IMG/VR virus record: IMGVR_UViG_3300027754_003462
Origin: a virus
DNA: 64,000 bases
Strand: one strand, 5' to 3'
Shown here piece by piece: positions 1-64,000 of this stretch. Position numbers and translations under genes: made by a program. A model generated the notes under the pieces. That model worked only from the letters and a program-made list of their open reading frames with translations, searched no databases and had not been told where the DNA came from. Each line of letters begins with the position of its first letter. The first letter of the stretch is position 1.

Positions 1-573
1 GTCGACCACTGCCAGTACCCGCACACCATCCAGTTTGACTTCCAGGCGTTTGATGCCTTTGAGTTTTTTGGGTTGGTCTGTGGAGTCTTGTGCCAGTTGA
101 CAAGTAAACACAGGAATCTTGTATTCTGTTTTACCTAGTACTTTGTTTAGTGTTTTCTCTGAGATGCCACAACGCAGATCTTTGATCATCACACGGCGAG
201 CCAAGTTGTTCCACTCGTCTGAGTCAAACTGTTGACTCATCGATTCAATGGCTTCTCTAGCACGATTACCTGTGGTAGACCTTGTGCGTAGGGCTTCCAG
301 TAACCCCCAAAATTTTGTCCAAGGGTTGGGCCTATCAGTCAGTCCCTCGGTTTCGGGTACCTGACGGATGTTAAAAGTGTAGAAAGGATTGTAGGCCTGG
401 TAACAATTAAAGAGAAAACATTGTGCATCGGCACTGCCCAGTTTGGCGGCCATCAGGGCTTTTTCAATGGTTTTTTCTTTGTGTATGCGACTGTCTGAAC
501 TTTCTAGATCACGGATCCATCCAGCCGCCACTATGCTGTCAAACCTTTCGTTTGAGAAGTCTGTTTCATTCAT
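1..573 (-). CDS. ATP-dependent DNA ligase, N-terminal part (runs off window start)
   Basis: Manual translation MNETDFSNERF...DLRCGISEKT...PVFTCQLA...EVKLDGVRVLAVVD contains the ligase motif I KxDGxR; absent from the ORF track because it has no stop in the window; exact start uncertain. Confidence 0.9.
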   Translation of the reverse strand, partial: MNETDFSNERFDSIVAAGWIRDLESSDSRIHKEKTIEKALMAAKLGSADAQCFLFNCYQAYNPFYTFNIRQVPETEGLTDRPNPWTKFWGLLEALRTRSTTGNRAREAIESMSQQFDSDEWNNLARRVMIKDLRCGISEKTLNKVLGKTEYKIPVFTCQLAQDSTDQPKKLKGIKRLEVKLDGVRVLAVVD

Positions 574-585
574 ATATTTAAGTGG

Positions 586-942
586 TTACCACGATGAGTT
601 ATAAAACACTTTAAGTCCCATGAACAATTCTGCTCGGGCTTTCTTGATGAATTCAAGATCTTGTTCTTTGTAAAAGTCATCTGACTCGTTGCCAAAAAAG
701 AATCCCTGCGTACTCGGCAGTTGGCTATGTGTTACTGCACGTTCCAGTTCATCCAGATCCTCCCAGGTGAGTTCCAGTTCAACACCGTTGAATGAGCCGT
801 ACTCTACATTTTTAGATTTGGCAAGTCGTTCCATCCAACCATGTAGATTAGGATGTTTACGCCAGTAGGCAATTTCACGTTGACCAGTTTCGTAATCTGC
901 CTGTTCTTTGGCGGCAGTGTATGCATACATGTCGAGACCCAT
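586..942 (-). CDS. conserved phage hypothetical protein (MGLDMY...YWRKHPNLHGWM...YNSSW)
   Basis: 118 aa ORF with GGAG RBS; TAATG coupling to the upstream ORF. Confidence 0.75.
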   Translation of the reverse strand: MGLDMYAYTAAKEQADYETGQREIAYWRKHPNLHGWMERLAKSKNVEYGSFNGVELELTWEDLDELERAVTHSQLPSTQGFFFGNESDDFYKEQDLEFIKKARAELFMGLKVFYNSSW

Positions 943-1097
943 TACTCTACTCCTTGTTGATGTCTATATTCACGTTTGAGCCAAAATTTATATTGGAGAA
1001 AATATTCCTGTGCGGTTAACTGTGGTTCAAGCCCGTAACTGATCAGTTCGTCCACGTGCTCGTACCACTTTTCTCTGCACCAAGAACGAAAGTTCAT
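942..1097 (-). CDS. small hypothetical protein (51 aa, MNFRSWCREKWYEH...)
   Basis: Manually found; fills the gap exactly, with ATGA and TAATG overlaps at either end. Confidence 0.7.
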   Translation of the reverse strand: MNFRSWCREKWYEHVDELISYGLEPQLTAQEYFLQYKFWLKREYRHQQGVE

Positions 1098-1405
1098 GCT
1101 GTCACCATCTGTCCTTCAACTATCTCCAACATATTGGCCGGGATCTTCCACAAGCCACCGTCTCTGTCATTACGAACTGTGACATACTTGATAGCAATCT
1201 TCTTAACTGTGCCTGTGGCACCTGCGGGGTTCTTGCTACTGACCCAACGCACTCGAACGCCCACGTCCAGACTACGTTTGACCTGCTTGCGAAGACTGAT
1301 CTGATTAAAACGAATGGCATCAGCCATGCTACGAAGTTCCACATCGGTCCACGTGCCAAACATGATAGCAGAGTTAACTTGCTGAATTGATGAGAGTTTT
1401 TCCAT
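1094..1405 (-). CDS. hypothetical early protein (possible SH3/KOW-like C-terminus)
   Basis: 103 aa, AGGAG RBS, directly downstream of a sigma70-like promoter. Confidence 0.75.
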   Translation of the reverse strand: MEKLSSIQQVNSAIMFGTWTDVELRSMADAIRFNQISLRKQVKRSLDVGVRVRWVSSKNPAGATGTVKKIAIKYVTVRNDRDGGLWKIPANMLEIVEGQMVTA

Positions 1406-1435
1406 CTTGGGCTCCTGTTAAGTTTCTATACAAGT

Positions 1436-1464
1436 ATTATAACAAATTGGGAATATTCGGTCAA
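1436..1464 (-). promoter_or_regulatory. sigma70-like early promoter TTGACC-N17-TATAAT
   Basis: Near-consensus hexamers with 17 bp spacer; shares 21 identical bp (1421-1441) with the promoter region at 1635-1655. Confidence 0.85.
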
Positions 1465-1619
1465 TCAACGTAATAGTGTACGGCCTGTGAGAGTGCAGAC
1501 AACTTGTCCATGATGTCCCTATACACTTGACCACATTCGGCCAGTTGATCACCACTACAGGTTGCTTCGTCTATCATGGTTTCAACTTCACTAAGTTTAG
1601 CAAGAATTGCATCACGCAT
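1461..1619 (-). CDS. small hypothetical early protein (52 aa, MRDAILAKLSEVE...)
   Basis: Manually found; AAGGAG RBS and its own promoter. Confidence 0.7.
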   Translation of the reverse strand: MRDAILAKLSEVETMIDEATCSGDQLAECGQVYRDIMDKLSALSQAVHYYVD

Positions 1620-1649
1620 CTCTGACTCCTTTTTAGTTTCTATACAAGT

Positions 1650-1678
1650 ATTATAGCAAAAACTCGATTATTGGTCAA
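1650..1678 (-). promoter_or_regulatory. sigma70-like early promoter TTGACC-N17-TATAAT
   Basis: Near-consensus hexamers, 17 bp spacer. Confidence 0.85.
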
Positions 1679-1680
1679 CC

Positions 1681-1712
1681 AAAAAAAAGCCCCGCAAACT
1701 TGCAGGGCTTTT
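1681..1712 (-). terminator. rho-independent terminator
   Basis: AAAAGCCC...GGGCTTTT stem followed by a U8 tail on the minus strand, downstream of the outer-membrane protein gene. Confidence 0.75.
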
Positions 1713-1733
1713 ACAGTACTAAAGTACTACTTT

Positions 1734-2276
1734 TTAGAAACCACGTGTGTATGCTACTGCAACAACCTTTTGGTTGCTGTCGCCTTGCACACGGTCATAC
1801 TTGACAGCAACGGTATCATTCTTGCTTAATGCATAAGCCAATGAATAACGGGCTGTGTGAGTTTGATCATTGTTTGCACTATCAAATGCACTTCTCCAAC
1901 GGAAACCAACTTTGGCAGTTAAACCTGCAACACCTGGAACGGCGGCAGCGATACCTGGCTCAATTGAGTAGTATGAAAAGTCAGCAGTATTACTATACTT
2001 TTGACCATATGCGGCACGAGCATACAATCCAACTGGACCGTTAACTGTAGCGCCTGCTTCCAAGCGTGTGCTCAGAGCATTGGTACCTTCAGTCTGTGCA
2101 TTCGAAAATGCTAAGTCGCCAGCGAACCCGCTGAATTCTTTCTTAACGCCCAAAACGTATTGTTGTTGTGCGGCGGCACCTGCGTTGTTAATGCGTTGGC
2201 CTTCAACAGTAAAACTGTCGGCTGCAAATGCAGTACCTGTGATGGCCAAAGCCAAAATTGCGAAGATTTTCTTCAT
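1734..2276 (-). CDS. outer-membrane beta-barrel protein (small porin-like)
   Basis: Sec signal peptide MKKIFAILALAITGTAFA, alternating amphipathic strands, C-terminal YTRGF beta-signal. Confidence 0.75.
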   Translation of the reverse strand: MKKIFAILALAITGTAFAADSFTVEGQRINNAGAAAQQQYVLGVKKEFSGFAGDLAFSNAQTEGTNALSTRLEAGATVNGPVGLYARAAYGQKYSNTADFSYYSIEPGIAAAVPGVAGLTAKVGFRWRSAFDSANNDQTHTARYSLAYALSKNDTVAVKYDRVQGDSNQKVVAVAYTRGF

Positions 2277-2319
2277 TTAGTTTTTTCCTTTTAAAAGTAG
2301 AATGACATAGTCAATCTGT

Positions 2320-2348
2320 ATTATATATGCGTAGTTGTATTAAGTCAA
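2320..2348 (-). promoter_or_regulatory. sigma70-like promoter TTGACT-N17-TATAAT
   Basis: Intergenic, upstream of the outer-membrane protein gene. Confidence 0.75.
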
Positions 2349-2379
2349 TACAAAATCAACCTCAAAATAGCCAATTTGA

Positions 2380-4467
2380 TCATGTAACTGGGTCGATTGC
2401 TGGAATTGGTGTCACTATCGGAGCACTAGGTATTTGATTGGTATTGTACAGACCAGCCGCATTCAATCTTGCATTATTGCGACCTTCACGCATGGCACCC
2501 ACAATGGCCTGCCCACCTAGAATCGTGGTATCTGCAAGATTTTCTAAAAACTCAGCCGCATCTCCTGCGGCGGTGAGTAATCCGTAATTGGGCAAGTTTT
2601 GTACAAAGGCAATCACACTGTTCTTGTTACCAGGTTGCAAAAGGAAATAGTCAATACCGGCCTGACTTGTGTACTTGGCACTCAGGTTCATTAGATTGGC
2701 CATATACGTCCATGCTGTGTTCAGAGTGATCACATAAGGACTTGCACTAAGTGCGGCAATAGCCGAGTTGGCGTTGCTAATTTGTGTAATGACTCCAGCA
2801 TCATTAACAGCCGACAAGATATTTACGTATGCTGTGTTAAGTGTGGCAAGGCTGCCTGCGGTCTGTAATGCATTGATTGCTGTGGTGGCTGTGTTCAATT
2901 GTGCGGCAAAGTTGTTGCTATCAAGTGCTAGTCCTAGTACATCACTAGTGGTAATAGTCCCACAAGGCCCGGTTCCAGTGGCAAATGCACTGGCAATATA
3001 ATCAGTCACACTCGAATCTACCGGGGCAGTTTGTTCTTGTATCAATGGTAAATCGGCCATGGTACTAAGACCACCCAATTTGGTAGGGCTCCAAAAATTT
3101 TCATCGTCAATATCAGTACCTGGCGGAACAATAAAAGTTGCAAGAGTACAGCCTGGAGACTTTGCACGATAATATTGAGGAGTAGAGGACGGGTTAGCAG
3201 GAGTAGGGGACGGAGTTATACTTACAACATCGTTAGGCAAGTATTCTTGTGTAATGTCCCAAGGATTGTCAGTGTTACCTAATACTGTTTCGGCCAACCG
3301 TGGTAACGTTGTATTGGGTATGTTATTGATTTGTTGCAGTGCCACTTGAATGGCTTTGTTGGCCGTGGCCTGAGCAGGTGGAATAATCTTGCCCAGTTCA
3401 TCACAACCTGACGCTGTGGGCAAGTAACTGTTGACTATGGGAGTGATGTTTGAATTTACTGCACCAGTTGAGTTGAAAATAGGCACAGCACCATCAGGGC
3501 TGGGTGTTTGCAATGATGCATAACTCAGTGGGAACATGATCACAGGATTCAACAAGTCATCAAGGCTGTCAATATTAGGGGTAGTCACTCCCAGTATGTC
3601 TAAAGTTTGATTGAGGGCATCACCTGATATCATAGTTGTGGCATTGTACGCCAACAACTGTAGTTTATCAAATTCATTTTGTGTAAGGCCTGTGGGATTG
3701 TTTAGACCCACACGATTATCGTTCACCAGGTCAGCAATGTTGCCAGCAGACAGGCCCATACTGATCATGGCATTTTGTAGATCAGGAATTGTGCGTCCTC
3801 GAATGCCGGCCAATGCAGATATTTGTTGTACAAGGCCAGCCGGAGTGCCATACAAATCCAACTTGCTTGTGTTCCAAAGATTGCCTTGGTTGGCTAGATC
3901 AACTCCAAAACTAGGTAAGTCAGTAGTCATACTGGCTATGTTACCTGTTACTAGATCATCCATATTAGTAAACAAGGGACCAAGATACTCATTGGCGTTT
4001 ACTGAACTGTTTATATATTGATTAATTGTGTTAATATATCCTTGCATGGCCACAAAGCCTTGACCGAACTCGCCAGCATCACCATTACCGAGATAGGCCG
4101 CACATGTTTGTTCTATCAAGTTTGAAAATCCCGAAGGATCAATTGTAGATCCGTCGGCGGCGCCAAGATAGTTGATTAGATATTCGCTATTCAAATAAGG
4201 ATAACTGCCTACGGGAGTTTCTGGTATGCTGTTGCCCAGTGCTGGACATACTGTGGCACCAATGCTCAACAAACTGGTCAATGTAGATTGTGTGGCAAAA
4301 CTCTGTGCTTTGTAAAAACTCACCGCCGCAAGAAAGTTACTGATTACTGTGGTAGCATTGAAAGACTGAATAGCAGTGGCCAATGCGGCCGGAAACGGTT
4401 TTAGTCCTTGATTTTGCAACAAGGACACAGCGGCGGTTAATTGTAACGGACTGAGAATACTGGGCAT
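2380..4467 (-). CDS. probable virion (baseplate/tail) structural protein
   Basis: 695 aa rich in A/T/N/S/G, coupled to the PAAR gene; contains a short CBM-like insert. Confidence 0.55.
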   Translation of the reverse strand: MPSILSPLQLTAAVSLLQNQGLKPFPAALATAIQSFNATTVISNFLAAVSFYKAQSFATQSTLTSLLSIGATVCPALGNSIPETPVGSYPYLNSEYLINYLGAADGSTIDPSGFSNLIEQTCAAYLGNGDAGEFGQGFVAMQGYINTINQYINSSVNANEYLGPLFTNMDDLVTGNIASMTTDLPSFGVDLANQGNLWNTSKLDLYGTPAGLVQQISALAGIRGRTIPDLQNAMISMGLSAGNIADLVNDNRVGLNNPTGLTQNEFDKLQLLAYNATTMISGDALNQTLDILGVTTPNIDSLDDLLNPVIMFPLSYASLQTPSPDGAVPIFNSTGAVNSNITPIVNSYLPTASGCDELGKIIPPAQATANKAIQVALQQINNIPNTTLPRLAETVLGNTDNPWDITQEYLPNDVVSITPSPTPANPSSTPQYYRAKSPGCTLATFIVPPGTDIDDENFWSPTKLGGLSTMADLPLIQEQTAPVDSSVTDYIASAFATGTGPCGTITTSDVLGLALDSNNFAAQLNTATTAINALQTAGSLATLNTAYVNILSAVNDAGVITQISNANSAIAALSASPYVITLNTAWTYMANLMNLSAKYTSQAGIDYFLLQPGNKNSVIAFVQNLPNYGLLTAAGDAAEFLENLADTTILGGQAIVGAMREGRNNARLNAAGLYNTNQIPSAPIVTPIPAIDPVT

Positions 4468-4748
4468 TATCCTGCCCTTACGTCAGCACTACCACCAGCA
4501 CGAGCATGTCCACAAGTGTCTGAACAACCAGCAGTAACAACGGGAACACCACCGGCTCGAACAGTGCCACTTCCTCCTGTGGTGCTGGCAGACGCATGTG
4601 GTGGGTGTGGTCGTCCCCAAGGTGCATGGGCACTCACAGGATTTCCGTTCACAGTAACAGGACTACCATTCACACGTACAGAGGCAACACCGCCGGAGAC
4701 CACACCCCCTGCGCCATTTGCATCACCATCTCGTTGTACTGCTGGCAT
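4467..4748 (-). CDS. PAAR-domain spike tip protein (gp5.4-like)
   Basis: MPAVQRDGD...VRVNGSPV...H...HPPH...GSGTVRAGG.PV...DTCGH...GSADVRAG pattern with His/Cys metal ligands. Confidence 0.88.
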   Translation of the reverse strand: MPAVQRDGDANGAGGVVSGGVASVRVNGSPVTVNGNPVSAHAPWGRPHPPHASASTTGGSGTVRAGGVPVVTAGCSDTCGHARAGGSADVRAG

Positions 4749-4749
4749 G

Positions 4750-5049
4750 TTATCCCAATATAAGTTTTTTGTCCGGAACTTTAATGCCTGTGGTTGCTTC
4801 GATGTATTTCATTTTAACAGCGTCTTCAGCATAGGCATAAAGTGATATGCTGTTGATATTTAGTTGTATTTCCCGCTTGATATCTGCGGTAAACAAACTG
4901 GGCACAAGTCCCATACCTTGTGGACCCGGAGCCACGCTCACAGGGTCGCTGATTGTAATCCACTCTGTGCCAGGTTTTTCTACACGGGCAATCAACTCTT
5001 CTCCAGAGTTGAGTTTGAAGGTGTACACTTGATTTTGTTCGAATTGCAT
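4750..5049 (-). CDS. conserved phage protein, Sm-like fold
   Basis: FKLNSGEELIARV...ISDP...YIEATTGI pattern typical of T4-like phage Sm-like proteins. Confidence 0.6.
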   Translation of the reverse strand: MQFEQNQVYTFKLNSGEELIARVEKPGTEWITISDPVSVAPGPQGMGLVPSLFTADIKREIQLNINSISLYAYAEDAVKMKYIEATTGIKVPDKKLILG

Positions 5050-5050
5050 T

Positions 5051-5686
5051 TTAAACTTTCTTTATAACGAGTTGATAATTAATCAATTTAACTTCTATAT
5101 GCTTTTGAAACATGTTTACAAAAGCATCAATAGACATCTTGGGACGATCTAACATATCTGTGGCTACCATCCAAAGATAGTCATCAAAAATCATGTATCC
5201 ATTCTTTTTTAGCAGTCCAAATGCCATCACAGCATCTGCTAACACTTCGTCTGCGCTGTGACTGCCGTCAACATAGATAAAATCAAATTGCGCATTTTCT
5301 GTTATCAACTCAGCCAAGGCATAAAAACTCAAAGTTGGCATGAGTCGAATTGTTTGCTCAGGTGCTTTGGCTAGGTCAGTATTGTGACGGAATACTTGCT
5401 CAATTAAGTTTGGTGCAGGCGCTTGGTCATTTCGAAAGGCACTGAGCGGTTCGTTTGCGAACGGATCTATACAAGTGATTGCGCCATCTTCTGTTAGTAA
5501 GTTTTCTAACATCCAACAAGTGCTCCGACCTTCGTGACACCCAATCTCTAGTATTGATGCTGGCGGTGAATCCATTTGTTCTTTGGTATATTCAAAATTA
5601 ATCAGGCCATTTGTAAACCAATCAGCAGTAAAAAATTTATTGGTTTCAAGAGTTGGTATTTTTTCTTTCAACCAGGCCATGGTCAT
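5051..5686 (-). CDS. class I SAM-dependent methyltransferase (Methyltransf_24-like)
   Basis: ILEIGCHEGRS, CIDPF, FDFIYVDGSH, MIFDDY motifs; start moved to the ATG after the glutaredoxin stop. Confidence 0.85.
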   Translation of the reverse strand: MTMAWLKEKIPTLETNKFFTADWFTNGLINFEYTKEQMDSPPASILEIGCHEGRSTCWMLENLLTEDGAITCIDPFANEPLSAFRNDQAPAPNLIEQVFRHNTDLAKAPEQTIRLMPTLSFYALAELITENAQFDFIYVDGSHSADEVLADAVMAFGLLKKNGYMIFDDYLWMVATDMLDRPKMSIDAFVNMFQKHIEVKLINYQLVIKKV

Positions 5687-5696
5687 TGATTTGGCA

Positions 5697-5918
5697 TCAA
5701 CTGAGCCGTTTTCTAAGTTCATTAAACCCTCCTACGAGTTCTTCATCTAAAAATACTTGTGGTAATGTTCGCGCAGTTGGCACAGCGGCCAACAAGTCTT
5801 CCTTGTCCCACCCATCCTCGATATTGCGTTCTTCAAATTCAATACCTCTAGATTCCAACAATGCCTTTGCTTGAGTGCAATAAGGGCACTGATTTTTGCT
5901 CCATACAATGGCTTTCAT
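5697..5918 (-). CDS. grx: glutaredoxin
   Basis: CPYC active site, TLPQVF, VGGF; start at MKAIVWSK after AAGGAG RBS. Confidence 0.93.
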   Translation of the reverse strand: MKAIVWSKNQCPYCTQAKALLESRGIEFEERNIEDGWDKEDLLAAVPTARTLPQVFLDEELVGGFNELRKRLS

Positions 5919-5919
5919 T

Positions 5920-6372
5920 TTATTCTCCTTGTAGTTGTGATGTGTCGTATGTTTTGAAAAAGATATCTTTTTTAACCGGGCCGTAATCACCCGGGCCATG
6001 ACGCACAATGTAGTCGTTGCCACGAGTGTATTCTAAGTTGCCCCAAGTGGCTTTAATTATACCGTCATGGTCTGCCAGTTTGGCCAGTTTGGTAACGCCG
6101 CCTTTTGGTGTGCCAGTGCCATCTCCGTTATCATCATACTTGCTGTGAAAGTTATCTGGATCCATAGGCCAGAATTCTCCTTTAGGACCCGGACCCATAA
6201 TGTAGTGACCCATCTTATGCGGAACAGGACCTTCTAAAGTTTTAGTAATACCGTCCTGCTTTGCAATAGTATATGGAACAGGAATAGGCTTTTTAAAAGT
6301 TTTAAATCCGCCGTCACGAAACCATGCATCTGTAACGCCTTGGTCTTCCATTAAATTAATTAAATTTCTCAT
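5920..6372 (-). CDS. PGDYG-domain protein
   Basis: Two internal repeats (TLEG...GPKGEFWP...F..KY / ATWG...HGPGDYGPVKKDIFFKTY). Confidence 0.75.
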   Translation of the reverse strand: MRNLINLMEDQGVTDAWFRDGGFKTFKKPIPVPYTIAKQDGITKTLEGPVPHKMGHYIMGPGPKGEFWPMDPDNFHSKYDDNGDGTGTPKGGVTKLAKLADHDGIIKATWGNLEYTRGNDYIVRHGPGDYGPVKKDIFFKTYDTSQLQGE

Positions 6373-7469
6373 AGTTCTGGTAACTCCTCATAATCTATAC
6401 TGTCGCTCATAATCCCAATCACATAGTTGGTTGATTCATTTTCTTGCAAGGCCGTCTGCTTCTTGCTGGTGTCCACGTGCTTGGTAAACCAAGGAATAGG
6501 CGTTGAACGTGGATGCTCTTCAGTGTACTTGATGCCAATTTCTTTGAGTGCATTGAATGCGGTGAAGTCCACAAAGTCTTTGAGAATGTTTGCATTAAGA
6601 CCAATCACTGGACCTTTGTTGAACAAATAGTCGGCCCAGGCTTTTTCTTCACGAATCACATCCAGATACATTTGGTATACTTCGCCTTCACATTCGGCCT
6701 TGACCTCAGCAAATCTTGGATCTTCTTTGATCACCTGATTGATCAACCAACCAGTCCACTCTTTGTGTAGCATTTCATCTTGCAGGATCAACTGAATGAT
6801 ATTGCCATTGCCAATGAAGATACGATTCTCTACCATGGCTAAACTTGTGGCAAATGACACCATGAAGCGGAATGCTTCTAAGGCATAACTTGCATTCAGT
6901 GCCATCCAGATGGCCTTGATGTGTTCACGTTCAGGAAACTCTTCCAGCAACTCTTTGCGACAGTTGATCATGTGTAGTCGATCATAGTAATTGCCCACAC
7001 TGGATGCCATGTCAACGATTTCTTGTGTGTCGTGAATTGTGTTGAACACATCCTTGGGCACATTGTAGATGTTGCGAATGATGTGACTGTAACTACGTGA
7101 ATGGATATTGGTTTCAAAGAATGTCCAGTTGTAGACCAAGGCTTCCAGTTCAGGAATTGAAACTACAGGTGTAAAAATTTGACTAGGGCCACGGCCTTGC
7201 AAACTGTCTAAGGCTGTTTGACGCAAGAGGTTGCTGGTGAAGATATGTTTGACTGTATCTGATGCATCTTTGAAGTCTTGTGCGTCCTTGGTCAAGGAGA
7301 TTTCTTCTGGAACCCAGAAGAAGCCACGTGCTTCTTGCTCGTACTTGACCAGTTTGTTGTATTTGACTTCTTCAAATCGTTGAATGGTTACCGGACCTGC
7401 TGGATCCAAGAACATCTTGCGACTGAGATAATCTGTTTTTGTTTTTAAATTGTATTGTTGTTTGCTCAT
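6369..7469 (-). CDS. nrdB: ribonucleotide reductase class Ia beta subunit
   Basis: FFWVPEEI, ETNIHSRSY, EAFRF, DEMLH di-iron motifs, C-terminal QENESTNY; start MSKQQY. Confidence 0.96.
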   Translation of the reverse strand: MSKQQYNLKTKTDYLSRKMFLDPAGPVTIQRFEEVKYNKLVKYEQEARGFFWVPEEISLTKDAQDFKDASDTVKHIFTSNLLRQTALDSLQGRGPSQIFTPVVSIPELEALVYNWTFFETNIHSRSYSHIIRNIYNVPKDVFNTIHDTQEIVDMASSVGNYYDRLHMINCRKELLEEFPEREHIKAIWMALNASYALEAFRFMVSFATSLAMVENRIFIGNGNIIQLILQDEMLHKEWTGWLINQVIKEDPRFAEVKAECEGEVYQMYLDVIREEKAWADYLFNKGPVIGLNANILKDFVDFTAFNALKEIGIKYTEEHPRSTPIPWFTKHVDTSKKQTALQENESTNYVIGIMSDSIDYEELPEL

Positions 7470-8092
7470 TTGTGTTTTCCTGATGCAAGTACTATCTTGC
7501 AAATATGTTCTAATCTCTCTATGTGCTCATAGGCACGCCATGGTGTGACATCGATAGCCACAACTCCATGTCCTTTGATACCCACTATGTCGTAGGCAAT
7601 ATTGCCTGCTGGGTCTAGTCCCAGATTACGATGACAAGCATCAGCAAGTTCTTGACTGATAGGTGCTACGTCTCCCACATTCGGTGCCACTCGTGTATAA
7701 CGATTGAGTTCTGGAAATGCATTGCTGACAGTGCTAAGGTCAATGCCGGCATGCATGGCCGCAATGCAATAGGTTGGATGCACATGAACTACTACCCTAA
7801 CGTCATTACTGTGCTGACCCATTTCCTTCTGTAATCCAAAATGCAGAGGTATCTCTCCACTGGGTTTTAAGTTAGAACTGATGTCGGTATAGACTTCTTC
7901 TTGCCAATGTAGACTACTTACAATCTTAATCTTTTTGAACTGGTCCGGTTGCATGGTCTGCTTACGCACACCACTCGGAGTAATGTAAAAATGGTCACGG
8001 TCGTGATGACGTATAGAAATATTGCCATCTCTACTGGTTATCCAGTTGCGTTTGTACGCATCTACTAATATATCACAACAGGTTTCTAACAT
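7466..8092 (-). CDS. class II aldolase/adducin family protein
   Basis: GNISIR, ITPSG, PSGEIPLH, VVHVHP, GHGVVA zinc-binding motifs. Confidence 0.9.
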   Translation of the reverse strand: MLETCCDILVDAYKRNWITSRDGNISIRHHDRDHFYITPSGVRKQTMQPDQFKKIKIVSSLHWQEEVYTDISSNLKPSGEIPLHFGLQKEMGQHSNDVRVVVHVHPTYCIAAMHAGIDLSTVSNAFPELNRYTRVAPNVGDVAPISQELADACHRNLGLDPAGNIAYDIVGIKGHGVVAIDVTPWRAYEHIERLEHICKIVLASGKHK

Positions 8093-8093
8093 G

Positions 8094-8270
8094 TTAATCG
8101 TTCCAATGTCTCAATACACCTGCTATAATAAACAGATTGGTTAGTATATAGCACAACACAATTGCTGTGCGTATATAAGCAATAAGATCTGACTCAGAGT
8201 TTGTATCGCCTGCTTTGTTACCTAATGCTTTTGCCCAGAGCCGCCATATTTTATTTTTTGGTAAAAACAT
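8094..8270 (-). CDS. small membrane protein (WRLWAKALG family)
   Basis: WRLWAKALG.KAG motif with a hydrophobic C-terminal helix; start uncertain. Confidence 0.65.
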   Translation of the reverse strand: MFLPKNKIWRLWAKALGNKAGDTNSESDLIAYIRTAIVLCYILTNLFIIAGVLRHWND

Positions 8271-9375
8271 AAATACCTTCCCATTTTTCTCTACCTTGTT
8301 TTTTATTGTTACCAACGCCAGGTCTGGTGTTCAACATCATTTTTATGATGCCTTGATGTTGGAACCCCATCTGCTCCGCAGTATCAATCCATCTATCAAC
8401 TACAAAATATTCTTTGTTGCCATAACTTTTGTAGTCGGCAATGTTGGTGGCAAACACACCATCTGAATTTAATCCTTTGTGTATATTTCTCATGGTAGGT
8501 ACTGCATACAATTCAAACCAATCATCCAACGTGGTACACCTTACCATGCATTGTGTAGGCTCATCACAATACTTTTCCAAATTAAAATACGGAGGACTTG
8601 AAAATGCAAGGTCAACATCTATGGGTTCAAAATTTTCACTTGTGTCACAGTTCAATGTTGCTTTACGACCGTATGCTTCAGTGATCAGACTAGCAAGGTA
8701 TTGCAAGTTAGCGAATGTTTCTGTGTTGGGATCTATGCCTGTGTAACAGTAACCCATTTTGCTACTGGTAATACCTAGCATGCGACCACCATAGCCTGCA
8801 GAATAATCATACACATTACCCCACATCACTGGACACAGATGTTCCACAATAGATCTGGCGTTTTGTGATTTGAAGTTTTGTACATTTTCACCAGTGACCA
8901 ATTCAAGCGCCCGGCGCATGGCTGTGGGGTAAACTAACTTGTCACCTTCTCTAAATTCAAAACAAATACGTATGGCTCTTTTTAATTTGGCATCATCTAA
9001 AAATCTATCTCTTAAACTATTACTGCCTCGACCCTTGGGTTCTGCAGTCATCATGTTTGGAAACAAAAATCTATTAATGGTTTGTCCTTGATTATTACCT
9101 AGCCCCAACGTACTATTGTCTACTGAATTAACTTTTTTATCTCGAAAAAGTCTTAATTCTTTTATTAAGCCCGGTTCTGTAAAGTAATCTATGGGCACAA
9201 GATTTACAGACCTATATAGATCTTTAATTTTTTCAATTGTGCCTGCAGGATCTTTTTGATAAACATCTTTAGTGTATAAATCAAATTGATCATACAGATG
9301 TTCATACCCTGTGAAACGATCGCCGCGAATATTAGCAGGCTGGATGTTCCACTGTTGATATAAACGATCTATCAT
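8251..9375 (-). CDS. amino-type DNA methyltransferase (m4C/m6A)
   Basis: SAM-binding YDYSAGYGGR and GIDPN followed by catalytic FSSPPY. Confidence 0.85.
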   Translation of the reverse strand: MIDRLYQQWNIQPANIRGDRFTGYEHLYDQFDLYTKDVYQKDPAGTIEKIKDLYRSVNLVPIDYFTEPGLIKELRLFRDKKVNSVDNSTLGLGNNQGQTINRFLFPNMMTAEPKGRGSNSLRDRFLDDAKLKRAIRICFEFREGDKLVYPTAMRRALELVTGENVQNFKSQNARSIVEHLCPVMWGNVYDYSAGYGGRMLGITSSKMGYCYTGIDPNTETFANLQYLASLITEAYGRKATLNCDTSENFEPIDVDLAFSSPPYFNLEKYCDEPTQCMVRCTTLDDWFELYAVPTMRNIHKGLNSDGVFATNIADYKSYGNKEYFVVDRWIDTAEQMGFQHQGIIKMMLNTRPGVGNNKKQGREKWEGIYVFTKK

Positions 9376-9398
9376 GTTTTTGTAAGCGGGCGTTCACG

Positions 9399-11714
9399 TT
9401 AAAGTTTACAGGCTTCGCAGTCTTCCTCAAGATCAAAATCAATGATTTCAAGAGGAGCCGCTTCAGCAGTTTGTTTACTACCTGCTTTGTTGATCAGGCT
9501 GTAGTAGAATGTTTTCAATCCCCAGTAGTGTGCCTGCATTAAGTTCTTGGCAATTAATGTGGTTGGTACCTTACGGTCAGCAAAGTGTGCTGGGTTATAG
9601 AATGTGTTGGTACTGATGCTTTGATCAACATAGGCCGCTAACACGGCCGCTGTTTTCAAATAACCATCACAGTCTTTCTGCGCCCACATCATTTGATACT
9701 TGTTCTTGAGTTTGTGATACTCAGGCACAACTTGTGTAAGGGAACCTGCTTTGCTTTCCTTAACGGAAATAAGACTCATGGGCATTTCAATACCATTGGT
9801 TGAGTTGATCACAACACTGGATGATTCAACCGGTGCAATGGCCATCAGTGTGGCATTGCGTACACCATATGATCTCATTTCAGCACGTAGGCCTTCCCAG
9901 TTCAGTTCAGGTGTAAAGTCGGCGAGTTCGTTGACCCCGGCGCTACGTCTCTCCCAAGGAAAGACACCTTTACCGTACCAGGTGCGGTCCGAATCTTTGC
10001 AACGGCCGCGTTCCTTTGCCAGTTCAACCGTAGCCTCTGTAAGGTAGTAGGCCTGATGTTCCATCCAAGATTTAACCTCTCCAAGAGCATCTTTGTTACC
10101 ATATTGGAGTCCGCGCTTGGCATGCCAGTAAGCAAGGTTAGTAATGCCGATACCAAGCGGCTGAATTTCGTCATTCGAAAGTTGCGATTGGATCGAGAGG
10201 AAATCTTGGTAGTCAAGAATGTTACACAGCGAGCGTTGCAAAATGCGACAAGCGCGACGCATATCCTCAGGATTACGGAACGCTCCCCAGTTAATGGACC
10301 CAAGAGTGCATAAAGCAATGCGCCCATCAGCGTCGTCCAGTCGTTTGAATGGTTTAGTTGGGAGGAGAATTTCACAGCAAAGGTTACTCTGGTAAATGGT
10401 ATGATATTCAGTGTCAAAGGGTCCTTGATTCTGAACATTGTCAATGAACACTAGATAGATACGACCTGTGTCCGTACGCTCTTTGAGTATGCCTGACTTG
10501 AACACTTCTTCTGCACTCATGACCTTGGTACGTAGGTCCTTGCGCTTTTCGTATTCAACATACAGTTTCTCAAAGCGTTCAGTGTTGGCATAGAACGCTT
10601 CGTACAGTTCGGGTACCTGGTTGGGATCAAAGAAAGTTATGTTTTCTTTGTTCTTGAATCGTCTCCAGAAAAATGCGGAAAGTACAACCCCATAGTCCAT
10701 GTGCCGGACTCGGGTTTCTTCTGTGCCTTGATTGTTTTTAAGCACAATAAGATCATCAAACTGAAGATGCCAAATAGGATAGAATACAGTAGCACTTGCA
10801 TTACGGATACCTCCTTGTGAGCATGAGCGTAAGTCACCAAACCATTTCTTCAAGAAAGGTATCATACCTGTATGCATAATCTCACCACCTCTGATGGGAC
10901 TGCCTAATGGACGTAAGCGTCCAATCTCTAGACCAATGCCAGCACGTTTGCTGGCATACTTGGCCATCATCTCACCACTAGCAAAAATACTATCCAGGTC
11001 ATCATCACTGCGAATGAGTACGCACGAACTGAATTGCTTAGTAGGGGTACCGAGACCAGCAAGGACGGGAGTAGCAAGGGTAAATAATCCATCACTTGCG
11101 GCATTGTAGTATTCCTTTATATAACGCATACGGGCTGTGTTGGGTTCTTCCTTGTGGAACACTGTGGCAGCCGCAATCATGTAACGCACTTGTGGCGTTT
11201 CATAAATCTCTTTTGTTGAGCGATTACGCACAAGATATTTTTCAATCAGTTGTTCCACTGCGGCATATGAATATTGTTCGTCTTTAACATGGTCGATCAT
11301 GTCTTCCATCTTGTTCCAGTCGTCTTCACTGTACCATTCCAACAGTTCACTAGTGTAAAGTCCTGTTTCTACATTTTTCTTTACGATTTCATACAGGTGA
11401 GGAGGATCGTATGATCCATACACATCCTTACGCAACATAGATAGTCGTTGCTTACCTGCCACATACTGATAGTTAGTGTGACCAACGTCAGGGTTTGATT
11501 CTACGTCAATCAAGTCCACAATAGCACGTAGTGTGATACCGTCAATTTCGTTTGTTGTGATACCATCATAAAAATGTAACTGGGCTTTGATCTCTATCAT
11601 GCTCTGACTTACATCTGCTATACCTGCACAAACCTTGGCTATTTGTGCTTGCCATTTTTCCAACGCCAGTGGCTCGCGACGTCCACTACGTTTTTGTACT
11701 ATAATTTGCTTCAT
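9399..11714 (-). CDS. nrdA: ribonucleotide reductase class Ia alpha subunit
   Basis: N-terminal ATP cone, QFSSCVL, SNLCCEI, CTLG, GLKTFYY, C-terminal CEACKL. Confidence 0.97.
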   Translation of the reverse strand: MKQIIVQKRSGRREPLALEKWQAQIAKVCAGIADVSQSMIEIKAQLHFYDGITTNEIDGITLRAIVDLIDVESNPDVGHTNYQYVAGKQRLSMLRKDVYGSYDPPHLYEIVKKNVETGLYTSELLEWYSEDDWNKMEDMIDHVKDEQYSYAAVEQLIEKYLVRNRSTKEIYETPQVRYMIAAATVFHKEEPNTARMRYIKEYYNAASDGLFTLATPVLAGLGTPTKQFSSCVLIRSDDDLDSIFASGEMMAKYASKRAGIGLEIGRLRPLGSPIRGGEIMHTGMIPFLKKWFGDLRSCSQGGIRNASATVFYPIWHLQFDDLIVLKNNQGTEETRVRHMDYGVVLSAFFWRRFKNKENITFFDPNQVPELYEAFYANTERFEKLYVEYEKRKDLRTKVMSAEEVFKSGILKERTDTGRIYLVFIDNVQNQGPFDTEYHTIYQSNLCCEILLPTKPFKRLDDADGRIALCTLGSINWGAFRNPEDMRRACRILQRSLCNILDYQDFLSIQSQLSNDEIQPLGIGITNLAYWHAKRGLQYGNKDALGEVKSWMEHQAYYLTEATVELAKERGRCKDSDRTWYGKGVFPWERRSAGVNELADFTPELNWEGLRAEMRSYGVRNATLMAIAPVESSSVVINSTNGIEMPMSLISVKESKAGSLTQVVPEYHKLKNKYQMMWAQKDCDGYLKTAAVLAAYVDQSISTNTFYNPAHFADRKVPTTLIAKNLMQAHYWGLKTFYYSLINKAGSKQTAEAAPLEIIDFDLEEDCEACKL

Positions 11715-11716
11715 CT

Positions 11717-12142
11717 TTACCTAATTTGTTGTTGTATTTGCTCTTGCGTAATGCTGTGGTGGGTTTTGAAATGCCCTAGAGTGATATTTAACATCTGCTC
11801 CGGATCCCAATTCAGTATATATTTCTTTTTGTTCACTAGGACTAAATTGTCGCTATCTACCTCGGCCAACACAGCATCCTGCAGATCTGGTCGATCTAGC
11901 ATAGTTATAGTATACAGTATTCCCAGCCCGCGAGCAAGAGGACAATAGAGATCGTCGCTCAATAATTGCCAAGGATCGGGCCAAAGCAGTCGATCGTCCC
12001 AGTGCAAATGGTATGCTCGCCAGGGAGTTTGAAACCACCATGAGTTGATGGCAGCAAGTGCTGTTTCTGCATCAGCAGTGGAGGCTTGAGTACGGAGTTG
12101 TGCCCAACTCTCAAGCCTTTCGGCAAAAGTTTTAGGCCACAT
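11717..12142 (-). CDS. hypothetical protein, degenerate transglutaminase-like cysteine proteinase (BTLCP/LapG-like)
   Basis: INSWW...W..WPDPWQLL....YC...ILYT resembles the BTLCP VN.FFN...YWATP.E.L...GDCED...YFTL pattern. Confidence 0.45.
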   Translation of the reverse strand: MWPKTFAERLESWAQLRTQASTADAETALAAINSWWFQTPWRAYHLHWDDRLLWPDPWQLLSDDLYCPLARGLGILYTITMLDRPDLQDAVLAEVDSDNLVLVNKKKYILNWDPEQMLNITLGHFKTHHSITQEQIQQQIR

Positions 12143-13926
12143 TAGGCTAGTTTTGTGACTGAATAGTTAATAGTGCCAGAGTTGGTAGTGATATACCTCC
12201 AACTTATCACACCAGTAGATACGTTCTCGATCACACTAAAAGTGACACCTGTTGCAGAATTTTCTATACCAGAGTCACTTGATGCCAGAGCGCCGGTTGA
12301 ATCAGATGTGCTACGTACAATAGTATATGTGCCAGTTCTAACTGCATTATTGCCGTCGGTTATGATAGTGTAATCAATCTTGACTGCGGCAATATAGTTT
12401 GCGTCAAAAGTAAACAAGGTCTGAACACTGCCAGACACAGTTAAGTTATCTTGTATGCCTGCTACTCGCTGATATGTCCCCAGAGTCAACTGATTGGCAA
12501 AGTTATAAGGAGTACCACCACCATCCGAATTGTCTTGATAAAATGTGATGTTGCTCACATTCATGCCCAGTGCCACACCATTGACATTGTTCAGTTTAAT
12601 TCTTGGATGAATTACTCCATTTGAATACTGTGTGGTGCGCTCAAACATGTCGCCTACACTCACATTGTTTGTTCCGTCAATATCAATTACTGGAGTAGAA
12701 GGGTTGTCGGTTCCCAAGAAATGATTGCCCACATCATAAAACATATTGTATGCCGAACAATTGAGTCCCACGTTTACAATTGATATACCTGCATCATAGA
12801 TATTGTCAAAGTTGTTTTGTACTATACGGAACCCAGTTGGTCCCACCGCCGGTGCTGAACTATTGCCTAAGTAAACGCCTTGATATAGAGTATCAAAAGA
12901 ACAGTTGCTGAAGGTAACGCCTTCTATTTGTTCATCGGTATTGGTACCCCAGGTCATGCCGGTGAATGTGCCATGATTCCATTCTATATTACTACACACA
13001 TAACTGGCTGTGGTATCAAATCTCACACAAGCACTACCACTTGCGGTGTTGATCAAGGAACCTGCTGTTTCAGGACCGGCAACGTTGACACTTTGAAATG
13101 AGCAGTCTTGAGCGGCTTGCACAAGACCGCCGTCATGAACCATGTTGGTCATGAACTTCATGTTGGAAACTTCAAAACTTCCTGGCTGCAAAGCACCGTT
13201 GGATCCAATGTTAGCTCCGGTTTGTTGTAGACTGTCGGCGGTTCTAAAAATGTAAGGAGGTAATGTAGTAGCAGTCCAATACGCTGTGTTAGATATGGTA
13301 GTGCCAACCGGAACCAAGGCCGTGCTTCGATAATAACTGCCACCATTCTTTACCAACACACCACTGGCATAGGCCACACTGCTGGCCCAGGTCTGAACAT
13401 AAAAATAAATGATTGTGCTTTCGGGTCCATCACCATACAAGTTACAATAAGGAGGTATGTTCAGTGTGTCACTGATTATGTAGGTACCAGCAGGAAAATA
13501 TAAACTGCGACGTATTTGAGTGTTGACTTGGCGGCAATACAGTTGGTATAACGCATTGTTGATGTTGGCAGTGACATCTGTCACTCCGTCACCGGTGGCC
13601 CCAAAATCTGTGATCACTGCAAGGCTATCCAGTCTGGACTGTAGGCTCTGACTCACCGGAGTACTTGCTGTGAGGCCTGTTTGTGCAACATAATTGGCAG
13701 ATTCACCTCGGTAGGTGTATTCTGTGGAGTAACTCAAAATATCGCTGAATTCGGTTAACACCTCAGTGTTGCCCACAACAGGTGCACCTTCTTGAGTGGT
13801 GCCGTTGCCGATGTAGAGTCTGCGGGTGTCTGTTGCCCAGCCAAGTTCTGCGCCGGCCAACGGATTCGGTAGGTCAATGGCTAGACCTTTGCGTTGAGTT
13901 ATTCTTGAGATTTGTACAATTGCCAC
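12142..13926 (-). CDS. tailspike/tail fibre with pectate-lyase-like beta-helix
   Basis: N-terminal ELGWATDTRRLYIGNG anchor; DFGATGDGVTD and LYFPAGTYII beta-helix cap; N/G/S-rich repeats. Confidence 0.75.
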   Translation of the reverse strand: MAIVQISRITQRKGLAIDLPNPLAGAELGWATDTRRLYIGNGTTQEGAPVVGNTEVLTEFSDILSYSTEYTYRGESANYVAQTGLTASTPVSQSLQSRLDSLAVITDFGATGDGVTDVTANINNALYQLYCRQVNTQIRRSLYFPAGTYIISDTLNIPPYCNLYGDGPESTIIYFYVQTWASSVAYASGVLVKNGGSYYRSTALVPVGTTISNTAYWTATTLPPYIFRTADSLQQTGANIGSNGALQPGSFEVSNMKFMTNMVHDGGLVQAAQDCSFQSVNVAGPETAGSLINTASGSACVRFDTTASYVCSNIEWNHGTFTGMTWGTNTDEQIEGVTFSNCSFDTLYQGVYLGNSSAPAVGPTGFRIVQNNFDNIYDAGISIVNVGLNCSAYNMFYDVGNHFLGTDNPSTPVIDIDGTNNVSVGDMFERTTQYSNGVIHPRIKLNNVNGVALGMNVSNITFYQDNSDGGGTPYNFANQLTLGTYQRVAGIQDNLTVSGSVQTLFTFDANYIAAVKIDYTIITDGNNAVRTGTYTIVRSTSDSTGALASSDSGIENSATGVTFSVIENVSTGVISWRYITTNSGTINYSVTKLA

Positions 13927-13945
13927 AGTAATAGTCCTTGCGATA

Positions 13946-14662
13946 TTACATATTTAGCATGTAGTACTGTTCGACCTTTTTCCACCACATGTCCCGATAA
14001 CGATCATATTCGGCGCCTTCCAGCACAAATTCCTGGTAAACTGGCCGGCCTATGATGTTATGCTGTTCATCCAAGTCAGGTTTTACGCACATCAAAATCA
14101 CGCCTTTGCGTATCCGTGTTCCATGCAATTCGTTGTGTGCTTCTGCATAGGCACACAGTTGCACAAAATAATCATCAATCCATTCACGCTTTTTGGGCTT
14201 ATTGGTTTGTTTATAGTCTAATATGGCTTCTTCATTTAGATGAATGCCAGCACCATCTGTTGTGCCTGCATATACGCTGGGGAAATATAGCGGAACTTCA
14301 ATGCCCCAAAATTCATTTACATTGGCAAGTCCTTGATCAATTACCACATCCGCCATTGCGTGACTGGGCCACGAGAAAGGATTTGATCCACGTTCTTTTC
14401 GCTCGCCTGTTTTGACATAGTGTTCAAGATACGTATGCATACGTGTGCCGCGGTTGGCAGCTTCGGTTGTGATTTGCTGGGCTTTTTCTGCGCCCACACG
14501 TCGTCGCCATTGGTTCAGTGCTTCAACTTTTTCCGGGGGTTTTGTTTTGTCTAGTATTGTGGTTACACTTGGCAAGTTATTGCCGTCTGGGGTGGCATAG
14601 TAACGCCGGCCCTCTATTGTGACTCGGGGAATGGGCTGGTAATCAAATTTTGGATTATACAT
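13946..14662 (-). CDS. PD-(D/E)xK exonuclease
   Basis: PSVTTIL, RGTRMH, E...YAGTTD...ILDYKQT...Q..AYA motifs. Confidence 0.88.
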   Translation of the reverse strand: MYNPKFDYQPIPRVTIEGRRYYATPDGNNLPSVTTILDKTKPPEKVEALNQWRRRVGAEKAQQITTEAANRGTRMHTYLEHYVKTGERKERGSNPFSWPSHAMADVVIDQGLANVNEFWGIEVPLYFPSVYAGTTDGAGIHLNEEAILDYKQTNKPKKREWIDDYFVQLCAYAEAHNELHGTRIRKGVILMCVKPDLDEQHNIIGRPVYQEFVLEGAEYDRYRDMWWKKVEQYYMLNM

Positions 14663-14673
14663 AATTATAGTCA

Positions 14674-14702
14674 ATTATATACTATTATAGTCCAACTGTC
14701 AA
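14674..14702 (-). promoter_or_regulatory. consensus sigma70 promoter TTGACA-N17-TATAAT
   Basis: Perfect consensus directly upstream of the exonuclease. Confidence 0.85.
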
Positions 14703-15026
14703 CTATATTCGAAAACTTTCTCCGCAACCGCAACGGTCACGTTCATTGGGGTTGGAGAATTCAAAGCCTTCGTTAAGGCCCTGGCGCACATAATCTACTG
14801 TCATGTTTTGAAGATACACATTGTCTTTTTGATTCACCAGCACCACAAACTCTGGCTGTGCATAATTGATAACATACTGTTCCGATGTGTATTCCTTGAC
14901 ATACTCTAACACATAAGCAAGCCCGGAGCAACCTGTGGTCTTGACCCCAAGGCGAATACCAGCATAGTTTTTGGCTGTGACTAACTTTTGTATTTTATTT
15001 CGAGCGGTATCACTGAACGAGATCAT
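14703..15026 (-). CDS. iscA: A-type Fe-S carrier protein (IscA/HesB)
   Basis: GVKTTGCSGLAY and NPN....CGCGESF. Confidence 0.95.
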   Translation of the reverse strand: MISFSDTARNKIQKLVTAKNYAGIRLGVKTTGCSGLAYVLEYVKEYTSEQYVINYAQPEFVVLVNQKDNVYLQNMTVDYVRQGLNEGFEFSNPNERDRCGCGESFRI

Positions 15027-15393
15027 GCTTTTTGCGATAGTCTGCTACCGCGGCTTTGATGGCGTCTTCGGCAAGGATTGAGCAGTGGATTTTGACTGGG
15101 GGGAGAGCAAGTTCTTCAGCAATTTGGCTATTTCGTATGGATCCTGCTTCTTCAAGTGTTCGACCTTTGACCCATTCCGTAACGAGGCTAGAACTCGCGA
15201 TTGCGCTTCCGCATCCGTATGTTTTGAATCTTGCATCTGTAATAATTCCATCTGTTACTTTTATCTGTAACTTCATAACGTCACCGCAAGCAGGCGCACC
15301 AACCATGCCGGTGCCAACGGTATCGTCAATTTCAAATTTACCCACGTTGCGTGGATTTTCGTAGTGATCGATCAACTGCGGTGAATAGGCCAT
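15010..15393 (-). CDS. iscU: Fe-S cluster scaffold IscU
   Basis: DHYENPRNVG, APACGDVM, FKTYGCGSAIAS, LPPVKIHCS. Confidence 0.96.
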   Translation of the reverse strand: MAYSPQLIDHYENPRNVGKFEIDDTVGTGMVGAPACGDVMKLQIKVTDGIITDARFKTYGCGSAIASSSLVTEWVKGRTLEEAGSIRNSQIAEELALPPVKIHCSILAEDAIKAAVADYRKKHDLVQ

Positions 15394-15408
15394 ATAATTT
15401 TTCCAATT

Positions 15409-15699
15409 TTAATTAAATCTCGCGATCCAGAAAGTTGCACCTTCGGGACCATACTTTTCACTGTGCCACACATGACTGTCGTACCCAAAGCTGTCGCCTT
15501 TGGTCAAGTGTCTTGTGACTCCTTCAATACTTAGCCACATTTCGCCCTGAGCCACATGTGCTTTGGCTCCGAATGGGTGTTGGTGATTACCAGACTCATG
15601 ATTGGCCTCCCACTCTCGAACCAACACTTCGTTAGCACCTTGGCCCAGTGCCCACTCTTGAAATTCGTCAAATGTTAGTTCTATGTCTAGGTCTGCCAT
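15409..15699 (-). CDS. cupin-domain protein
   Basis: HQHPF....V..GEM...GDSF......HSEKYGPEGA. Confidence 0.8.
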   Translation of the reverse strand: MADLDIELTFDEFQEWALGQGANEVLVREWEANHESGNHQHPFGAKAHVAQGEMWLSIEGVTRHLTKGDSFGYDSHVWHSEKYGPEGATFWIARFN

Positions 15700-15830
15700 T
15701 ATTGTACATCTTCCGTATGTTTATGTTTATAAGACTTTTTAAGGATCTTGAGCCATGCCTTTTTCTCTTTGACACTGTCGTGTGCAAAGATGGCAGTGTA
15801 CATCTTTTTTCTTAGTCGGCGTAGTTTCAT
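15699..15830 (-). CDS. small basic hypothetical protein (43 aa)
   Basis: Manually found; ATGA and TAATG coupling at both ends. Confidence 0.55.
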   Translation of the reverse strand: MKLRRLRKKMYTAIFAHDSVKEKKAWLKILKKSYKHKHTEDVQ

Positions 15831-16147
15831 TGTGAGCAGGTCCTTGTTCTAGTAATGGTACCATCAAAGTTTTGTACTTCGGTCCACACAGTACATTGTT
15901 GACTTTGTCCATAATAAACTGTAGCAGGTGGCACGGGATACTGTTGTACTACAACAGGCTGTTGCACAATCACCGGAGGTTGATTACGTGCAATTTCATA
16001 ACCAATCACGCCACCAATAATGGTAGGTGCTACCCAGCCGTAGTTGTATCCTGGATAGTATCCATGATGATGGTGGTGCCTAAAACCTGGTTGTGCCTGG
16101 ACTGACACACAACCAATAAGTAACATCAAAGCGATAAGTCGTTTCAT
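15827..16147 (-). CDS. secreted hypothetical protein
   Basis: Signal peptide, His/Gly/Tyr-rich stretch, GGVIG helix, Pro/Val/Gln-rich part, C-terminal Cys pair; GGAGG RBS. Confidence 0.7.
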   Translation of the reverse strand: MKRLIALMLLIGCVSVQAQPGFRHHHHHGYYPGYNYGWVAPTIIGGVIGYEIARNQPPVIVQQPVVVQQYPVPPATVYYGQSQQCTVWTEVQNFDGTITRTRTCSQ

Positions 16148-16165
16148 ATACGCCTCCTATAGTCG

Positions 16166-16194
16166 AGTATACTATATTTAACGTTTCGTGTCAA
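16166..16194 (-). promoter_or_regulatory. sigma70-like promoter TTGACA-N17-TATACT
   Basis: Heads the secreted protein/cupin/iscU/iscA run. Confidence 0.75.
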
Positions 16195-16214
16195 CCTTTG
16201 GTTGACTGGTTTGG

Positions 16215-16571
16215 TTAGACGCCGCGGTCTTTGTTCATGGCCGATTTGGCAGCCGAAGCCACAATGTCTTGTGCTTTGTTCACTGGCATGGCAACATCAG
16301 GTTGTCCTGCCCCTTTGAACATCAACACGCCTGTGTTTGGATCCATGGGTTCCAACAAGTTACTAAGAGGCTCTTGACTTACAACATCGGCTAGATTCTG
16401 GGCAGTGATGTTGATATCCAGATCATTGGCCAGTTTGATAAACGCATCTTGGCTGATTTCTTTTCGAGCATGAGTATTGTTGGCACGACCATTGAGGAAC
16501 TGCACAAGGCCTGACAGTTGTTCAGGGTCTGGCGTAGTCGCCATGCCCATGTCAACTTCGAATATTTTCAT
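16215..16571 (-). CDS. hypothetical protein (possible head-internal protein)
   Basis: 118 aa; MKIFEV N-terminus. Confidence 0.65.
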   Translation of the reverse strand: MKIFEVDMGMATTPDPEQLSGLVQFLNGRANNTHARKEISQDAFIKLANDLDINITAQNLADVVSQEPLSNLLEPMDPNTGVLMFKGAGQPDVAMPVNKAQDIVASAAKSAMNKDRGV

Positions 16572-17512
16572 TATCTCTTGGCGCGGCCTAGCGCGGCAGC
16601 AGGAGGTTCAGCACCGGCTTCGGCGGCTGCGGCATCTAATTCTGCATCAGCGCCCATCTCAGCACCCATGTCGCCTGCGGCGGCCATGTCAGCACCTGCG
16701 GCGGCCATGTCGCCTGCACCTGCGGCAATGTCAGCGCCCATAGCACCAGCGGCTGCGGCACCAGCAGGTGCTTGTCCTGTTACAACATTCAATGCGGCAT
16801 CAAGTTGTTGTTTGGCACCTTGCAGGTTTTGCACCAGTCCGGCCAATGCGGCGGTAGCATCTGAATTGAATTGTGTGGCTTGATCAATACCAACTTGATT
16901 CTTGATTGAGTCAACCAAGGCAGGCAATTCTTTGAATTGCAATTCTGTAACATCTTCCAACATGCCTTGCATCTTGTCAACCATGTCTTGTGCAGCCAAC
17001 ACCACTTGGGCTTGTTGTACTTCACTTTCGTTGAGACGATGCATTGCACGACGCAAACGGCTTTCGGCCTGCATCATTGCGGCACCGGCCACAAGTTTTT
17101 GTTCTTCGGGATTTAATTGTTGTCCGCCGGCAGATTTTTTCAATGCGGCAGCCAGTTTAGGATCCTGTGGAGGTTTTGCACCAGTAGGGGCGGCGGCACC
17201 AATTGCGCCAGGTTGTGCTGGGGCGCCAGCGGCAGCACCTGTACTGGCCACAGGTGGCAGTGTGGTTTCTTTTAGTCTGGCACTTAATGCCTGTTCCATC
17301 ATTACCAGTTGCAGGTACTTGGGATTGGTTTCACTGCGATGACGGGCGGTTGTTCCACGGTGTTCTTTTAACACGCCTTGCACCTTGACCAACATCACAC
17401 GAGTTTGATTGTGTGACAATTGATCAAAACGAATACGTGAACCAAAGTAACTTTCGAATACTTTGGCGATTTGTTTACTTGGCTTGGGAGCCGATAGTTC
17501 TTGCAGTTTCAT
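16571..17512 (-). CDS. hypothetical protein, possible prohead core/scaffold-like
   Basis: MKLQEL start, LKE/LNE motifs, Ala/Gly/Asp-rich tail; upstream CTAAATA and GAGG RBS. Confidence 0.6.
   Translation of the reverse strand: MKLQELSAPKPSKQIAKVFESYFGSRIRFDQLSHNQTRVMLVKVQGVLKEHRGTTARHRSETNPKYLQLVMMEQALSARLKETTLPPVASTGAAAGAPAQPGAIGAAAPTGAKPPQDPKLAAALKKSAGGQQLNPEEQKLVAGAAMMQAESRLRRAMHRLNESEVQQAQVVLAAQDMVDKMQGMLEDVTELQFKELPALVDSIKNQVGIDQATQFNSDATAALAGLVQNLQGAKQQLDAALNVVTGQAPAGAAAAGAMGADIAAGAGDMAAAGADMAAAGDMGAEMGADAELDAAAAEAGAEPPAAALGRAKR
16655..16745. repeat. degenerate coding tandem repeats (GADMAAA-like)
   Basis: Repeated gcggcggccatgtc(a/g)...cct units. Confidence 0.6.
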
Positions 17513-17960
17513 TATTGAATCCTCTAATCTGTAGATATTTAGCCCGATTTACACAATTTTCTAATTCTGCGTCAACGGAATTATATAGGTCTATTTTGGG
17601 TTGAATCTTCATGTTTATGATTTCATAAAAATTCTCATGGCGTCCACGTTCGCCCACTGTCTTACGACAGTATATATCCGCGGCCAGGGCCTGTTTTTTA
17701 CGGTCTAACACCAGTATTGAATTGCTTAGATTGTACTGTTGCTGATGATCAGCAGTGCACCAACTCATGGCTGATTTTTTACTGCTGAAACTGTGTATTT
17801 CTCTATCCCATGTGCTCACACAGAATCTTGAGTCTTTGGATTCAATACAGTATTTTCCAAATACCACAATGCCGCCTGCGCCATTATCTATTATGATACT
17901 ATCAATGTTGCGTTTGAGCTCACGTTCGGCCCAGGCTTCTAGTTTTTGTTCTCGGGTCAT
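17475..17960 (-). CDS. hypothetical protein
   Basis: 161 aa ORF coupled to its neighbours. Confidence 0.65.
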   Translation of the reverse strand: MTREQKLEAWAERELKRNIDSIIIDNGAGGIVVFGKYCIESKDSRFCVSTWDREIHSFSSKKSAMSWCTADHQQQYNLSNSILVLDRKKQALAADIYCRKTVGERGRHENFYEIINMKIQPKIDLYNSVDAELENCVNRAKYLQIRGFNNETARTIGSQAK

Positions 17961-18220
17961 TTTATTACATAATGGGAGATCATATATCCCAACGCCGCCA
18001 TTAGTACCCCAATGGATCCCACGGCCCAGTTGAGCAGTTGATTGTTGCGCTGATCGTTCATTTGAGTCACTGTTTCATGTATTTCTCGAGCAGTTACTTT
18101 GACAGAAGCAACGTCAGTTTCTAAATTTTCTAGTTTGAGTTCTAGGTGGCGATAACGCTCTGCACACAGTTCAACGTGCGCTTCAAGACTTTTCTTTTCA
18201 ATATCAGTTGTATCGGCCAT
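17957..18220 (-). CDS. coiled-coil protein with C-terminal TM helix
   Basis: SLEAHVELCAERY...L..LE heptads plus hydrophobic WAVGSIGVLMAALGYMI. Confidence 0.6.
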   Translation of the reverse strand: MADTTDIEKKSLEAHVELCAERYRHLELKLENLETDVASVKVTAREIHETVTQMNDQRNNQLLNWAVGSIGVLMAALGYMISHYVIK

Positions 18221-18222
18221 GA

Positions 18223-18654
18223 TTACTCCAATGCATTATTTACCGCAATGAACCAAATGTTTTGATCTTCGCCATTGGTGGTGATAGTAGGAGCCAGACT
18301 GGGTTGTTCTGTCAAGTTCAACATCATGGGTATTCCTTCACAATCAACTCTGAGTCCGGCCAAGGGATCAGGGTCTCCGTGCATTTCAAATACGCCTTCA
18401 CTTTCACTTCGGAATTCAAACTCCCATACCCCGTCCGTTTCTACAGGCACAGTAAGGTCAGCAGGCTGTGTTCGCAAACTTATAATTTGTAACAGTGTTT
18501 CCCAGTTGCGTTGTTGGTTGCGCGAATGATTCCAGTCGTGTTGATTGTGTACAGATTGCCCAGCGCGATCTACAAATGGAATTTCACTTGATCTGAAATG
18601 ACCGGTCACACCAGTGAGACTGCAATCAAAAAGAGTACGGCATATGATTTTCAT
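18223..18654 (-). CDS. hypothetical protein
   Basis: MKIICRTLFDCS...RNQQRNWETLLQIISLR; TAAATA 8 nt upstream of this ATG. Confidence 0.65.
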   Translation of the reverse strand: MKIICRTLFDCSLTGVTGHFRSSEIPFVDRAGQSVHNQHDWNHSRNQQRNWETLLQIISLRTQPADLTVPVETDGVWEFEFRSESEGVFEMHGDPDPLAGLRVDCEGIPMMLNLTEQPSLAPTITTNGEDQNIWFIAVNNALE

Positions 18655-18673
18655 TCTATGAGTATTTAATGCC

Positions 18674-18710
18674 AAAAAGAAACCCCGGAGTTTTTACGTC
18701 CGGGGTTGGT
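18674..18710 (-). terminator. rho-independent terminator
   Basis: AACCCCGGA...TCCGGGGTT stem followed by TCTTTTT on the minus strand. Confidence 0.75.
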
Positions 18711-18732
18711 TCAACTAAAAACCAGTTGGTTA

Positions 18733-19173
18733 TTAAGCAACCAAACTAGTGAATGTAGCCGCGTTGGATACGTTACCAGTTGGGATACCAATGTTCAAAC
18801 CACCAGTTGCATTGGCTGTTTGAGCAGCCGCTACCAATGTTGCTGTTGTGTAAGCGCCACTTGGGTAGATAGCAATGTTGATTGTACCAGCAGTTGCACC
18901 TGCTTGGTAGAACGCAATTGTTCCGCCTGCACCGCCGCCAGTGATGCCAGCACCAGATTGGATTGCTTGGAACACATTGTTCAAATAACCGTTGACGTTA
19001 CCAGCATTTGTCAATGCGGCATTTGCTGTCAATAAGAAGAAGTCTAGCTTTGGGCCAGACAACATCACTGGGCCTTGGGCCGCGACGTTTGCTGTACCAG
19101 CGATAGAACCGTTTGCTACGTCCAGTGCAAAGACTGGTTGGGTAGTACCATTTACTCTTGTGAATGTTGCCAT
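18733..19173 (-). CDS. probable virion structural protein
   Basis: 146 aa A/G/T/N-rich; AAGGA RBS, upstream CTAAATA, own terminator. Confidence 0.6.
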   Translation of the reverse strand: MATFTRVNGTTQPVFALDVANGSIAGTANVAAQGPVMLSGPKLDFFLLTANAALTNAGNVNGYLNNVFQAIQSGAGITGGGAGGTIAFYQAGATAGTINIAIYPSGAYTTATLVAAAQTANATGGLNIGIPTGNVSNAATFTSLVA

Positions 19174-19237
19174 TTCGATTTTTCCTTTAAGTTAGTGGTC
19201 TTGGAGGACCTGCTTTTATTTAGCCGAATTGGAAAAA

Positions 19238-21142
19238 TCACGCCTGTTGAGGATTATTTCTCTGACGATTTTGAGCCGCAAAAGCATTGGGGTCAAATCT
19301 GTTTACTGCTTTTGCATAGCCCACAGGAGTGGCCATGACCCAGCCTTCTTGCCCCGGGTGCTCGGTATCTGCTTGGCGTAGCAGGTGCATTTTGACATTG
19401 TGTAGCAAGTTAAATGCATTAAATGCCGCGGCAAGTGCAGGAGTGTTACTTGTAGGGCTGTTCAAGTACTCTACAATATTACGGAACTTTTGTGGGGTTA
19501 CCTTGGTTTCTAACCACTTGCCGAACTCAGGCAACAGTGTGGCACCGTTGAGTGGACTACCTACTTTGGTGTTGATAAAGTCCACACACAGTTTTGCTAG
19601 GTCTGTGATCTTGTGTGCTCGTAATTCTGTGGGGTTGAACAACGTATCAATCGCTCGCCCGCTGGTCTTGATCAACTGCTTCAATTGCTTTTCGACCTTG
19701 GTTTCAGTTTCAAGTGCTCGAGGGCTTGCTGGCCTTTCCAACATCAGTCCCGGAACCTCATTAAACTTTACTCCACTGAGTGGTTGACGTGCATCTCCTG
19801 CATCTGCATACATTGAGTGGATAGCAATACCAATATCACTAGCACCAATGCGTTGTCCTAGTGAACTCTTGACCGGAATTTTGTATTCCACTGTGTTGGG
19901 CCGGAACACATAGTTGCCTGCTTCCACAGGAGGTGTTGACATGTACAACAAGTCACCTTTGACATAGCCGCGGAAGTTTGGGGGCAGTGCGGCTTCTAGT
20001 ATAGGAAACAATGTGGTATAGATTTGAATCAATTCAGTTCTGTCACCTGGACGATGACTTTGTATATCGGTCATCATTTCAGGACTTGTGGCAAGTCCAT
20101 CGTAGCCTTTGGCTTCGAACCCCGAACCATCTGTTAACACAAACTCACCTGTGGCAGGCTTGCGTCCAAATATCACAGCAGGTTTGCCGTCCCACTTGGC
20201 TGTAACAGTTCGAGGTTGCTGAGTAGCATGGCTAACAATTTCAAGTGCGTCCTTGATGCCTTGTGTACCACGACGGAACACTAGATCTTCAAGATGTTCA
20301 ATACCTTTGGCTCTGCCACCAACTCCGGCTTGCTCTGCTTCTACTAGAGCAATATAGCCCCGGTTCACAATACGATCACGTAGCCGTGCTAGAAAGTTAA
20401 CGTCACTTTCTGCTACACCTGTTTCAGGTTCTTTTACACCTTCACGTGTGATATAATCACGGAAGTCTGCTAGTTTGGCATCACGATCAGGATCCATGGC
20501 CAAGGCCTTGTAAATGCTTTCCACAGTCATTAGTTGATTGCGTTTGTATTGTGGAGCCAGCAATATGCCAGCGGCTTGATCTGGATCCATTGTGACCATT
20601 CGATCTGTTTCACGACTGATGATGCCTTTGGCTGAGGCTTTGAGTCCCAGTGCTTTGGCAATGCTCGACATTAAAATATTTCGGAACACACCTTTGTAGG
20701 CTGATCCTGTGCCGCCGCCCAGCCAAAATGTACCCCATTCCATATTGGGCATGAACATAAAGTCTGTTTGTACATAGCCACGCTTGGGGTCGCCTTGTAT
20801 GGGTGTTTTGAAGTGTACTGCTTCACCTGTAAGGCGTGTCCAGTCTTTAGGATCTTGTTTGTTTTTTGTGGACCAGGCATCTAGTATGCCCTTGAGTTCA
20901 GCCTTGGTTATTTCGTTGGCATCCACAGCAAGATCTAGGTCACCCGAGTCAGGTTTCTTGCCTGTTGAGCCCAGCCACTTGACGGGAATTCCTGCTTCGT
21001 CTCGATCATGTGATAAATCAAGACCTGTGACAGTTTCCAGCCAAGCCACTGTGCTGGCAATATCCCCTTGTTTGATGCGTTGTGTTAGTGGCTGGCCTTG
21101 TGCATCTTTGAAAACATTGCCGCCTTCGTTGAGATAAGTCAT
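19238..21142 (-). CDS. Pol-beta-type nucleotidyltransferase fused to a DUF6267/ligase-like domain
   Basis: LGSTGKKPDSGDLDL...VQTDFM (GS, DxD, third D); second half IEHLEDL...AKWDGKPA...VKGDLLY...QEGWV...KAVNR. Confidence 0.7.
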   Translation of the reverse strand: MTYLNEGGNVFKDAQGQPLTQRIKQGDIASTVAWLETVTGLDLSHDRDEAGIPVKWLGSTGKKPDSGDLDLAVDANEITKAELKGILDAWSTKNKQDPKDWTRLTGEAVHFKTPIQGDPKRGYVQTDFMFMPNMEWGTFWLGGGTGSAYKGVFRNILMSSIAKALGLKASAKGIISRETDRMVTMDPDQAAGILLAPQYKRNQLMTVESIYKALAMDPDRDAKLADFRDYITREGVKEPETGVAESDVNFLARLRDRIVNRGYIALVEAEQAGVGGRAKGIEHLEDLVFRRGTQGIKDALEIVSHATQQPRTVTAKWDGKPAVIFGRKPATGEFVLTDGSGFEAKGYDGLATSPEMMTDIQSHRPGDRTELIQIYTTLFPILEAALPPNFRGYVKGDLLYMSTPPVEAGNYVFRPNTVEYKIPVKSSLGQRIGASDIGIAIHSMYADAGDARQPLSGVKFNEVPGLMLERPASPRALETETKVEKQLKQLIKTSGRAIDTLFNPTELRAHKITDLAKLCVDFINTKVGSPLNGATLLPEFGKWLETKVTPQKFRNIVEYLNSPTSNTPALAAAFNAFNLLHNVKMHLLRQADTEHPGQEGWVMATPVGYAKAVNRFDPNAFAAQNRQRNNPQQA

Positions 21143-22068
21143 TACCATGGGATTCCATTTTCGTCGGCGGCTTGTTTGTGAGTTGGATTGTTTGCATCAT
21201 ATTGCATGTAACCTTGCCCAAAATTAATTTCTTTACCTCGAGTGCGAGGATTTATTTGGAACTGTACTGCACCAACACCGCCACTGCCAGCCGCGCTGCC
21301 ACGTTTGATGTCGTATGCTATGATGTTTTGTGCTGGTAGTATTCCGTCGCCCACTAGTTTGATCCAATCCAGGCCCATGTTTTTGGGGTCGCCACCTTGT
21401 ATTTCGGCTTGGTAGATAGCGTCTATCATTTGTGTGATATCTGCAACCACATCTTGTATGCCTTGTTTGGCCACTGGATCTTTGATACTGCTGGCCAACT
21501 GTGTGTATTCTCTACCCAGCATTTGATTGACCAGCATGTGTAACTCTTGTTTCAATGCAGCCACACTAGGTTGAGAAACTGTTTTGAGACTGTTAGCAGG
21601 ATTACCATTGGCGTCTTTGCTGTTGGCCAAAAAATTCTGTACTGTTTGTGCCCAAGAAGCCTGCATTGTTGTGGCCAGTTGTTTGGCCATAGGGCTGTTG
21701 ACCATGCTCTTGAACATGTCATCACGACTCATTGATGTGCCACCTTTGCCCAGGACATCTACCCCACCAAAGGCCTTGCTCATTAGGCTTTTGCCCAATG
21801 CCCCTAGTGTTCCGCCGGCCAAGGCCGCGGCGCCACCTACAATTTTTCCCGGAACGCTGTTGGCAATAGCACTGCCCACAGATCCACTGGTCTTGGCTGC
21901 GGCAGAGGGAGTTGCAGTAGCAGTAGTTCCAGCAGTGGCTGAACCACTAGTGGCAACAGGTTTGGCAAATCCTGTGCCGTAAGTTACCTTGGGTTGAACA
22001 CCACCGGTTCCTGTCACTGTTGGCACAAGTTCGGTTAGGGGTCTACGTGTTATTTCATGAATCTGCAT
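21142..22068 (-). CDS. hypothetical protein (possible head-internal protein)
   Basis: Start MQIHEITRRPLTE after AGGAG RBS. Confidence 0.65.
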   Translation of the reverse strand: MQIHEITRRPLTELVPTVTGTGGVQPKVTYGTGFAKPVATSGSATAGTTATATPSAAAKTSGSVGSAIANSVPGKIVGGAAALAGGTLGALGKSLMSKAFGGVDVLGKGGTSMSRDDMFKSMVNSPMAKQLATTMQASWAQTVQNFLANSKDANGNPANSLKTVSQPSVAALKQELHMLVNQMLGREYTQLASSIKDPVAKQGIQDVVADITQMIDAIYQAEIQGGDPKNMGLDWIKLVGDGILPAQNIIAYDIKRGSAAGSGGVGAVQFQINPRTRGKEINFGQGYMQYDANNPTHKQAADENGIPW

Positions 22069-22303
22069 TGGTTCTCCTAACAGATCGCGAAAACTTGCCA
22101 GCATCTTTGGTGCGTATGGCATTCAGCAGTTTTCTGGTGAGGTTGTCTGCTTGCTCTGCACCAAACTCTGATTCTATTTGTTCAATCAAGCGTATGGCGC
22201 TGGCAATCACACTGTCAGCCCTAGTTTCAATGATCAGGCGGCGATCCTGCTTCACATACATTGAATCTAGTTCTTCTAGCAAACTTCGGGTCTTTTTCTG
22301 CAT
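22055..22303 (-). CDS. conserved phage hypothetical protein
   Basis: 82 aa helical ORF (MQKKTRSLLEELD...), upstream CTAAATA. Confidence 0.7.
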   Translation of the reverse strand: MQKKTRSLLEELDSMYVKQDRRLIIETRADSVIASAIRLIEQIESEFGAEQADNLTRKLLNAIRTKDAGKFSRSVRRTNADS

Positions 22304-22372
22304 TCGATCTGGGCCTTTGGATTATTTAGTGCTTTTTAGATTCTAATAAATATCTATTATACAGGATCACAC

Positions 22373-23296
22373 ATGACAAGTCAAATCAACCCCAACAACA
22401 TCGACGGCCAATACCCCGTTGCGGGCCAGCCCAACAACACACAGGGCTTTAGAGATAATTTTACCAACATCAAAACCAATTTCCAAACAGCCGCCACAGA
22501 GATCACTGACTTGGAAAACAAAGGCGTATTCAAAGCCGCACTAACAGGCACCACACTTGACAACAACATGGCAGACAACTTAATATACGCCGTTAAATTA
22601 CAAGATGTCAGTTACACGTATGTGCAACAAACTGCTACCGCAGGTGCTATCCCTATTGATTACGCAGCTGGGCAATATCAACTGGTTGCGCCCACTGCCA
22701 ACGTTAGTTTGAGTTTTTCTAACTGGCCTGCCGCAGGATCTGAGGGCGAAGTGTACGTTGACGTTGTTGTGACCAATACTGCTTACACAGTCACCCTGCC
22801 TGCCGCAGTCAGTGTAGGCACAACAGGCATTCAAGGGTATGCAGCCAACGTTATCACCTTTGGTGCTGCCGGTACATATAGATTTGGGTTTAGTACTGCG
22901 GACGCAGGTACTACAATTGCCATCTATGATTTGAATCGTGCTCTCACTGCTTACACCAATTCATTTGGATATGTTGCCGGGGGTGGCGGCACTGTGACTC
23001 AGGCCACCAACAAGGCCACCGGTGTTACACTAAACAAACCCAGTGGTCAAATTACTATGAGCAATGCGGCCCTGGCTGCCGCTACTATTGTGAGTTTTAC
23101 TTTTACAAACAGCACAATTTCATCTACTGACTTGTTGGTAATCAATCATGTGAGTGGCGGTACTGTGGGGTCTTACACATTCACTGCCGCTTGTGGCTCG
23201 GGCTCGGCCACTGTGTATGTTCGTAATGCAACCTCAGGCTCACTCGGCGAAGCCATTGTGTTGCGTTATGCTGTGATTAAGGGCGCCATAAGTTAA
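22373..23296 (+). CDS. probable virion structural (tail/baseplate) protein
   Basis: YPVAGQPNNTQGFRDNF N-terminus, T/A/G-rich beta C-terminus; ATAAATA and AGGA upstream. Confidence 0.6.
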   Translation: MTSQINPNNIDGQYPVAGQPNNTQGFRDNFTNIKTNFQTAATEITDLENKGVFKAALTGTTLDNNMADNLIYAVKLQDVSYTYVQQTATAGAIPIDYAAGQYQLVAPTANVSLSFSNWPAAGSEGEVYVDVVVTNTAYTVTLPAAVSVGTTGIQGYAANVITFGAAGTYRFGFSTADAGTTIAIYDLNRALTAYTNSFGYVAGGGGTVTQATNKATGVTLNKPSGQITMSNAALAAATIVSFTFTNSTISSTDLLVINHVSGGTVGSYTFTAACGSGSATVYVRNATSGSLGEAIVLRYAVIKGAIS

Positions 23297-24405
23297 AGAT
23301 ACCTAGCATAAAATTCAGCCACTTCTGGAAATGTTTTTTGAAATGACTGATTTCTAAAGTTATCAAATTTTACAATTTCTTTTATCATACTTTCAATACC
23401 TATGGGATTTTCTTCCCAGTTCTTAGATATTAAATTCTTATAGTTGCTTGTTTGCATAGCATCAACATATTCTTGTGTGCAGTTATCTAGACTAAATTTT
23501 CCAAGTGCTAGATGATTTCCTTGACTAGTAGGGTCACCTTCACGGTTACTTGAAAAATTATCATCAGCCCAGATCTTTGATTGTTCTAGATAAAAGAGAT
23601 TAAAGATACTCACAGTTTCTTCAATGTGAAACATTACATTACTAGGAGCAGTGTGACGAATTTGCATCATGTTATCAACCACCTGATGCCAGGATGCTGG
23701 CCAACGAAGATATTCAAATCTTTCGCCAATGCCATCTAGACTTACGTTTAGTTTGACCAGATGAAATCTATCAATTATTTCATGATTTCTGACATGTATG
23801 GGTTGAGTACCATTTGTCTGAAAACACAAAGTCAATTGTTGTTTGACATTGGGCACATTGTTAGATAACCATTCGGCAATTTTCCAATATGCTTGCCCCA
23901 ACATGGTTTCGCCTCCAGCAAATACTAACATTTGCAAATTAGAAAGATCTAGTTGTTCCAGTGCTAAAATCACATTGTGATGTTGTTGTAGAGAACTTAT
24001 CGGTTGATTCCAACTGCCGTGCTCATTGAGATGCTTTTGCCAAAACGTACTTGATTGCGGCCCGCAAGATCTACATGCAAGATTACAACTTAGATCAAAT
24101 TTAAGATCTATTCTTGTTGGCCCCGACAGGTTGGTCTTTATGTCTTTTAATCCGGCATTCATTCCAGTACGAAAACTTTGTCCACCAACTGTCTCTATAG
24201 ATTTACAACTTTCGCATTCTGGTGCCCAAACATTTTGATTATTAAGTTGCCGGAGGGGTATAAATCCTGGATCGTTCCAAAAATTTGTTGTTATGTCAAT
24301 TGGAAATCTTGAATTGTGCAAACAACAATGCTGGGCAGTTGCGTATTTTTCTTTAAGATTTAATTCAAGACCGCCGTGTATCATTGAGCAGTAAGAGTCG
24401 GTCAT
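23293..24405 (-). CDS. radical SAM protein with N-terminal SPASM/twitch-like domain
   Basis: CNLACRSC, AGGET, TNGT, SLDG, FEYLRWPASW; N-terminal YC...HCC...CESC. Confidence 0.88.
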   Translation of the reverse strand: MTDSYCSMIHGGLELNLKEKYATAQHCCLHNSRFPIDITTNFWNDPGFIPLRQLNNQNVWAPECESCKSIETVGGQSFRTGMNAGLKDIKTNLSGPTRIDLKFDLSCNLACRSCGPQSSTFWQKHLNEHGSWNQPISSLQQHHNVILALEQLDLSNLQMLVFAGGETMLGQAYWKIAEWLSNNVPNVKQQLTLCFQTNGTQPIHVRNHEIIDRFHLVKLNVSLDGIGERFEYLRWPASWHQVVDNMMQIRHTAPSNVMFHIEETVSIFNLFYLEQSKIWADDNFSSNREGDPTSQGNHLALGKFSLDNCTQEYVDAMQTSNYKNLISKNWEENPIGIESMIKEIVKFDNFRNQSFQKTFPEVAEFYARYL

Positions 24406-25859
24406 GATTGTTTAATCTTTCCCAGCAGTTGTTTTAGTTTTGCGCTTTGCACATCTGCTGAAACTTTGCCTGTTTCCTGTGGGCCTTTTTCCCAAGCAGG
24501 AGTTCCTGTGGCTCGCTCCCATGGTGGGGATGATTCACTTGACTCTACAGTGTCGGCTGGCTTAACTTGACTGCGAGCCTTGATTGAGTCCATGATACTG
24601 CTTTGGGGTTTGTTGTAACCAGTTCCTTCGTCCCCACCTTCATCAGTAATGCGCATGGTTTCAATGTTGTATTCAAGGTCAATCTTTTGTCCCACACCTG
24701 TTGAACTACGACTCTTCATACATTGTATTTGATACTTGCCACGCTCTTTCATGGCACGACTTGTAAAGATACCAAACACATTGTCTGCTGTGTTGATCTT
24801 GGAAATACCGCCTGATATGTGCGAGTGATCAAATTCAATCTCTTCCACAGCACTACGATTCAACTGCGATGCTGTTACCATTAGCACTGCCAACTCTTTG
24901 GCCAAGTTACGCAGTTCTTCACTCACATACTTGTCTTTAACAAACAAGTCGTTGGGTGAGACTTTGGCACTCACAGGCATCAACAAATCCAAATAGTCAA
25001 TCATCACAAAGTCTACCTTCTTGCCTGTTTGAATTTGATACTCTTTCAAATAAGCACGAATGTCATTGATGTTGCTCTGGGCTGGCAATCCTTTCACTTG
25101 ATAGTTGCCTGACTTCTTGGCCACAAGTTTTACCTTGAGTTCAGTTGTATCAATATCTTTGCGAATGTCCTTGGTGCTCATGTTTGTTAACATAGCATCT
25201 GTTCGCAAACTTGTGAGTTCTTCTGATAGTTCAAGTGTGATATACACCCCACTCAGGCCTTGTTGTAACCAGTTGAGTGCAATGTTCATCATCACAAGAC
25301 TCTTACCCGAACCCGATCCTCCGGCAAAGATGTTGAGTTCACCACGACTGAATCCGCCATACAACAATCTATCCAGTTGTGGCCATCCTGTGCTTACTTG
25401 CCCGCCCGAGTTAAAGTATTTCTCAATGCGAGCCTTAGGATCAGCAAAGTAATCCGTGCCCATGTCTTTAGTAAGTGATATCTGTACTGCATCTTTGATA
25501 AGTTTCTCAACGGGTTCAAACTCGCCTTTCTCCAACAGGTCTGCTGATTTTAAAATTGCACGTTCAAGTTCTTGGCGCCGGGTAAATGCTTCAAACTCGC
25601 CCATGAACCAGTCAAAGTGGCCTTCGTTCAAGTCCGGCACTGGCGCAAGTTTAATGCCTGTAGTCGCAGAGATCTGTGACCTGTCGGGCATGGTCTTGTG
25701 TTTGTCAGTGTGTTCTTTAATGAACTCAGCCGCTGGTCTTAGACTTCGGTCAAAGTTCTGCGGATTGTAGATGTTTTGAACACGCACATAACTTGTGGCG
25801 TCTTCCAGCATCATTTCTAGAAATAGTCTTTGGACGTCAAGTCCGTATTCTTTTAACAT
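24402..25859 (-). CDS. replicative DNA helicase (gp41/DnaB-like)
   Basis: GGSGSGKS Walker A, ITLELS, MIDYLDL, TASQLNR, MKSR. Confidence 0.93.
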   Translation of the reverse strand: MLKEYGLDVQRLFLEMMLEDATSYVRVQNIYNPQNFDRSLRPAAEFIKEHTDKHKTMPDRSQISATTGIKLAPVPDLNEGHFDWFMGEFEAFTRRQELERAILKSADLLEKGEFEPVEKLIKDAVQISLTKDMGTDYFADPKARIEKYFNSGGQVSTGWPQLDRLLYGGFSRGELNIFAGGSGSGKSLVMMNIALNWLQQGLSGVYITLELSEELTSLRTDAMLTNMSTKDIRKDIDTTELKVKLVAKKSGNYQVKGLPAQSNINDIRAYLKEYQIQTGKKVDFVMIDYLDLLMPVSAKVSPNDLFVKDKYVSEELRNLAKELAVLMVTASQLNRSAVEEIEFDHSHISGGISKINTADNVFGIFTSRAMKERGKYQIQCMKSRSSTGVGQKIDLEYNIETMRITDEGGDEGTGYNKPQSSIMDSIKARSQVKPADTVESSESSPPWERATGTPAWEKGPQETGKVSADVQSAKLKQLLGKIKQS

Positions 25860-26971
25860 TGTATAATTGGTCCCTGGAGACTAAGTCTCCAATTTGTGTT
25901 TCTTATTTTATCTAGTTTTTCAAAATAATCAATCCATTCAGTGGATTGCGACGATCCTAGTTGTGATAACAGGCCGCTGGCACCTGGCAACTCTATAATA
26001 GATTGTAACACATCTTCAGCAGAATTATGTAACATACTGGGAAAATTTTTTAGTGATAAAACCTTTCCACCATACGATGATGGCTCAATTGCACGTACAA
26101 ATATTTGACTAGAATCTCCTTGATTTCCATTTTGGCAGTGATTTTTCCACCATTCAAAAAACTCAGGCATATTAAAAATATTATGTATTCCTACTATAGC
26201 ATTAACTTCAATTAAAATACAAGGACCGTCCAAATTTCTAAACCATTGAATATTTTTTTGTGTCTGGTCCCAGTTGGCCGGAAATCTAGTGTATTCAAAT
26301 GTTGTACCTATACCGTCAAGACTAAAAAATAACCGAATCCATTTTGCCTGGCACCATAGATCTATCAGTTCCTGATCGGGCAAAATAGTTCCGTTTGTAT
26401 TGTACGTCAATGAGACTTCGGGAAGGCGTCCAATGTTTTTGAGATGCATTAATATTTTTTTATTGTCAGGGTTTAAGAGTGGTTCCCCTCCAGTAAAATG
26501 CAACTGGCTTACTTCGCTTAGGTCTAAATCTTGCCAAACGGATTCAGGATTCTTTTTCAAACGGATTAGGGGAATTGTGTTATCAAACAAGTGATAGTGT
26601 GAATTCCAAGAACTACTATATCGAGAACTGCAAGATATACATGTGAGATTGCAAATTAAACTTTGTTCAAGATGTAATTTTTTAATTTTTGTTCCGGAGT
26701 CGTCCCAAATTGTTTCGTTTTGTGTGCGTTCTCTTTCGTTGGCAATGTGTCCTGACATTTTACAATATGATGAGCATTTGTCAGGCACACGGTCCTGGGA
26801 TTGGCGCCTAATAGATTGCAGATAGTCATGATCAAACATTACTTTTTCAACAGATTTTTTATTCTGCCAACAACACATAGAAATTTGAGTGCTACCTTGA
26901 GGAGTACTACCAATGAATAGTCCTTGATCATAGTATGGACAAAAACAATCACTGGCGTAGTCTTTTAACAA
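25853..26971 (-). CDS. radical SAM protein with N-terminal SPASM/twitch-like domain
   Basis: CNLTCISC, FTGGEPL, YNTNGT, FEYTRFPANW; TTG start overlapping the primase end. Confidence 0.88.
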   Translation of the reverse strand: MLKDYASDCFCPYYDQGLFIGSTPQGSTQISMCCWQNKKSVEKVMFDHDYLQSIRRQSQDRVPDKCSSYCKMSGHIANERERTQNETIWDDSGTKIKKLHLEQSLICNLTCISCSSRYSSSWNSHYHLFDNTIPLIRLKKNPESVWQDLDLSEVSQLHFTGGEPLLNPDNKKILMHLKNIGRLPEVSLTYNTNGTILPDQELIDLWCQAKWIRLFFSLDGIGTTFEYTRFPANWDQTQKNIQWFRNLDGPCILIEVNAIVGIHNIFNMPEFFEWWKNHCQNGNQGDSSQIFVRAIEPSSYGGKVLSLKNFPSMLHNSAEDVLQSIIELPGASGLLSQLGSSQSTEWIDYFEKLDKIRNTNWRLSLQGPIIQC

Positions 26972-27938
26972 GTTGTTTCTTCCTTATTTCTATTTTGATT
27001 CGGCTGGTTTCTCTCGAGGCCATAATAGTTAGCAAAGCCCCCAGGCGGCCTAGTTTTATCACAGCGTCATTGACATCTTTGCAACCCGCTGGCCACTCGG
27101 GTATGCTCACTGCCCAGCCCAGTTCCACAGCACGGTCGATCAGTTCTACGCCGGCTGTGTCTTGATCTGGCACCACAGTGACTTCACGACCAAGACTGCG
27201 AATTAATCTTGCTTGGCCATCGCTGATGGTATTGTGCATCACAGCAAGTCCACCGATTGAGAGTGCATCAAAGATACCCTCAGTAACAATCACATGTTGC
27301 CAGTCTGCATGTTGTAAATCTGTACCAAACACATAGCCCGGTTGTGAGTGATTGATGTACCGGGGCTGTTTGTCATCTAAGAATCTAGCAGTCCAGCCTA
27401 TCACTCGGTTGTCATATGTAAACGGTACCAACACAAATGGCCTTGTCCAATGAACCCCATCAGTTTTGATCGATGTCATTATGGGAAAGTCTTCAGGCAC
27501 GCCACGCCGGCGTATGTAATCCCAGTACAGCGGATGTTCAGGTGTGACCACTTCTGAGAACGGGGGGAAGTCGTCTGCTTCTTCAAACTCAATGGCACTG
27601 AGTGCATTGAATACTCGTTGTCGATCTTCCAAGATGCCGTGTATGCTACGATGACGCAGACTTTCAAGATTGAGCATTTCAATCTCGTTATCCGGCACAC
27701 CCATCCATCCTAACAATCTCTTGGCTTTGAAACTGACAGTACGGCCTAGAATGAAACTGGCTGTGTATGAGCAATTGAAGCAATGATAACTCCAGCCCGA
27801 TTCAGTTGCTTTGATACCACCACGTCCACGCCGGTCTTGGCTGTTGCCATTATGAGTGCAACATACCGCATTGAAACTCAGCCAGCCTTGTGGACTGGGT
27901 TTTCTTTTTGCAGGTAGGTAAGCAAGGATGTCTAGCAT
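26949..27938 (-). CDS. DNA primase (gp61-like)
   Basis: Zn-binding CC...HCFNC; TOPRIM EGIFDA, PDQD, KDVND. Confidence 0.9.
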   Translation of the reverse strand: MLDILAYLPAKRKPSPQGWLSFNAVCCTHNGNSQDRRGRGGIKATESGWSYHCFNCSYTASFILGRTVSFKAKRLLGWMGVPDNEIEMLNLESLRHRSIHGILEDRQRVFNALSAIEFEEADDFPPFSEVVTPEHPLYWDYIRRRGVPEDFPIMTSIKTDGVHWTRPFVLVPFTYDNRVIGWTARFLDDKQPRYINHSQPGYVFGTDLQHADWQHVIVTEGIFDALSIGGLAVMHNTISDGQARLIRSLGREVTVVPDQDTAGVELIDRAVELGWAVSIPEWPAGCKDVNDAVIKLGRLGALLTIMASRETSRIKIEIRKKQLVKRLRQ

Positions 27939-27944
27939 TCAACT

Positions 27945-27973
27945 AGTATAACACAATTGTCACACTAGATCAA
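27945..27973 (-). promoter_or_regulatory. sigma70-like promoter TTGATC-N17-TATACT
   Basis: Six nt upstream of the primase ATG. Confidence 0.6.
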
Positions 27974-29040
27974 CGATATTGAACGTTTTGTACTCGTCCG
28001 TTTGTAAATAGTGCAGTGGCACTTACATTGCTTTGGAATTGAACTGGCAAGTAGCCCGATCCGCCATTGGTAACAGTTACCCCGGCAACACCACCGTTGG
28101 GATCAATTGTACAGGTAGCAGTTGCACCCGAACCATCACCTAGGATTTCAACCAAGGGCGGTGCCACATAGTACACGCCGGCATTGGTTATACTGACCGA
28201 AGTTACCACATTATTTGTGACTTGTACTGTGCCCGCGGCACCATAACCAATTGAGTTGTTGAATGCCAGGCGCAACAATGGATGGAAGCCAACCACGTTG
28301 AAATAATCACTTATGGTTTCGCCAAGATATTGTCTTGACTCTGTCACATTGTACCAGACTGATTCATAGTTCTGGGCGGCTTGTATTTTGACTGTGCCTG
28401 TGTAGCCCACCAAGTCATACTTGACTGTGGTCAGGCTTGCGCCGTTTGTGGGCATGAAACTACTGTAGAATTCCGTTGCTTGAATAGCATTGATCGGTTG
28501 TGGTGTCAGTGCCCAGTCTGGCCATTGTGTTGGACCCACGCCAAAGTAGTTGTTCTTGCCGTACATGTCAGGCACAGTGCATTCTGCGGCTGGTATGTGT
28601 TGCGGCAGCACAGAGTCCACAATGTTGCAGTCTGCTCTGGCTTGTGAGTTAGCATCTGTATACGCGGCCTGCACATAGTTGCCGGCTGTGCGTTGTATGC
28701 TGTAACTGGCAGGCTGTGCTTGAATGTTGATTGTGTCAGTGTTATCAAGCACAACTTTGACTCTGCCCAGTGCGGAACTTAGGATTTCCATGGGCTTGGT
28801 AACCAGGAGTTCATCTCCTGTTTGATTTACCACACGGAAAACAAAACTAGAGCCTGCAATATTCACAGGTTTCTGGTCTTGATTTATAAATTCAAAGAGT
28901 AGAACATTGTCCACTCCCTTGTTGATTGTTAGTTGTTTTGCGTACACTGGGTCGTACCTCTTTGTAAAATATCCGCCACTGGTGTCTATCAAAAGTACCC
29001 GGACGAGTTGTTGGTATAAGTAAACGGTGGTTGAATACAT
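27970..29040 (-). CDS. probable virion structural protein
   Basis: Ig-like N-terminus; VTNGGSGY-type repeats typical of T4-like tail proteins; ATAAATA upstream. Confidence 0.6.
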   Translation of the reverse strand: MYSTTVYLYQQLVRVLLIDTSGGYFTKRYDPVYAKQLTINKGVDNVLLFEFINQDQKPVNIAGSSFVFRVVNQTGDELLVTKPMEILSSALGRVKVVLDNTDTINIQAQPASYSIQRTAGNYVQAAYTDANSQARADCNIVDSVLPQHIPAAECTVPDMYGKNNYFGVGPTQWPDWALTPQPINAIQATEFYSSFMPTNGASLTTVKYDLVGYTGTVKIQAAQNYESVWYNVTESRQYLGETISDYFNVVGFHPLLRLAFNNSIGYGAAGTVQVTNNVVTSVSITNAGVYYVAPPLVEILGDGSGATATCTIDPNGGVAGVTVTNGGSGYLPVQFQSNVSATALFTNGRVQNVQYR

Positions 29041-29060
29041 AGGATCCTCAGCAAGTATTT

Positions 29061-29438
29061 ATGGGTAACAATATCTTTGAAAAATTGACAGAAAAATATC
29101 CCTTCATAACATTGTGCATTTATGCCAATGCAGAATATGTGGGTGTGGTACAAAACAGGGACGATATTGTTACAACTATCTACGACTTTGGCAGTATCTT
29201 GGACCAAGAATCCAAGATACTGTTCCTGGAATTGGCCAGCACTTGGTGGTGGGAAAGCAATCGATCAATCCCCATAAACATATTCCTGCGCCGAGACTGG
29301 GAACAGTTCCGCTATACCCTGCGCACTTTTGTCAACAAAGATCTAGAGATCTTGCACGGTCCTGCTTGCAGTTTGCTGGACATAGTGCGCAAGAAAAGCA
29401 AACGCAAATCAATTACTCTTGTGCGACGGATGGACTAG
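29061..29438 (+). CDS. conserved phage hypothetical protein
   Basis: WWWESNRSIPINIFL motif; occupies the gap between two minus-strand genes. Confidence 0.7.
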   Translation: MGNNIFEKLTEKYPFITLCIYANAEYVGVVQNRDDIVTTIYDFGSILDQESKILFLELASTWWWESNRSIPINIFLRRDWEQFRYTLRTFVNKDLEILHGPACSLLDIVRKKSKRKSITLVRRMD

Positions 29439-29982
29439 TAAGATTCATGTGTAATGCTACCAGGGCCGCGTAGGAAACTGCGTGGCTTTTTTTGAATGTG
29501 TAGCCTCGAGATTCGTCACCATCCCACACACTCTCAAATACTTCTGCCCAAGGGCGTGTTTGTAAGTGTGCTTTGCCCGGGCGAATAACGGATATAAAAG
29601 CCGCCATCCTGGGTATTGAATCTGGTTTCATCACACGTAGCAAATCTGTATAATTGCCCACGTGTACTAACTGACTGGCCCAGGCATGATCTGTCCACAG
29701 TCTTTCCCAAGGTGGGGTGGTTGTGAGCATGGCTTCATAGTGTGCAGGATCCTGGACCAACTGATACACACTCATGTTTAGGAAGTCCAGTTTAAAATAT
29801 CCACGCTGTTCTGCTTCTTCGTAATCTATTGCGGCGCACTGATTCACAGGATCCCAGGGAATGTCTGATACATATATACCTGAGTTGTGTTTACGTCCAT
29901 TGCTTTGTCGTGCAGGCACATGCTGAATCAATTTCAGTACGTCCTCGCGATTCGCAAAATCTAAATCTATATCTGCGCTCAT
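29413..29982 (-). CDS. miniature DNA polymerase III alpha (DnaE)-like protein
   Basis: ADIDLDF, KHNSGIYV, FKLDFL, IRPG, GYTFKKSHAVSYA collinear with DnaE motifs. Confidence 0.8.
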   Translation of the reverse strand: MSADIDLDFANREDVLKLIQHVPARQSNGRKHNSGIYVSDIPWDPVNQCAAIDYEEAEQRGYFKLDFLNMSVYQLVQDPAHYEAMLTTTPPWERLWTDHAWASQLVHVGNYTDLLRVMKPDSIPRMAAFISVIRPGKAHLQTRPWAEVFESVWDGDESRGYTFKKSHAVSYAALVALHMNLTSPSVAQE

Positions 29983-30656
29983 TACCAGCCTGCCTTGTTC
30001 AATATATCTTTCACATACTCTTGATCTGCTGGGTAGTTGGTAAACTTCTTTTGCCAGGCGTCCGAATCAATGTAGGGCCAGACCATGGCCACTTGTTCTG
30101 TGCTCAATTCGCTGAGAAACTTTTGTCCTGATTCACTATTATAAATTATCCAAGGTGATATACGTCCGGCCGTGACAGCATAACATAGACTATTGGTGTT
30201 GCCATAACGCATCCAGTCATGTGCAGGATTACCTGTTTCTTCTGCCCAACGTATGCTGTGTTCTATTGCTCGAGCCAGGGCATCGTCCACTGCTTCCACA
30301 CGCAGGTATTCTATTAAGTACTCTGTGTAGATTTTGTCACTGCACCAATGATCAATTTTCTTTTGTGCCTTCAGCAACCAGGTCATGAAACGTGCGGGCG
30401 CAACCACATGTGTGTTTACACAATAGTTTCCAAACTTGACAAATGCTCGGTAGTAAGGGCTGTCACAAAAGTCATCGTGTGTTTTGTTTCGGGCCGATCC
30501 TTGCATGGTTTCATAGAACTTGATATAGGCTTGAAATCCCATGCGTACACCTGCTTCGTCTCGAGCAAGTCTTCTGCGCTTGGGCTCACACGAATGCACC
30601 AACAGTGAAGTTTCTTTCATGAATGTTTTCTTGCAATACTCACACGTGAATGTCAT
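29982..30656 (-). CDS. zinc-finger protein, conserved phage hypothetical
   Basis: N-terminal CEYC...F.....L..H.C. Confidence 0.7.
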   Translation of the reverse strand: MTFTCEYCKKTFMKETSLLVHSCEPKRRRLARDEAGVRMGFQAYIKFYETMQGSARNKTHDDFCDSPYYRAFVKFGNYCVNTHVVAPARFMTWLLKAQKKIDHWCSDKIYTEYLIEYLRVEAVDDALARAIEHSIRWAEETGNPAHDWMRYGNTNSLCYAVTAGRISPWIIYNSESGQKFLSELSTEQVAMVWPYIDSDAWQKKFTNYPADQEYVKDILNKAGW

Positions 30657-31099
30657 TTTTTCTCGTTACCTGCGGCTCGATTGTATGCGTCTATTTCTTT
30701 TTGGGTTGTTATTTGTGCCATGACATCTATCTCGTCATCTTTGTAGGTGGGATACATGGCCATCAATGCCTTGCGTTTGGCACTGAGTCCTGCTTCTTTT
30801 TTCTTAGGGGCTATCCAAGGATGTCGTGGTGTGCCCATACCTGGACTTACGCTTGTGGCCATGAGCCAGTGTAGTTTAGGATGCTTACTCACATCAAAGA
30901 AGTGTTTGTTCAGGCGCTCATTGCAACTGATAACATAGAACTCTTGTAATTCTCTTGAACCTTCCACTGAACTTCCCCAACGTATCATGAGATAGTTCGA
31001 AAACTTTTTCTTTTCTTCTGGGGTCAAGTCATCGTAAAATGTCCTAACCTTGCGGTCAAACATACGCATCTCGTTGGCAATGTTCAGTTTATCACTCAT
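30653..31099 (-). CDS. clamp loader small subunit (gp62-like)
   Basis: F.NYLMIR..S, HPWI, LMAMYP pattern and size resemble T4 gp62; replication context. Confidence 0.55.
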   Translation of the reverse strand: MSDKLNIANEMRMFDRKVRTFYDDLTPEEKKKFSNYLMIRWGSSVEGSRELQEFYVISCNERLNKHFFDVSKHPKLHWLMATSVSPGMGTPRHPWIAPKKKEAGLSAKRKALMAMYPTYKDDEIDVMAQITTQKEIDAYNRAAGNEKK

Positions 31100-31397
31100 C
31101 AGTCTTGGTCAGTCGGTAGATCATTATAGCATGATCCAGTGAATCTTGTAAAGTGGGATTGGTCTTTGCGGCACGCCGGATCTCAGCCCACATCTTGTCT
31201 TCTATAATGTGATCGTGTAAAGGTCTTCCGTCGTTTGTTCTTGAATCCCAGTCATGTGGTATCTTTTGTCCTGTGATAGGATCGTATTCGTATCCTACTA
31301 CTGTTCGATCACCTGGATCAGCACCAAACTCCCGAGCATAAACCACACCATTGGCACGTTCGTATATGTACTTGGTGTCAGGTTTGAGTTGTGACAT
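31092..31397 (-). CDS. hypothetical protein
   Basis: YIYER..GVVYAREFG motif; 101 aa coupled ORF. Confidence 0.65.
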   Translation of the reverse strand: MSQLKPDTKYIYERANGVVYAREFGADPGDRTVVGYEYDPITGQKIPHDWDSRTNDGRPLHDHIIEDKMWAEIRRAAKTNPTLQDSLDHAIMIYRLTKTDE

Positions 31398-31897
31398 TAC
31401 CAGGCCAGATTATAGTTGACAATTTCACAGTTGCGGCTGACGTCTTTCACAAAGTACACACAGTCAGGTTCAGCATCATCGTTCAAGGGCACAGCCAACA
31501 TCTGACCGTTCTTGAGTTTGGGTGCGTACCAGTTGACCTCATGATACACATCTAGTATTTCGATGTCCGGGAAGGAGGGTCTATAACTGCTCAGGGGATT
31601 GAATTGAAATACTTTAAAGCCTCTGTCATTGATCGAAGTCAACGGTAGCACTTCAAGATCACCAACGTCAGGTTCACCAATCAAGATCTGCCAGTCCATG
31701 GGCATTTTGATTGTTTGTGTTCCGATACGCAACACCAGGGCAGGTGCATTAAAACTCTCTAAAAAGATCAGCGGAATAAAGTGATAGTCTGGTTCTACTG
31801 GATTTGAGTTGTCAAGTATGGCAAAACGCATGTCATCAACTTCTTCGGGCAGTTGATTTAGATCGTAATAGGTGTTGTCAAGTGTTAGTATTCTCAT
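31397..31897 (-). CDS. conserved phage hypothetical protein
   Basis: 166 aa coupled ORF with upstream promoter. Confidence 0.7.
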   Translation of the reverse strand: MRILTLDNTYYDLNQLPEEVDDMRFAILDNSNPVEPDYHFIPLIFLESFNAPALVLRIGTQTIKMPMDWQILIGEPDVGDLEVLPLTSINDRGFKVFQFNPLSSYRPSFPDIEILDVYHEVNWYAPKLKNGQMLAVPLNDDAEPDCVYFVKDVSRNCEIVNYNLAW

Positions 31898-31903
31898 AAT
31901 TGT

Positions 31904-31932
31904 ATGTTACAGGATTTGTCGGAGGAAGTCAA
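31904..31932 (-). promoter_or_regulatory. sigma70-like promoter TTGACT-N17-TAACAT
   Basis: Six nt upstream of the ATG at 31897. Confidence 0.55.
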
Positions 31933-33398
31933 GCAATCTTCATCCATTCTAGTTTTTCTGCTGAGAAAGGATAGTTGGCTTCCCGGTAGAACTGTTTGCG
32001 TTTGGTCAGGTGTCGCTTGGCAAACTTGCAGGTACTGGTAATGTCCCAAATTTGCACATGATCCTTGTCCTCTGCTTTTCGGATACCTCTACCAATCGAC
32101 TGGATAACCCTAACAAAACTCTTGCCAGGCTCGATGAGCACCAGATTAAAGATTCGCGGAATGTTAATTCCAACTGCCGCCACACCGTAAGTGGCCACAA
32201 TGATTTTGTCTGTTGAGTCTGCAATTTGATCATATTCTTCCTGTCTTTTTGTTCCTTTGGTTGCGCCCGACACAAACACTGCTTTGTCTCCTAGACGTGC
32301 AACCAATTCATTGCCAGCGGCAACTCTGTCTACCAGTACCAGGGTGTTGCCTGTTTCGTTTACCCGACGGATCAGGTCGGCCATGGTGTCCAATCGACCC
32401 GACTCTTCCAACAAGTACTTGAGTTCACTTTGATACTCTTTGTATTCCACATGGTCCACCAATTGCACAATGTTCACGTGACAGTTGGCCAACACGCCTT
32501 GTTGCTGTAGTTCGTTGGCACTGAGTCGGCCAACTACAGGACCAAGCCCCACCAGCAGAGCCTGACTTTCAAACTTTTCTTTGGGAATAGTTCCGGTCAA
32601 ACCCCACCGAATTGGCACTCTAGCCATCACACCAGTCAGCAGGGTTTTGAGTGCGTCTGCCTTGGCCATGTGTACTTCGTCTACAATAACGCATACCACA
32701 TCTTCCAAGAACTCGTCAATGGTCACTTTGCCTGTGCCTGCCTTGGTGTTCTTCAACAAGATGTTTAGACTTTGCCAAGTACAAATAGTGTGTTGACGTC
32801 CATATTCTTTTCTATCTCCAAAATACACACCAACATCTTGTTGCATGTTGATGTAGTCTTTTTCTGTTTGTGTCACTAGACTCTTGTTGGGCACAATCAC
32901 AATCGATCGTCCATATGGTGTGACAGCATTTGACAAGGCCGCTGTCATAATAGTCTTACCTGCGCCTGTGGCCACTTCTTGTAGGCACTGTGGATTGGCC
33001 AGGAAGTTGTTCACAATGTCAACTTGATAGTCTCGCATGACAATGGGTTCACCCACAGCAGGGTGTCCTTTGGGCCACGTGATGTGTGCAAACGAGTCTT
33101 CACGTACCTGTTCAAACTCAAACGAGGTAGAGTAGTCTCTTTGATCATCTATCTCAATGTCGTAATCAAACTTTTCAAGGATGGGAACAATCTCTGGCAA
33201 CAAGTTTGTGTATGTACTGCCGCCCAGTTGAAAGTATGCAACCTTGCCGTCCCAGCGTCCCAGTCGCACTGCTGGCATGTAACGTGCGGCCGGGTTTTCG
33301 TATTTGAATGCCGTGACCAAGGCCTTGCGAACGTCAAGATCAAGCCCTTCCAGTTTGATGTTTACTTCGTCTTTAATCTGTATTATGCATCGTTTCAT
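31929..33398 (-). CDS. uvsW: SF2 DNA helicase UvsW
   Basis: WDGK, ATGAGKT, DEVH, GLTGT, QSIGRGIR; start MKRCII. Confidence 0.92.
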   Translation of the reverse strand: MKRCIIQIKDEVNIKLEGLDLDVRKALVTAFKYENPAARYMPAVRLGRWDGKVAYFQLGGSTYTNLLPEIVPILEKFDYDIEIDDQRDYSTSFEFEQVREDSFAHITWPKGHPAVGEPIVMRDYQVDIVNNFLANPQCLQEVATGAGKTIMTAALSNAVTPYGRSIVIVPNKSLVTQTEKDYINMQQDVGVYFGDRKEYGRQHTICTWQSLNILLKNTKAGTGKVTIDEFLEDVVCVIVDEVHMAKADALKTLLTGVMARVPIRWGLTGTIPKEKFESQALLVGLGPVVGRLSANELQQQGVLANCHVNIVQLVDHVEYKEYQSELKYLLEESGRLDTMADLIRRVNETGNTLVLVDRVAAGNELVARLGDKAVFVSGATKGTKRQEEYDQIADSTDKIIVATYGVAAVGINIPRIFNLVLIEPGKSFVRVIQSIGRGIRKAEDKDHVQIWDITSTCKFAKRHLTKRKQFYREANYPFSAEKLEWMKIA

Positions 33399-34581
33399 CT
33401 TGTATAGTATACACAGTCCTAGGGCAAAATGCAAGCCTTGCCTGCTCAATTTCTTCCGCTAACTCTGTCAAGACCCCTAGTTGTGCTTGAACAATAGACA
33501 TATTTAATTTTCGATGTGCAGTAAGTTTTGAGATGAACTGGATGCCAGTGTCTCGATGCGTTTGATTGAAAATACTTTTTTGTATCCCCAAAATATATTC
33601 GTGAATTATTGCATTTTGTTTAGTGGTAATGCCGTACTTTAATTTTTCAGCATGTAAAAATTCAATCAATTTATCTTTTTCATGATCTTTGAGTATAGAC
33701 CAATTTAGTCCTTGTGTGTCTGAACTAGTCAATGAACTAATCTGTATGGGTATTAATTTTTTGTTTGCCCAGTCTATTGTTTGGTACACATGACTGATAT
33801 TCAAAATTTGAATTATAAATTTAAAGTACATGCTTGACTTTGGTAAATGTTGTCTAAGTGTATCTACATTGGTAGAAAATTGTTGCCAGGTAGCAGGATA
33901 TCGCATAAAGTCATATGCATCCTTGACTCCGTCTACACTGATGGATATTTCTAAATTGACAATTTGCTTGAGCCTGCTCAACAAGGAAGATGTCAATACA
34001 GATGCATTGGTCACAATCCTACAACCCAATTGCCGCTGTATTATTTTGTCCAGCATTATTAAGTTCTTTTTAAAAATAAAGAATTCGCCCCCGATGAGAC
34101 TTACACTTTCTAAATTTGGCAATTGATCAATTGTGGCCAGTGCAATGTCAGTATTGTCTTGTACTACGACAGAGGTGTCTGATAATCCGGCATTGTTTCT
34201 TTCATTGGCCAAATAGGTACTGGATTTTTCGTCGCACATGTAACAACCAAGATTGCATGTGTTACTGAAAAACACATCTAGTAGTTTAATATCCAGTTTA
34301 TCGCTAGCCCAGGGCTTTTGTAGCAGTTGTTTTCGTATACTGGTAGTGCCAATTTTATCATTTTTTGAACATGCATCGCAACCCGGAACCGGTTCTATGC
34401 CGTTGATTTTGTTGTCACGGAGTTGGGTCATTTCTTCTCCGTGTAAAAAATCTTTCAATGATTCTGATTTGGTTTGAATCCTATATACACATCCTGGTTT
34501 GAATCCTACCTGATTTGTTTTGTAATTTGATTCAATTCTTAATGTGGTAAAAGGTGCTGTACAAAATATCGGGTTGTGCAT
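33373..34581 (-). CDS. radical SAM protein with N-terminal SPASM/twitch-like domain
   Basis: FCTAPF...PGC...CDAC; CNLGCYMC; IGGEF; SVDG; MRYPATW; start MHNPIF after CTAAATA. Confidence 0.88.
   Translation of the reverse strand: MHNPIFCTAPFTTLRIESNYKTNQVGFKPGCVYRIQTKSESLKDFLHGEEMTQLRDNKINGIEPVPGCDACSKNDKIGTTSIRKQLLQKPWASDKLDIKLLDVFFSNTCNLGCYMCDEKSSTYLANERNNAGLSDTSVVVQDNTDIALATIDQLPNLESVSLIGGEFFIFKKNLIMLDKIIQRQLGCRIVTNASVLTSSLLSRLKQIVNLEISISVDGVKDAYDFMRYPATWQQFSTNVDTLRQHLPKSSMYFKFIIQILNISHVYQTIDWANKKLIPIQISSLTSSDTQGLNWSILKDHEKDKLIEFLHAEKLKYGITTKQNAIIHEYILGIQKSIFNQTHRDTGIQFISKLTAHRKLNMSIVQAQLGVLTELAEEIEQARLAFCPRTVYTIQDETMHNTD
33406..33434 (-). promoter_or_regulatory. sigma70-like promoter TTGCAT-N17-TATACT
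   Basis: Upstream of uvsW, inside the 3' end of the radical SAM gene. Confidence 0.55.
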
Positions 34582-34599
34582 AGAAAAATATTTAGTTGT

Positions 34600-34632
34600 C
34601 AAAAAGACAGGTACCTTTTTAAGGGTACCTGC
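34600..34632 (-). terminator. rho-independent terminator
   Basis: CAGGTACC...GGTACCTG stem followed by TCTTTTT on the minus strand. Confidence 0.75.
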
Positions 34633-34680
34633 CATAAAACCCGGGCCGGAGCCAACCAATGCCCGAGGAAACTTTAAAAG

Positions 34681-34788
34681 TTACTTTGCCACACGCACTA
34701 TCCGAAATCCCATTTGCTTCTGTTCGTCTGCTTCGTCGCGAGTTGCCACAGTAAACAGCAACAAGTCACCATCATAAATTTCGTACAT
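34681..34788 (-). CDS. small hypothetical protein (35 aa, MYEIYDGDLLLF...)
   Basis: Manually found, closely packed in the ATPase operon. Confidence 0.5.
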   Translation of the reverse strand: MYEIYDGDLLLFTVATRDEADEQKQMGFRIVRVAK

Positions 34789-34789
34789 G

Positions 34790-34882
34790 TCAATTTCCAA
34801 ACATCAAAATAATAAACGATAAGAGTAGTGCCCAGCCAAGGTGTCCTAACATTAGTAACATTAAGACACCTATCCAAGCCAT
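34790..34882 (-). CDS. small hydrophobic membrane peptide (30 aa)
   Basis: MAWIGVLMLLMLGHLGWALLLSFIILMFGN, 1 nt after the ATPase stop. Confidence 0.5.
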   Translation of the reverse strand: MAWIGVLMLLMLGHLGWALLLSFIILMFGN

Positions 34883-34883
34883 A

Positions 34884-35906
34884 TTAGGCAACCTTCATAC
34901 AAGTTGTCTCTGCAAGGCGTTTCCAATTCAACACTGACATCTTGCGCAAGTCTGCAATCTTAAGAGCCATACGCAAACTCACTTCACGCAAACGGTCCTT
35001 GTTGGTGTGCATGAACTCAATAATGTCGTCTTGCACAGCCTCTTCAAACTCGTAGTCCTGGAACAGCACACCATCTTTGGCAATCTGTTTGATACGCAAC
35101 AAACGGTCACGCATGGTGTCCAGTGTCAAGTCCAGATAGTGACAGCGTGATTGGAGAGCGTCCAAGTGGTCACGTAATTTTTGCGACTTCATCTGATCAA
35201 ACTTAAGGTTGGTAATAAAGATTACTGAGCCTTTGAACTCGAAACGATCTGGGATACCTTCACGGCGCAGGGCACTGGATTCACTCAACCAACTAATGGT
35301 ACGTTTCTTGCCGGAGTCCAATGCACCCTTCAGCAAGTTAAGAGCCACGTCGTCTAGCAAAATGCTATCACAGTCGTCAAACACAATGACACAATTCTCA
35401 TCTGAGTATTTGTACAATGTTTGGAACAAACCAATTGGTGTGGCACTACCTTTAACAACCTCAGCACGGAGACGTTTGCCTGCAAGTTTGTCAAACAAAC
35501 ATGCCTTTTCAATTTCAGTTTCAACGCCGTAACTCTTGCCAACACCCGGAGGGCCGGATACAATCATTGCACGGATGTCACCTGACACCGTGGCTTTGGT
35601 CATCTCTGTCAGGATGTCAAAACGCTCGCGGATACGGTCCATTGCTTGCTCGTCAGTTTCTGCAACAAGGACGGATTTTTCAAAGTGGATGGTGTTGGGT
35701 TGTGTCATGCCGTTAGTGTACTCTATATCAGAAATGTTGTCTACACTAATACGTACCGTATCAGGGCAGTTTGGGAAGGTGCCATTATTTTTCACTGTAA
35801 CATAGTTACCTTTAGCACCAGTTTGGAAACCGTTTACAAGAACGAATTCTTGGTTACGGACGGGTCGGTTGCGGTATGTACCTTTTACAACGCGGATTGC
35901 ACTCAT
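34884..35906 (-). CDS. AAA+/P-loop ATPase
   Basis: GPPGVGKS Walker A, VIVFDDCD Walker B, IFITN sensor, ALQSR Arg finger; AAGGAG RBS. Confidence 0.88.
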   Translation of the reverse strand: MSAIRVVKGTYRNRPVRNQEFVLVNGFQTGAKGNYVTVKNNGTFPNCPDTVRISVDNISDIEYTNGMTQPNTIHFEKSVLVAETDEQAMDRIRERFDILTEMTKATVSGDIRAMIVSGPPGVGKSYGVETEIEKACLFDKLAGKRLRAEVVKGSATPIGLFQTLYKYSDENCVIVFDDCDSILLDDVALNLLKGALDSGKKRTISWLSESSALRREGIPDRFEFKGSVIFITNLKFDQMKSQKLRDHLDALQSRCHYLDLTLDTMRDRLLRIKQIAKDGVLFQDYEFEEAVQDDIIEFMHTNKDRLREVSLRMALKIADLRKMSVLNWKRLAETTCMKVA

Positions 35907-35951
35907 AGTTGGCTCCTTTTTGTGCGGGTTTATCTTACTGTCTATGTGTAT

Positions 35952-36004
35952 ATTATAGCAAATGATGATTTATTGGTCAAGTACAGCAAAAGTATTACTT
36001 TTGC
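35952..36004 (-). promoter_or_regulatory. early promoter TTGACC-N17-TATAAT with upstream 19 bp palindrome
   Basis: GCAAAAGTA-T-TACTTTTGC at 35986-36004. Confidence 0.85.
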
Positions 36005-36216
36005 GTAATTTCATCAACTTTTTGAGTGTATTCTAAACGGCTCAATACCAGTTGGTACATGCAATATACCAAAAGTGTAATACTTCCTACTGACAGTATT
36101 TTAGAGATTTCATCTGCGGTTAAACCTGTTAACAAAAGTTGTACACCAACTGATACGGTACAAATCACAGCAAGAACCCCTGCTGTCTGTAATGCGGCTT
36201 TGAGTTTTAAATTCAT
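35995..36216 (-). CDS. small two-TM membrane protein
   Basis: Two hydrophobic segments; own promoter and AAGGA RBS. Confidence 0.7.
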   Translation of the reverse strand: MNLKLKAALQTAGVLAVICTVSVGVQLLLTGLTADEISKILSVGSITLLVYCMYQLVLSRLEYTQKVDEITQK

Positions 36217-36242
36217 ATATTCCTTTGTTTCTTTATGTGTAT

Positions 36243-36289
36243 ATTATAGCAAAAGGCCGATTAGTTGTCAATTACAGCAAAAGTATTAC
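36243..36289 (-). promoter_or_regulatory. early promoter TTGACA-N17-TATAAT with partial palindrome
   Basis: Perfect consensus; GCAAAAGTATTAC at the same spacing as the neighbouring promoters. Confidence 0.85.
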
Positions 36290-36516
36290 CGTTGGAAATC
36301 AACCAGTCGCTTGACAAGAATTCCGTGCTCAGCGTCCATTTCCTCGTTAGAAACGTAGAAGTCTGTGGTAGGGTCATAATAACGACCTTCTCGGGGATCG
36401 TAATACAGCACCCGTCCTGATGCATACTTGAATGGACCTTCTAGTCCGGCACGTGGGCCATACTTTTGGCGCATCAGATCTGTTTCAAACTTGTCTGCAA
36501 TAATTCGGTATCCCAT
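36286..36516 (-). CDS. conserved phage hypothetical protein
   Basis: GLEGPF...GRVLYYDPREGRYYDPTTDFY motif. Confidence 0.75.
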   Translation of the reverse strand: MGYRIIADKFETDLMRQKYGPRAGLEGPFKYASGRVLYYDPREGRYYDPTTDFYVSNEEMDAEHGILVKRLVDFQR

Positions 36517-36545
36517 GTCAGCCCCTTTTTGCTTTGTATGCCACT

Positions 36546-36597
36546 ATTGTAGCAAAATGGGAATTATTGGTCAATTACACAAAAAGTATTACTTTTT
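36546..36597 (-). promoter_or_regulatory. early promoter TTGACC-N17-TACAAT with 17 bp palindrome
   Basis: AAAAAGTA-T-TACTTTTT at 36581-36597. Confidence 0.8.
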
Positions 36598-37321
36598 ACT
36601 GCCACAGTTGTTGTATCACAGGGTCATGCACTTGAGCAGGTTTGGGGTTGCCGTGGAACACAACCACACTGGTGCCGGGTTGAATTCGAACCCCGGAGTT
36701 GGGCTTGAGGTGTTTTCTTTTTGCAAAATCATAGCCGCCATCCAGGCACTGCCAGCGATAACTTTCAAAACGAAAGTCATCAAAGAAACGTCGTTGATTC
36801 ACATCAAGTGCCGCACCTATGTAGTCTTGATCTCCGGGATAACTTTTGATTGTGGCTTTGAAATCAGCCTGTGAGAACCGATCCCATATCCAGGCAAAAC
36901 GATCAACATTGAACCACATCATGCTGGAGTTCATGGTCACTGTGTCACGACGCTGTAGGTATCTGAAGTCTCTGATGGTCCAGAGATAATCTGTAGTGTG
37001 CTCAGGTATCCAATCTAGTGAGTCGGCAATTACCACATCCAGGTCAAGATACAACATATTTCCTGCAAAGTGAGCAGGATTAAACAACTGCATTTTGTAC
37101 CACCATGACCTTTTGGGCCCAGATATGCCCCAGTCTTCCAGGATATGTTTGACCATGTGTGGAGGTACTGATCTGTCATGTTCTGTGTACACATGCAAAC
37201 GAACTTCTGCAGTCAGATGCCGGCACAGCATGTTGTACAATCGTTCTACATATTGCCAGTCATATCCCGATCCGTGTATGACGCAGGCACAGTCAATGCG
37301 TCCAGGGTTCTTTTTTGACAT
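36596..37321 (-). CDS. GT-A fold glycosyltransferase (GT8-like)
   Basis: WWYKMQLF, YLDLDVVI (DxD), NSSMM, GDQDY, VFHGNPKP. Confidence 0.8.
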   Translation of the reverse strand: MSKKNPGRIDCACVIHGSGYDWQYVERLYNMLCRHLTAEVRLHVYTEHDRSVPPHMVKHILEDWGISGPKRSWWYKMQLFNPAHFAGNMLYLDLDVVIADSLDWIPEHTTDYLWTIRDFRYLQRRDTVTMNSSMMWFNVDRFAWIWDRFSQADFKATIKSYPGDQDYIGAALDVNQRRFFDDFRFESYRWQCLDGGYDFAKRKHLKPNSGVRIQPGTSVVVFHGNPKPAQVHDPVIQQLWQ

Positions 37322-37956
37322 CAGAATTGAAAAATAATTTGGTATTCGTCCAAGATGGGGAAATGGCCTTGAGACTCAAGATACTCAACTACGGCTCGAC
37401 CTTTTCCGGTACGCTGATTGTTGTTGACCCAACGCGAGTTGTCATCTATGGCCACTACTGCACCTGCACGAATAAATGGTTCGATAATTTCAAATTCTTT
37501 TAAATGATGATCAGCACTTGCAGTATCGTTATTCCAATCCACATCATAACTGTCCAAGTAAAACAAATCCACTTGATCCAAATCAGTTAACGATTCAAGC
37601 CAGGCCACGCTGTCGCTGTGTGTGACTGAGAACTTGTGGCTGGTGATAGTGTTTCTTGCGGCTTCGCAGGCCACTGAATCTATGTCTACACTGCGCATTT
37701 GGCCACCATAAAGATCCACAAACTCTGTAAACAGTCTGGCACTCTGCCCGTCCATCCAGTTGCCCGGGGTTCTCAGTGTGCCTGTTTCAATAATATTAAA
37801 GTTGCTTTGTTTTTGATTCAACAACAATCTAAAAATAACATCAAATCCCACGGCTCTGTTGTAAAGGCCGTCGGCAAGAATTCCCCGGACTCCATCGAAT
37901 TGGATATTTAATAAAGGATAGTAAATTCGTCTGTAGTGATCAAGCCAGGTATTCAT
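37321..37956 (-). CDS. class I SAM-dependent methyltransferase
   Basis: IIETGT, SVDID, DLFYLDS, VAIDD. Confidence 0.8.
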   Translation of the reverse strand: MNTWLDHYRRIYYPLLNIQFDGVRGILADGLYNRAVGFDVIFRLLLNQKQSNFNIIETGTLRTPGNWMDGQSARLFTEFVDLYGGQMRSVDIDSVACEAARNTITSHKFSVTHSDSVAWLESLTDLDQVDLFYLDSYDVDWNNDTASADHHLKEFEIIEPFIRAGAVVAIDDNSRWVNNNQRTGKGRAVVEYLESQGHFPILDEYQIIFQF

Positions 37957-38807
37957 ACGCTTCTTTCTAGTGCTGGTGCCACTCTACTTATCCAGGTGCC
38001 TCGGCGTAGTTCATCTAAAGTATATTCAGTATGACAAATCTGTGCAAGCCACAACTCCCGGTCTCGAGTGTATGGTTGCTCAATGTCTCCAAACCCAACG
38101 CCCACGGGGTATGCCAAACTGGTTGTTTCTACAATGGGCCGCACTCCAGCAATTGCGGCTTGTGTACCTGGGCCCGAATTGTAGTTTACCAAGGCATGAC
38201 AATCATAATGTATGTCATAACTGTCATAGGTATTGGGCAATCGGTTGGGTATTTCTACTGTTACTCCTGGGGGTAAATTGTCGAATGCTACCTTGCATCG
38301 CGGATGTGGCCTCACAGTGATAGGGCGGTCTGTTGAATTCTTCAAGATGTTTAGTGTGCTGTGCAACCAGCCTGTCATGTCCAGGCCAGTTACTTGTAAA
38401 CTACGATTGTGTTGCAAAGCCACAACAATGTTGGGGTTGGATGCAAATTGTGTGGCCAGGCTGATGCGTAATTTTTTAGGCCTGTCCCAATCCAGATTAT
38501 CTACATGTCCATAATAGCCGTCGGCCGTGATATTGTTCACTGCTATCTTCCAGGTATTGCCCCGATACAATGCGCCAATTTCAATTATGATCACTGGCCG
38601 GCCTTGTGATCTATAGTGTTCATACACTGCTTGATTGGCACTCATTCGTCCTGCCCACAGCACTGACCAAATGATAGCCGCATCGCTTGTCATTGAATTT
38701 TCTTGTGTTTGGATGCCACGGGCTTGCAAGCAATCCAATACTGCACTCATAACTGGCTGTGCATTTTTTGCACATTGCAAAGGATAATAGGCTACGTTTT
38801 TGATCAT
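37953..38807 (-). CDS. KpsS/capsule-synthesis-like glycosyltransferase
   Basis: VALQ...S, VRPHP, VNYNSGPG..AAIAGV, WL..I..TEYT..E; start corrected to MIKNVAY. Confidence 0.6.
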   Translation of the reverse strand: MIKNVAYYPLQCAKNAQPVMSAVLDCLQARGIQTQENSMTSDAAIIWSVLWAGRMSANQAVYEHYRSQGRPVIIIEIGALYRGNTWKIAVNNITADGYYGHVDNLDWDRPKKLRISLATQFASNPNIVVALQHNRSLQVTGLDMTGWLHSTLNILKNSTDRPITVRPHPRCKVAFDNLPPGVTVEIPNRLPNTYDSYDIHYDCHALVNYNSGPGTQAAIAGVRPIVETTSLAYPVGVGFGDIEQPYTRDRELWLAQICHTEYTLDELRRGTWISRVAPALERSV

Positions 38808-38819
38808 AAGTAATTTTTG

Positions 38820-39620
38820 ATGAAGTACACAGTAATTACCACATTCAACGAGTCCGGTTACAAGAAATACGGACAACGCATGATCCAAACCTTTTTGCAG
38901 ACATGGCCAAGCGAAGTTACGCTGGTGATTTATGCAGAAGGTTGTGCGGTAGCAGAAACGGCATCCAATCTTGTGGTTCATGATATTACCATAGCAGATG
39001 CATTGACCACATTCAAAACTGCCTGGGCCGGTGTGCCACGGGCCAATGGAGATGTCAGTGGCGACCCTGTTCGTAGCAAAAGAAAAGATTCCGGTAAAGG
39101 ATTCAAGTGGGACGCCGTGCGTTTTGCTCACAAAGTGTACTCAATATTCCACTGTGCGAGATCTATCGCAACTGATTGGTTGATATGGATGGATGGCGAT
39201 ACTGTGTGCCATAGCACCATTACCTTAGCAGACCTAGCACGTCTGTGCCCAACTGACCGAGACTTATGCTTTTTAGGGCGTCAAGGCAAGTACTCTGAAT
39301 GTGGGTTGTATGCTATGAATCTAATGCGTCCGGGTACAAAAACGTTCTTGCAAAAGTTTCAACGCATGTACGATGATGCTGAACAGGGAATATTCACACT
39401 CAAAGAGTGGCACGATAGTTATGTGTTTGATGATGTACGAAAGCAATGTGTACTAAATGAACTGGATTGGTCCGGTCATTTGATCACCGGTGAAGGCCAT
39501 CCCTTGATCAATTGTGAATGGGGTGCGTACTTGGATCATCTCAAAGGTGCTCGTAAAGATCTAAAACGTAGCAAACAAGCAGACTTAAAAGTTCCGCGCA
39601 CAGAAGCGTATTGGCAATGA
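38820..39620 (+). CDS. nucleotide-diphospho-sugar transferase (GT-A)
   Basis: RFAHKVY, IWMDGDT (DxD), SECG, WHDSYVF, DHLKG. Confidence 0.75.
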   Translation: MKYTVITTFNESGYKKYGQRMIQTFLQTWPSEVTLVIYAEGCAVAETASNLVVHDITIADALTTFKTAWAGVPRANGDVSGDPVRSKRKDSGKGFKWDAVRFAHKVYSIFHCARSIATDWLIWMDGDTVCHSTITLADLARLCPTDRDLCFLGRQGKYSECGLYAMNLMRPGTKTFLQKFQRMYDDAEQGIFTLKEWHDSYVFDDVRKQCVLNELDWSGHLITGEGHPLINCEWGAYLDHLKGARKDLKRSKQADLKVPRTEAYWQ

Positions 39621-40420
39621 CCTGGATATTCTTGAACAAAAACAACGCTGACGAATACATTGAAATGTTTGCGGCTGGGTCTCAAACTGTGCCCACTTGT
39701 TTGGAAACATGGCGTTATGAAGACAGTGATGCTCCGCTAGTACTACGTGGTATCATGAAACACAAGATTATCCGACGCTGTTGGGCAGACCGACGTGATT
39801 TTTACTACATGGATTCGGGTTATCTAGGCAACAGGCCCAGCATGGCTAACCCTAATGGTTGGAAGTTTTATCACAGAATTGTGCCCAATGATCTACAACA
39901 TGGTGCGGTGATTGATAGACCCCCAGATAGATTGCAAAGATTAAACGTCAAGATCCGTCCCAGACAGAATCACTGCAGAGATATACTAATAGTTGCTCCA
40001 GACGAAAAGCCTTGTACATTTTACGGTATTACCTTAGACGAATGGTTAAAGACCACAACGGATACTATCCGGCAATATACCGATCGTCCCATACGCATGA
40101 GAGAACGCCCTGCTTCAAGATGGGATCGCAAAACACAACGACCTGAAGAATGGCTCAACGATGTACATGCCATAGTTACATTCAATTCAACAGCCGCAAC
40201 AGAAGCAGTGCTGGCTGGCGTGCCTACTTTCGTCACAGCACCTGCCAATGCCGCTAGACCTGTGAGCAATACAGATTTAAGTACAATAGAAACACCCTGG
40301 TTCCCGGACAGTGATCAGGTATATAAGTGGGCTTGCCACTTGGCGTATGGACAGTTCCATACTACAGAACTGGCCAATGGCACCGCTGCCGCAATACTCA
40401 AGGAGACTCAACATGCGTGA
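39617..40420 (+). CDS. KpsS/capsule-synthesis-like glycosyltransferase
   Basis: YMDSGY, RERP, VTFNSTAATEAVLAGVP, LAYGQF...E. Confidence 0.6.
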   Translation: MTWIFLNKNNADEYIEMFAAGSQTVPTCLETWRYEDSDAPLVLRGIMKHKIIRRCWADRRDFYYMDSGYLGNRPSMANPNGWKFYHRIVPNDLQHGAVIDRPPDRLQRLNVKIRPRQNHCRDILIVAPDEKPCTFYGITLDEWLKTTTDTIRQYTDRPIRMRERPASRWDRKTQRPEEWLNDVHAIVTFNSTAATEAVLAGVPTFVTAPANAARPVSNTDLSTIETPWFPDSDQVYKWACHLAYGQFHTTELANGTAAAILKETQHA

Positions 40421-41063
40421 ACACTATGGATGGCAATTTCCCGACTTTGAAACACACCTGCCACGGATGATTAAGAAAAGCGTGGACAAAGGCTTGCCGC
40501 CCGAATATCAAATTGCCGTACGACGTCGCAGTATTGAGTTATGTAAAAAACGAGATGTAGCATTGGATATTGGTGCCAACGTGGGATTATGGTCACGTGA
40601 TCTTGTGAAAAGTTTTGGCCGTGTGATAGCATTTGAACCTGTTGGCATATTTAGAGAATGCCTGGAACGCAATGTCGTAGGCGATAACTTTGAAGTGCGT
40701 CCCATTGCGCTGGGCGATCAGGATACGCAGGGCACAATGATCATTACCGAAGACAATTCTGGACATAGTCATCTTGATCCTGCTTCTATGGGCACAGGCG
40801 ATGTACAAGTTGTTCGTCTTGACAACTTGAACTTTCACGACATAAGTTATATCAAAATTGACTGCGAAGGCTATGAGTATCGCATACTGCAAGGTGCCGA
40901 ACAAACCATTCGACGTTGCAGACCCATTGTGGTGATAGAGCAAAAACCACATGATGCTTACAGCAAACAATACGGGCAGTTTGCGGCGGTTGGCTTGCTG
41001 GAAGATTGGGGCATGGTAAAACTAGATCAAGTACGTGATGATTGGATCATGGGGTGGCAATAA
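40413..41063 (+). CDS. FkbM family methyltransferase
   Basis: LDIGANVG, AFEP, IKIDCEGYE, PIVVIE; start MREHY after AGGAG. Confidence 0.9.
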   Translation: MREHYGWQFPDFETHLPRMIKKSVDKGLPPEYQIAVRRRSIELCKKRDVALDIGANVGLWSRDLVKSFGRVIAFEPVGIFRECLERNVVGDNFEVRPIALGDQDTQGTMIITEDNSGHSHLDPASMGTGDVQVVRLDNLNFHDISYIKIDCEGYEYRILQGAEQTIRRCRPIVVIEQKPHDAYSKQYGQFAAVGLLEDWGMVKLDQVRDDWIMGWQ

Positions 41064-41710
41064 CTGCATTTGATCTAGTGGAAATTAAAGAAGGATGGTA
41101 TTGGCCAAAAGATGATACCAATACCTTGAGATTTCTACTAGAAAATTTTGATTTACCTGATAAAATATCCAGTTATGTTAATAACAAAAAAGTTGTAGTG
41201 CAAGCTGGTGGCAATTGCGGTATATACCCAAAACAATATTCAAAAATTTTTGATGCTGTTTATACGTTTGAACCAGACTGGCTGAATTTTTATTGTTTAG
41301 TAATGAATTGCCCTGAAGAAAATATTATTAAATCTCAAGGATGTCTCGGTAGTGATCCTGGATTGGTAAATCTTCATATCAAATCTAAGAGCAGGGGAAA
41401 AAGTTTTATTAACGGCGTTGGTTTCTATCCGATTTATCTAATAGACAATTTAGGATTAACAGCATGTGACTTAATACACTTGGACATAGAAGGCTATGAA
41501 TATTTTGCTCTTAGCGGTGCTGTGTCTACTATCAATAAATTCAAACCAGTTATAGCCATTGAAATGTGGGATCCGCCTCCAAAAAAATATCTAAATAGAT
41601 TTGGGGACAACATCAATCAAAAAACCAAAGACCTACTGACATCATTGGGTTACACACATGTTAACACCCTGAACGAATCTGACTGGATATACACATGCGA
41701 ACAAAAATAA
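41054..41710 (+). CDS. FkbM family methyltransferase
   Basis: VQAGGNCG, TFEP, IHLDIEGYE, PVIAIE; start uncertain. Confidence 0.88.
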   Translation: MAITAFDLVEIKEGWYWPKDDTNTLRFLLENFDLPDKISSYVNNKKVVVQAGGNCGIYPKQYSKIFDAVYTFEPDWLNFYCLVMNCPEENIIKSQGCLGSDPGLVNLHIKSKSRGKSFINGVGFYPIYLIDNLGLTACDLIHLDIEGYEYFALSGAVSTINKFKPVIAIEMWDPPPKKYLNRFGDNINQKTKDLLTSLGYTHVNTLNESDWIYTCEQK

Positions 41711-42381
41711 TAGTGTTACAAAATAATGATCTGTCTCAAACAGTGGCACAAGATTGCATAGAACAGGCTAGAAAATTTGGAATCCACGCCGAAGTATTTG
41801 ACGCTATAAACGGATTTGATGCGGCTGCGCATCTAGAATTATTAAACATAAATCCACTGGGAAAATTTAAAAAAGGAAGAGTTGGAATAGTTGGGTGTTT
41901 GCTAAGTCATTATTATTTGTGGCTTGATTGTATCAAAGACAATGTTCCTTATCTTGTGCTAGAGCATGATGGATATTTTATCAAGCCATTGCCAGACAAT
42001 ATTTTAGATTCATTTGATGATGTTATCAAATTAGATTCTGGTAACCCTTACAGCGATTCTTATGAACACTGGTTAACAACCCACGAGAATGATACTTCGT
42101 CAACTTACATCATTGAAGATCGCGAAGGTGGCGGGGGAAATCGTGAAACTGCCGCTGGCTGGAATAGCATGGGTGCCTATGCATATATTATCAAACCGCA
42201 TGCGGCAGAAAAACTAGTTGGTTGGGTCAAAGCCAATGGGTTCCTTCCAACTGATTGGCTAATAGGTACAAAAATTGTTAATATAACCCACTACCGGCCT
42301 ACTATTGCAAGATTACACCCACTGTATGCAACAGATGGTAATATTAAAAAATTGTCTACCACAATGAATTTGGAGAAATAA
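41695..42381 (+). CDS. glycosyltransferase family 25-like
   Basis: FDAING, GCLLSHY.LW, VLEHD, GAYAYII. Confidence 0.85.
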   Translation: MRTKIIVLQNNDLSQTVAQDCIEQARKFGIHAEVFDAINGFDAAAHLELLNINPLGKFKKGRVGIVGCLLSHYYLWLDCIKDNVPYLVLEHDGYFIKPLPDNILDSFDDVIKLDSGNPYSDSYEHWLTTHENDTSSTYIIEDREGGGGNRETAAGWNSMGAYAYIIKPHAAEKLVGWVKANGFLPTDWLIGTKIVNITHYRPTIARLHPLYATDGNIKKLSTTMNLEK

Positions 42382-42382
42382 C

Positions 42383-43006
42383 ATGAATAACGAACAAGAT
42401 AAAAGTGCCGAGGATTCTGCTACCTGGGCTCGTAAATGGACCAAAGAACGATATATAGCCAAGCACCGATCTAGTTGGGAAATAGCAGATGCTTATCTCA
42501 ATCAACCCATAGGAAGATTGTTGGATATTGGATGTGGCTTTGCCTGGGAAAGCCGCTGGTTCAATGAAAAGTATGGCACAGAACTTTGGTTGTTGGATGG
42601 AGACTCTAGTACCAATGCTACCAAGCCCGAAACTGCCAGTTACGGTAACTGGAATACAGACTCTAGTGAACTAAAATTTTATCACACCTTTGATTTCTTG
42701 GATTCTAAATTAAAAGAACTAGGTACAAAAAATTACCATCTAGTAGACGCTAATAATATCAACATACCCGATGATGTTAAATTTGATGTTATCACATCGT
42801 GGCTCAGTTGCGGTCATCACTATCCGGTAAAGACCTATATAGATCTCATGCGTCAACACTCGCATGAACATACTAGAATTATTTTAGACATCAGATGCAA
42901 GGGCACAGCCACAAACTACATTGGCGTAGATGGATTTGAAGTTGTGAATGTTGTGAGTAATGCAGGCGGCAAAAAACGTGCTACCGTGGAGATAAAGTTG
43001 TTATGA
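42383..43006 (+). CDS. class I SAM-dependent methyltransferase
   Basis: LLDIGCG, LLDGD, FDVITSW.S.G.HYP. Confidence 0.8.
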   Translation: MNNEQDKSAEDSATWARKWTKERYIAKHRSSWEIADAYLNQPIGRLLDIGCGFAWESRWFNEKYGTELWLLDGDSSTNATKPETASYGNWNTDSSELKFYHTFDFLDSKLKELGTKNYHLVDANNINIPDDVKFDVITSWLSCGHHYPVKTYIDLMRQHSHEHTRIILDIRCKGTATNYIGVDGFEVVNVVSNAGGKKRATVEIKLL

Positions 43007-43677
43007 CTAGTGCATACTACGAAGAATCAGTTAGACTGGGTCGTGAGTTCCAGGTCAACAACAAGAGTTGGGCTGGATACGACGTTGTAAAATATCAGAA
43101 GTGTATCAAAGATCTGGTGGATCGCTATGGTGCAAAAACTATACTAGACTACGGATGTGGCAAAGGCCTGCAATACAAAGAGCGACTGCCGTATGGCGGC
43201 GGTGCTGGGATTGAGTTACCTGAAGAAGAATGGAAAACGTTTGATGAATATTTAGGTGTTACAGTTTATTGTTATGATCCTTGCGTGGCAGGCTTTGAAC
43301 AACTGCCGCCTGCGGGTACTAAATTTGATGGGGTTATTTGCACACAGGTGCTGAATAGTATTCCTGACGCAGACATGACTTGGGTACGTGAGCGGCTAGA
43401 ATCTTATGCTGAACAGTTTTGTTTTGTTGGTGTAAACTTCCAACGTGAAGCCAAAGGTAAGAAAAGCATGTACGATCCTGCTCACTTTCCGCTGCCAAGA
43501 ACACGAGAGTTCTTCCGTAGTTACTATCAAGACTGGAACTCCAGTGACTTGTTCTGGTGGTGGAAAGATCGTCCTTACTACGACACCTGGTTGGATGAAC
43601 AATTAAATCAGACCTGGCAAGATGTCCCAGATACCTTCAGCGGTAAGTATGAATACATAGAGGTAAATCACCGATGA
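43003..43677 (+). CDS. class I SAM-dependent methyltransferase
   Basis: ILDYGCGKG, YDP, FDGVICTQVL..IP. Confidence 0.82.
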   Translation: MTSAYYEESVRLGREFQVNNKSWAGYDVVKYQKCIKDLVDRYGAKTILDYGCGKGLQYKERLPYGGGAGIELPEEEWKTFDEYLGVTVYCYDPCVAGFEQLPPAGTKFDGVICTQVLNSIPDADMTWVRERLESYAEQFCFVGVNFQREAKGKKSMYDPAHFPLPRTREFFRSYYQDWNSSDLFWWWKDRPYYDTWLDEQLNQTWQDVPDTFSGKYEYIEVNHR

Positions 43678-44231
43678 TAATAGATCCTGAATATCAAGCA
43701 CAATTGGCTACCATGCACAGCCAAGGTCAATTTGTTAGAGGTGGTAAAACTTTAAAAAGTGTACGACCGTTCTTGGAAAAATATCAACCTACTAGTGTGT
43801 TAGACTTTGGATGTGGCCACGGTGCGCTGATGGCCAGCATACAACAAAAATACCCCAATATGCGTGTGGAAGGTTATGACCCAGGAAATCCTGACCATAA
43901 TCGAGTTCCCAAACGTTCATTCGATGCTGTGGTCAGTGCAGATGTATTTGAGCACATTGAACCCAGCCACCTGGCTGAAACATTACGCATGATCAGCGAC
44001 AAGATGATTGTTGCTGGATGGTTCAGAATTGCCTGCTATCCTGCAAAGAAACACCTGCCTGATGGTCGTAACGCTCACTTGATTGTGGAGTCCCCTGCAT
44101 GGTGGCGGGAACAACTGCTGGCCAACATGGATATCACCATTGTGTCAGAAGCGATCTCTGTAGTTGACAAAAGTCAAAAGTGGCCCGATGTTGTGGGACA
44201 CAACTATGATGTTGTGGTAGAGGTCAAGTAG
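43674..44231 (+). CDS. class I SAM-dependent methyltransferase
   Basis: VLDFGCGHG, YDP, FDAVVSADVFEHIEP, GRNAH. Confidence 0.85.
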   Translation: MIIDPEYQAQLATMHSQGQFVRGGKTLKSVRPFLEKYQPTSVLDFGCGHGALMASIQQKYPNMRVEGYDPGNPDHNRVPKRSFDAVVSADVFEHIEPSHLAETLRMISDKMIVAGWFRIACYPAKKHLPDGRNAHLIVESPAWWREQLLANMDITIVSEAISVVDKSQKWPDVVGHNYDVVVEVK

Positions 44232-45148
44232 GGCAGGAACTTTTGCCAGATGCGTCCTGCCTGTGCATCTGCGTCTGACCAGTGTGCGGCGGCTAGGTCA
44301 TGCAACCATTGCTCTCGAGCAAATACAGCAGGTGATTCAATTTGAGCAATATCTTGATTGGCCACCGCCCAGGCTACACAACTTGAATCATCCGCAAACA
44401 CAGGTATGCCAGCACACACAGCCGCTACACTGGCACTGCTGTTGAAGAATACTGCGGCATGAGCACCGTTTAGATTGTCTGTCAACTGCGTAATTGCAGG
44501 ATCCGCTATCATGATGCTGGTATCGTTATTGAGTTGTCTTTTGTTCCACTTGTGAAAATCTTCAGATCTATAATCTCCTGGGTGAGGACGTATCATGATC
44601 TGGCGTTGGGTATGTTGTCGAATTTGTCTAATTTTTCCATTAAGCCATGTCATGGGATCCAATGCTTTCATGCTAAAGCCGCCATCACGTTGCATACAAA
44701 TCAAAACATGACCCTGAAGATTTGATTGTGGAGATTTTAATTCAATATGTAATGCTTGTCGGATTTCGTCCCACTTACTTGAGTCGCTGTTATGATTGGC
44801 GTATTCAGCACGATCATAGAACGGTCCATTCAAACTGTAGCGTAGATACCTACTGCCGTCATCCGTATACTTCCAACAACTAGCATCAATACACATGGTA
44901 TCGAGTCCACGTCTACGTTGTTCTGCTATGATTTCTTTGCGTAAGGTTATGTTACGTCCACCGGTGTTGGTGGTTGCCCAGCCCAACATCACTGCCAGAC
45001 GACTGGGTGTGTAAACATAATCTCGTTCAACACGCACTAGGCCTCCTGAACTGGCCACCCCTGTGGCAAAACTTTCAAGACATTGAGTTTTGCGTGTGTG
45101 CTTTTTAACATTGGCCACACTGGAAACATAAACCACACAATCAAGCAT
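44204..45148 (-). CDS. KpsS/capsule-synthesis-like glycosyltransferase
   Basis: LICMQ, IRPHP, FFNSSASVAAVCAGIP, WL..LA. Confidence 0.6.
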   Translation of the reverse strand: MLDCVVYVSSVANVKKHTRKTQCLESFATGVASSGGLVRVERDYVYTPSRLAVMLGWATTNTGGRNITLRKEIIAEQRRRGLDTMCIDASCWKYTDDGSRYLRYSLNGPFYDRAEYANHNSDSSKWDEIRQALHIELKSPQSNLQGHVLICMQRDGGFSMKALDPMTWLNGKIRQIRQHTQRQIMIRPHPGDYRSEDFHKWNKRQLNNDTSIMIADPAITQLTDNLNGAHAAVFFNSSASVAAVCAGIPVFADDSSCVAWAVANQDIAQIESPAVFAREQWLHDLAAAHWSDADAQAGRIWQKFLPYLTSTTTS

Positions 45149-46142
45149 TGTTTAATATGCGCCAGGCTGTGCCATCACGCATGTCCACTTCTGTAAATTG
45201 ACAATATGCCATGTGTCGTGCCCAGGCTTCCACTTCCTCTAGGCTGGGTCGGCGCGGGTTTTCTATTTCAGCAAGACTTTGACTACACAACGGTCCGGCC
45301 GCATTTGGACCCAGTGTGATTGCTGGTTTACCATGTAGCAAGGCTTCGCCTGCGGCAATACTGGAGAATGTGACCAAGCAATGCACATCACGATCCAAGG
45401 CCATCTCTATTGTGTCATCAAAAATTCTGGCACTACGACCCTGTTTGGTTCTTACAACAACAGGTCTGTCTGAGTACTTTTTGATTTCTTGTTGTACAGT
45501 CTCCAACCAATCGTCAAGTATGATATCGTAGTTGTTCAGTAACTTTTGACTGGGCGGTGCCAAAAGAATATTTGTGCCCGGGCGCATTTTTTTTGGTCTT
45601 GCATTGGTTTTTTCTAGTCTGTCCCAGGGACGTTCTACAATATCACCAAACCATTGCACATCATTTTTGGTAATTCTGTGATACAGTTTTCTTTTACCGT
45701 TACCAAAGTAGCCAGTGTCAATATAGTAGAAATCTCTTCCTGAGGCGCGGCAGGCATCCATTTGTTTGCGTTTGGTGATGCCACGCAACACCACAGCAGT
45801 TTCTGTGTGTTCTTCTCGGGCCCAGGTGCTGATTTGACCCCCGGCACCTTGTACAAAACTGCTTAGTATGGGATCGTACATATGACCTTTTCTTTCGTAT
45901 CTGTATTCGCTGTCGGTGCTCACTATGTTGTTGACCGGTAGCGCCGCCAATTGTTCACTCAACGTTTGGAGTGTGATACCGTAAGTGGATCCTGCTGGAT
46001 CCACTCGATACTTTAGTATGTTATCAAATATTTCCCGTATCTCAGGAACCACTTGATCTAACACATGCGGTTCGGGCGGAGCAGGAGGTTCTGGCGGCGG
46101 AGGCGGAATATATGATGATTCGTCTTCCTGTTCCCAGATCAT
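45141..46142 (-). CDS. KpsS/capsule-synthesis-like glycosyltransferase with Pro-rich N-terminus
   Basis: YIDTGYFG, VTFSSIAAGEALLHGKP, MAYCQF; paralog of 39617-40420. Confidence 0.6.
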   Translation of the reverse strand: MIWEQEDESSYIPPPPPEPPAPPEPHVLDQVVPEIREIFDNILKYRVDPAGSTYGITLQTLSEQLAALPVNNIVSTDSEYRYERKGHMYDPILSSFVQGAGGQISTWAREEHTETAVVLRGITKRKQMDACRASGRDFYYIDTGYFGNGKRKLYHRITKNDVQWFGDIVERPWDRLEKTNARPKKMRPGTNILLAPPSQKLLNNYDIILDDWLETVQQEIKKYSDRPVVVRTKQGRSARIFDDTIEMALDRDVHCLVTFSSIAAGEALLHGKPAITLGPNAAGPLCSQSLAEIENPRRPSLEEVEAWARHMAYCQFTEVDMRDGTAWRILNNA

Positions 46143-46828
46143 TCTATTGACCTTTGCTGGCAATATTCAGTTAGTATGCGTTCTCTGTGCCATTCACTAC
46201 CCATGGGAGTGTCAGCAAACTCGTGAAAGCATGGAGTGCCCAGGGTGTAATGCAACAACTTGGCCGCGGGATTAGGCCCGTATTCATCGGGTAACCAGTT
46301 CCATTCTGGCGGCAATTCACCAATGCGAGTATCATCCAACCACGAGAAGCGGTGGAGTTCACTACCTGTGGATCGTTGCACAAACTCAGGAGAAAGTTTA
46401 CGATTGGGAAAACTATTACAATTCCACAAAATAACACTAGACCAATTTTTTCTAGGATAGTCTTCATTTTTAGAACCTAGGTATTTCACAGGCATGCGAG
46501 TCTTGTAGACATGCTTGACCACTTGCACGTCTTTGGTAACATCTTTCATAGCCCAAAGTTCTGCAACATCACCACGCACAATCATGTCACCGTCAATGAA
46601 GATAGCCGAACCCGAAAATCCCATCAAGTACGGCACCAAAAATCTTGTGTAGATAAAGTGATTGCTACCGTCAGTGTGTGTTTCCGAATAGTCCCGGAAC
46701 AGATTCAGTGCTACAGGCACAATACTCACAGGTCTGCTTGCGTGTCTAATAATGCTGTTGACACAGGTGTGATATGCTATGGCCTCACGCGGATCATAGC
46801 CAATAAAGATTGGTATAATGTCTTTCAT
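46139..46828 (-). CDS. GT-A fold glycosyltransferase (GT8-like)
   Basis: IFIGYDPRE, RFLVP, FIDGDM, RKNWSS, LPPEWN, HYTLGTP. Confidence 0.8.
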   Translation of the reverse strand: MKDIIPIFIGYDPREAIAYHTCVNSIIRHASRPVSIVPVALNLFRDYSETHTDGSNHFIYTRFLVPYLMGFSGSAIFIDGDMIVRGDVAELWAMKDVTKDVQVVKHVYKTRMPVKYLGSKNEDYPRKNWSSVILWNCNSFPNRKLSPEFVQRSTGSELHRFSWLDDTRIGELPPEWNWLPDEYGPNPAAKLLHYTLGTPCFHEFADTPMGSEWHRERILTEYCQQRSIE

Positions 46829-47580
46829 CTGCGCTCGATATCCTCTTCTACACAATTCTCACCGTATTGTATTTCAATTAGTTTGAGTGGTTGGTCAGTT
46901 TCGTTGCACAACATGTGCCATTGATTTTTAGCAATCCAAATATATTCGTGCGGTCCATATGTACCTACCAAGTCGTGATCGCTTGAACTGTCTAGTGTGT
47001 AAACTGCGGCTTCACCTTGGGCCACAAACCAAAACTCTGCACGTTGATCGTGACGTTGCATACTCAAACATGTTTTGGGTGCCACAGTAAGTTCTTTGAG
47101 TTTGGTATGTGTGCCTACTTCGTGTAACACACGATAGTAACCCCAGGCACGTGATGTTTTGGGAGTTTTCCACTCCTCTAATATCCAGGAACTAGAATTG
47201 GCTTTGTCTTCCCCTCCGACCCCAAACACAAATTCCACATCATCAAATACCTGTTCTGGAATGTTTTTGGATGTACGGTCTCCGCCGTTGGCAAACACAA
47301 TTTCATCGTTGGGATATTTTTCCTTGACCTTGCGGATAGCATCAATGCTGGATCCGTCATCGTCGTTGAATTCGATTACTTCCCCAACCATGTGTAGATT
47401 GTCCAACACAATCATGCGTTCGCGCCAGGGCATGAATGGGCGGCCTTTTTTGCGTGTGAGCCACGCATCAGAGTTTAGGCCCACAACCACGTGATCACCC
47501 AGGTGATCAGCATGATTTAGGTAAGAGATATGCCCGGAATGCAGAGGATCAAAGCCACCAGTTACTATGACGATTTTCAT
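46825..47580 (-). CDS. cytidylyltransferase-like (HxGH) domain fused to a type II PMI-like cupin
   Basis: TGGFDPLHSGH, GLNSD, FANGGDR; WGYYRVL, LSMQRH..RAEFW, IEIQYG..C.EEDIER. Confidence 0.88.
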   Translation of the reverse strand: MKIVIVTGGFDPLHSGHISYLNHADHLGDHVVVGLNSDAWLTRKKGRPFMPWRERMIVLDNLHMVGEVIEFNDDDGSSIDAIRKVKEKYPNDEIVFANGGDRTSKNIPEQVFDDVEFVFGVGGEDKANSSSWILEEWKTPKTSRAWGYYRVLHEVGTHTKLKELTVAPKTCLSMQRHDQRAEFWFVAQGEAAVYTLDSSSDHDLVGTYGPHEYIWIAKNQWHMLCNETDQPLKLIEIQYGENCVEEDIERR

Positions 47581-47588
47581 GCAGGTAT

Positions 47589-48041
47589 TTACACCTGGAT
47601 GTCTTCCATGCCTGCAGTTCTTAGGCGGACCACATGTCCCATTTGCCACTGTTTGGTGTCCAGCCCCTTGAGTATGCCTAACCAGCGATTACGCAGGTAC
47701 GCCACTTCATTGATCAAGGTTTCGTAGTCAATAACTTCGTCTTCGCCGTCCACATACTTTTCAGCATCTCTTGATGTCAGCGCACGAGCGTACCCTTCAA
47801 GATACTTTTGAAAATGTTTTCTACGTATCTTACGCAGTTGGATATTGAGATAGTTTAGTACTGCCTCAATCTCTTGCAGTTGATTGTACCTAAACTCAGT
47901 GATGCCGGGCAAAGCGGTGATATTCTTTTCCACTAGGCCGTAGATCTTGCAGTCCTTTTTGGCATCTTCAAGTTCACGCTCGTAGTGATTTATGAAGTCT
48001 GGGATGGCACCAAGGCTGGCAACTACGCGGCTGTACCACAT
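47589..48041 (-). CDS. uvsY: recombination mediator UvsY
   Basis: Helical; KY...D....D, KGLD.KQWQ.....RLR..G; near uvsX. Confidence 0.75.
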   Translation of the reverse strand: MWYSRVVASLGAIPDFINHYERELEDAKKDCKIYGLVEKNITALPGITEFRYNQLQEIEAVLNYLNIQLRKIRRKHFQKYLEGYARALTSRDAEKYVDGEDEVIDYETLINEVAYLRNRWLGILKGLDTKQWQMGHVVRLRTAGMEDIQV

Positions 48042-48304
48042 TAGTTTTCCCAGTCTTCGTCTTCTTCCTCTTCTTCTGACTCATCTTCTTCATCTTCTGC
48101 CGCATAGTCTTTGTCGTTGTCAAGATATGCAGTCAGCGCACGTTTGATGTCTGAATCACCTTTGAAGGCCGCACGAATGTCTTCCACATCACTATCATTG
48201 TCCATCAAGATCTGTATCACAGTTTCCGCAGCTTCGTCACGGTCTACTGTGTTTACAAAACGCTTGAGTTCTCCCCAAATTTCACTGGCTATTGTTTCAC
48301 TCAT
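48041..48304 (-). CDS. acidic hypothetical protein
   Basis: 87 aa with poly-E/D tail, between uvsX and uvsY. Confidence 0.7.
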   Translation of the reverse strand: MSETIASEIWGELKRFVNTVDRDEAAETVIQILMDNDSDVEDIRAAFKGDSDIKRALTAYLDNDKDYAAEDEEDESEEEEEDEDWEN

Positions 48305-49355
48305 CTGCTGTTTCCTCCGGAGTACTTACCTCTGCTCTCTGATTTGCAAAGTCTTTCATAACAGTATCGAGACAATTGTCGTCATTGCGTTCCCATGCCT
48401 TACGAAACTTCTTGATCACTTCGCCGTCGCTTGTGGTAAACACCAAACTATTGCCTTCTTTCTTGAGCATGGCTTTCTTCTCAATCAAGTCGGTTAGTCC
48501 CGAATAAGGACTCATTCCAGTTTCGTACGGAATTTTAACTTGTACACCTTCGAAGGGTTTGGCGTAGCGAGTTTTCATTACCTTGCATGCGGCACGAATG
48601 CCCATGACGTCGGTAATCTTGTTACCGTCTTCATCTTCTTTGAGTTTGAGTTTTTTCATGGCAACAACAATCGAACTTGCATAAACAAACCCTTGACCAC
48701 CCGAGATTTTATCGTCAGGATCAAACATGTCTTGACTAGCGTATGTGTGATTGGTACAAACCAAGCCCACATTGTAACTGCCAAACATGTTTACACAGTT
48801 ACGAACCAGTGCAGTAAGTGCTTTGGGTTTACGGCCCATGTCACCTTTCATATCACCCGCATCGAACTGGTTAACGTCAGTAGGGGTAAGCAACATGCCC
48901 AATGAGTCAATAACAAACAACACCTTTGGACGTTCGCCATCTGGTAGTGCTTTGTAGTCGCTCATGAATGTGGAGATTGTTTTGGCCACATCATCGATCA
49001 TGGCCATTGACAATTTCAACAACTTGGTGTCGCTAGTGTCTACCCCAAGATCATGCAACCATTTTTCATCTAGTGCATTTTCACTATCAATCAGCACCAC
49101 ATAGATGCCTTGCTCCTGTGCGTTCTTAATAATGTTCCCAGAACAAATATAACTTTTACCGGCACCCGATTCGCCAGCAAACACAGTAACTTTGCCCAAT
49201 GGTACGCCGCGAGTGAAGTCTCCGCTGATCAGGTAGTTCAAGGCATAGTTGCCTGTTGAGATCCAGTCTGTGGGATCGTTAAATCCAATACTAAGGCCAT
49301 CAATGCTCTTAGTGATTTCCTTGCGGAACTTGCTTACGTCAAATGGTTTTCCCAT
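48297..49355 (-). CDS. uvsX: RecA-like recombinase UvsX
   Basis: ISTGN..LN, GESGAGKS, IDSENA, VIDSLG, NHTY, SGG, KTR. Confidence 0.93.
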   Translation of the reverse strand: MGKPFDVSKFRKEITKSIDGLSIGFNDPTDWISTGNYALNYLISGDFTRGVPLGKVTVFAGESGAGKSYICSGNIIKNAQEQGIYVVLIDSENALDEKWLHDLGVDTSDTKLLKLSMAMIDDVAKTISTFMSDYKALPDGERPKVLFVIDSLGMLLTPTDVNQFDAGDMKGDMGRKPKALTALVRNCVNMFGSYNVGLVCTNHTYASQDMFDPDDKISGGQGFVYASSIVVAMKKLKLKEDEDGNKITDVMGIRAACKVMKTRYAKPFEGVQVKIPYETGMSPYSGLTDLIEKKAMLKKEGNSLVFTTSDGEVIKKFRKAWERNDDNCLDTVMKDFANQRAEVSTPEETADE

Positions 49356-49357
49356 GT

Positions 49358-50134
49358 TTACTCCAATGTAATAAAATTATTTTCTATCAGTGAATTCTTA
49401 TAGAACAATTGCCTGTATTGTAACAGATTTTCATCTAGTTTGTCAAAGTTTGCCAGTGGCATTTGGCTACCCACACAGGGCAAACCATGTTGATCACACC
49501 ATGTTTGATATTGTGTTGGCGGTGCCCATGTTTCGGGTCGTGCTACATTCAATTGCAATGTTGTGTATAATTCCGAAAAGTCATTCAAATCAGTATCCAC
49601 AATTGAGTCGTTGTTTTGCCATTTTTGCCAAGTAGATCTACCAAGATTGTTGTAGGCAATAGATATATTGTAAACTCCGAATCCCAATGCCCTTGTACCA
49701 AAACGGTTGGACATTGTGTAATTGGGATCTGGAGTGACTGCTTTGAAATTCAAAGTAGACTCCTCAATAGCATGTATCAATTTATTGATTGCCTCTAGAT
49801 CTCCCGGCAACACATGATCTGCTACAGTAGCAATATTAGGAAAACGTTGATGAAGTTTGACCCACAGTCTGTGTAGATGATTGAGATCATCTTGATTGCC
49901 TGGGTCAAGCTCCATATCAAAATCTGTCAAATGCAATCGATTGTGAACAAAAGATTGTATGCGATCAAAACGTTGTTGTAATTCTTGACTCAGAGAAGCA
50001 TACCCTAGGTCCGACACTGTGTATTGATTTAGAGCACGAGAATTAAGTTGCTCTACAAAATATTCGTAAACACTGTGATCGATAACCGCAAGTTCTATAA
50101 CATCATGAGTTTGAGTCCAGCGCAGTTTTGGCAT
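49358..50134 (-). CDS. hypothetical protein inserted between gp32 and uvsX
   Basis: 258 aa, AT-richer than its flanks; LNHLH and NKLIH..E motifs. Confidence 0.7.
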   Translation of the reverse strand: MPKLRWTQTHDVIELAVIDHSVYEYFVEQLNSRALNQYTVSDLGYASLSQELQQRFDRIQSFVHNRLHLTDFDMELDPGNQDDLNHLHRLWVKLHQRFPNIATVADHVLPGDLEAINKLIHAIEESTLNFKAVTPDPNYTMSNRFGTRALGFGVYNISIAYNNLGRSTWQKWQNNDSIVDTDLNDFSELYTTLQLNVARPETWAPPTQYQTWCDQHGLPCVGSQMPLANFDKLDENLLQYRQLFYKNSLIENNFITLE

Positions 50135-50138
50135 ACAA

Positions 50139-50166
50139 TAAAAACAAGGCCCGTAGGCCTTGTTCA
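50139..50166 (-). terminator. probable terminator after gp32
   Basis: AACAAGGCC-TACG-GGCCTTGTT hairpin followed by T-run. Confidence 0.65.
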
Positions 50167-50167
50167 A

Positions 50168-51175
50168 TTACTTTTGCTGTCTAGCGCGGATCATGGCCAA
50201 AATGTCTTCGGCCTTTTGTCCACTAGCGGCAGGTTTTGCCACAGGAGCGGTTGGTGCTGGTGCTTCGTCTTCATCAAAGTCGCTGACAGGAGCCGCTACT
50301 TTGAGTGCTGGCTTTGCTGCCACTTCATGAACATCACCGTGTCCATCTACTGCTACAGCAGGTGCCGGAGTTGAACTACCGGCAGGTGCTTGTACACCAG
50401 CAGGACGGAAGTATTGACCCCAACGCTCTGTGTCGTATGGCTGGCCATCAACTGATGCTTCAAACATCTCTTTGATCACCTTCAACTCAACATCAGTTGG
50501 CTTCTTGGGCAAGAATGTGCTCAAGTCAAACAGCCCATGTGCATCAACTGCGGCTTGTTCTGCTTCGGTCAGGGCCGACTCTTTACGAGCCCACTTTGAC
50601 CCATTGTAGTCAGCGAAGCCGCCCTTGGCACCTTTGCTGATACGGAAGTCCAGGCCACGCAAGTAGTCTGTTGGCAATTCTTCCAGTTCAGGATCCATCA
50701 AGGCTCCTTTGATGGTTGTGAAGATTTGTGGACCAATGATGAATCGGCGAATTGGATTCTCAGGTGACTTGTCATCGCTCAAGGGATTCTCACGCACAAA
50801 GCCTTGGAAAATGTAACTGCGTTTCTTCCAGTACTTACGACCCATGTCTTCAAGGCTCTTGTCCTTGAACCAGGTACGAACTTCTGCCAGGATTGGGCAG
50901 GCTTCGTTCCACATTTCCACGCAAGGTACTTGTACCATAACTTGCTTGGAGTCCATCTCTCCTTTGACGCCGTTGAAGGGCAAACGAATCATTGCTCGTT
51001 CTTGCCAGAAGAATGTGTTTTTTGTGTTACCGTCGGGTAGGAAGCGTAATGTGGCAGATGCGCCTTCTTCCATGTTCCAATGTGGGTAAATCGAATTGTC
51101 CCCACCGGTGGATTGCCCACCTTGTTTTGATTCTGCCGCTTGTAAACGTGCGCGAATATCTGCTAATGATGCCAT
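50168..51175 (-). CDS. single-stranded DNA-binding protein (gp32-like)
   Basis: LRFLP, VPC....CP, YWKKRSY, G.DFRI.K...GGFADY..S.W, acidic/Ala-rich tail. Confidence 0.88.
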   Translation of the reverse strand: MASLADIRARLQAAESKQGGQSTGGDNSIYPHWNMEEGASATLRFLPDGNTKNTFFWQERAMIRLPFNGVKGEMDSKQVMVQVPCVEMWNEACPILAEVRTWFKDKSLEDMGRKYWKKRSYIFQGFVRENPLSDDKSPENPIRRFIIGPQIFTTIKGALMDPELEELPTDYLRGLDFRISKGAKGGFADYNGSKWARKESALTEAEQAAVDAHGLFDLSTFLPKKPTDVELKVIKEMFEASVDGQPYDTERWGQYFRPAGVQAPAGSSTPAPAVAVDGHGDVHEVAAKPALKVAAPVSDFDEDEAPAPTAPVAKPAASGQKAEDILAMIRARQQK

Positions 51176-51359
51176 ATTGTGTTGCCTTTCTATGCGTTAA
51201 TATGATTTTAAAATTTAAGTCTTGCTTAAATGCTGCCTACAAGGTTATTTTAACACAGCCTGTCTGTGTTTCCTACCAGTACGGTAGAGAATTTTGCCTA
51301 ACTAGTTGTTTACGGAAGTGTGCGCTACTACACACACTTCTTTCATGTGTTTATTTATG
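51176..51359 (-). promoter_or_regulatory. structured 5' leader of the SSB gene
   Basis: ATAAATA motif followed by four hairpins and repeated AGGCA. Confidence 0.55.
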
Positions 51360-54155
51360 TTATTTCAGCAAAGCCAAGGATTTTATTCTTGCCAGCACAG
51401 CATCGCCTTCTTTAAGCCCATCGCCGAGTTTGTCACCAATCTTGCCGCCTGCTAGGCCTCCGATTACACCGCCAACTGGTCCGCCGGTTACAGCACCCAT
51501 TGCTCCACCTGCAATTGCCCCTGGAAGTCCACCAATGGCTCCACCTAGGGCCGCGCCAGCCGCTGGGCCTACTGCTTGTCCGGCCATGTCACCTGCGATA
51601 CCTCCGGCAGCACTGCCTGCCAATGTACCTTTCCACCCATCAGTGAGTTTCCGTGCATTTCGCACAATCTCGTTGTCTTCATCACCGCGAGCCCGCCCAG
51701 GATTCTCATCTGAACCGTGATACAAATTCTGACCGGCACTGTATATTGCATCAGCAGGTGCATTTGCTACGTCAGCGGCAGTTGCTCCAATATCTTTGGC
51801 AGTGTTGGTTATTGGAAGATTTGTTTCTCTTACAAATTTTGGAGTTTCATCAGGAGTGCCCGAATCATTGGCATTAGTGGCCATTTTATTGCCAAGCGTG
51901 GCTCCTACTATTCCTCCAGCAAGTGCTCCTGGAAGTCCGCCAGCGGCAAGGCCACCCATGCTGCCAACGAACCCACCAGCACCGGCACCTGCCAATTTTT
52001 CTCCAGGGTCATCTTCTTCGTCCATGGTTTCATACATGCCGCCACATTCGGCCAGACCGTGTTCAGGACAGTATTCGCCTTCCATGGTCATGTTGCATCC
52101 GGCACCTTCTGTAGCCACTGGCATGGCCATTGGGGCAATAAGGTTTTCATTTACACCTAATTCATCTGCCAGGCGATCGCTGATCCAGTTGTAAGGATCG
52201 CCAGTACGTGCTTTCATTGTGCCATAAGGCATTTCACCATTGTCACTGTAGTAGTCATACAAGGCATGATACAGGTCATCATCAAGGTCACCGTTGGCTT
52301 CGAAGTTTTTGACTTCGTGTTTGAAACGGTTTAGAATGTGCTCTAGTGTTTCGCCTGCACTGTCCATCAAGCGGCTTTCGGCCACTGGCAATCCGGCCAA
52401 GTTACGCAGGCTGTTGATGTCTTCGAATGTGGCCAGGTTGTCACCTTCTGCCGCCACAGCAGGTTGTTGCGCTTTTGTAACACCAATTGTGAACTGTCCC
52501 ATTACCGGTTGGGTAAATAACCACCGCTGGTCTCTAAACATATCAAAGTATGGATTAACTGCTTTGTTCATGTTTTCCCCTGTAAGCGCACCAGGTTGCC
52601 GTAAATAAGGGTCGTTGAGACTCTTGCCCATTTCTCGATACACATCGTCTGCCCACCGCTGGCCTCTGCGTTTGCTGATAGTGATTGAACCATCATCATT
52701 GTATTTGGGCTCAAACTTGTCCTGACCACAATATTGATCTAATGATTTGAGTATTTTTTGAGCATACTGGTTAGTTGCCTGTGGATCTATTTGAGCATCT
52801 AACGCTGGCGCCACTTGTCCTGGTATTGCTTCCGCAATAGGTTGTTGTGGCATAGGATTAGGTGGTACAGCCGCTGCCACAGGAGCAGTTGCGCCTGTTT
52901 GTGGTTCGGCAGGATTGCCCGGAGCGACAGGCTCTGGCAACTCAACGCCCAGTTCGGCCAAGCGGTTCATAACTTCTGTATCGTTCCAGCAGTTGGCTCG
53001 CGGATCTTGATCAGCCAGAGCATGCAGTCGATCAAACAATTCATCGTCACCCACCAAGTCATACAGTTGTTCTGTTGCGTTGGTTGCATCGGGACCAACA
53101 ATGAGTTCTTTGGTCATGAGTGTTTTTAACTTGTCCAATTGCTCAGGAGTTTCTGGCAGGGTCCATGTGCCTTCTGCTAGATTGTTAATCCAGTTTTCAA
53201 AAATATCTGCTTCTTTCATATCTTGTCCTCTTTGCTGAATCTTGGCCAGCAGTGGTAATGCCGCTTCAATACGGCTGTCTATACTCTGTTCAATGAACAG
53301 GGTCTTGATGTTGTCAACAACACCTTCTTGTTCGTTAATGGTGGCTGGATGCCACGATTCGAAATACTTTGCGTAGCCACGGCCTGAGGCCATGTGCTTG
53401 AGATTTTCACGTAAGGTTTGATAGTAGACTTGTGCTTCTGTTACTAGTTCTTGTGTGACACCTTCCAAGATACGATTGGCACTTGCTCTATTGAACCGGC
53501 TTAACACAGCAATTTCGGTTACTGTTTCTGAGATGTGACAGCCGCGAATGTCATAGGGCTTGCCACCTTGGCGCACATGTTCCAACATGGCTCTGGCACC
53601 ACTTAGACTTTTAAATCCCAGTTTGAACTTTTCACCCTCGGCTGTTTCGATAAACATCCGGTCAATGTGGCGATAACGTGCATCACCTTCGCCCAAGGGC
53701 TGACTGTGTACAATTTGTAATCGGGCTTGAGTAGGCTCGCCTGCGTAACTGACTTTGCGAGTGCCATAGTAGCCTTCAAACAGGCCCTCTTGTATGGCTG
53801 CCATGCCTTGCATGGTGTGCTTGAGTTGGTTGATGTCCGCTATGCTGTGTGTCCAACGATTGCTGGTGGCCTTTTGATTCAGGTGCTGTAAGAAGTCAAA
53901 GAACTCTGACTTGTCATCACCTTCCATGGTACGACCTAGATTGTCCCCGTACATGATCTTCATCTCATTGTCGCTGTCCAGCACAATGACCATGGTGCCG
54001 TAGTTCTTGCCTGCGCCGGAAATGTAGTCAAATGTAAATGTTTTGGCATCTTCTGCGTTGGAGGGCTTGCCCATTCGGTCCAGCATTTCGGGGTGGAAAT
54101 TGCGTGTGGCCAGCAAATCCAGCAGTTGTTGTGATATAGAGTTTGTTGTTGCCAT
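51360..54155 (-). CDS. large modular protein, probable head-internal/ejected polyprotein with glycine zippers
   Basis: 931 aa; repeated [LIVM]-x-E sites; two C-terminal GxxxG arrays; CTAAATA upstream; adjacent to terminase. Confidence 0.6.
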   Translation of the reverse strand: MATTNSISQQLLDLLATRNFHPEMLDRMGKPSNAEDAKTFTFDYISGAGKNYGTMVIVLDSDNEMKIMYGDNLGRTMEGDDKSEFFDFLQHLNQKATSNRWTHSIADINQLKHTMQGMAAIQEGLFEGYYGTRKVSYAGEPTQARLQIVHSQPLGEGDARYRHIDRMFIETAEGEKFKLGFKSLSGARAMLEHVRQGGKPYDIRGCHISETVTEIAVLSRFNRASANRILEGVTQELVTEAQVYYQTLRENLKHMASGRGYAKYFESWHPATINEQEGVVDNIKTLFIEQSIDSRIEAALPLLAKIQQRGQDMKEADIFENWINNLAEGTWTLPETPEQLDKLKTLMTKELIVGPDATNATEQLYDLVGDDELFDRLHALADQDPRANCWNDTEVMNRLAELGVELPEPVAPGNPAEPQTGATAPVAAAVPPNPMPQQPIAEAIPGQVAPALDAQIDPQATNQYAQKILKSLDQYCGQDKFEPKYNDDGSITISKRRGQRWADDVYREMGKSLNDPYLRQPGALTGENMNKAVNPYFDMFRDQRWLFTQPVMGQFTIGVTKAQQPAVAAEGDNLATFEDINSLRNLAGLPVAESRLMDSAGETLEHILNRFKHEVKNFEANGDLDDDLYHALYDYYSDNGEMPYGTMKARTGDPYNWISDRLADELGVNENLIAPMAMPVATEGAGCNMTMEGEYCPEHGLAECGGMYETMDEEDDPGEKLAGAGAGGFVGSMGGLAAGGLPGALAGGIVGATLGNKMATNANDSGTPDETPKFVRETNLPITNTAKDIGATAADVANAPADAIYSAGQNLYHGSDENPGRARGDEDNEIVRNARKLTDGWKGTLAGSAAGGIAGDMAGQAVGPAAGAALGGAIGGLPGAIAGGAMGAVTGGPVGGVIGGLAGGKIGDKLGDGLKEGDAVLARIKSLALLK

Positions 54156-54173
54156 GGTAGTATATTTAGCGCA

Positions 54174-55763
54174 TCATCGCATCAAAGCAATGAAGGGAAA
54201 AGGTTCGATTATGTTATCAGTGTGGTCTTTTAGGTAGGAATTAAGGTCTGCATGATAAGATTGTAACAACATCAGCATACGGGTCACAAGCAGGCCTGCC
54301 ATCACAAGATCATCTGTTTCTCCGATCTTGGCCGCGTAACTGGAACCGGCAGCCACAAATGTTTTTAGTTCAGTTATCAGGGGTTTTGAGTAGATCTTCA
54401 TACGCCCAGATTCTATTAGAATTTTGAACTTGTTGCAGGCCACAATCTTGCTCTTGTTGGTAGTGGTAAATCCCTTGCGGATTCTGCGTCCGTTTGAACT
54501 TTGTACTGAATTGTCGCTGAGGAAATAGCCCGGGATATTTTCTTCTCCGTATTCTGCAATGGAGATCAAGGCTGCTTCACCCAAGGTATTGTTTTCCACT
54601 GAGTAGTAGATTTTCTTTTCATCCTTGACCACTGAGTGTATTTCTTTGATGATGTCTGCTAGGATTCGGATCTGTGTGGGCACATCCGTTCGGTTGTGGC
54701 GCCATTCGGCCACTTGTTCAGTGGTTTCTGCTTCAAATACTTGTATGGCCGAAGGATCGCCACCTGTACCCAGGCTAGGATCAAGTGCCACAATGTACAT
54801 CTTGTCCTGGTCAATGGGGCGATACCAGCGTACTTGTCCAGTCTTGTGTGTGGGTTCTTGACCTTCCAGTTCCAATAACTTGATAGGAGCGATCAATGTT
54901 TCGTCGTTGATAACAAAGTCACAGTCCATCTCTCGACGGAAACGTTCGTCGCCTAGTTGGCTACGCTGTTCTGCGGCCCAGGCATCGTCACGGTCTGGGT
55001 GCTCACGCCAAAAGGCACGAAATGCCCGAAAGCCGTTGATGCCCAGGCCATCGGCTCGTGGGTTGCCAAACTCATCTTCTGTCTTGTTGGCACCCTTCCA
55101 GATGTAGGCAAACTGATCTTCGTCTGAGTTGGGCGTGCTAGTGATAATTGCTTTACCACCTGTGCTCAGTGTGGGTGTGATAGATGTCCAGAACTCTTTG
55201 GCAATTGTGGGTCTCACAAACGCAAACTCGTCTAGATACAGCAAGGTAATACTCATACCACGACCGGTATTTTCAGTTGTTGTTTGACTTACAATACGTG
55301 ATCCGTTGTCAAACTCTAACGAGCCTTTGTTGTAACTGGTGGCACCTGCTCTAATATGATTAGGGCATAGTTCATAGGCATAGCGAATACGTTGCATGAT
55401 CTCTTGTGCGCCCAGATATTTGTGTGCGGCAATAAGAATAGTAGCATCAGGTATAAACATAGCATACCATAACAGGTAACCTGCGGCTGACGTTGACTTA
55501 CCGGTTTGTCGAGGCATCAGCGAAATTGAGAAACGATTGTTGTGATAGTTTGCAATCAGTCTCTGTTGATATTCAAAAGCATGATACAACATTTTGCCAC
55601 GAACAGGATGTTGAATATGAAAAAAGTTGTCCATGAAGTACATAGGGCCGGTCACAGGATCTGCGCACCGAGCAAAGTCTTCAAGTTCTGATTCAGTGAA
55701 TGTTTCTCGACGATGTGGTGCTTTGACCAGTACAGTATCAAGCGTATTTTTTGCGCCAATCAT
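54174..55763 (-). CDS. terminase large subunit (gp17-like)
   Basis: PRQTGKS, GRG, LYLDEFAF, ITSTPN, ALDPSLG, VENN, DDLVMA. Confidence 0.95.
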   Translation of the reverse strand: MIGAKNTLDTVLVKAPHRRETFTESELEDFARCADPVTGPMYFMDNFFHIQHPVRGKMLYHAFEYQQRLIANYHNNRFSISLMPRQTGKSTSAAGYLLWYAMFIPDATILIAAHKYLGAQEIMQRIRYAYELCPNHIRAGATSYNKGSLEFDNGSRIVSQTTTENTGRGMSITLLYLDEFAFVRPTIAKEFWTSITPTLSTGGKAIITSTPNSDEDQFAYIWKGANKTEDEFGNPRADGLGINGFRAFRAFWREHPDRDDAWAAEQRSQLGDERFRREMDCDFVINDETLIAPIKLLELEGQEPTHKTGQVRWYRPIDQDKMYIVALDPSLGTGGDPSAIQVFEAETTEQVAEWRHNRTDVPTQIRILADIIKEIHSVVKDEKKIYYSVENNTLGEAALISIAEYGEENIPGYFLSDNSVQSSNGRRIRKGFTTTNKSKIVACNKFKILIESGRMKIYSKPLITELKTFVAAGSSYAAKIGETDDLVMAGLLVTRMLMLLQSYHADLNSYLKDHTDNIIEPFPFIALMR

Positions 55764-56514
55764 CCAATATTCTTTCTGCAAACATTTTGTGTCCTTGTGG
55801 GCCAGCATGCATGTAATCTCTGGCATACTCTACTTCTTCTCGACTGCGAGCAAAATAATCGTGTGCGTCGTAGGTCAAACAGGGTATTCCTAAATTTTGA
55901 CAAAGAGCCTGAACTGCCAATTTGTTCTTTGCGTTATTTAAGTCTTGATTACCTTCATTTGTCATCCAGTGCTTGAGAATCACATCAGCACCGAACTCAC
56001 CGTCAGTGGTATTGGGCATCATTGTATGCATTTCAGGTTTGCCTGTTGCTCTAATAATATCAAATCTGTTTTTAGGTGGAGCGGCCATGACAACCAACTC
56101 CGGGCGTAACACTGGCAACCAGAACTTTGCCAACATAAAACAAGTGTCTGCGCTGGTACCGCCCCAGGCCAAGTTGTATGATGTCATGTTGAGTTCATTG
56201 CCCAATATGGTCGGCCAGATTGTGTCAAGTGGCAGTCCAATGCCCACTGTGTAACTACAGCCCAGTGCAACCACCGACTTGACTCCAAACTCAAATTCTT
56301 GGCATCTGAATCCATACTTGTTTATCTTGTATGTGATTGCATTGGGCTTGTCCCAACCTTTGGCCTGAAAATATTCACGGTGTGCAGGATCTTGTATCAT
56401 GCGCTCGTAACTTTCTTTAGTGTCTGTTGGCAGCCAATCTAGTGTTCGTCCGGCACATGATATCCCCGGGTGCCACGGTGGTGCCAATGGCAGTGAATCT
56501 TTAAACGAATCCAT
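55738..56514 (-). CDS. SGNH/GDSL-like hydrolase-fold protein
   Basis: ALGCSYT, NLAWGG, RDYMHAG (DxxH). Confidence 0.6.
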   Translation of the reverse strand: MDSFKDSLPLAPPWHPGISCAGRTLDWLPTDTKESYERMIQDPAHREYFQAKGWDKPNAITYKINKYGFRCQEFEFGVKSVVALGCSYTVGIGLPLDTIWPTILGNELNMTSYNLAWGGTSADTCFMLAKFWLPVLRPELVVMAAPPKNRFDIIRATGKPEMHTMMPNTTDGEFGADVILKHWMTNEGNQDLNNAKNKLAVQALCQNLGIPCLTYDAHDYFARSREEVEYARDYMHAGPQGHKMFAERILDDWRKKYA

Positions 56515-57658
56515 GTTTGATTCCTTCTGCAAGTTCTGACCATAGGTCAACAAAATGCGTTGTTTTGTTTAGTTCAGTTTCTATTTTTTGATGAAACTTC
56601 AACACCTCAGGTTTATACTTGTTGATATCTTTGACATAAGTGTTATCCTGTAACTGCTTGCGATAGTTTTGTAGCGTGTGTATTCCTAAATTAATGTGGT
56701 GGCCCCAGCGTTCTGTCACTTGATCAATTTGAGACATTGCCTGCAATCGCAGTTGTTCAGGCAGTCGTCTTGCATCTAGATCATAAGGATGCATGAGTTC
56801 GCACCAGTAAATTTCTAAAGATCGGGCTGTACAGAATTCATAATATGAAATCAAATCAAATGCATTGTATATGCTGTAGGCCGGGTGTGCTTTGATTGTT
56901 TGTGAATCTTGATTCATAGTGTCAAGGTTGGCAGTTAGTGTTGTCCATTGTGCTCCGTTGCGAACATATTCAAACTTGTCAGCCTCAACATTGTCAAAAC
57001 TCACCATCCACTCCACACGTGGCCAAGTCTTGAGTTTTTGGTATATAGGGTTTGTGACAATGTTCACACTGAGATTGGTTGTGACCATGACATTGACTTT
57101 GTTGGGATCAAGGTGATCTAAAAAATCAGCCAGGCCTTTTTGCAATAGTGGTTCTCCGCCACCTAGACTGAGTCCGTGTATGTTATGGCCTTGTGTTTTT
57201 GCAAGTGCAATCAAGTCCTCATGCTCATTTTTAACATGATTGATAGGTATTTTCTTGACGCTTTGCCAGGCTGTGCTGGTTTCAGGATTACAATACACAC
57301 AAGATAAGTTACACAAATTACTCCAGTTGACCACAAGATGTTGTAATTCAAAAAAATCTAAATCTTTGTCAATCTCTGTTAGTGTACTTTGGTCAGCATG
57401 GCGCACCGTCCTGCCACTTGAACCTGTTGTTTCTTCAAGACTTTTGCACCAACTGCATCCTGGGTGCCATTCACCACGAGCCATGGTTTCTCTCATGCTT
57501 GTTAATATAGGGCCTCGAATGATGTTTTGTATTGTGTCTTTTTTGTTGTTTCCCACCATCTCTACACAATGGAAACAAGGACTAACATGCCCGGATTGAT
57601 CAATGTTCAAACTGGTCCAAGGCGCTGAGCAAAATGTAGGGCTGTCAGTTATTTGCAT
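56501..57658 (-). CDS. radical SAM protein with N-terminal SPASM/twitch-like domain
   Basis: FCSAPW...G.VSPC...CSWC; CNLSCVYC; GGEPL; FEYVR.GA.W. Confidence 0.9.
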   Translation of the reverse strand: MQITDSPTFCSAPWTSLNIDQSGHVSPCFHCVEMVGNNKKDTIQNIIRGPILTSMRETMARGEWHPGCSWCKSLEETTGSSGRTVRHADQSTLTEIDKDLDFFELQHLVVNWSNLCNLSCVYCNPETSTAWQSVKKIPINHVKNEHEDLIALAKTQGHNIHGLSLGGGEPLLQKGLADFLDHLDPNKVNVMVTTNLSVNIVTNPIYQKLKTWPRVEWMVSFDNVEADKFEYVRNGAQWTTLTANLDTMNQDSQTIKAHPAYSIYNAFDLISYYEFCTARSLEIYWCELMHPYDLDARRLPEQLRLQAMSQIDQVTERWGHHINLGIHTLQNYRKQLQDNTYVKDINKYKPEVLKFHQKIETELNKTTHFVDLWSELAEGIKHGFV

Positions 57659-58788
57659 AGGAATTCCAATTCTGGCCATAGTCGTACAAAATCTCCCGAT
57701 TTGTCTGGATGGAACACAGTTTCGTTGTCATGAATATGTTTACGAAAGTTTTGTTGTATCTCAGGATTGGGCTCTGATTGACTGTACTTGTCTCTTGCTT
57801 GATCAAAGAACTGTCGCTCTGCTGGGGTAGCAATGTCCATCTCATAGAATCGATCGATTTCCCGGCTGGCCAACTCAGCCACTTCGGGTCCATGTTGGAA
57901 CGGATCAAGATAATCTGGTTGGAATAAATTTTGCCACAGCACTGTGGTGCCAGTATCTTGGGCAAACTGCCTAAACTCACAAAGTCGTGTGGCACTGTAA
58001 ATATTGTATACAGCGTGTATGCCGCCCCAATGGCCATTGTTCTTCATGAGATATTTAACTGTTTGTATATTGTGTTGCAACAACTTCCAGTCAGCACCGT
58101 GACGTACATATTCTAGTCTATCACCCGTGTTGTCAAAACTCATGGACCAGCCTACATTACGTCTCTGGGTAAGTTTTTTAAATATTTTATTTTTTTCCAG
58201 ATCAACATTCATATTTGTGATCAGTGTTACTATGGCACTTTCAGGAATGACATCTAGCAAGCGTTCGTTTTCGGGCAATAATAATGGTTCGCCTCCGACC
58301 AAGGCCACTTCGTGTATGTGTTCATGATGTTGCTCAAGAAAGTCACACACTTGTTCATAGTAGGGTCTTGTGCCTGATCGGAATGGCACGTTTTTTATAC
58401 TAGCCCATTTACTAGAACAACCGGGCCCACAGTAGTTACAACTCAAGTTACAGGTTGTGTTCCAACGCACATCAAATATCACAGGATAGTGATATCGGTC
58501 ACCTGCTAGGGCATAATCAAAGTTGGGATTCACACGGTTGTGCCAGGCACGTTCCGAGTCTGCGCCAAAGCGTTCGGCTTTTACACAATTACTGCAATAC
58601 TCATGCGGCTGACCTTGTGCTAGGCTGGCACGTATTTCTGCCATTAAATCAGTGTTTAAGATTTCTTCAATGGTGTTGGCATTGAGGTTACCCAACATGT
58701 TGGGATTGCCTGCGCAACAGGTTTTGACATTGCCTTGGGGATTGATGTGCAGGCCACGCCAGGGTGCCGCACAGTAGAAATTGCTCAT
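57649..58788 (-). CDS. radical SAM protein with N-terminal SPASM/twitch-like domain
   Basis: YCAAPW...G.VKTCC...CSNC; CNLSCNYC; GGEPL; LEYVRHGADW. Confidence 0.9.
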   Translation of the reverse strand: MSNFYCAAPWRGLHINPQGNVKTCCAGNPNMLGNLNANTIEEILNTDLMAEIRASLAQGQPHEYCSNCVKAERFGADSERAWHNRVNPNFDYALAGDRYHYPVIFDVRWNTTCNLSCNYCGPGCSSKWASIKNVPFRSGTRPYYEQVCDFLEQHHEHIHEVALVGGEPLLLPENERLLDVIPESAIVTLITNMNVDLEKNKIFKKLTQRRNVGWSMSFDNTGDRLEYVRHGADWKLLQHNIQTVKYLMKNNGHWGGIHAVYNIYSATRLCEFRQFAQDTGTTVLWQNLFQPDYLDPFQHGPEVAELASREIDRFYEMDIATPAERQFFDQARDKYSQSEPNPEIQQNFRKHIHDNETVFHPDKSGDFVRLWPELEFLCK

Positions 58789-58823
58789 GTAGTATTTACA
58801 TGCCCAATTTTGCGATGCTACAT

Positions 58824-58901
58824 TTACACCGGGCTGTAGGGATTACGATGTCGATCGTATCCATCGTCGGGCGGTAATACCGGGTACTCGTTATTCCGCA
58901 T
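58824..58901 (-). CDS. possible 25 aa peptide MRNNEYPVLPPDDGYDRHRNPYSPV
   Basis: Small ORF overlapping the nuclease stop and filling most of the gap; no clear RBS. Confidence 0.35.
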   Translation of the reverse strand: MRNNEYPVLPPDDGYDRHRNPYSPV

Positions 58902-59709
58902 TGCGACCACACCGGGCACGTTTGGCATTGGTCAATGCACCAAAATCCACTGGCCATTCTTTGCCAGGTTGTACTTCCGTAACACCTGGGGGAAACTTAT
59001 AGTCAACCCCTGCTACTTTTTCTATTTCTGCAATGGGCCGGCGGAACACAGTCAAGTCGTTGCCCAGGTTAACATAGGGCTTGGTATGTGGGAATACCCA
59101 ACCTGCGGCCTGCTTGGTTGTGTTGTTGATAACAATCTTGTAGAAGCCATGTGGTACAATAACACCGTTGCCAATTGTGGGGTCACCGGCACCATACAAT
59201 GCACCTACATAAATTGTGAAAGGTTGGTTTAGTTGCACCGTCCATCCGCGAACTGCTGTTTCCAACAGTTTCCAAATACCACGATTTAATGATCCGTGTT
59301 GCGGATACATGTTGGTCATCAAGAAACTTTCATATTCCACTTGTGCTGACCAACTCAAGTCACCGTCAGGAGCGGCATGTCCTTTGTCGTAGCCTGTGCC
59401 TGCATAGTCATCTGGTCTGGCACCTGTGCCACCTAGGCTTTGGTCTGCTACAAATGCATTAGTGCGCGGAAAGCATCCTAGTGCGTTTTGTGGTAGTAGT
59501 GTATATGCCACATAAGCAGGAATCTTAACAGGTGCATCATATGCCACAAGATACGCTTCACGGCAAATTGCTTGTACCGGACGATTGACTATGGCAAATC
59601 CATAAGGTGAGTGTACTTGACATGCCTGTACAGGATTAGGAGCACGTTGATCCCAGGCTTGTGCTAGTCCTGCTGTGAGTAGCAAGACCACGGTTAATAT
59701 TTTTTTCAT
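58891..59709 (-). CDS. secreted DNA/RNA non-specific endonuclease (NucA-like, His-Me finger)
   Basis: Signal peptide; GYDKGH, F.MTNM.PQ...LNRG.W..LE, VP.GFYKI. Confidence 0.92.
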   Translation of the reverse strand: MKKILTVVLLLTAGLAQAWDQRAPNPVQACQVHSPYGFAIVNRPVQAICREAYLVAYDAPVKIPAYVAYTLLPQNALGCFPRTNAFVADQSLGGTGARPDDYAGTGYDKGHAAPDGDLSWSAQVEYESFLMTNMYPQHGSLNRGIWKLLETAVRGWTVQLNQPFTIYVGALYGAGDPTIGNGVIVPHGFYKIVINNTTKQAAGWVFPHTKPYVNLGNDLTVFRRPIAEIEKVAGVDYKFPPGVTEVQPGKEWPVDFGALTNAKRARCGRNAE

Positions 59710-59741
59710 TGTGTAGCCTTTTGTAATATGCTACTATTTAG

Positions 59742-60122
59742 TTAGTAACCGTTGAAGGGTTTTACTGGGCTGGTGTGATTGACCGAGGCTGGTTCTAAAC
59801 TGTTGGGGGTACTTATCTGTACCTTTTTAACAGGCAGGCCGGCCATTTTCAATGCTTGATCAATAACTGGCTCTACTGAGGCATTGAATCCAGCAATCAC
59901 AGCATCTTCGCCAAATGCGGCTTGTGCTGACCAAGCAGGCATGTTGGGTATGGGATCTTGTGTGCCGGCATCACTTCTGGCTCGAGCCATGGCCACACCC
60001 AGACGATATATTTGATAAGGGTCACTGGACTGCACCCCTGGTAACACAAACACATGATTCATGGGATCTGCCAGTTCAGGAGGCAATGTTGCTTCTTCAG
60101 TGATAAATTCTCGTGCTCTCAT
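59742..60122 (-). CDS. probable head-internal protein (paralog A)
   Basis: MRAREFITE N-terminus; ends VNHTSPVKPFNGY. Confidence 0.65.
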   Translation of the reverse strand: MRAREFITEEATLPPELADPMNHVFVLPGVQSSDPYQIYRLGVAMARARSDAGTQDPIPNMPAWSAQAAFGEDAVIAGFNASVEPVIDQALKMAGLPVKKVQISTPNSLEPASVNHTSPVKPFNGY

Positions 60123-60490
60123 CAGTAGCCTTTAAATGCTTCAATGGGACTAGTGGTGTTTACCGCAGGATGTTCTTCACTGTCAAAATCGCCGTGATTT
60201 AGATCTTCATAATCTGCCCCAGCTGCCTTGTATGCTTGTATGAGCATTCGTTGCTCAACTTCAGTATAAGGGCTTGCTGTGCGTTTTTTTCCTACCCAAC
60301 TCTTGCCATCCATCTTGATTGGTTTATTAGATCCGTCGGCCATGGCCACGGCCATCATCACACGATTGAGAGTATAGTCACTGTTGGCTTTTTCACTGTC
60401 ACTAAACAAATTAAGGCCCACCGTGGCACTTTGATTACGGGTGCTTAATTTTCCCTGACGCATTTCAGTAACAAACTCTTGTGCTCGCAC
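60122..60490 (-). CDS. probable head-internal protein (paralog B)
   Basis: MRAQEFVTE N-terminus (GTG start); ends VNTTSPIEAFKGY. Confidence 0.65.
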   Translation of the reverse strand: MRAQEFVTEMRQGKLSTRNQSATVGLNLFSDSEKANSDYTLNRVMMAVAMADGSNKPIKMDGKSWVGKKRTASPYTEVEQRMLIQAYKAAGADYEDLNHGDFDSEEHPAVNTTSPIEAFKGY

Positions 60491-60492
60491 GA

Positions 60493-60822
60493 TTAACTCG
60501 AAGTTGAGCCGTACACACCACTTGTGCCGGATGTGGCAGTACCTAGTGCTGTGGCTGTGAATGCATTGCCTGTAACAATGTTAAGGTAGTTGCCGGCTCC
60601 GATATAGTACTGTTGCACGGTATTACCTGGTACCACAATGGCATTGGCATACAAGTTGCCTGTGGGCATGGTGGTGTTCACCGGCACACCATTGGCCTGT
60701 ATGTATTGAGTTTGTGTCAAACTAACTTGGAATGTAACGTTGGCCAACGTGGTAGCAATTTCTACCTTGTCTGTAGTCCAAGCCACGTTGGATACAGCGT
60801 TGACAACTTGAACAGCAGGCAT
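60493..60822 (-). CDS. probable virion structural protein
   Basis: 109 aa rich in T/N/V/G, beta-like. Confidence 0.6.
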   Translation of the reverse strand: MPAVQVVNAVSNVAWTTDKVEIATTLANVTFQVSLTQTQYIQANGVPVNTTMPTGNLYANAIVVPGNTVQQYYIGAGNYLNIVTGNAFTATALGTATSGTSGVYGSTSS

Positions 60823-60992
60823 TATTTTGTGTCCTTGGGTGGTTCACTCACAACTGGTTGAAACAAGTTGCGTGTTTGATCCAACACACCGGGAATGTAC
60901 ACTGGTTGTTGTTTGTAACCGCCAGTGGCAGGACTATGTGGATTGATAACAGGGGGTGTTGTCAATGCTGTGGTAAAAGGTTGTGTGGTCAT
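60822..60992 (-). CDS. small Pro/Thr-rich hypothetical protein (56 aa, MTTQPF...)
   Basis: ATG 1 nt after the upstream stop, GGAG RBS, TAATG coupling downstream. Confidence 0.6.
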   Translation of the reverse strand: MTTQPFTTALTTPPVINPHSPATGGYKQQPVYIPGVLDQTRNLFQPVVSEPPKDTK

Positions 60993-60993
60993 A

Positions 60994-63942
60994 TTATACT
61001 CCGTATTGTCCTTTGTATTGTTTCCAAAGATTAGCAGTGGAAGCAAGAATGCCTTCGTCAATATCTTTTTTCTTGACAGCATTTGTGCCTGGAATTTTTT
61101 CTCCAACTTTGACGTCATTATCTGCAAGGCCTTTTGTAAACAAGTTGCCTTCTTCAGTTTTTTCTTCGTCAACTTCTTTTTTCTTGACACCGGCCATTTC
61201 CATCATTCTATGAAGTTCTTGATCATCTTCGTATGTGTGTTGACGCTCGTCCTGGCTGGCAATCACAGGAATAGTTGTTTGTCCAGTTGATTTAGGACCG
61301 TTTAATCCACCCGAATATTCAAAACTATCTTGTGCAGTTTCAGTGTTGGTAGGATAATCAGGTGAATTTTGGCTTACAACGTCATCGCCATAGGCTTCGT
61401 CAACTGTTTCGCAGCCGCAGTCTTCTTGACCACATGCATCGCACACTTCGTCGTCGTGGCCATGATCATCATCAACTGCTTGACGTATTTGATCAGCAAT
61501 GCCTTCTGCACCGTGTACTTCTATTTCGGCGCCAGGTGCTTGGCCGCCCATGTCATGATCGCCGCCTAGGCCGGCATTTTTCAACAACTCGCCCAGTTTC
61601 ATGGCATCGTCATCAGTGGCAGTCACAGTCACGCTCCGACTTGGGCCGCCTGTGGCGTCAGTGTTCATGCTCATGCTGATATTCATGCTTTCAGAGATCA
61701 TGCTTTCTAGTTCACGATTCATGGAGTCATAAATGCCTTGTCCAAACCCGAAGCCACTTGATGCTGTGGGAGTGTCAGTTCCGCCTTGCTCTTTGACTTT
61801 CTTTTTCTTCTCGTCGTATTCAATGTCTTTGGTGACTTTCTTGCCGGCTTTTTCTGCTTTGGTATCTTCGGATCCACGCTTCTTGCCGTGAATGCCATCT
61901 TTCTTTTTCTCATCATACTCAATGTCTTTGGCAACCTTGCGGCCTGCACGTTCAGCACGGTTGTCACGGGTAGAAGTTTTTTCTTCGCCCATGGCCATTT
62001 CGTCGTCCTCTTGGTTCTGCATGTAGTCGTCCACAGCAGTCATCATGCTTTCGATCTTGGCCAACTTGGATTGTACCCATTCTGGCAGGTTGTCATTGTC
62101 GCCCAGGATCTTTTCCAGGGCTTGTGCATGACGCACCACAGTTTTAATACTGTCTTTGGCCATGTCGCCTTCTTGATCATACTCACCACGATCTATGATA
62201 TCAAGATCACCTTCCGCCATGTCTTGTTTTAAGGCTTGCACAACAGCAGTTAACAAATCATTGAATGTTAATTTGGGATTGACCAAGGCACCGGGAACAA
62301 TAGTTTTGTCGCCGTATACAAGGTCAACGTCGTCAAAATAAAGTGGAGAATTTCTTGGCAAACCGGCGTTTTTTTCTAACCAGTTTGTAAGTTTCTTTAC
62401 ATCCTGAGTTTCTTTGTAGTAACCAGCGACGTTTCCAAGATCGGCTTCGTTGGTTTTGCGACCGCCTTTGTGTTTGGTAGCCTTGCTGGTCACACGCTCA
62501 GGGCCTTTGTCAGCACCTTTTGGACGACCGCGTCCGCGCTTTTCACCTGCGGCTGGCTCATCACTATCAGCACCTACTGAATAACCTGTGTTGGGATCAA
62601 CTCTGCGTGTTACTCTGCGGCCGCCAGGAACTTCTTGTGTGTCATGCTTGTCACCGTGTGTGACATCGCCAACTTTGCGTTTGCGCATTTCATCACGGGC
62701 GCTGTCCACAGTCGGAAAGCCTTCGTCAGCCACTTGCTTGTTGCCGCCTTTGCGCAACATAGCAAAGTCGTTGGCATCTAGTTTGCCGTTCTTGTTCATG
62801 TCAATTTTCTTTTGCTTGGGACTAAGTGCGCTTTTGATGGCTTCAGCAGCCACGTCACCCAACATCTCATCAACTTCTTTCTTGGCGCCGGCAATCTTGT
62901 CGGCAAAAGTAATTTTGTCTTTGGGAGGTGCAAGTTTAGCAAATGACTTTTGTTTAGGTGTCATTGGCGCACCGTCTTCTTCAGCCATGGCAGCATTTCT
63001 CATTTTTGCTGGCATCTGTGATGCTAACTTTTGAGCATGCATTTTATCGTTCATATTGGCTTTATGGACACTGGTTTTATTGGATAAATCTGCATAGTGT
63101 TGGCTTGCTTTATTGTACCCAGGAATCAATGCCATTTCAGGATCATCACTTTGTTTAACCAATTTACTTTTTATACGGTCAACTTCATTATCAAATTTTA
63201 CACTACGTCGGTTTGCCGCATTTCTAGTTCTGTTTAGCAACTCAGAACTTAGTTCATCAAGTTCTTGTGGCTTCTTGCCAGTTTGTGGCATGCCCATCTT
63301 GCGTTGCAAGTCTTTGCGCATGGATTGATCGTCACCATGGCCCAGGCGGTTCATCACAGCGCCGCCAACTTTCTTGACTGCACTGCCAACTCGCTTGGCC
63401 ACATCACCCATGCCCTCGTCCATGTCTTTTTGTTTTTTACGCAAGGCACTATTGAACTTGTCATCTAGTCTATTGTATTTGTCAGATGCTTTTTGATCTC
63501 GGCGATCGTCAGCATCAGCATATTTCATACCTGCCTTGTCCCTTGCACGTTTTAATAGGTCAGTACTGAGTTCATTGACTTGGTCTTTATCATACTTGTC
63601 ATACTTGGCACGAACTGGATCCAGTGCCTTGCCTTCACGTCCAGCCTTGGCCAGGGCCTGCATGCCTTCTTTGCCATACTTCTCATAGCCTTTGGCCGCA
63701 CGGCTCATGCCTTCTTCTTCTAGTTTGCCAGATTTTTTCATCTTTTGGAACTGAGCACCCGCCACACGCTCACCAGCGGCCTTGCTACCGTATTCTTTGC
63801 CGGCTTTTTTTGCCAAGGCATCAAACCCAGTGGTCTTGTTGTTGTGCTTGCCCATGTCACGTTCATTTAACTGACCGTGTGTGGTTTCTGGCTTCTCGCG
63901 AATTGCGTTTAGTTTGTCGTTGAGATTGTAAAAAAATGTCAT
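60994..63942 (-). CDS. large modular protein, probable prohead-core/internal polyprotein
   Basis: 982 aa, highly charged, about 15 modules separated by [LIVM]-x-E; EF-hand-like and AT-hook-like motifs; GAGGA RBS. Confidence 0.65.
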   Translation of the reverse strand: MTFFYNLNDKLNAIREKPETTHGQLNERDMGKHNNKTTGFDALAKKAGKEYGSKAAGERVAGAQFQKMKKSGKLEEEGMSRAAKGYEKYGKEGMQALAKAGREGKALDPVRAKYDKYDKDQVNELSTDLLKRARDKAGMKYADADDRRDQKASDKYNRLDDKFNSALRKKQKDMDEGMGDVAKRVGSAVKKVGGAVMNRLGHGDDQSMRKDLQRKMGMPQTGKKPQELDELSSELLNRTRNAANRRSVKFDNEVDRIKSKLVKQSDDPEMALIPGYNKASQHYADLSNKTSVHKANMNDKMHAQKLASQMPAKMRNAAMAEEDGAPMTPKQKSFAKLAPPKDKITFADKIAGAKKEVDEMLGDVAAEAIKSALSPKQKKIDMNKNGKLDANDFAMLRKGGNKQVADEGFPTVDSARDEMRKRKVGDVTHGDKHDTQEVPGGRRVTRRVDPNTGYSVGADSDEPAAGEKRGRGRPKGADKGPERVTSKATKHKGGRKTNEADLGNVAGYYKETQDVKKLTNWLEKNAGLPRNSPLYFDDVDLVYGDKTIVPGALVNPKLTFNDLLTAVVQALKQDMAEGDLDIIDRGEYDQEGDMAKDSIKTVVRHAQALEKILGDNDNLPEWVQSKLAKIESMMTAVDDYMQNQEDDEMAMGEEKTSTRDNRAERAGRKVAKDIEYDEKKKDGIHGKKRGSEDTKAEKAGKKVTKDIEYDEKKKKVKEQGGTDTPTASSGFGFGQGIYDSMNRELESMISESMNISMSMNTDATGGPSRSVTVTATDDDAMKLGELLKNAGLGGDHDMGGQAPGAEIEVHGAEGIADQIRQAVDDDHGHDDEVCDACGQEDCGCETVDEAYGDDVVSQNSPDYPTNTETAQDSFEYSGGLNGPKSTGQTTIPVIASQDERQHTYEDDQELHRMMEMAGVKKKEVDEEKTEEGNLFTKGLADNDVKVGEKIPGTNAVKKKDIDEGILASTANLWKQYKGQYGV
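61800..61960. repeat. internal coding duplication (AE.AG.KV.KDIEYDEKKK x2)
   Basis: Two near-identical 20 aa units in the 982 aa ORF. Confidence 0.75.
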
Positions 63943-63946
63943 TGTA

Positions 63947-64000
63947 TTATCCTCTTGGGTTTGCGCCAGTGGCTGGGCGGGGTTGACGCTTGATATTGGT
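63947..64000 (-). CDS. C-terminal fragment of an upstream gene (...TNIKRQPRPATGANPRG)
   Basis: Open frame to the window edge, with stop 4 nt before the next ATG. Confidence 0.5.
   Translation of the reverse strand, partial: TNIKRQPRPATGANPRG

Follow-up and report, generated by a model that had tools for sequence, protein, structure and literature searches.

What kind of protein is a string of about 15 small modules, and what could a phage do with it? The question is raised by one gene in a 64,000-nucleotide stretch of viral DNA (the window; IMG/VR record IMGVR_UViG_3300027754_003462). A first-pass annotation, made from the letters alone, had described a 982-aa ORF whose modules nearly all end in a hydrophobic-x-Glu motif (Phi-x-E), and had read it as a head-packaged polyprotein that gains and loses cassettes by recombination at the cleavage-site codons. 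The ORF exists on the minus strand, with a GAGGA ribosome-binding site 7-8 nt 5' of the ATG, and the overall interpretation is partly supported by the analysis described here. Because the cassettes are swappable and many are joined by the motif of a T4-type head protease, the polyprotein is probably loaded into the capsid and cut. We favor the explanation that it is a capsid-internal cargo polyprotein, which protease cleavage divides into mini-proteins, and consider the case for this explanation to be evenly balanced.

The polyprotein is rich in K, D, G, A and E, has a near-neutral net charge with acidic and basic modules in alternation, and yields no match above the cut-off when its whole length is compared with Pfam and PHROGs. 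The gene as a DNA query has no match in the phage collection, and the sole tblastn match of the protein is a 61-aa stretch in two cyanophages. The family is metagenomic. An exhaustive search recovered 2846 cluster representatives, 550-1143 aa long, with 1-8 separate matching stretches apiece; 269 of them match at E < 1e-30. A word-index search added 3081 proteins, and a search for shorter members returned mainly contig-end fragments. No description of the family was found in a literature search. The family is very large and unnamed, and its members come from uncultured T4-like jumbo phages. They have a fixed leader at the N-terminus and a fixed amphipathic tail at the C-terminus; between these conserved ends runs a backbone of ~10 small modules, mostly collinear, in which cassettes are gained and lost. 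The AF2 model of the whole polyprotein is of low confidence (pLDDT 56, pTM 0.28) and has the form of beads on a string, without a large domain.

Table 1. Features of the polyprotein gene and its surroundings in the window (slashes mark module boundaries)
Feature	Position	Strand	Residues	Description
126-aa neighbour gene	59742..60122	-		start MRAREFITE, CTS-like
122-aa neighbour gene	60122..60490	-		start MRAQEFVTE, resembles the T4 capsid-targeting sequence
Polyprotein gene	60994..63942	-		982 aa plus stop; ATG at 63942, stop codon 60994-60996; no Pfam or PHROG family
M16	60997..61053	-	964-982	C-terminal amphipathic helix GILASTANLWKQYKGQYGV after IDE
M15	61054..61164	-	927-963	37-aa cassette between copies of 24/26-nt direct repeat
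M14	61165..61395	-	850-926	contains ELHRMMEMAGV; end KKKEVDE
M13	61396..61689	-	752-849	beta-hairpin and helix with KLGELLKNAGL, then CDACGQEDCGC; end VDE
M11	61789..61983	-	654-718	tandem 33-aa repeat (RAERAGRKVAKDIEYDEKKK...)
M10	61984..62211	-	578-653	two-helix module GEYDQEGDMAK...NLPEWVQSKL...DYMQNQ
11/13 direct repeat, right copy	62202..62214	-		GAAGGTGATCTTG; left copy 62436-62448
M9	62212..62445	-	500-577	optional cassette TNE/ADLG...DMAE/GDL
M8	62446..62721	-	408-499	small beta unit (427-446) and AT-hook-like GEKRGRGRPKG; end TNE
M6-M7	62722..62979	-	322-407	conserved backbone with EF-hand/dockerin-like loop; ...TFADKIAGAKKEVDE/MLGDVAAEA...DMNKNGKLDANDF...VADE
M5	62980..63252	-	231-321	hypervariable slot, LDE/...MAE/
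M3	63415..63570	-	125-176	optional cassette between KDQVNE and KDMDE
M1	63715..63861	-	28-76	optional helical-hairpin cassette; pLDDT about 90
M0	63862..63942	-	1-27	conserved leader MTFFYNLNDKL...QLNE
Upstream gene, 3' end	63946..64000	-		...TNIKRQPRPATGANPRG followed by stop

The modules differ widely in how often they occur. The leader M0 (F3, F4, L7, N8 and L11 invariant; L25-N26-E27 conserved to 90% or more) is a candidate targeting propeptide whose end is an [LI]xE site. M1 is bounded by LNERD/ and LEEEG/, and M1-like cassettes are found in other slots of homologs P0049 and P0096 and in three slots across the family. M3 is present in 29 of 204 homologs. The M5 slot holds unrelated cassettes or nothing in other homologs; the version in the query (GC3 0.29) is seen in 3 of 204, the query counted. 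The Dockerin_1 match of the polyprotein (E 0.0088) is below the cut-off, which homolog P0267 reaches. In the AT-hook-like segment of M8, R469-P474 are invariant or nearly so, as are L783, L787, A790 and G791 (all invariant) in the M13 helix. The copy number of the M11 repeat differs between homologs, and family members most often end in a tail of 14-19 aa that follows an [LIVM]xE. The sequence features named by the first-pass annotation are present as described, including the KDQVNE and KDMDE flanks, the paired motif ELSTDLL and ELSSELL, the EF-hand-like DMNKNGKLDAND (aa 381-392) and the AT-hook-like KRGRGRPKG (aa 468-476).

Two modules have a life outside the polyprotein. M9 is found in six of 204 homologs (query counted) and is 99-100% identical in four others; three of these (P0198, P0200 and P0201) share only 55-56% identity overall. 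In P0222 it lies in a different slot (VSE/...MAE/), and it is xxE-bounded in each of the two. It also occurs in the small stand-alone proteins P0277 and P0278; an ESM Atlas look-up returned solely unnamed viral clusters, under the lead threshold. M10 is widespread as a stand-alone phage protein of 87-180 aa with CTS-like starts (MKSFRRHIKE, MKSFKDLRE, and MKTFKQLREE in cyanophage S-WAM2). The expectation that modules would recur elsewhere is borne out: they are found both in different slots within the family and in small phage genes of their own. Several independent units thus lie in one ORF, as in viral polyproteins, and are gained, lost and moved independently.

Close homologs of the polyprotein differ by clean cassette indels. 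The module boundaries proposed earlier are real and match these presence/absence differences, and the ends of the indels are strongly enriched at Phi-x-E. Cassettes that are optional or replaceable have been gained, lost, duplicated and occasionally relocated, with junctions that prefer the position right after Phi-x-E. Among 215 distinct indels, 14% have both ends within +/-1 residue of [LIVM]xE compared with 0.7% in the null, and the control motifs [LIVM]xD and [LIVM]xK are not enriched. Both junctions fall directly after Glu in 43 of the 215 (20%; null 1.5%). At these junction Glu residues P3 is [LIVM] in 53% (background 24.6%, p = 9e-9) and P1' is mainly G, E, S or A. Only ~14-22% of the distinct indels have both ends at Phi-x-E, and other junctions recur, such as TGKKP/TFADK and RMMEMAG. 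The data do not distinguish recombination at the cleavage-site codons from selection maintaining a site at each junction.

Two further cues to cassette movement had been suggested, direct repeats and base composition. The 11/13 in-frame repeat around M9 is present, but codon shuffling gives about 140 such pairs by chance and it is rejected as significant by itself. A better repeat matches at 24 of 26 nt (61053-61078 and 61164-61189), encodes VKKK(E/D)(V/I)DE and flanks residues 927-963; none of 200 shuffles reached it. Some modules are AT-rich as claimed, with GC3 of 0.29-0.38 in the optional cassettes. However, the C-terminal M14-M16 (residues 850-982) are equally AT-rich at third positions (GC3 0.26-0.30), and AT-richness is therefore rejected as a marker of acquired cassettes.

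All of the listed motif ends are in the protein: LNE27, LEE76, VNE124, MDE176, LDE230, MAE321, VDE359 and VADE407 in the first half, and TNE499, MAE577, MGE653, VKE718, ISE751, VDE849, VDE926 and IDE963 in the second. The raw number of motifs is rejected as evidence. The polyprotein has 19 [LIVM]xE against 13.2 +/- 3.2 in shuffles (p = 0.05) and 8 [LI]xE against 6.1, which is chance level. Family-wide the [LIVM]xE count is 16.4 against 10.8, but the reversed control Ex[LIVM] equals the excess exactly, so counts alone are no evidence. An [LI]xE lies 13-35 aa after FFY in 203 of 204 homologs (17% of random windows), and an [LIVM]xE lies within the last 40 aa in 191 of 204. E27, E359, E653, E718, E751, E849 and E963 are at least 90% conserved and E176 and E577 are 86% conserved; overall, conservation of P1 Glu exceeds that of other Glu only modestly (0.67 vs 0.54, p = 0.03). 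In the AF2 model 10 of the 19 sites are in, or directly abut, linkers with pLDDT < 50. Sites 359, 785 and 915 fall within predicted helices, and the placing of some sites in helices is counted against the cargo reading. The Phi-x-E sites are thus conserved and, judged from the model, likely accessible candidate protease sites.

These same data bear on another possibility, a flexible virion or ejection protein of many modules that remains largely whole or from which only the leader and tail are removed. In that case the Glu-rich junctions would be indel-tolerant linkers, and Phi-D-E-G would be a linker motif instead of a protease site. Composition and helix periodicity explain the raw motif count, as the equal reversed control indicates, and the majority of indel junctions are not at Phi-x-E. 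Head proteins of giant phages with conforming motifs are also not always cleaved (PMC5694885). Against such a reading are the hydrophobic preference at P3 of post-Glu junctions and the negative D and K controls. Inserted cassettes that regularly bring their own Phi-x-E end, and terminal sites that are near-universally conserved even amid diverged surroundings, also count against it. We consider an intact protein unlikely.

The cargo explanation also draws on the genomic surroundings. A relative, L002 (87% nt identity), encodes a Peptidase_S77 of the gp21 type (86 bits) within a T4-like module that also holds portal, scaffold and MCP genes; the protease is read in relatives only. A second phage contig in the same bin has both the protease and a polyprotein. 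In L002 the polyprotein gene is ~40 kb from the head module, a distance counted against the cargo reading. The gene is flanked by others with CTS-like starts, MRAQEFVTE and MRAREFITE downstream and, read in L002, MKPFAKYLAE in the 201-aa protein to which the upstream gene is orthologous. The T4 CTS is MKTYQEFIAE (PMC8442874). The 122-aa neighbour and the next gene have the C-terminus ...SPIEAFKGY in common.

PA5oct has a comparable arrangement, with the gene order gp4-like, small gene, gp282, gp281, TerL. The annotation lists both gp281 (498 aa) and gp282 (200 aa) as virion proteins seen by ESI-MS/MS, and the gene upstream of the polyprotein encodes a homolog of gp282 (E 2e-11). PA5oct gp281 has the same genomic position as the polyprotein and family-like features: LRLAGV, KLAGI and LKNAGL motifs, a Cys cluster and a ...LNKFKG tail. 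A profile comparison between gp281 and the polyprotein family was not significant, and gp281 is therefore a positional analogue rather than a demonstrated member.

The scaffold proteins of relatives end in ...DLKRLAGL and ...ELRRLAGIK. The polyprotein carries two copies of this motif, the second being ELHRMMEMAGV in M14, and its residues are among the few that are invariant. Scaffold-like motifs number 1.67 per protein in the family compared with 0.006 in shuffles. Together, the genomic context and this motif support a head-internal protein that would be processed by gp21. The PA5oct/Rak2-like scaffolds of T4-type jumbo phages (gp22-like) have Lxx(L/R)xxAG(I/L) in common with the polyprotein, and both are helical and charged and are predicted substrates of the protease. 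Overall homology is lacking, however, and the polyprotein is 40 kb off and far more variable. A main-scaffold role is rejected because in the relative the canonical scaffold, a separate 362-aa gene (phrog_10922), adjoins the protease; the polyprotein has the short C-terminal motif alone in common with it, without a PHROG match. A predicted complex of the relative's MCP with the RRMMEMAG segment scored 0.28 against a mark of 0.34, which counts neither for nor against binding.

An auxiliary role in the prohead core has to be weighed separately. The polyprotein could be a sacrificial scaffold or core protein that is loaded and cut and whose fragments are expelled, like T4 gp22, gp67 and gp68. On this view the cassettes would serve as filler to adjust the volume or charge of the core of a jumbo head and would not be effectors for delivery. 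The two motif copies with their invariant residues fit such a role, as do a mostly disordered or helical chain in the AF2 model and the alternating charge. The true scaffold of PA5oct is absent from its MS detections, as expected of a degraded core protein, but gp281 is detected in virions. Moreover, the canonical scaffold is already supplied beside the protease. The backbone is strongly conserved (AT-hook, EF-hand-like loop, Cys cluster, M10) and several modules exist on their own as CTS-like proteins of other phages, which suggests that they function once released. An auxiliary scaffold is in our opinion improbable. Far less probable still is a non-virion protein, such as an intracellular DNA-binding or host-takeover factor lying among structural genes by chance: its AT-hook-like and basic repeats might bind intracellular DNA and it is without a structural-family match, but the gene is located between tail tube / gp4-like genes and TerL, a late-promoter-like ATAAATA is found 5' of it in the relative, and the CTS-like flanking genes and the PA5oct virion proteins at the same positions also speak for the virion.

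Under the cargo explanation, the polyprotein would co-assemble into the prohead core via its leader, its two scaffold-like Lxx(L/M)xxAG(I/L/V) motifs, or both. The gp21-type protease of the phage would cut after the Glu of the Phi-x-E sites and release ~15 peptides or mini-proteins, among them those with the AT-hook, the EF-hand-like loop and the Cys cluster. Some of the fragments, at least, may remain with the DNA and enter the host, like the T4 internal proteins. As each cassette carries its own 3' site, insertion or loss would leave the string cleavable and the cargo set could diversify rapidly. More tentatively, we suggest a combinatorial cargo array. About 15 cleavage-delimited slots would draw on a pool of cassettes (DNA binders, metal- or Ca-binding peptides, possibly anti-defence effectors) swapped between phages and slots, and one protease and one packaging signal would deliver a changing set of injected peptides. 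More speculatively, the Cys-cluster cassettes (CDACGQEDCGC here, CPACDCSPCEC in relatives) could be substrates of radical SAM enzymes and part of the string RiPP-like. The phage has five N-terminal-twitch radical SAM enzymes, two of them 2.2-4.5 kb downstream.

Protease-processed internal head proteins, known in T4 and phiKZ-like phages, are the means of pre-loading anti-defence and takeover proteins. If the cargo explanation is true, many units strung between protease sites in one ORF would be a new way to organise and evolve such cargo, especially if units prove to be exchanged among slots and among lineages. This would account for a huge family, with thousands of 50%-identity metagenomic clusters, that is recognisable at its ends and changes freely in the middle. 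The family would provide a catalogue of small, independently folding phage peptides for defence-system screens and a natural multi-cargo packaging scaffold for engineering T4-like capsids.

Known systems share some of these features. Like the internal (IP) proteins of T4, the polyprotein comes from a clade with a T4-type protease, has proposed cuts after the Glu of a hydrophobic-x motif and belongs to a diverse and fast-evolving set (PMC3012670, PMC8442874, PMC9026906). CTS-like peptides of 9-12 residues, with Phi-x-E at the end, open the neighbouring genes and the free-standing forms of two modules. In contrast, the T4 IPs are separate small genes with one cut each, whereas here about 15 units (~16 by the module count) make up a single 982-aa ORF in which most joints carry a site. 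The ~10-residue CTS ending in (I/L)-x-E is found in the flanking genes rather than in the polyprotein, which starts MTFFYNLNDKLNAIREKPETTHGQLNE and has its first conserved [LI]xE at residue 27. This 27-aa leader (MTFFYNLN...) is unlike the T4 CTS, a point counted against the cargo reading, and we infer packaging here.

The inner-body and ejection proteins of phiKZ, 201phi2-1 and SPN3US have propeptides that are cut several times by the prohead protease at S/A/G-x-E or A-x-E, and the redundant sites are thought to aid clearance of the fragments (PMC5694885, PMC9026906, PMC10052503). These too are jumbo-phage head proteins with several post-Glu cleavage motifs. However, their multiple sites are in N-terminal propeptides of single mature proteins, they form paralog families rather than cassette strings, and their phage lineage and P3 preference are unlike those of the polyprotein. 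Cyanobactin PatE-type RiPP precursors and the prohormone and neuropeptide precursors of animals are unrelated in protein, protease and biology, and are compared here only for how they work: one chain carries variable cassettes framed by conserved protease recognition sequences, and the cassettes can be swapped without changing the machinery.

The polyprotein (982 aa) has a cassette architecture, with insert junctions that prefer Phi-x-E ([LIVM]xE, the candidate cut motif of a T4 gp21-type prohead protease), conserved terminal sites and a cargo-like gene neighbourhood. The ORF and all the motifs listed in the first-pass annotation were found in the sequence. A ribosome-binding site (GAGGA) lies 7-8 nt upstream of the start, and the final 55 nt of the window belong to the preceding gene, whose C-terminus they encode. 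K, D, G, A and E are abundant in the protein, which has no above-threshold Pfam or PHROG match. The window is a piece of an uncultured T4-like jumbo phage genome. Its large terminase shares 52% identity with the Pseudomonas phage PA5oct counterpart, and it also encodes UvsX, a gp32-like SSB, ribonucleotide reductase, primase/helicase and five radical SAM genes.

An exhaustive profile-free search with the polyprotein, in which matches were counted as cluster representatives, recovered 2846 representatives at E < 1e-3 (269 at E < 1e-30), each aligning to the query in 1-8 separate stretches. A second search returned 3081 proteins, none named, from JGI, ENA and NCBI metagenomes, some on contigs of up to 334 kb. 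Full-length members are 550-1143 aa long. The N-terminus is near-invariant (MTFFY(D/N)LNKKL...) and the C-termini belong to a few amphipathic tail types, such as ...KKVEE followed by SIFALTNQWKAYKG and ...DIDE followed by GILASTANLWKQYKGQYGV.

Features of the polyprotein and its surroundings (window coordinates unless a residue range or another contig is named; a slash between or after residues in the block bounds marks a boundary)
Feature	Coordinates	Strand	Remarks
Polyprotein ORF	ATG at 63942, stop 60994-60996	-	982 aa; sole long ORF here
Cassette block	aa 30-78		bounds LNERD/ ... LEEEG/
Cassette block	aa 119-176		bounds KDQVNE ... KDMDE
Cassette block	aa 231-321		unrelated sequence instead, or missing, in homologs
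Cassette block	aa 500-577		bounds TNE/ADLG ... DMAE/GDL
Insert in homolog P0168			between VADEG and KKDMDEG
Insert in ortholog P0160			between MISE and KKLSE
24/26-nt direct repeat	61053-61078, 61164-61189		encodes VKKK(E/D)(V/I)DE
Small ORF	60822-60992	-	~56 aa, starts MTTQPF
Small ORF	60493-60822	-	109 aa, T/N/V/A-rich, likely beta-rich
Paralogous small gene	60122-60490	-	122 aa, downstream of polyprotein; T4-CTS-like start MRAQEFVTE
Paralogous small gene	59742-60122	-	126 aa, downstream of polyprotein; T4-CTS-like start MRAREFITE
Endonuclease_NS-type nuclease	58891-59709	-	272 aa
Radical SAM genes	56501-57679, 57649-58788, 33373-34659, 25853-26971, 23293-24405	all -	NCBIfam NF033640
Helical protein, phrog_16202	L002 8830-9369		179 aa
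Acidic protein	L006 9943-10785		280 aa; in the relative's head module
PA5oct scaffold homolog	L008 84724-85830

The first-pass annotation had proposed that cassettes are gained and lost at cleavage-site codons. Alignment of the query with its 11 closest homologs revealed clean presence/absence blocks. Each of 204 full-length homologs was also compared with its nearest neighbours; pure indels of 12 aa or more whose flanks aligned well yielded 215 distinct inserts. In 14% of these a [LIVM]xE cut position is no more than 1 residue away from each junction (0.7% under random placement), and in 20% no more than 3 residues away (2.4%); the control motifs [LIVM]xD and [LIVM]xK show no enrichment at the same junctions. 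Both junctions fall directly after Glu in 43 of the 215 (20%; null 1.5%). The P3 position of these Glu is hydrophobic (L, I, V or M) in 53% of cases versus a background of 24.6% (p = 9e-9), and P1' is mainly G, E, S or A. The proposed association is strong and specific, yet it is confined to a minority of indel events, and other junctions also recur (TGKKP / ...DKI / TFADK, and an RMMEMAG motif).

The backbone is largely collinear, its modules being present in 130-200 of the 204 homologs. Optional cassettes are scarcer: M3 occurs in 29, M5 in 3, M9 in 6 and M15 in 20 of the 204. Cassettes move between slots. M9 follows KTNE in the query and four others at 99-100% identity, and three of those four (P0198, P0200, P0201) are only 55-56% identical to the query overall. 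It follows GVSE in P0222, which is the query's M5 slot, and ends in MAE at both positions. M1-like cassettes are found in three slots.

Simpler cues fared less well against chance. The [LIVM]xE motifs read as module ends are present, but their number is unimpressive: the query has 19 versus 13.2 +/- 3.2 in shuffles (p = 0.05) and 8 [LI]xE versus 6.1, and in the 204 homologs 16.4 compares with 10.8, the reversed control Ex[LIVM] showing exactly equal excess. The 11/13 direct repeat exists, but codon shuffling predicts ~140 such in-frame pairs. A stronger 24/26-nt repeat, previously overlooked, has copies spaced exactly one 37-codon module apart and an equal match in 0 of 200 shuffles. AT-richness is not diagnostic of cassettes, because the C-terminal modules M14-M16 have third-position GC as low as the optional cassettes (0.29-0.38).

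Candidate cleavage sites at the two ends are conserved. Of the 204 homologs, 203 have an [LI]xE 13-35 residues past the FFY start, despite divergent sequence between; only 17% of random 25-aa windows contain one. In 191 of 204 a [LIVM]xE stands ahead of the C-terminal tail. Across 111 sequences conservation reaches 90% or more at E27, E359, E653, E718, E751, E849 and E963, and is 86% at E176 and E577. Conservation of P1 Glu is 0.67 versus 0.54 for other Glu (p = 0.03), a moderate difference only. The AF2 model built on this 111-sequence alignment resembles beads on a string (mean pLDDT 56, pTM 0.28). The short elements modelled with confidence comprise helical hairpins (40-70, 81-113), a beta unit (427-446), a pair of helices within 590-647, a hairpin-plus-helix unit (754-789) and the helix at the C-terminus. 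Between them run low-confidence linkers; 10 of the 19 Phi-x-E sites are predicted within or directly abutting linkers, and a few within helices.

Modules recur in other genes. M10 (GEYDQEGDMAK...NLPEWVQSK...DYM) forms the C-terminal portion of small separate proteins in cyanophage S-WAM2 (start MKTFKQLREE) and many metagenomic phages (MKSFRRHIKE..., MKSFKDLRE...). M9 lies inside proteins of 188-261 aa that start MKAQKYEEGVTE or MKAKEFIP, and some family members carry a DUF3008 cassette. The polyprotein thus fuses units that other T4-like phages encode as separate small proteins tagged with sequences like the T4 capsid-targeting sequence (CTS).

Gene order in L002, a relative's contig with 87% nucleotide identity that carries the ortholog P0160, is gp13-like, sheath, tube, tube paralog, gp4-like head completion, homing endonuclease, a 179-aa helical protein, a 201-aa protein, polyprotein, small ORFs, secreted nuclease, radical SAM and TerL. 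The ortholog of the gene upstream of the polyprotein starts MKPFAKYLAE there, with ATAAATA (T4-late-like core) 18 nt ahead. The T4 CTS, MKTYQEFIAE, is ten residues that gp21 removes (PMC8442874, PMC9026906). The two ORFs directly after the polyprotein are ~90% conserved in L002 and without family. The two 122-126 aa paralogs are likely separately encoded internal head proteins. Both end in ...SP(V/I)(K/E)(P/A)F(N/K)GY, which recalls the polyprotein's ...YKGQYGV end.

The helical phrog_16202 protein occupies the place where a small terminase is expected, with the gp4-like gene on one side and the cargo block on the other, and its ortholog is just past the window's end. Should it be TerS, this clade would have TerS and TerL split by a variable cargo block. 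Both relatives also have the nuclease gene, which sits in the block that runs from the cargo genes to TerL and whose product has a signal-peptide-like N-terminal start (MKKILTVVLLLTAGLAQA). All five radical SAM genes match NF033640 (N-terminal twitch-domain radical SAM) at 172-212 bits (cut-off 170). The polyprotein has two of them 2.2-4.5 kb downstream, and its family includes Cys-cluster cassettes; peptide modification of head cargo is conceivable. The relative L001 has no radical SAM gene at this position.

In the 87%-identical relative a T4-like head module lies ~40 kb off on the polyprotein's contig, with portal, a 73-aa protein, a 280-aa acidic protein, Peptidase_S77 (gp21-like, 86 bits), a 362-aa scaffold and MCP. 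The separate scaffold rules out the polyprotein as the main scaffold. A gp21-like protease also accompanies a polyprotein homolog on a second phage contig of the same bin. The extremely acidic protein, between portal and protease, has D/E/M/G runs (DMDDMDDMDDGDMADDMGDDDMG) and is probably a gp67/gp68-like core component.

Scaffolds end in ...IDLKRLAGL (relative), ...EELRRLAGIK (PA5oct) and ...LERNAGIHKK (7t3). A similar motif occurs twice in the polyprotein, KLGELLKNAGL (782-792) and ELHRMMEMAGV (907-917). Family members average 1.67 copies of this pattern versus 0.006 in shuffles; its residues L783, L787, A790 and G791 belong to the small set of invariant positions, and a few members terminate in it. 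This resemblance suggests that the motif may touch the same prohead partner as the scaffold. In PA5oct the scaffold homolog is annotated only as hypothetical, without the ESI-MS/MS note its neighbours carry, and the gp21-like protease gene is labelled 'prohead assembly (scaffolding) protein'; these annotations look swapped or incomplete.

We propose that the polyprotein would be loaded into the prohead and cut at multiple sites by the gp21-type protease, and that its fragments may be retained or injected. T4 core proteins and internal proteins (IPs) are processed after Glu, giant-phage propeptides have multiple redundant sites each, and motif-conforming sites are sometimes left uncut (PMC3012670, PMC5694885, PMC9026906, PMC10052503). 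Of the main alternatives, a sacrificial core protein that leaves the head in fragments seems unlikely, and a flexible virion protein that remains largely intact is improbable to the same degree. A non-virion protein is much less likely than either, and we consider it very improbable.

PA5oct has the same gene order as that around the polyprotein. Its gp282 (200 aa) is a homolog of the gene just upstream of the polyprotein (E 2e-11), and gp281 (498 aa) takes the polyprotein's position with short motifs and the tail in common; both are annotated as ESI-MS/MS-detected in virions. The similarity of gp281 to the polyprotein family profile is not significant, and PA5oct therefore lends support by position only. 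No such protein is described in the literature covered by full-text searches that paired polyprotein with jumbo phage, prohead or internal proteins. If processed as proposed, the polyprotein would belong to the protease-processed head-internal proteins, already known as a kind, which include the T4 IPs, a diverse anti-restriction cargo with the CTS as its sole common part (PMC3012670, PMC5694885, PMC9026906, PMC10052503).
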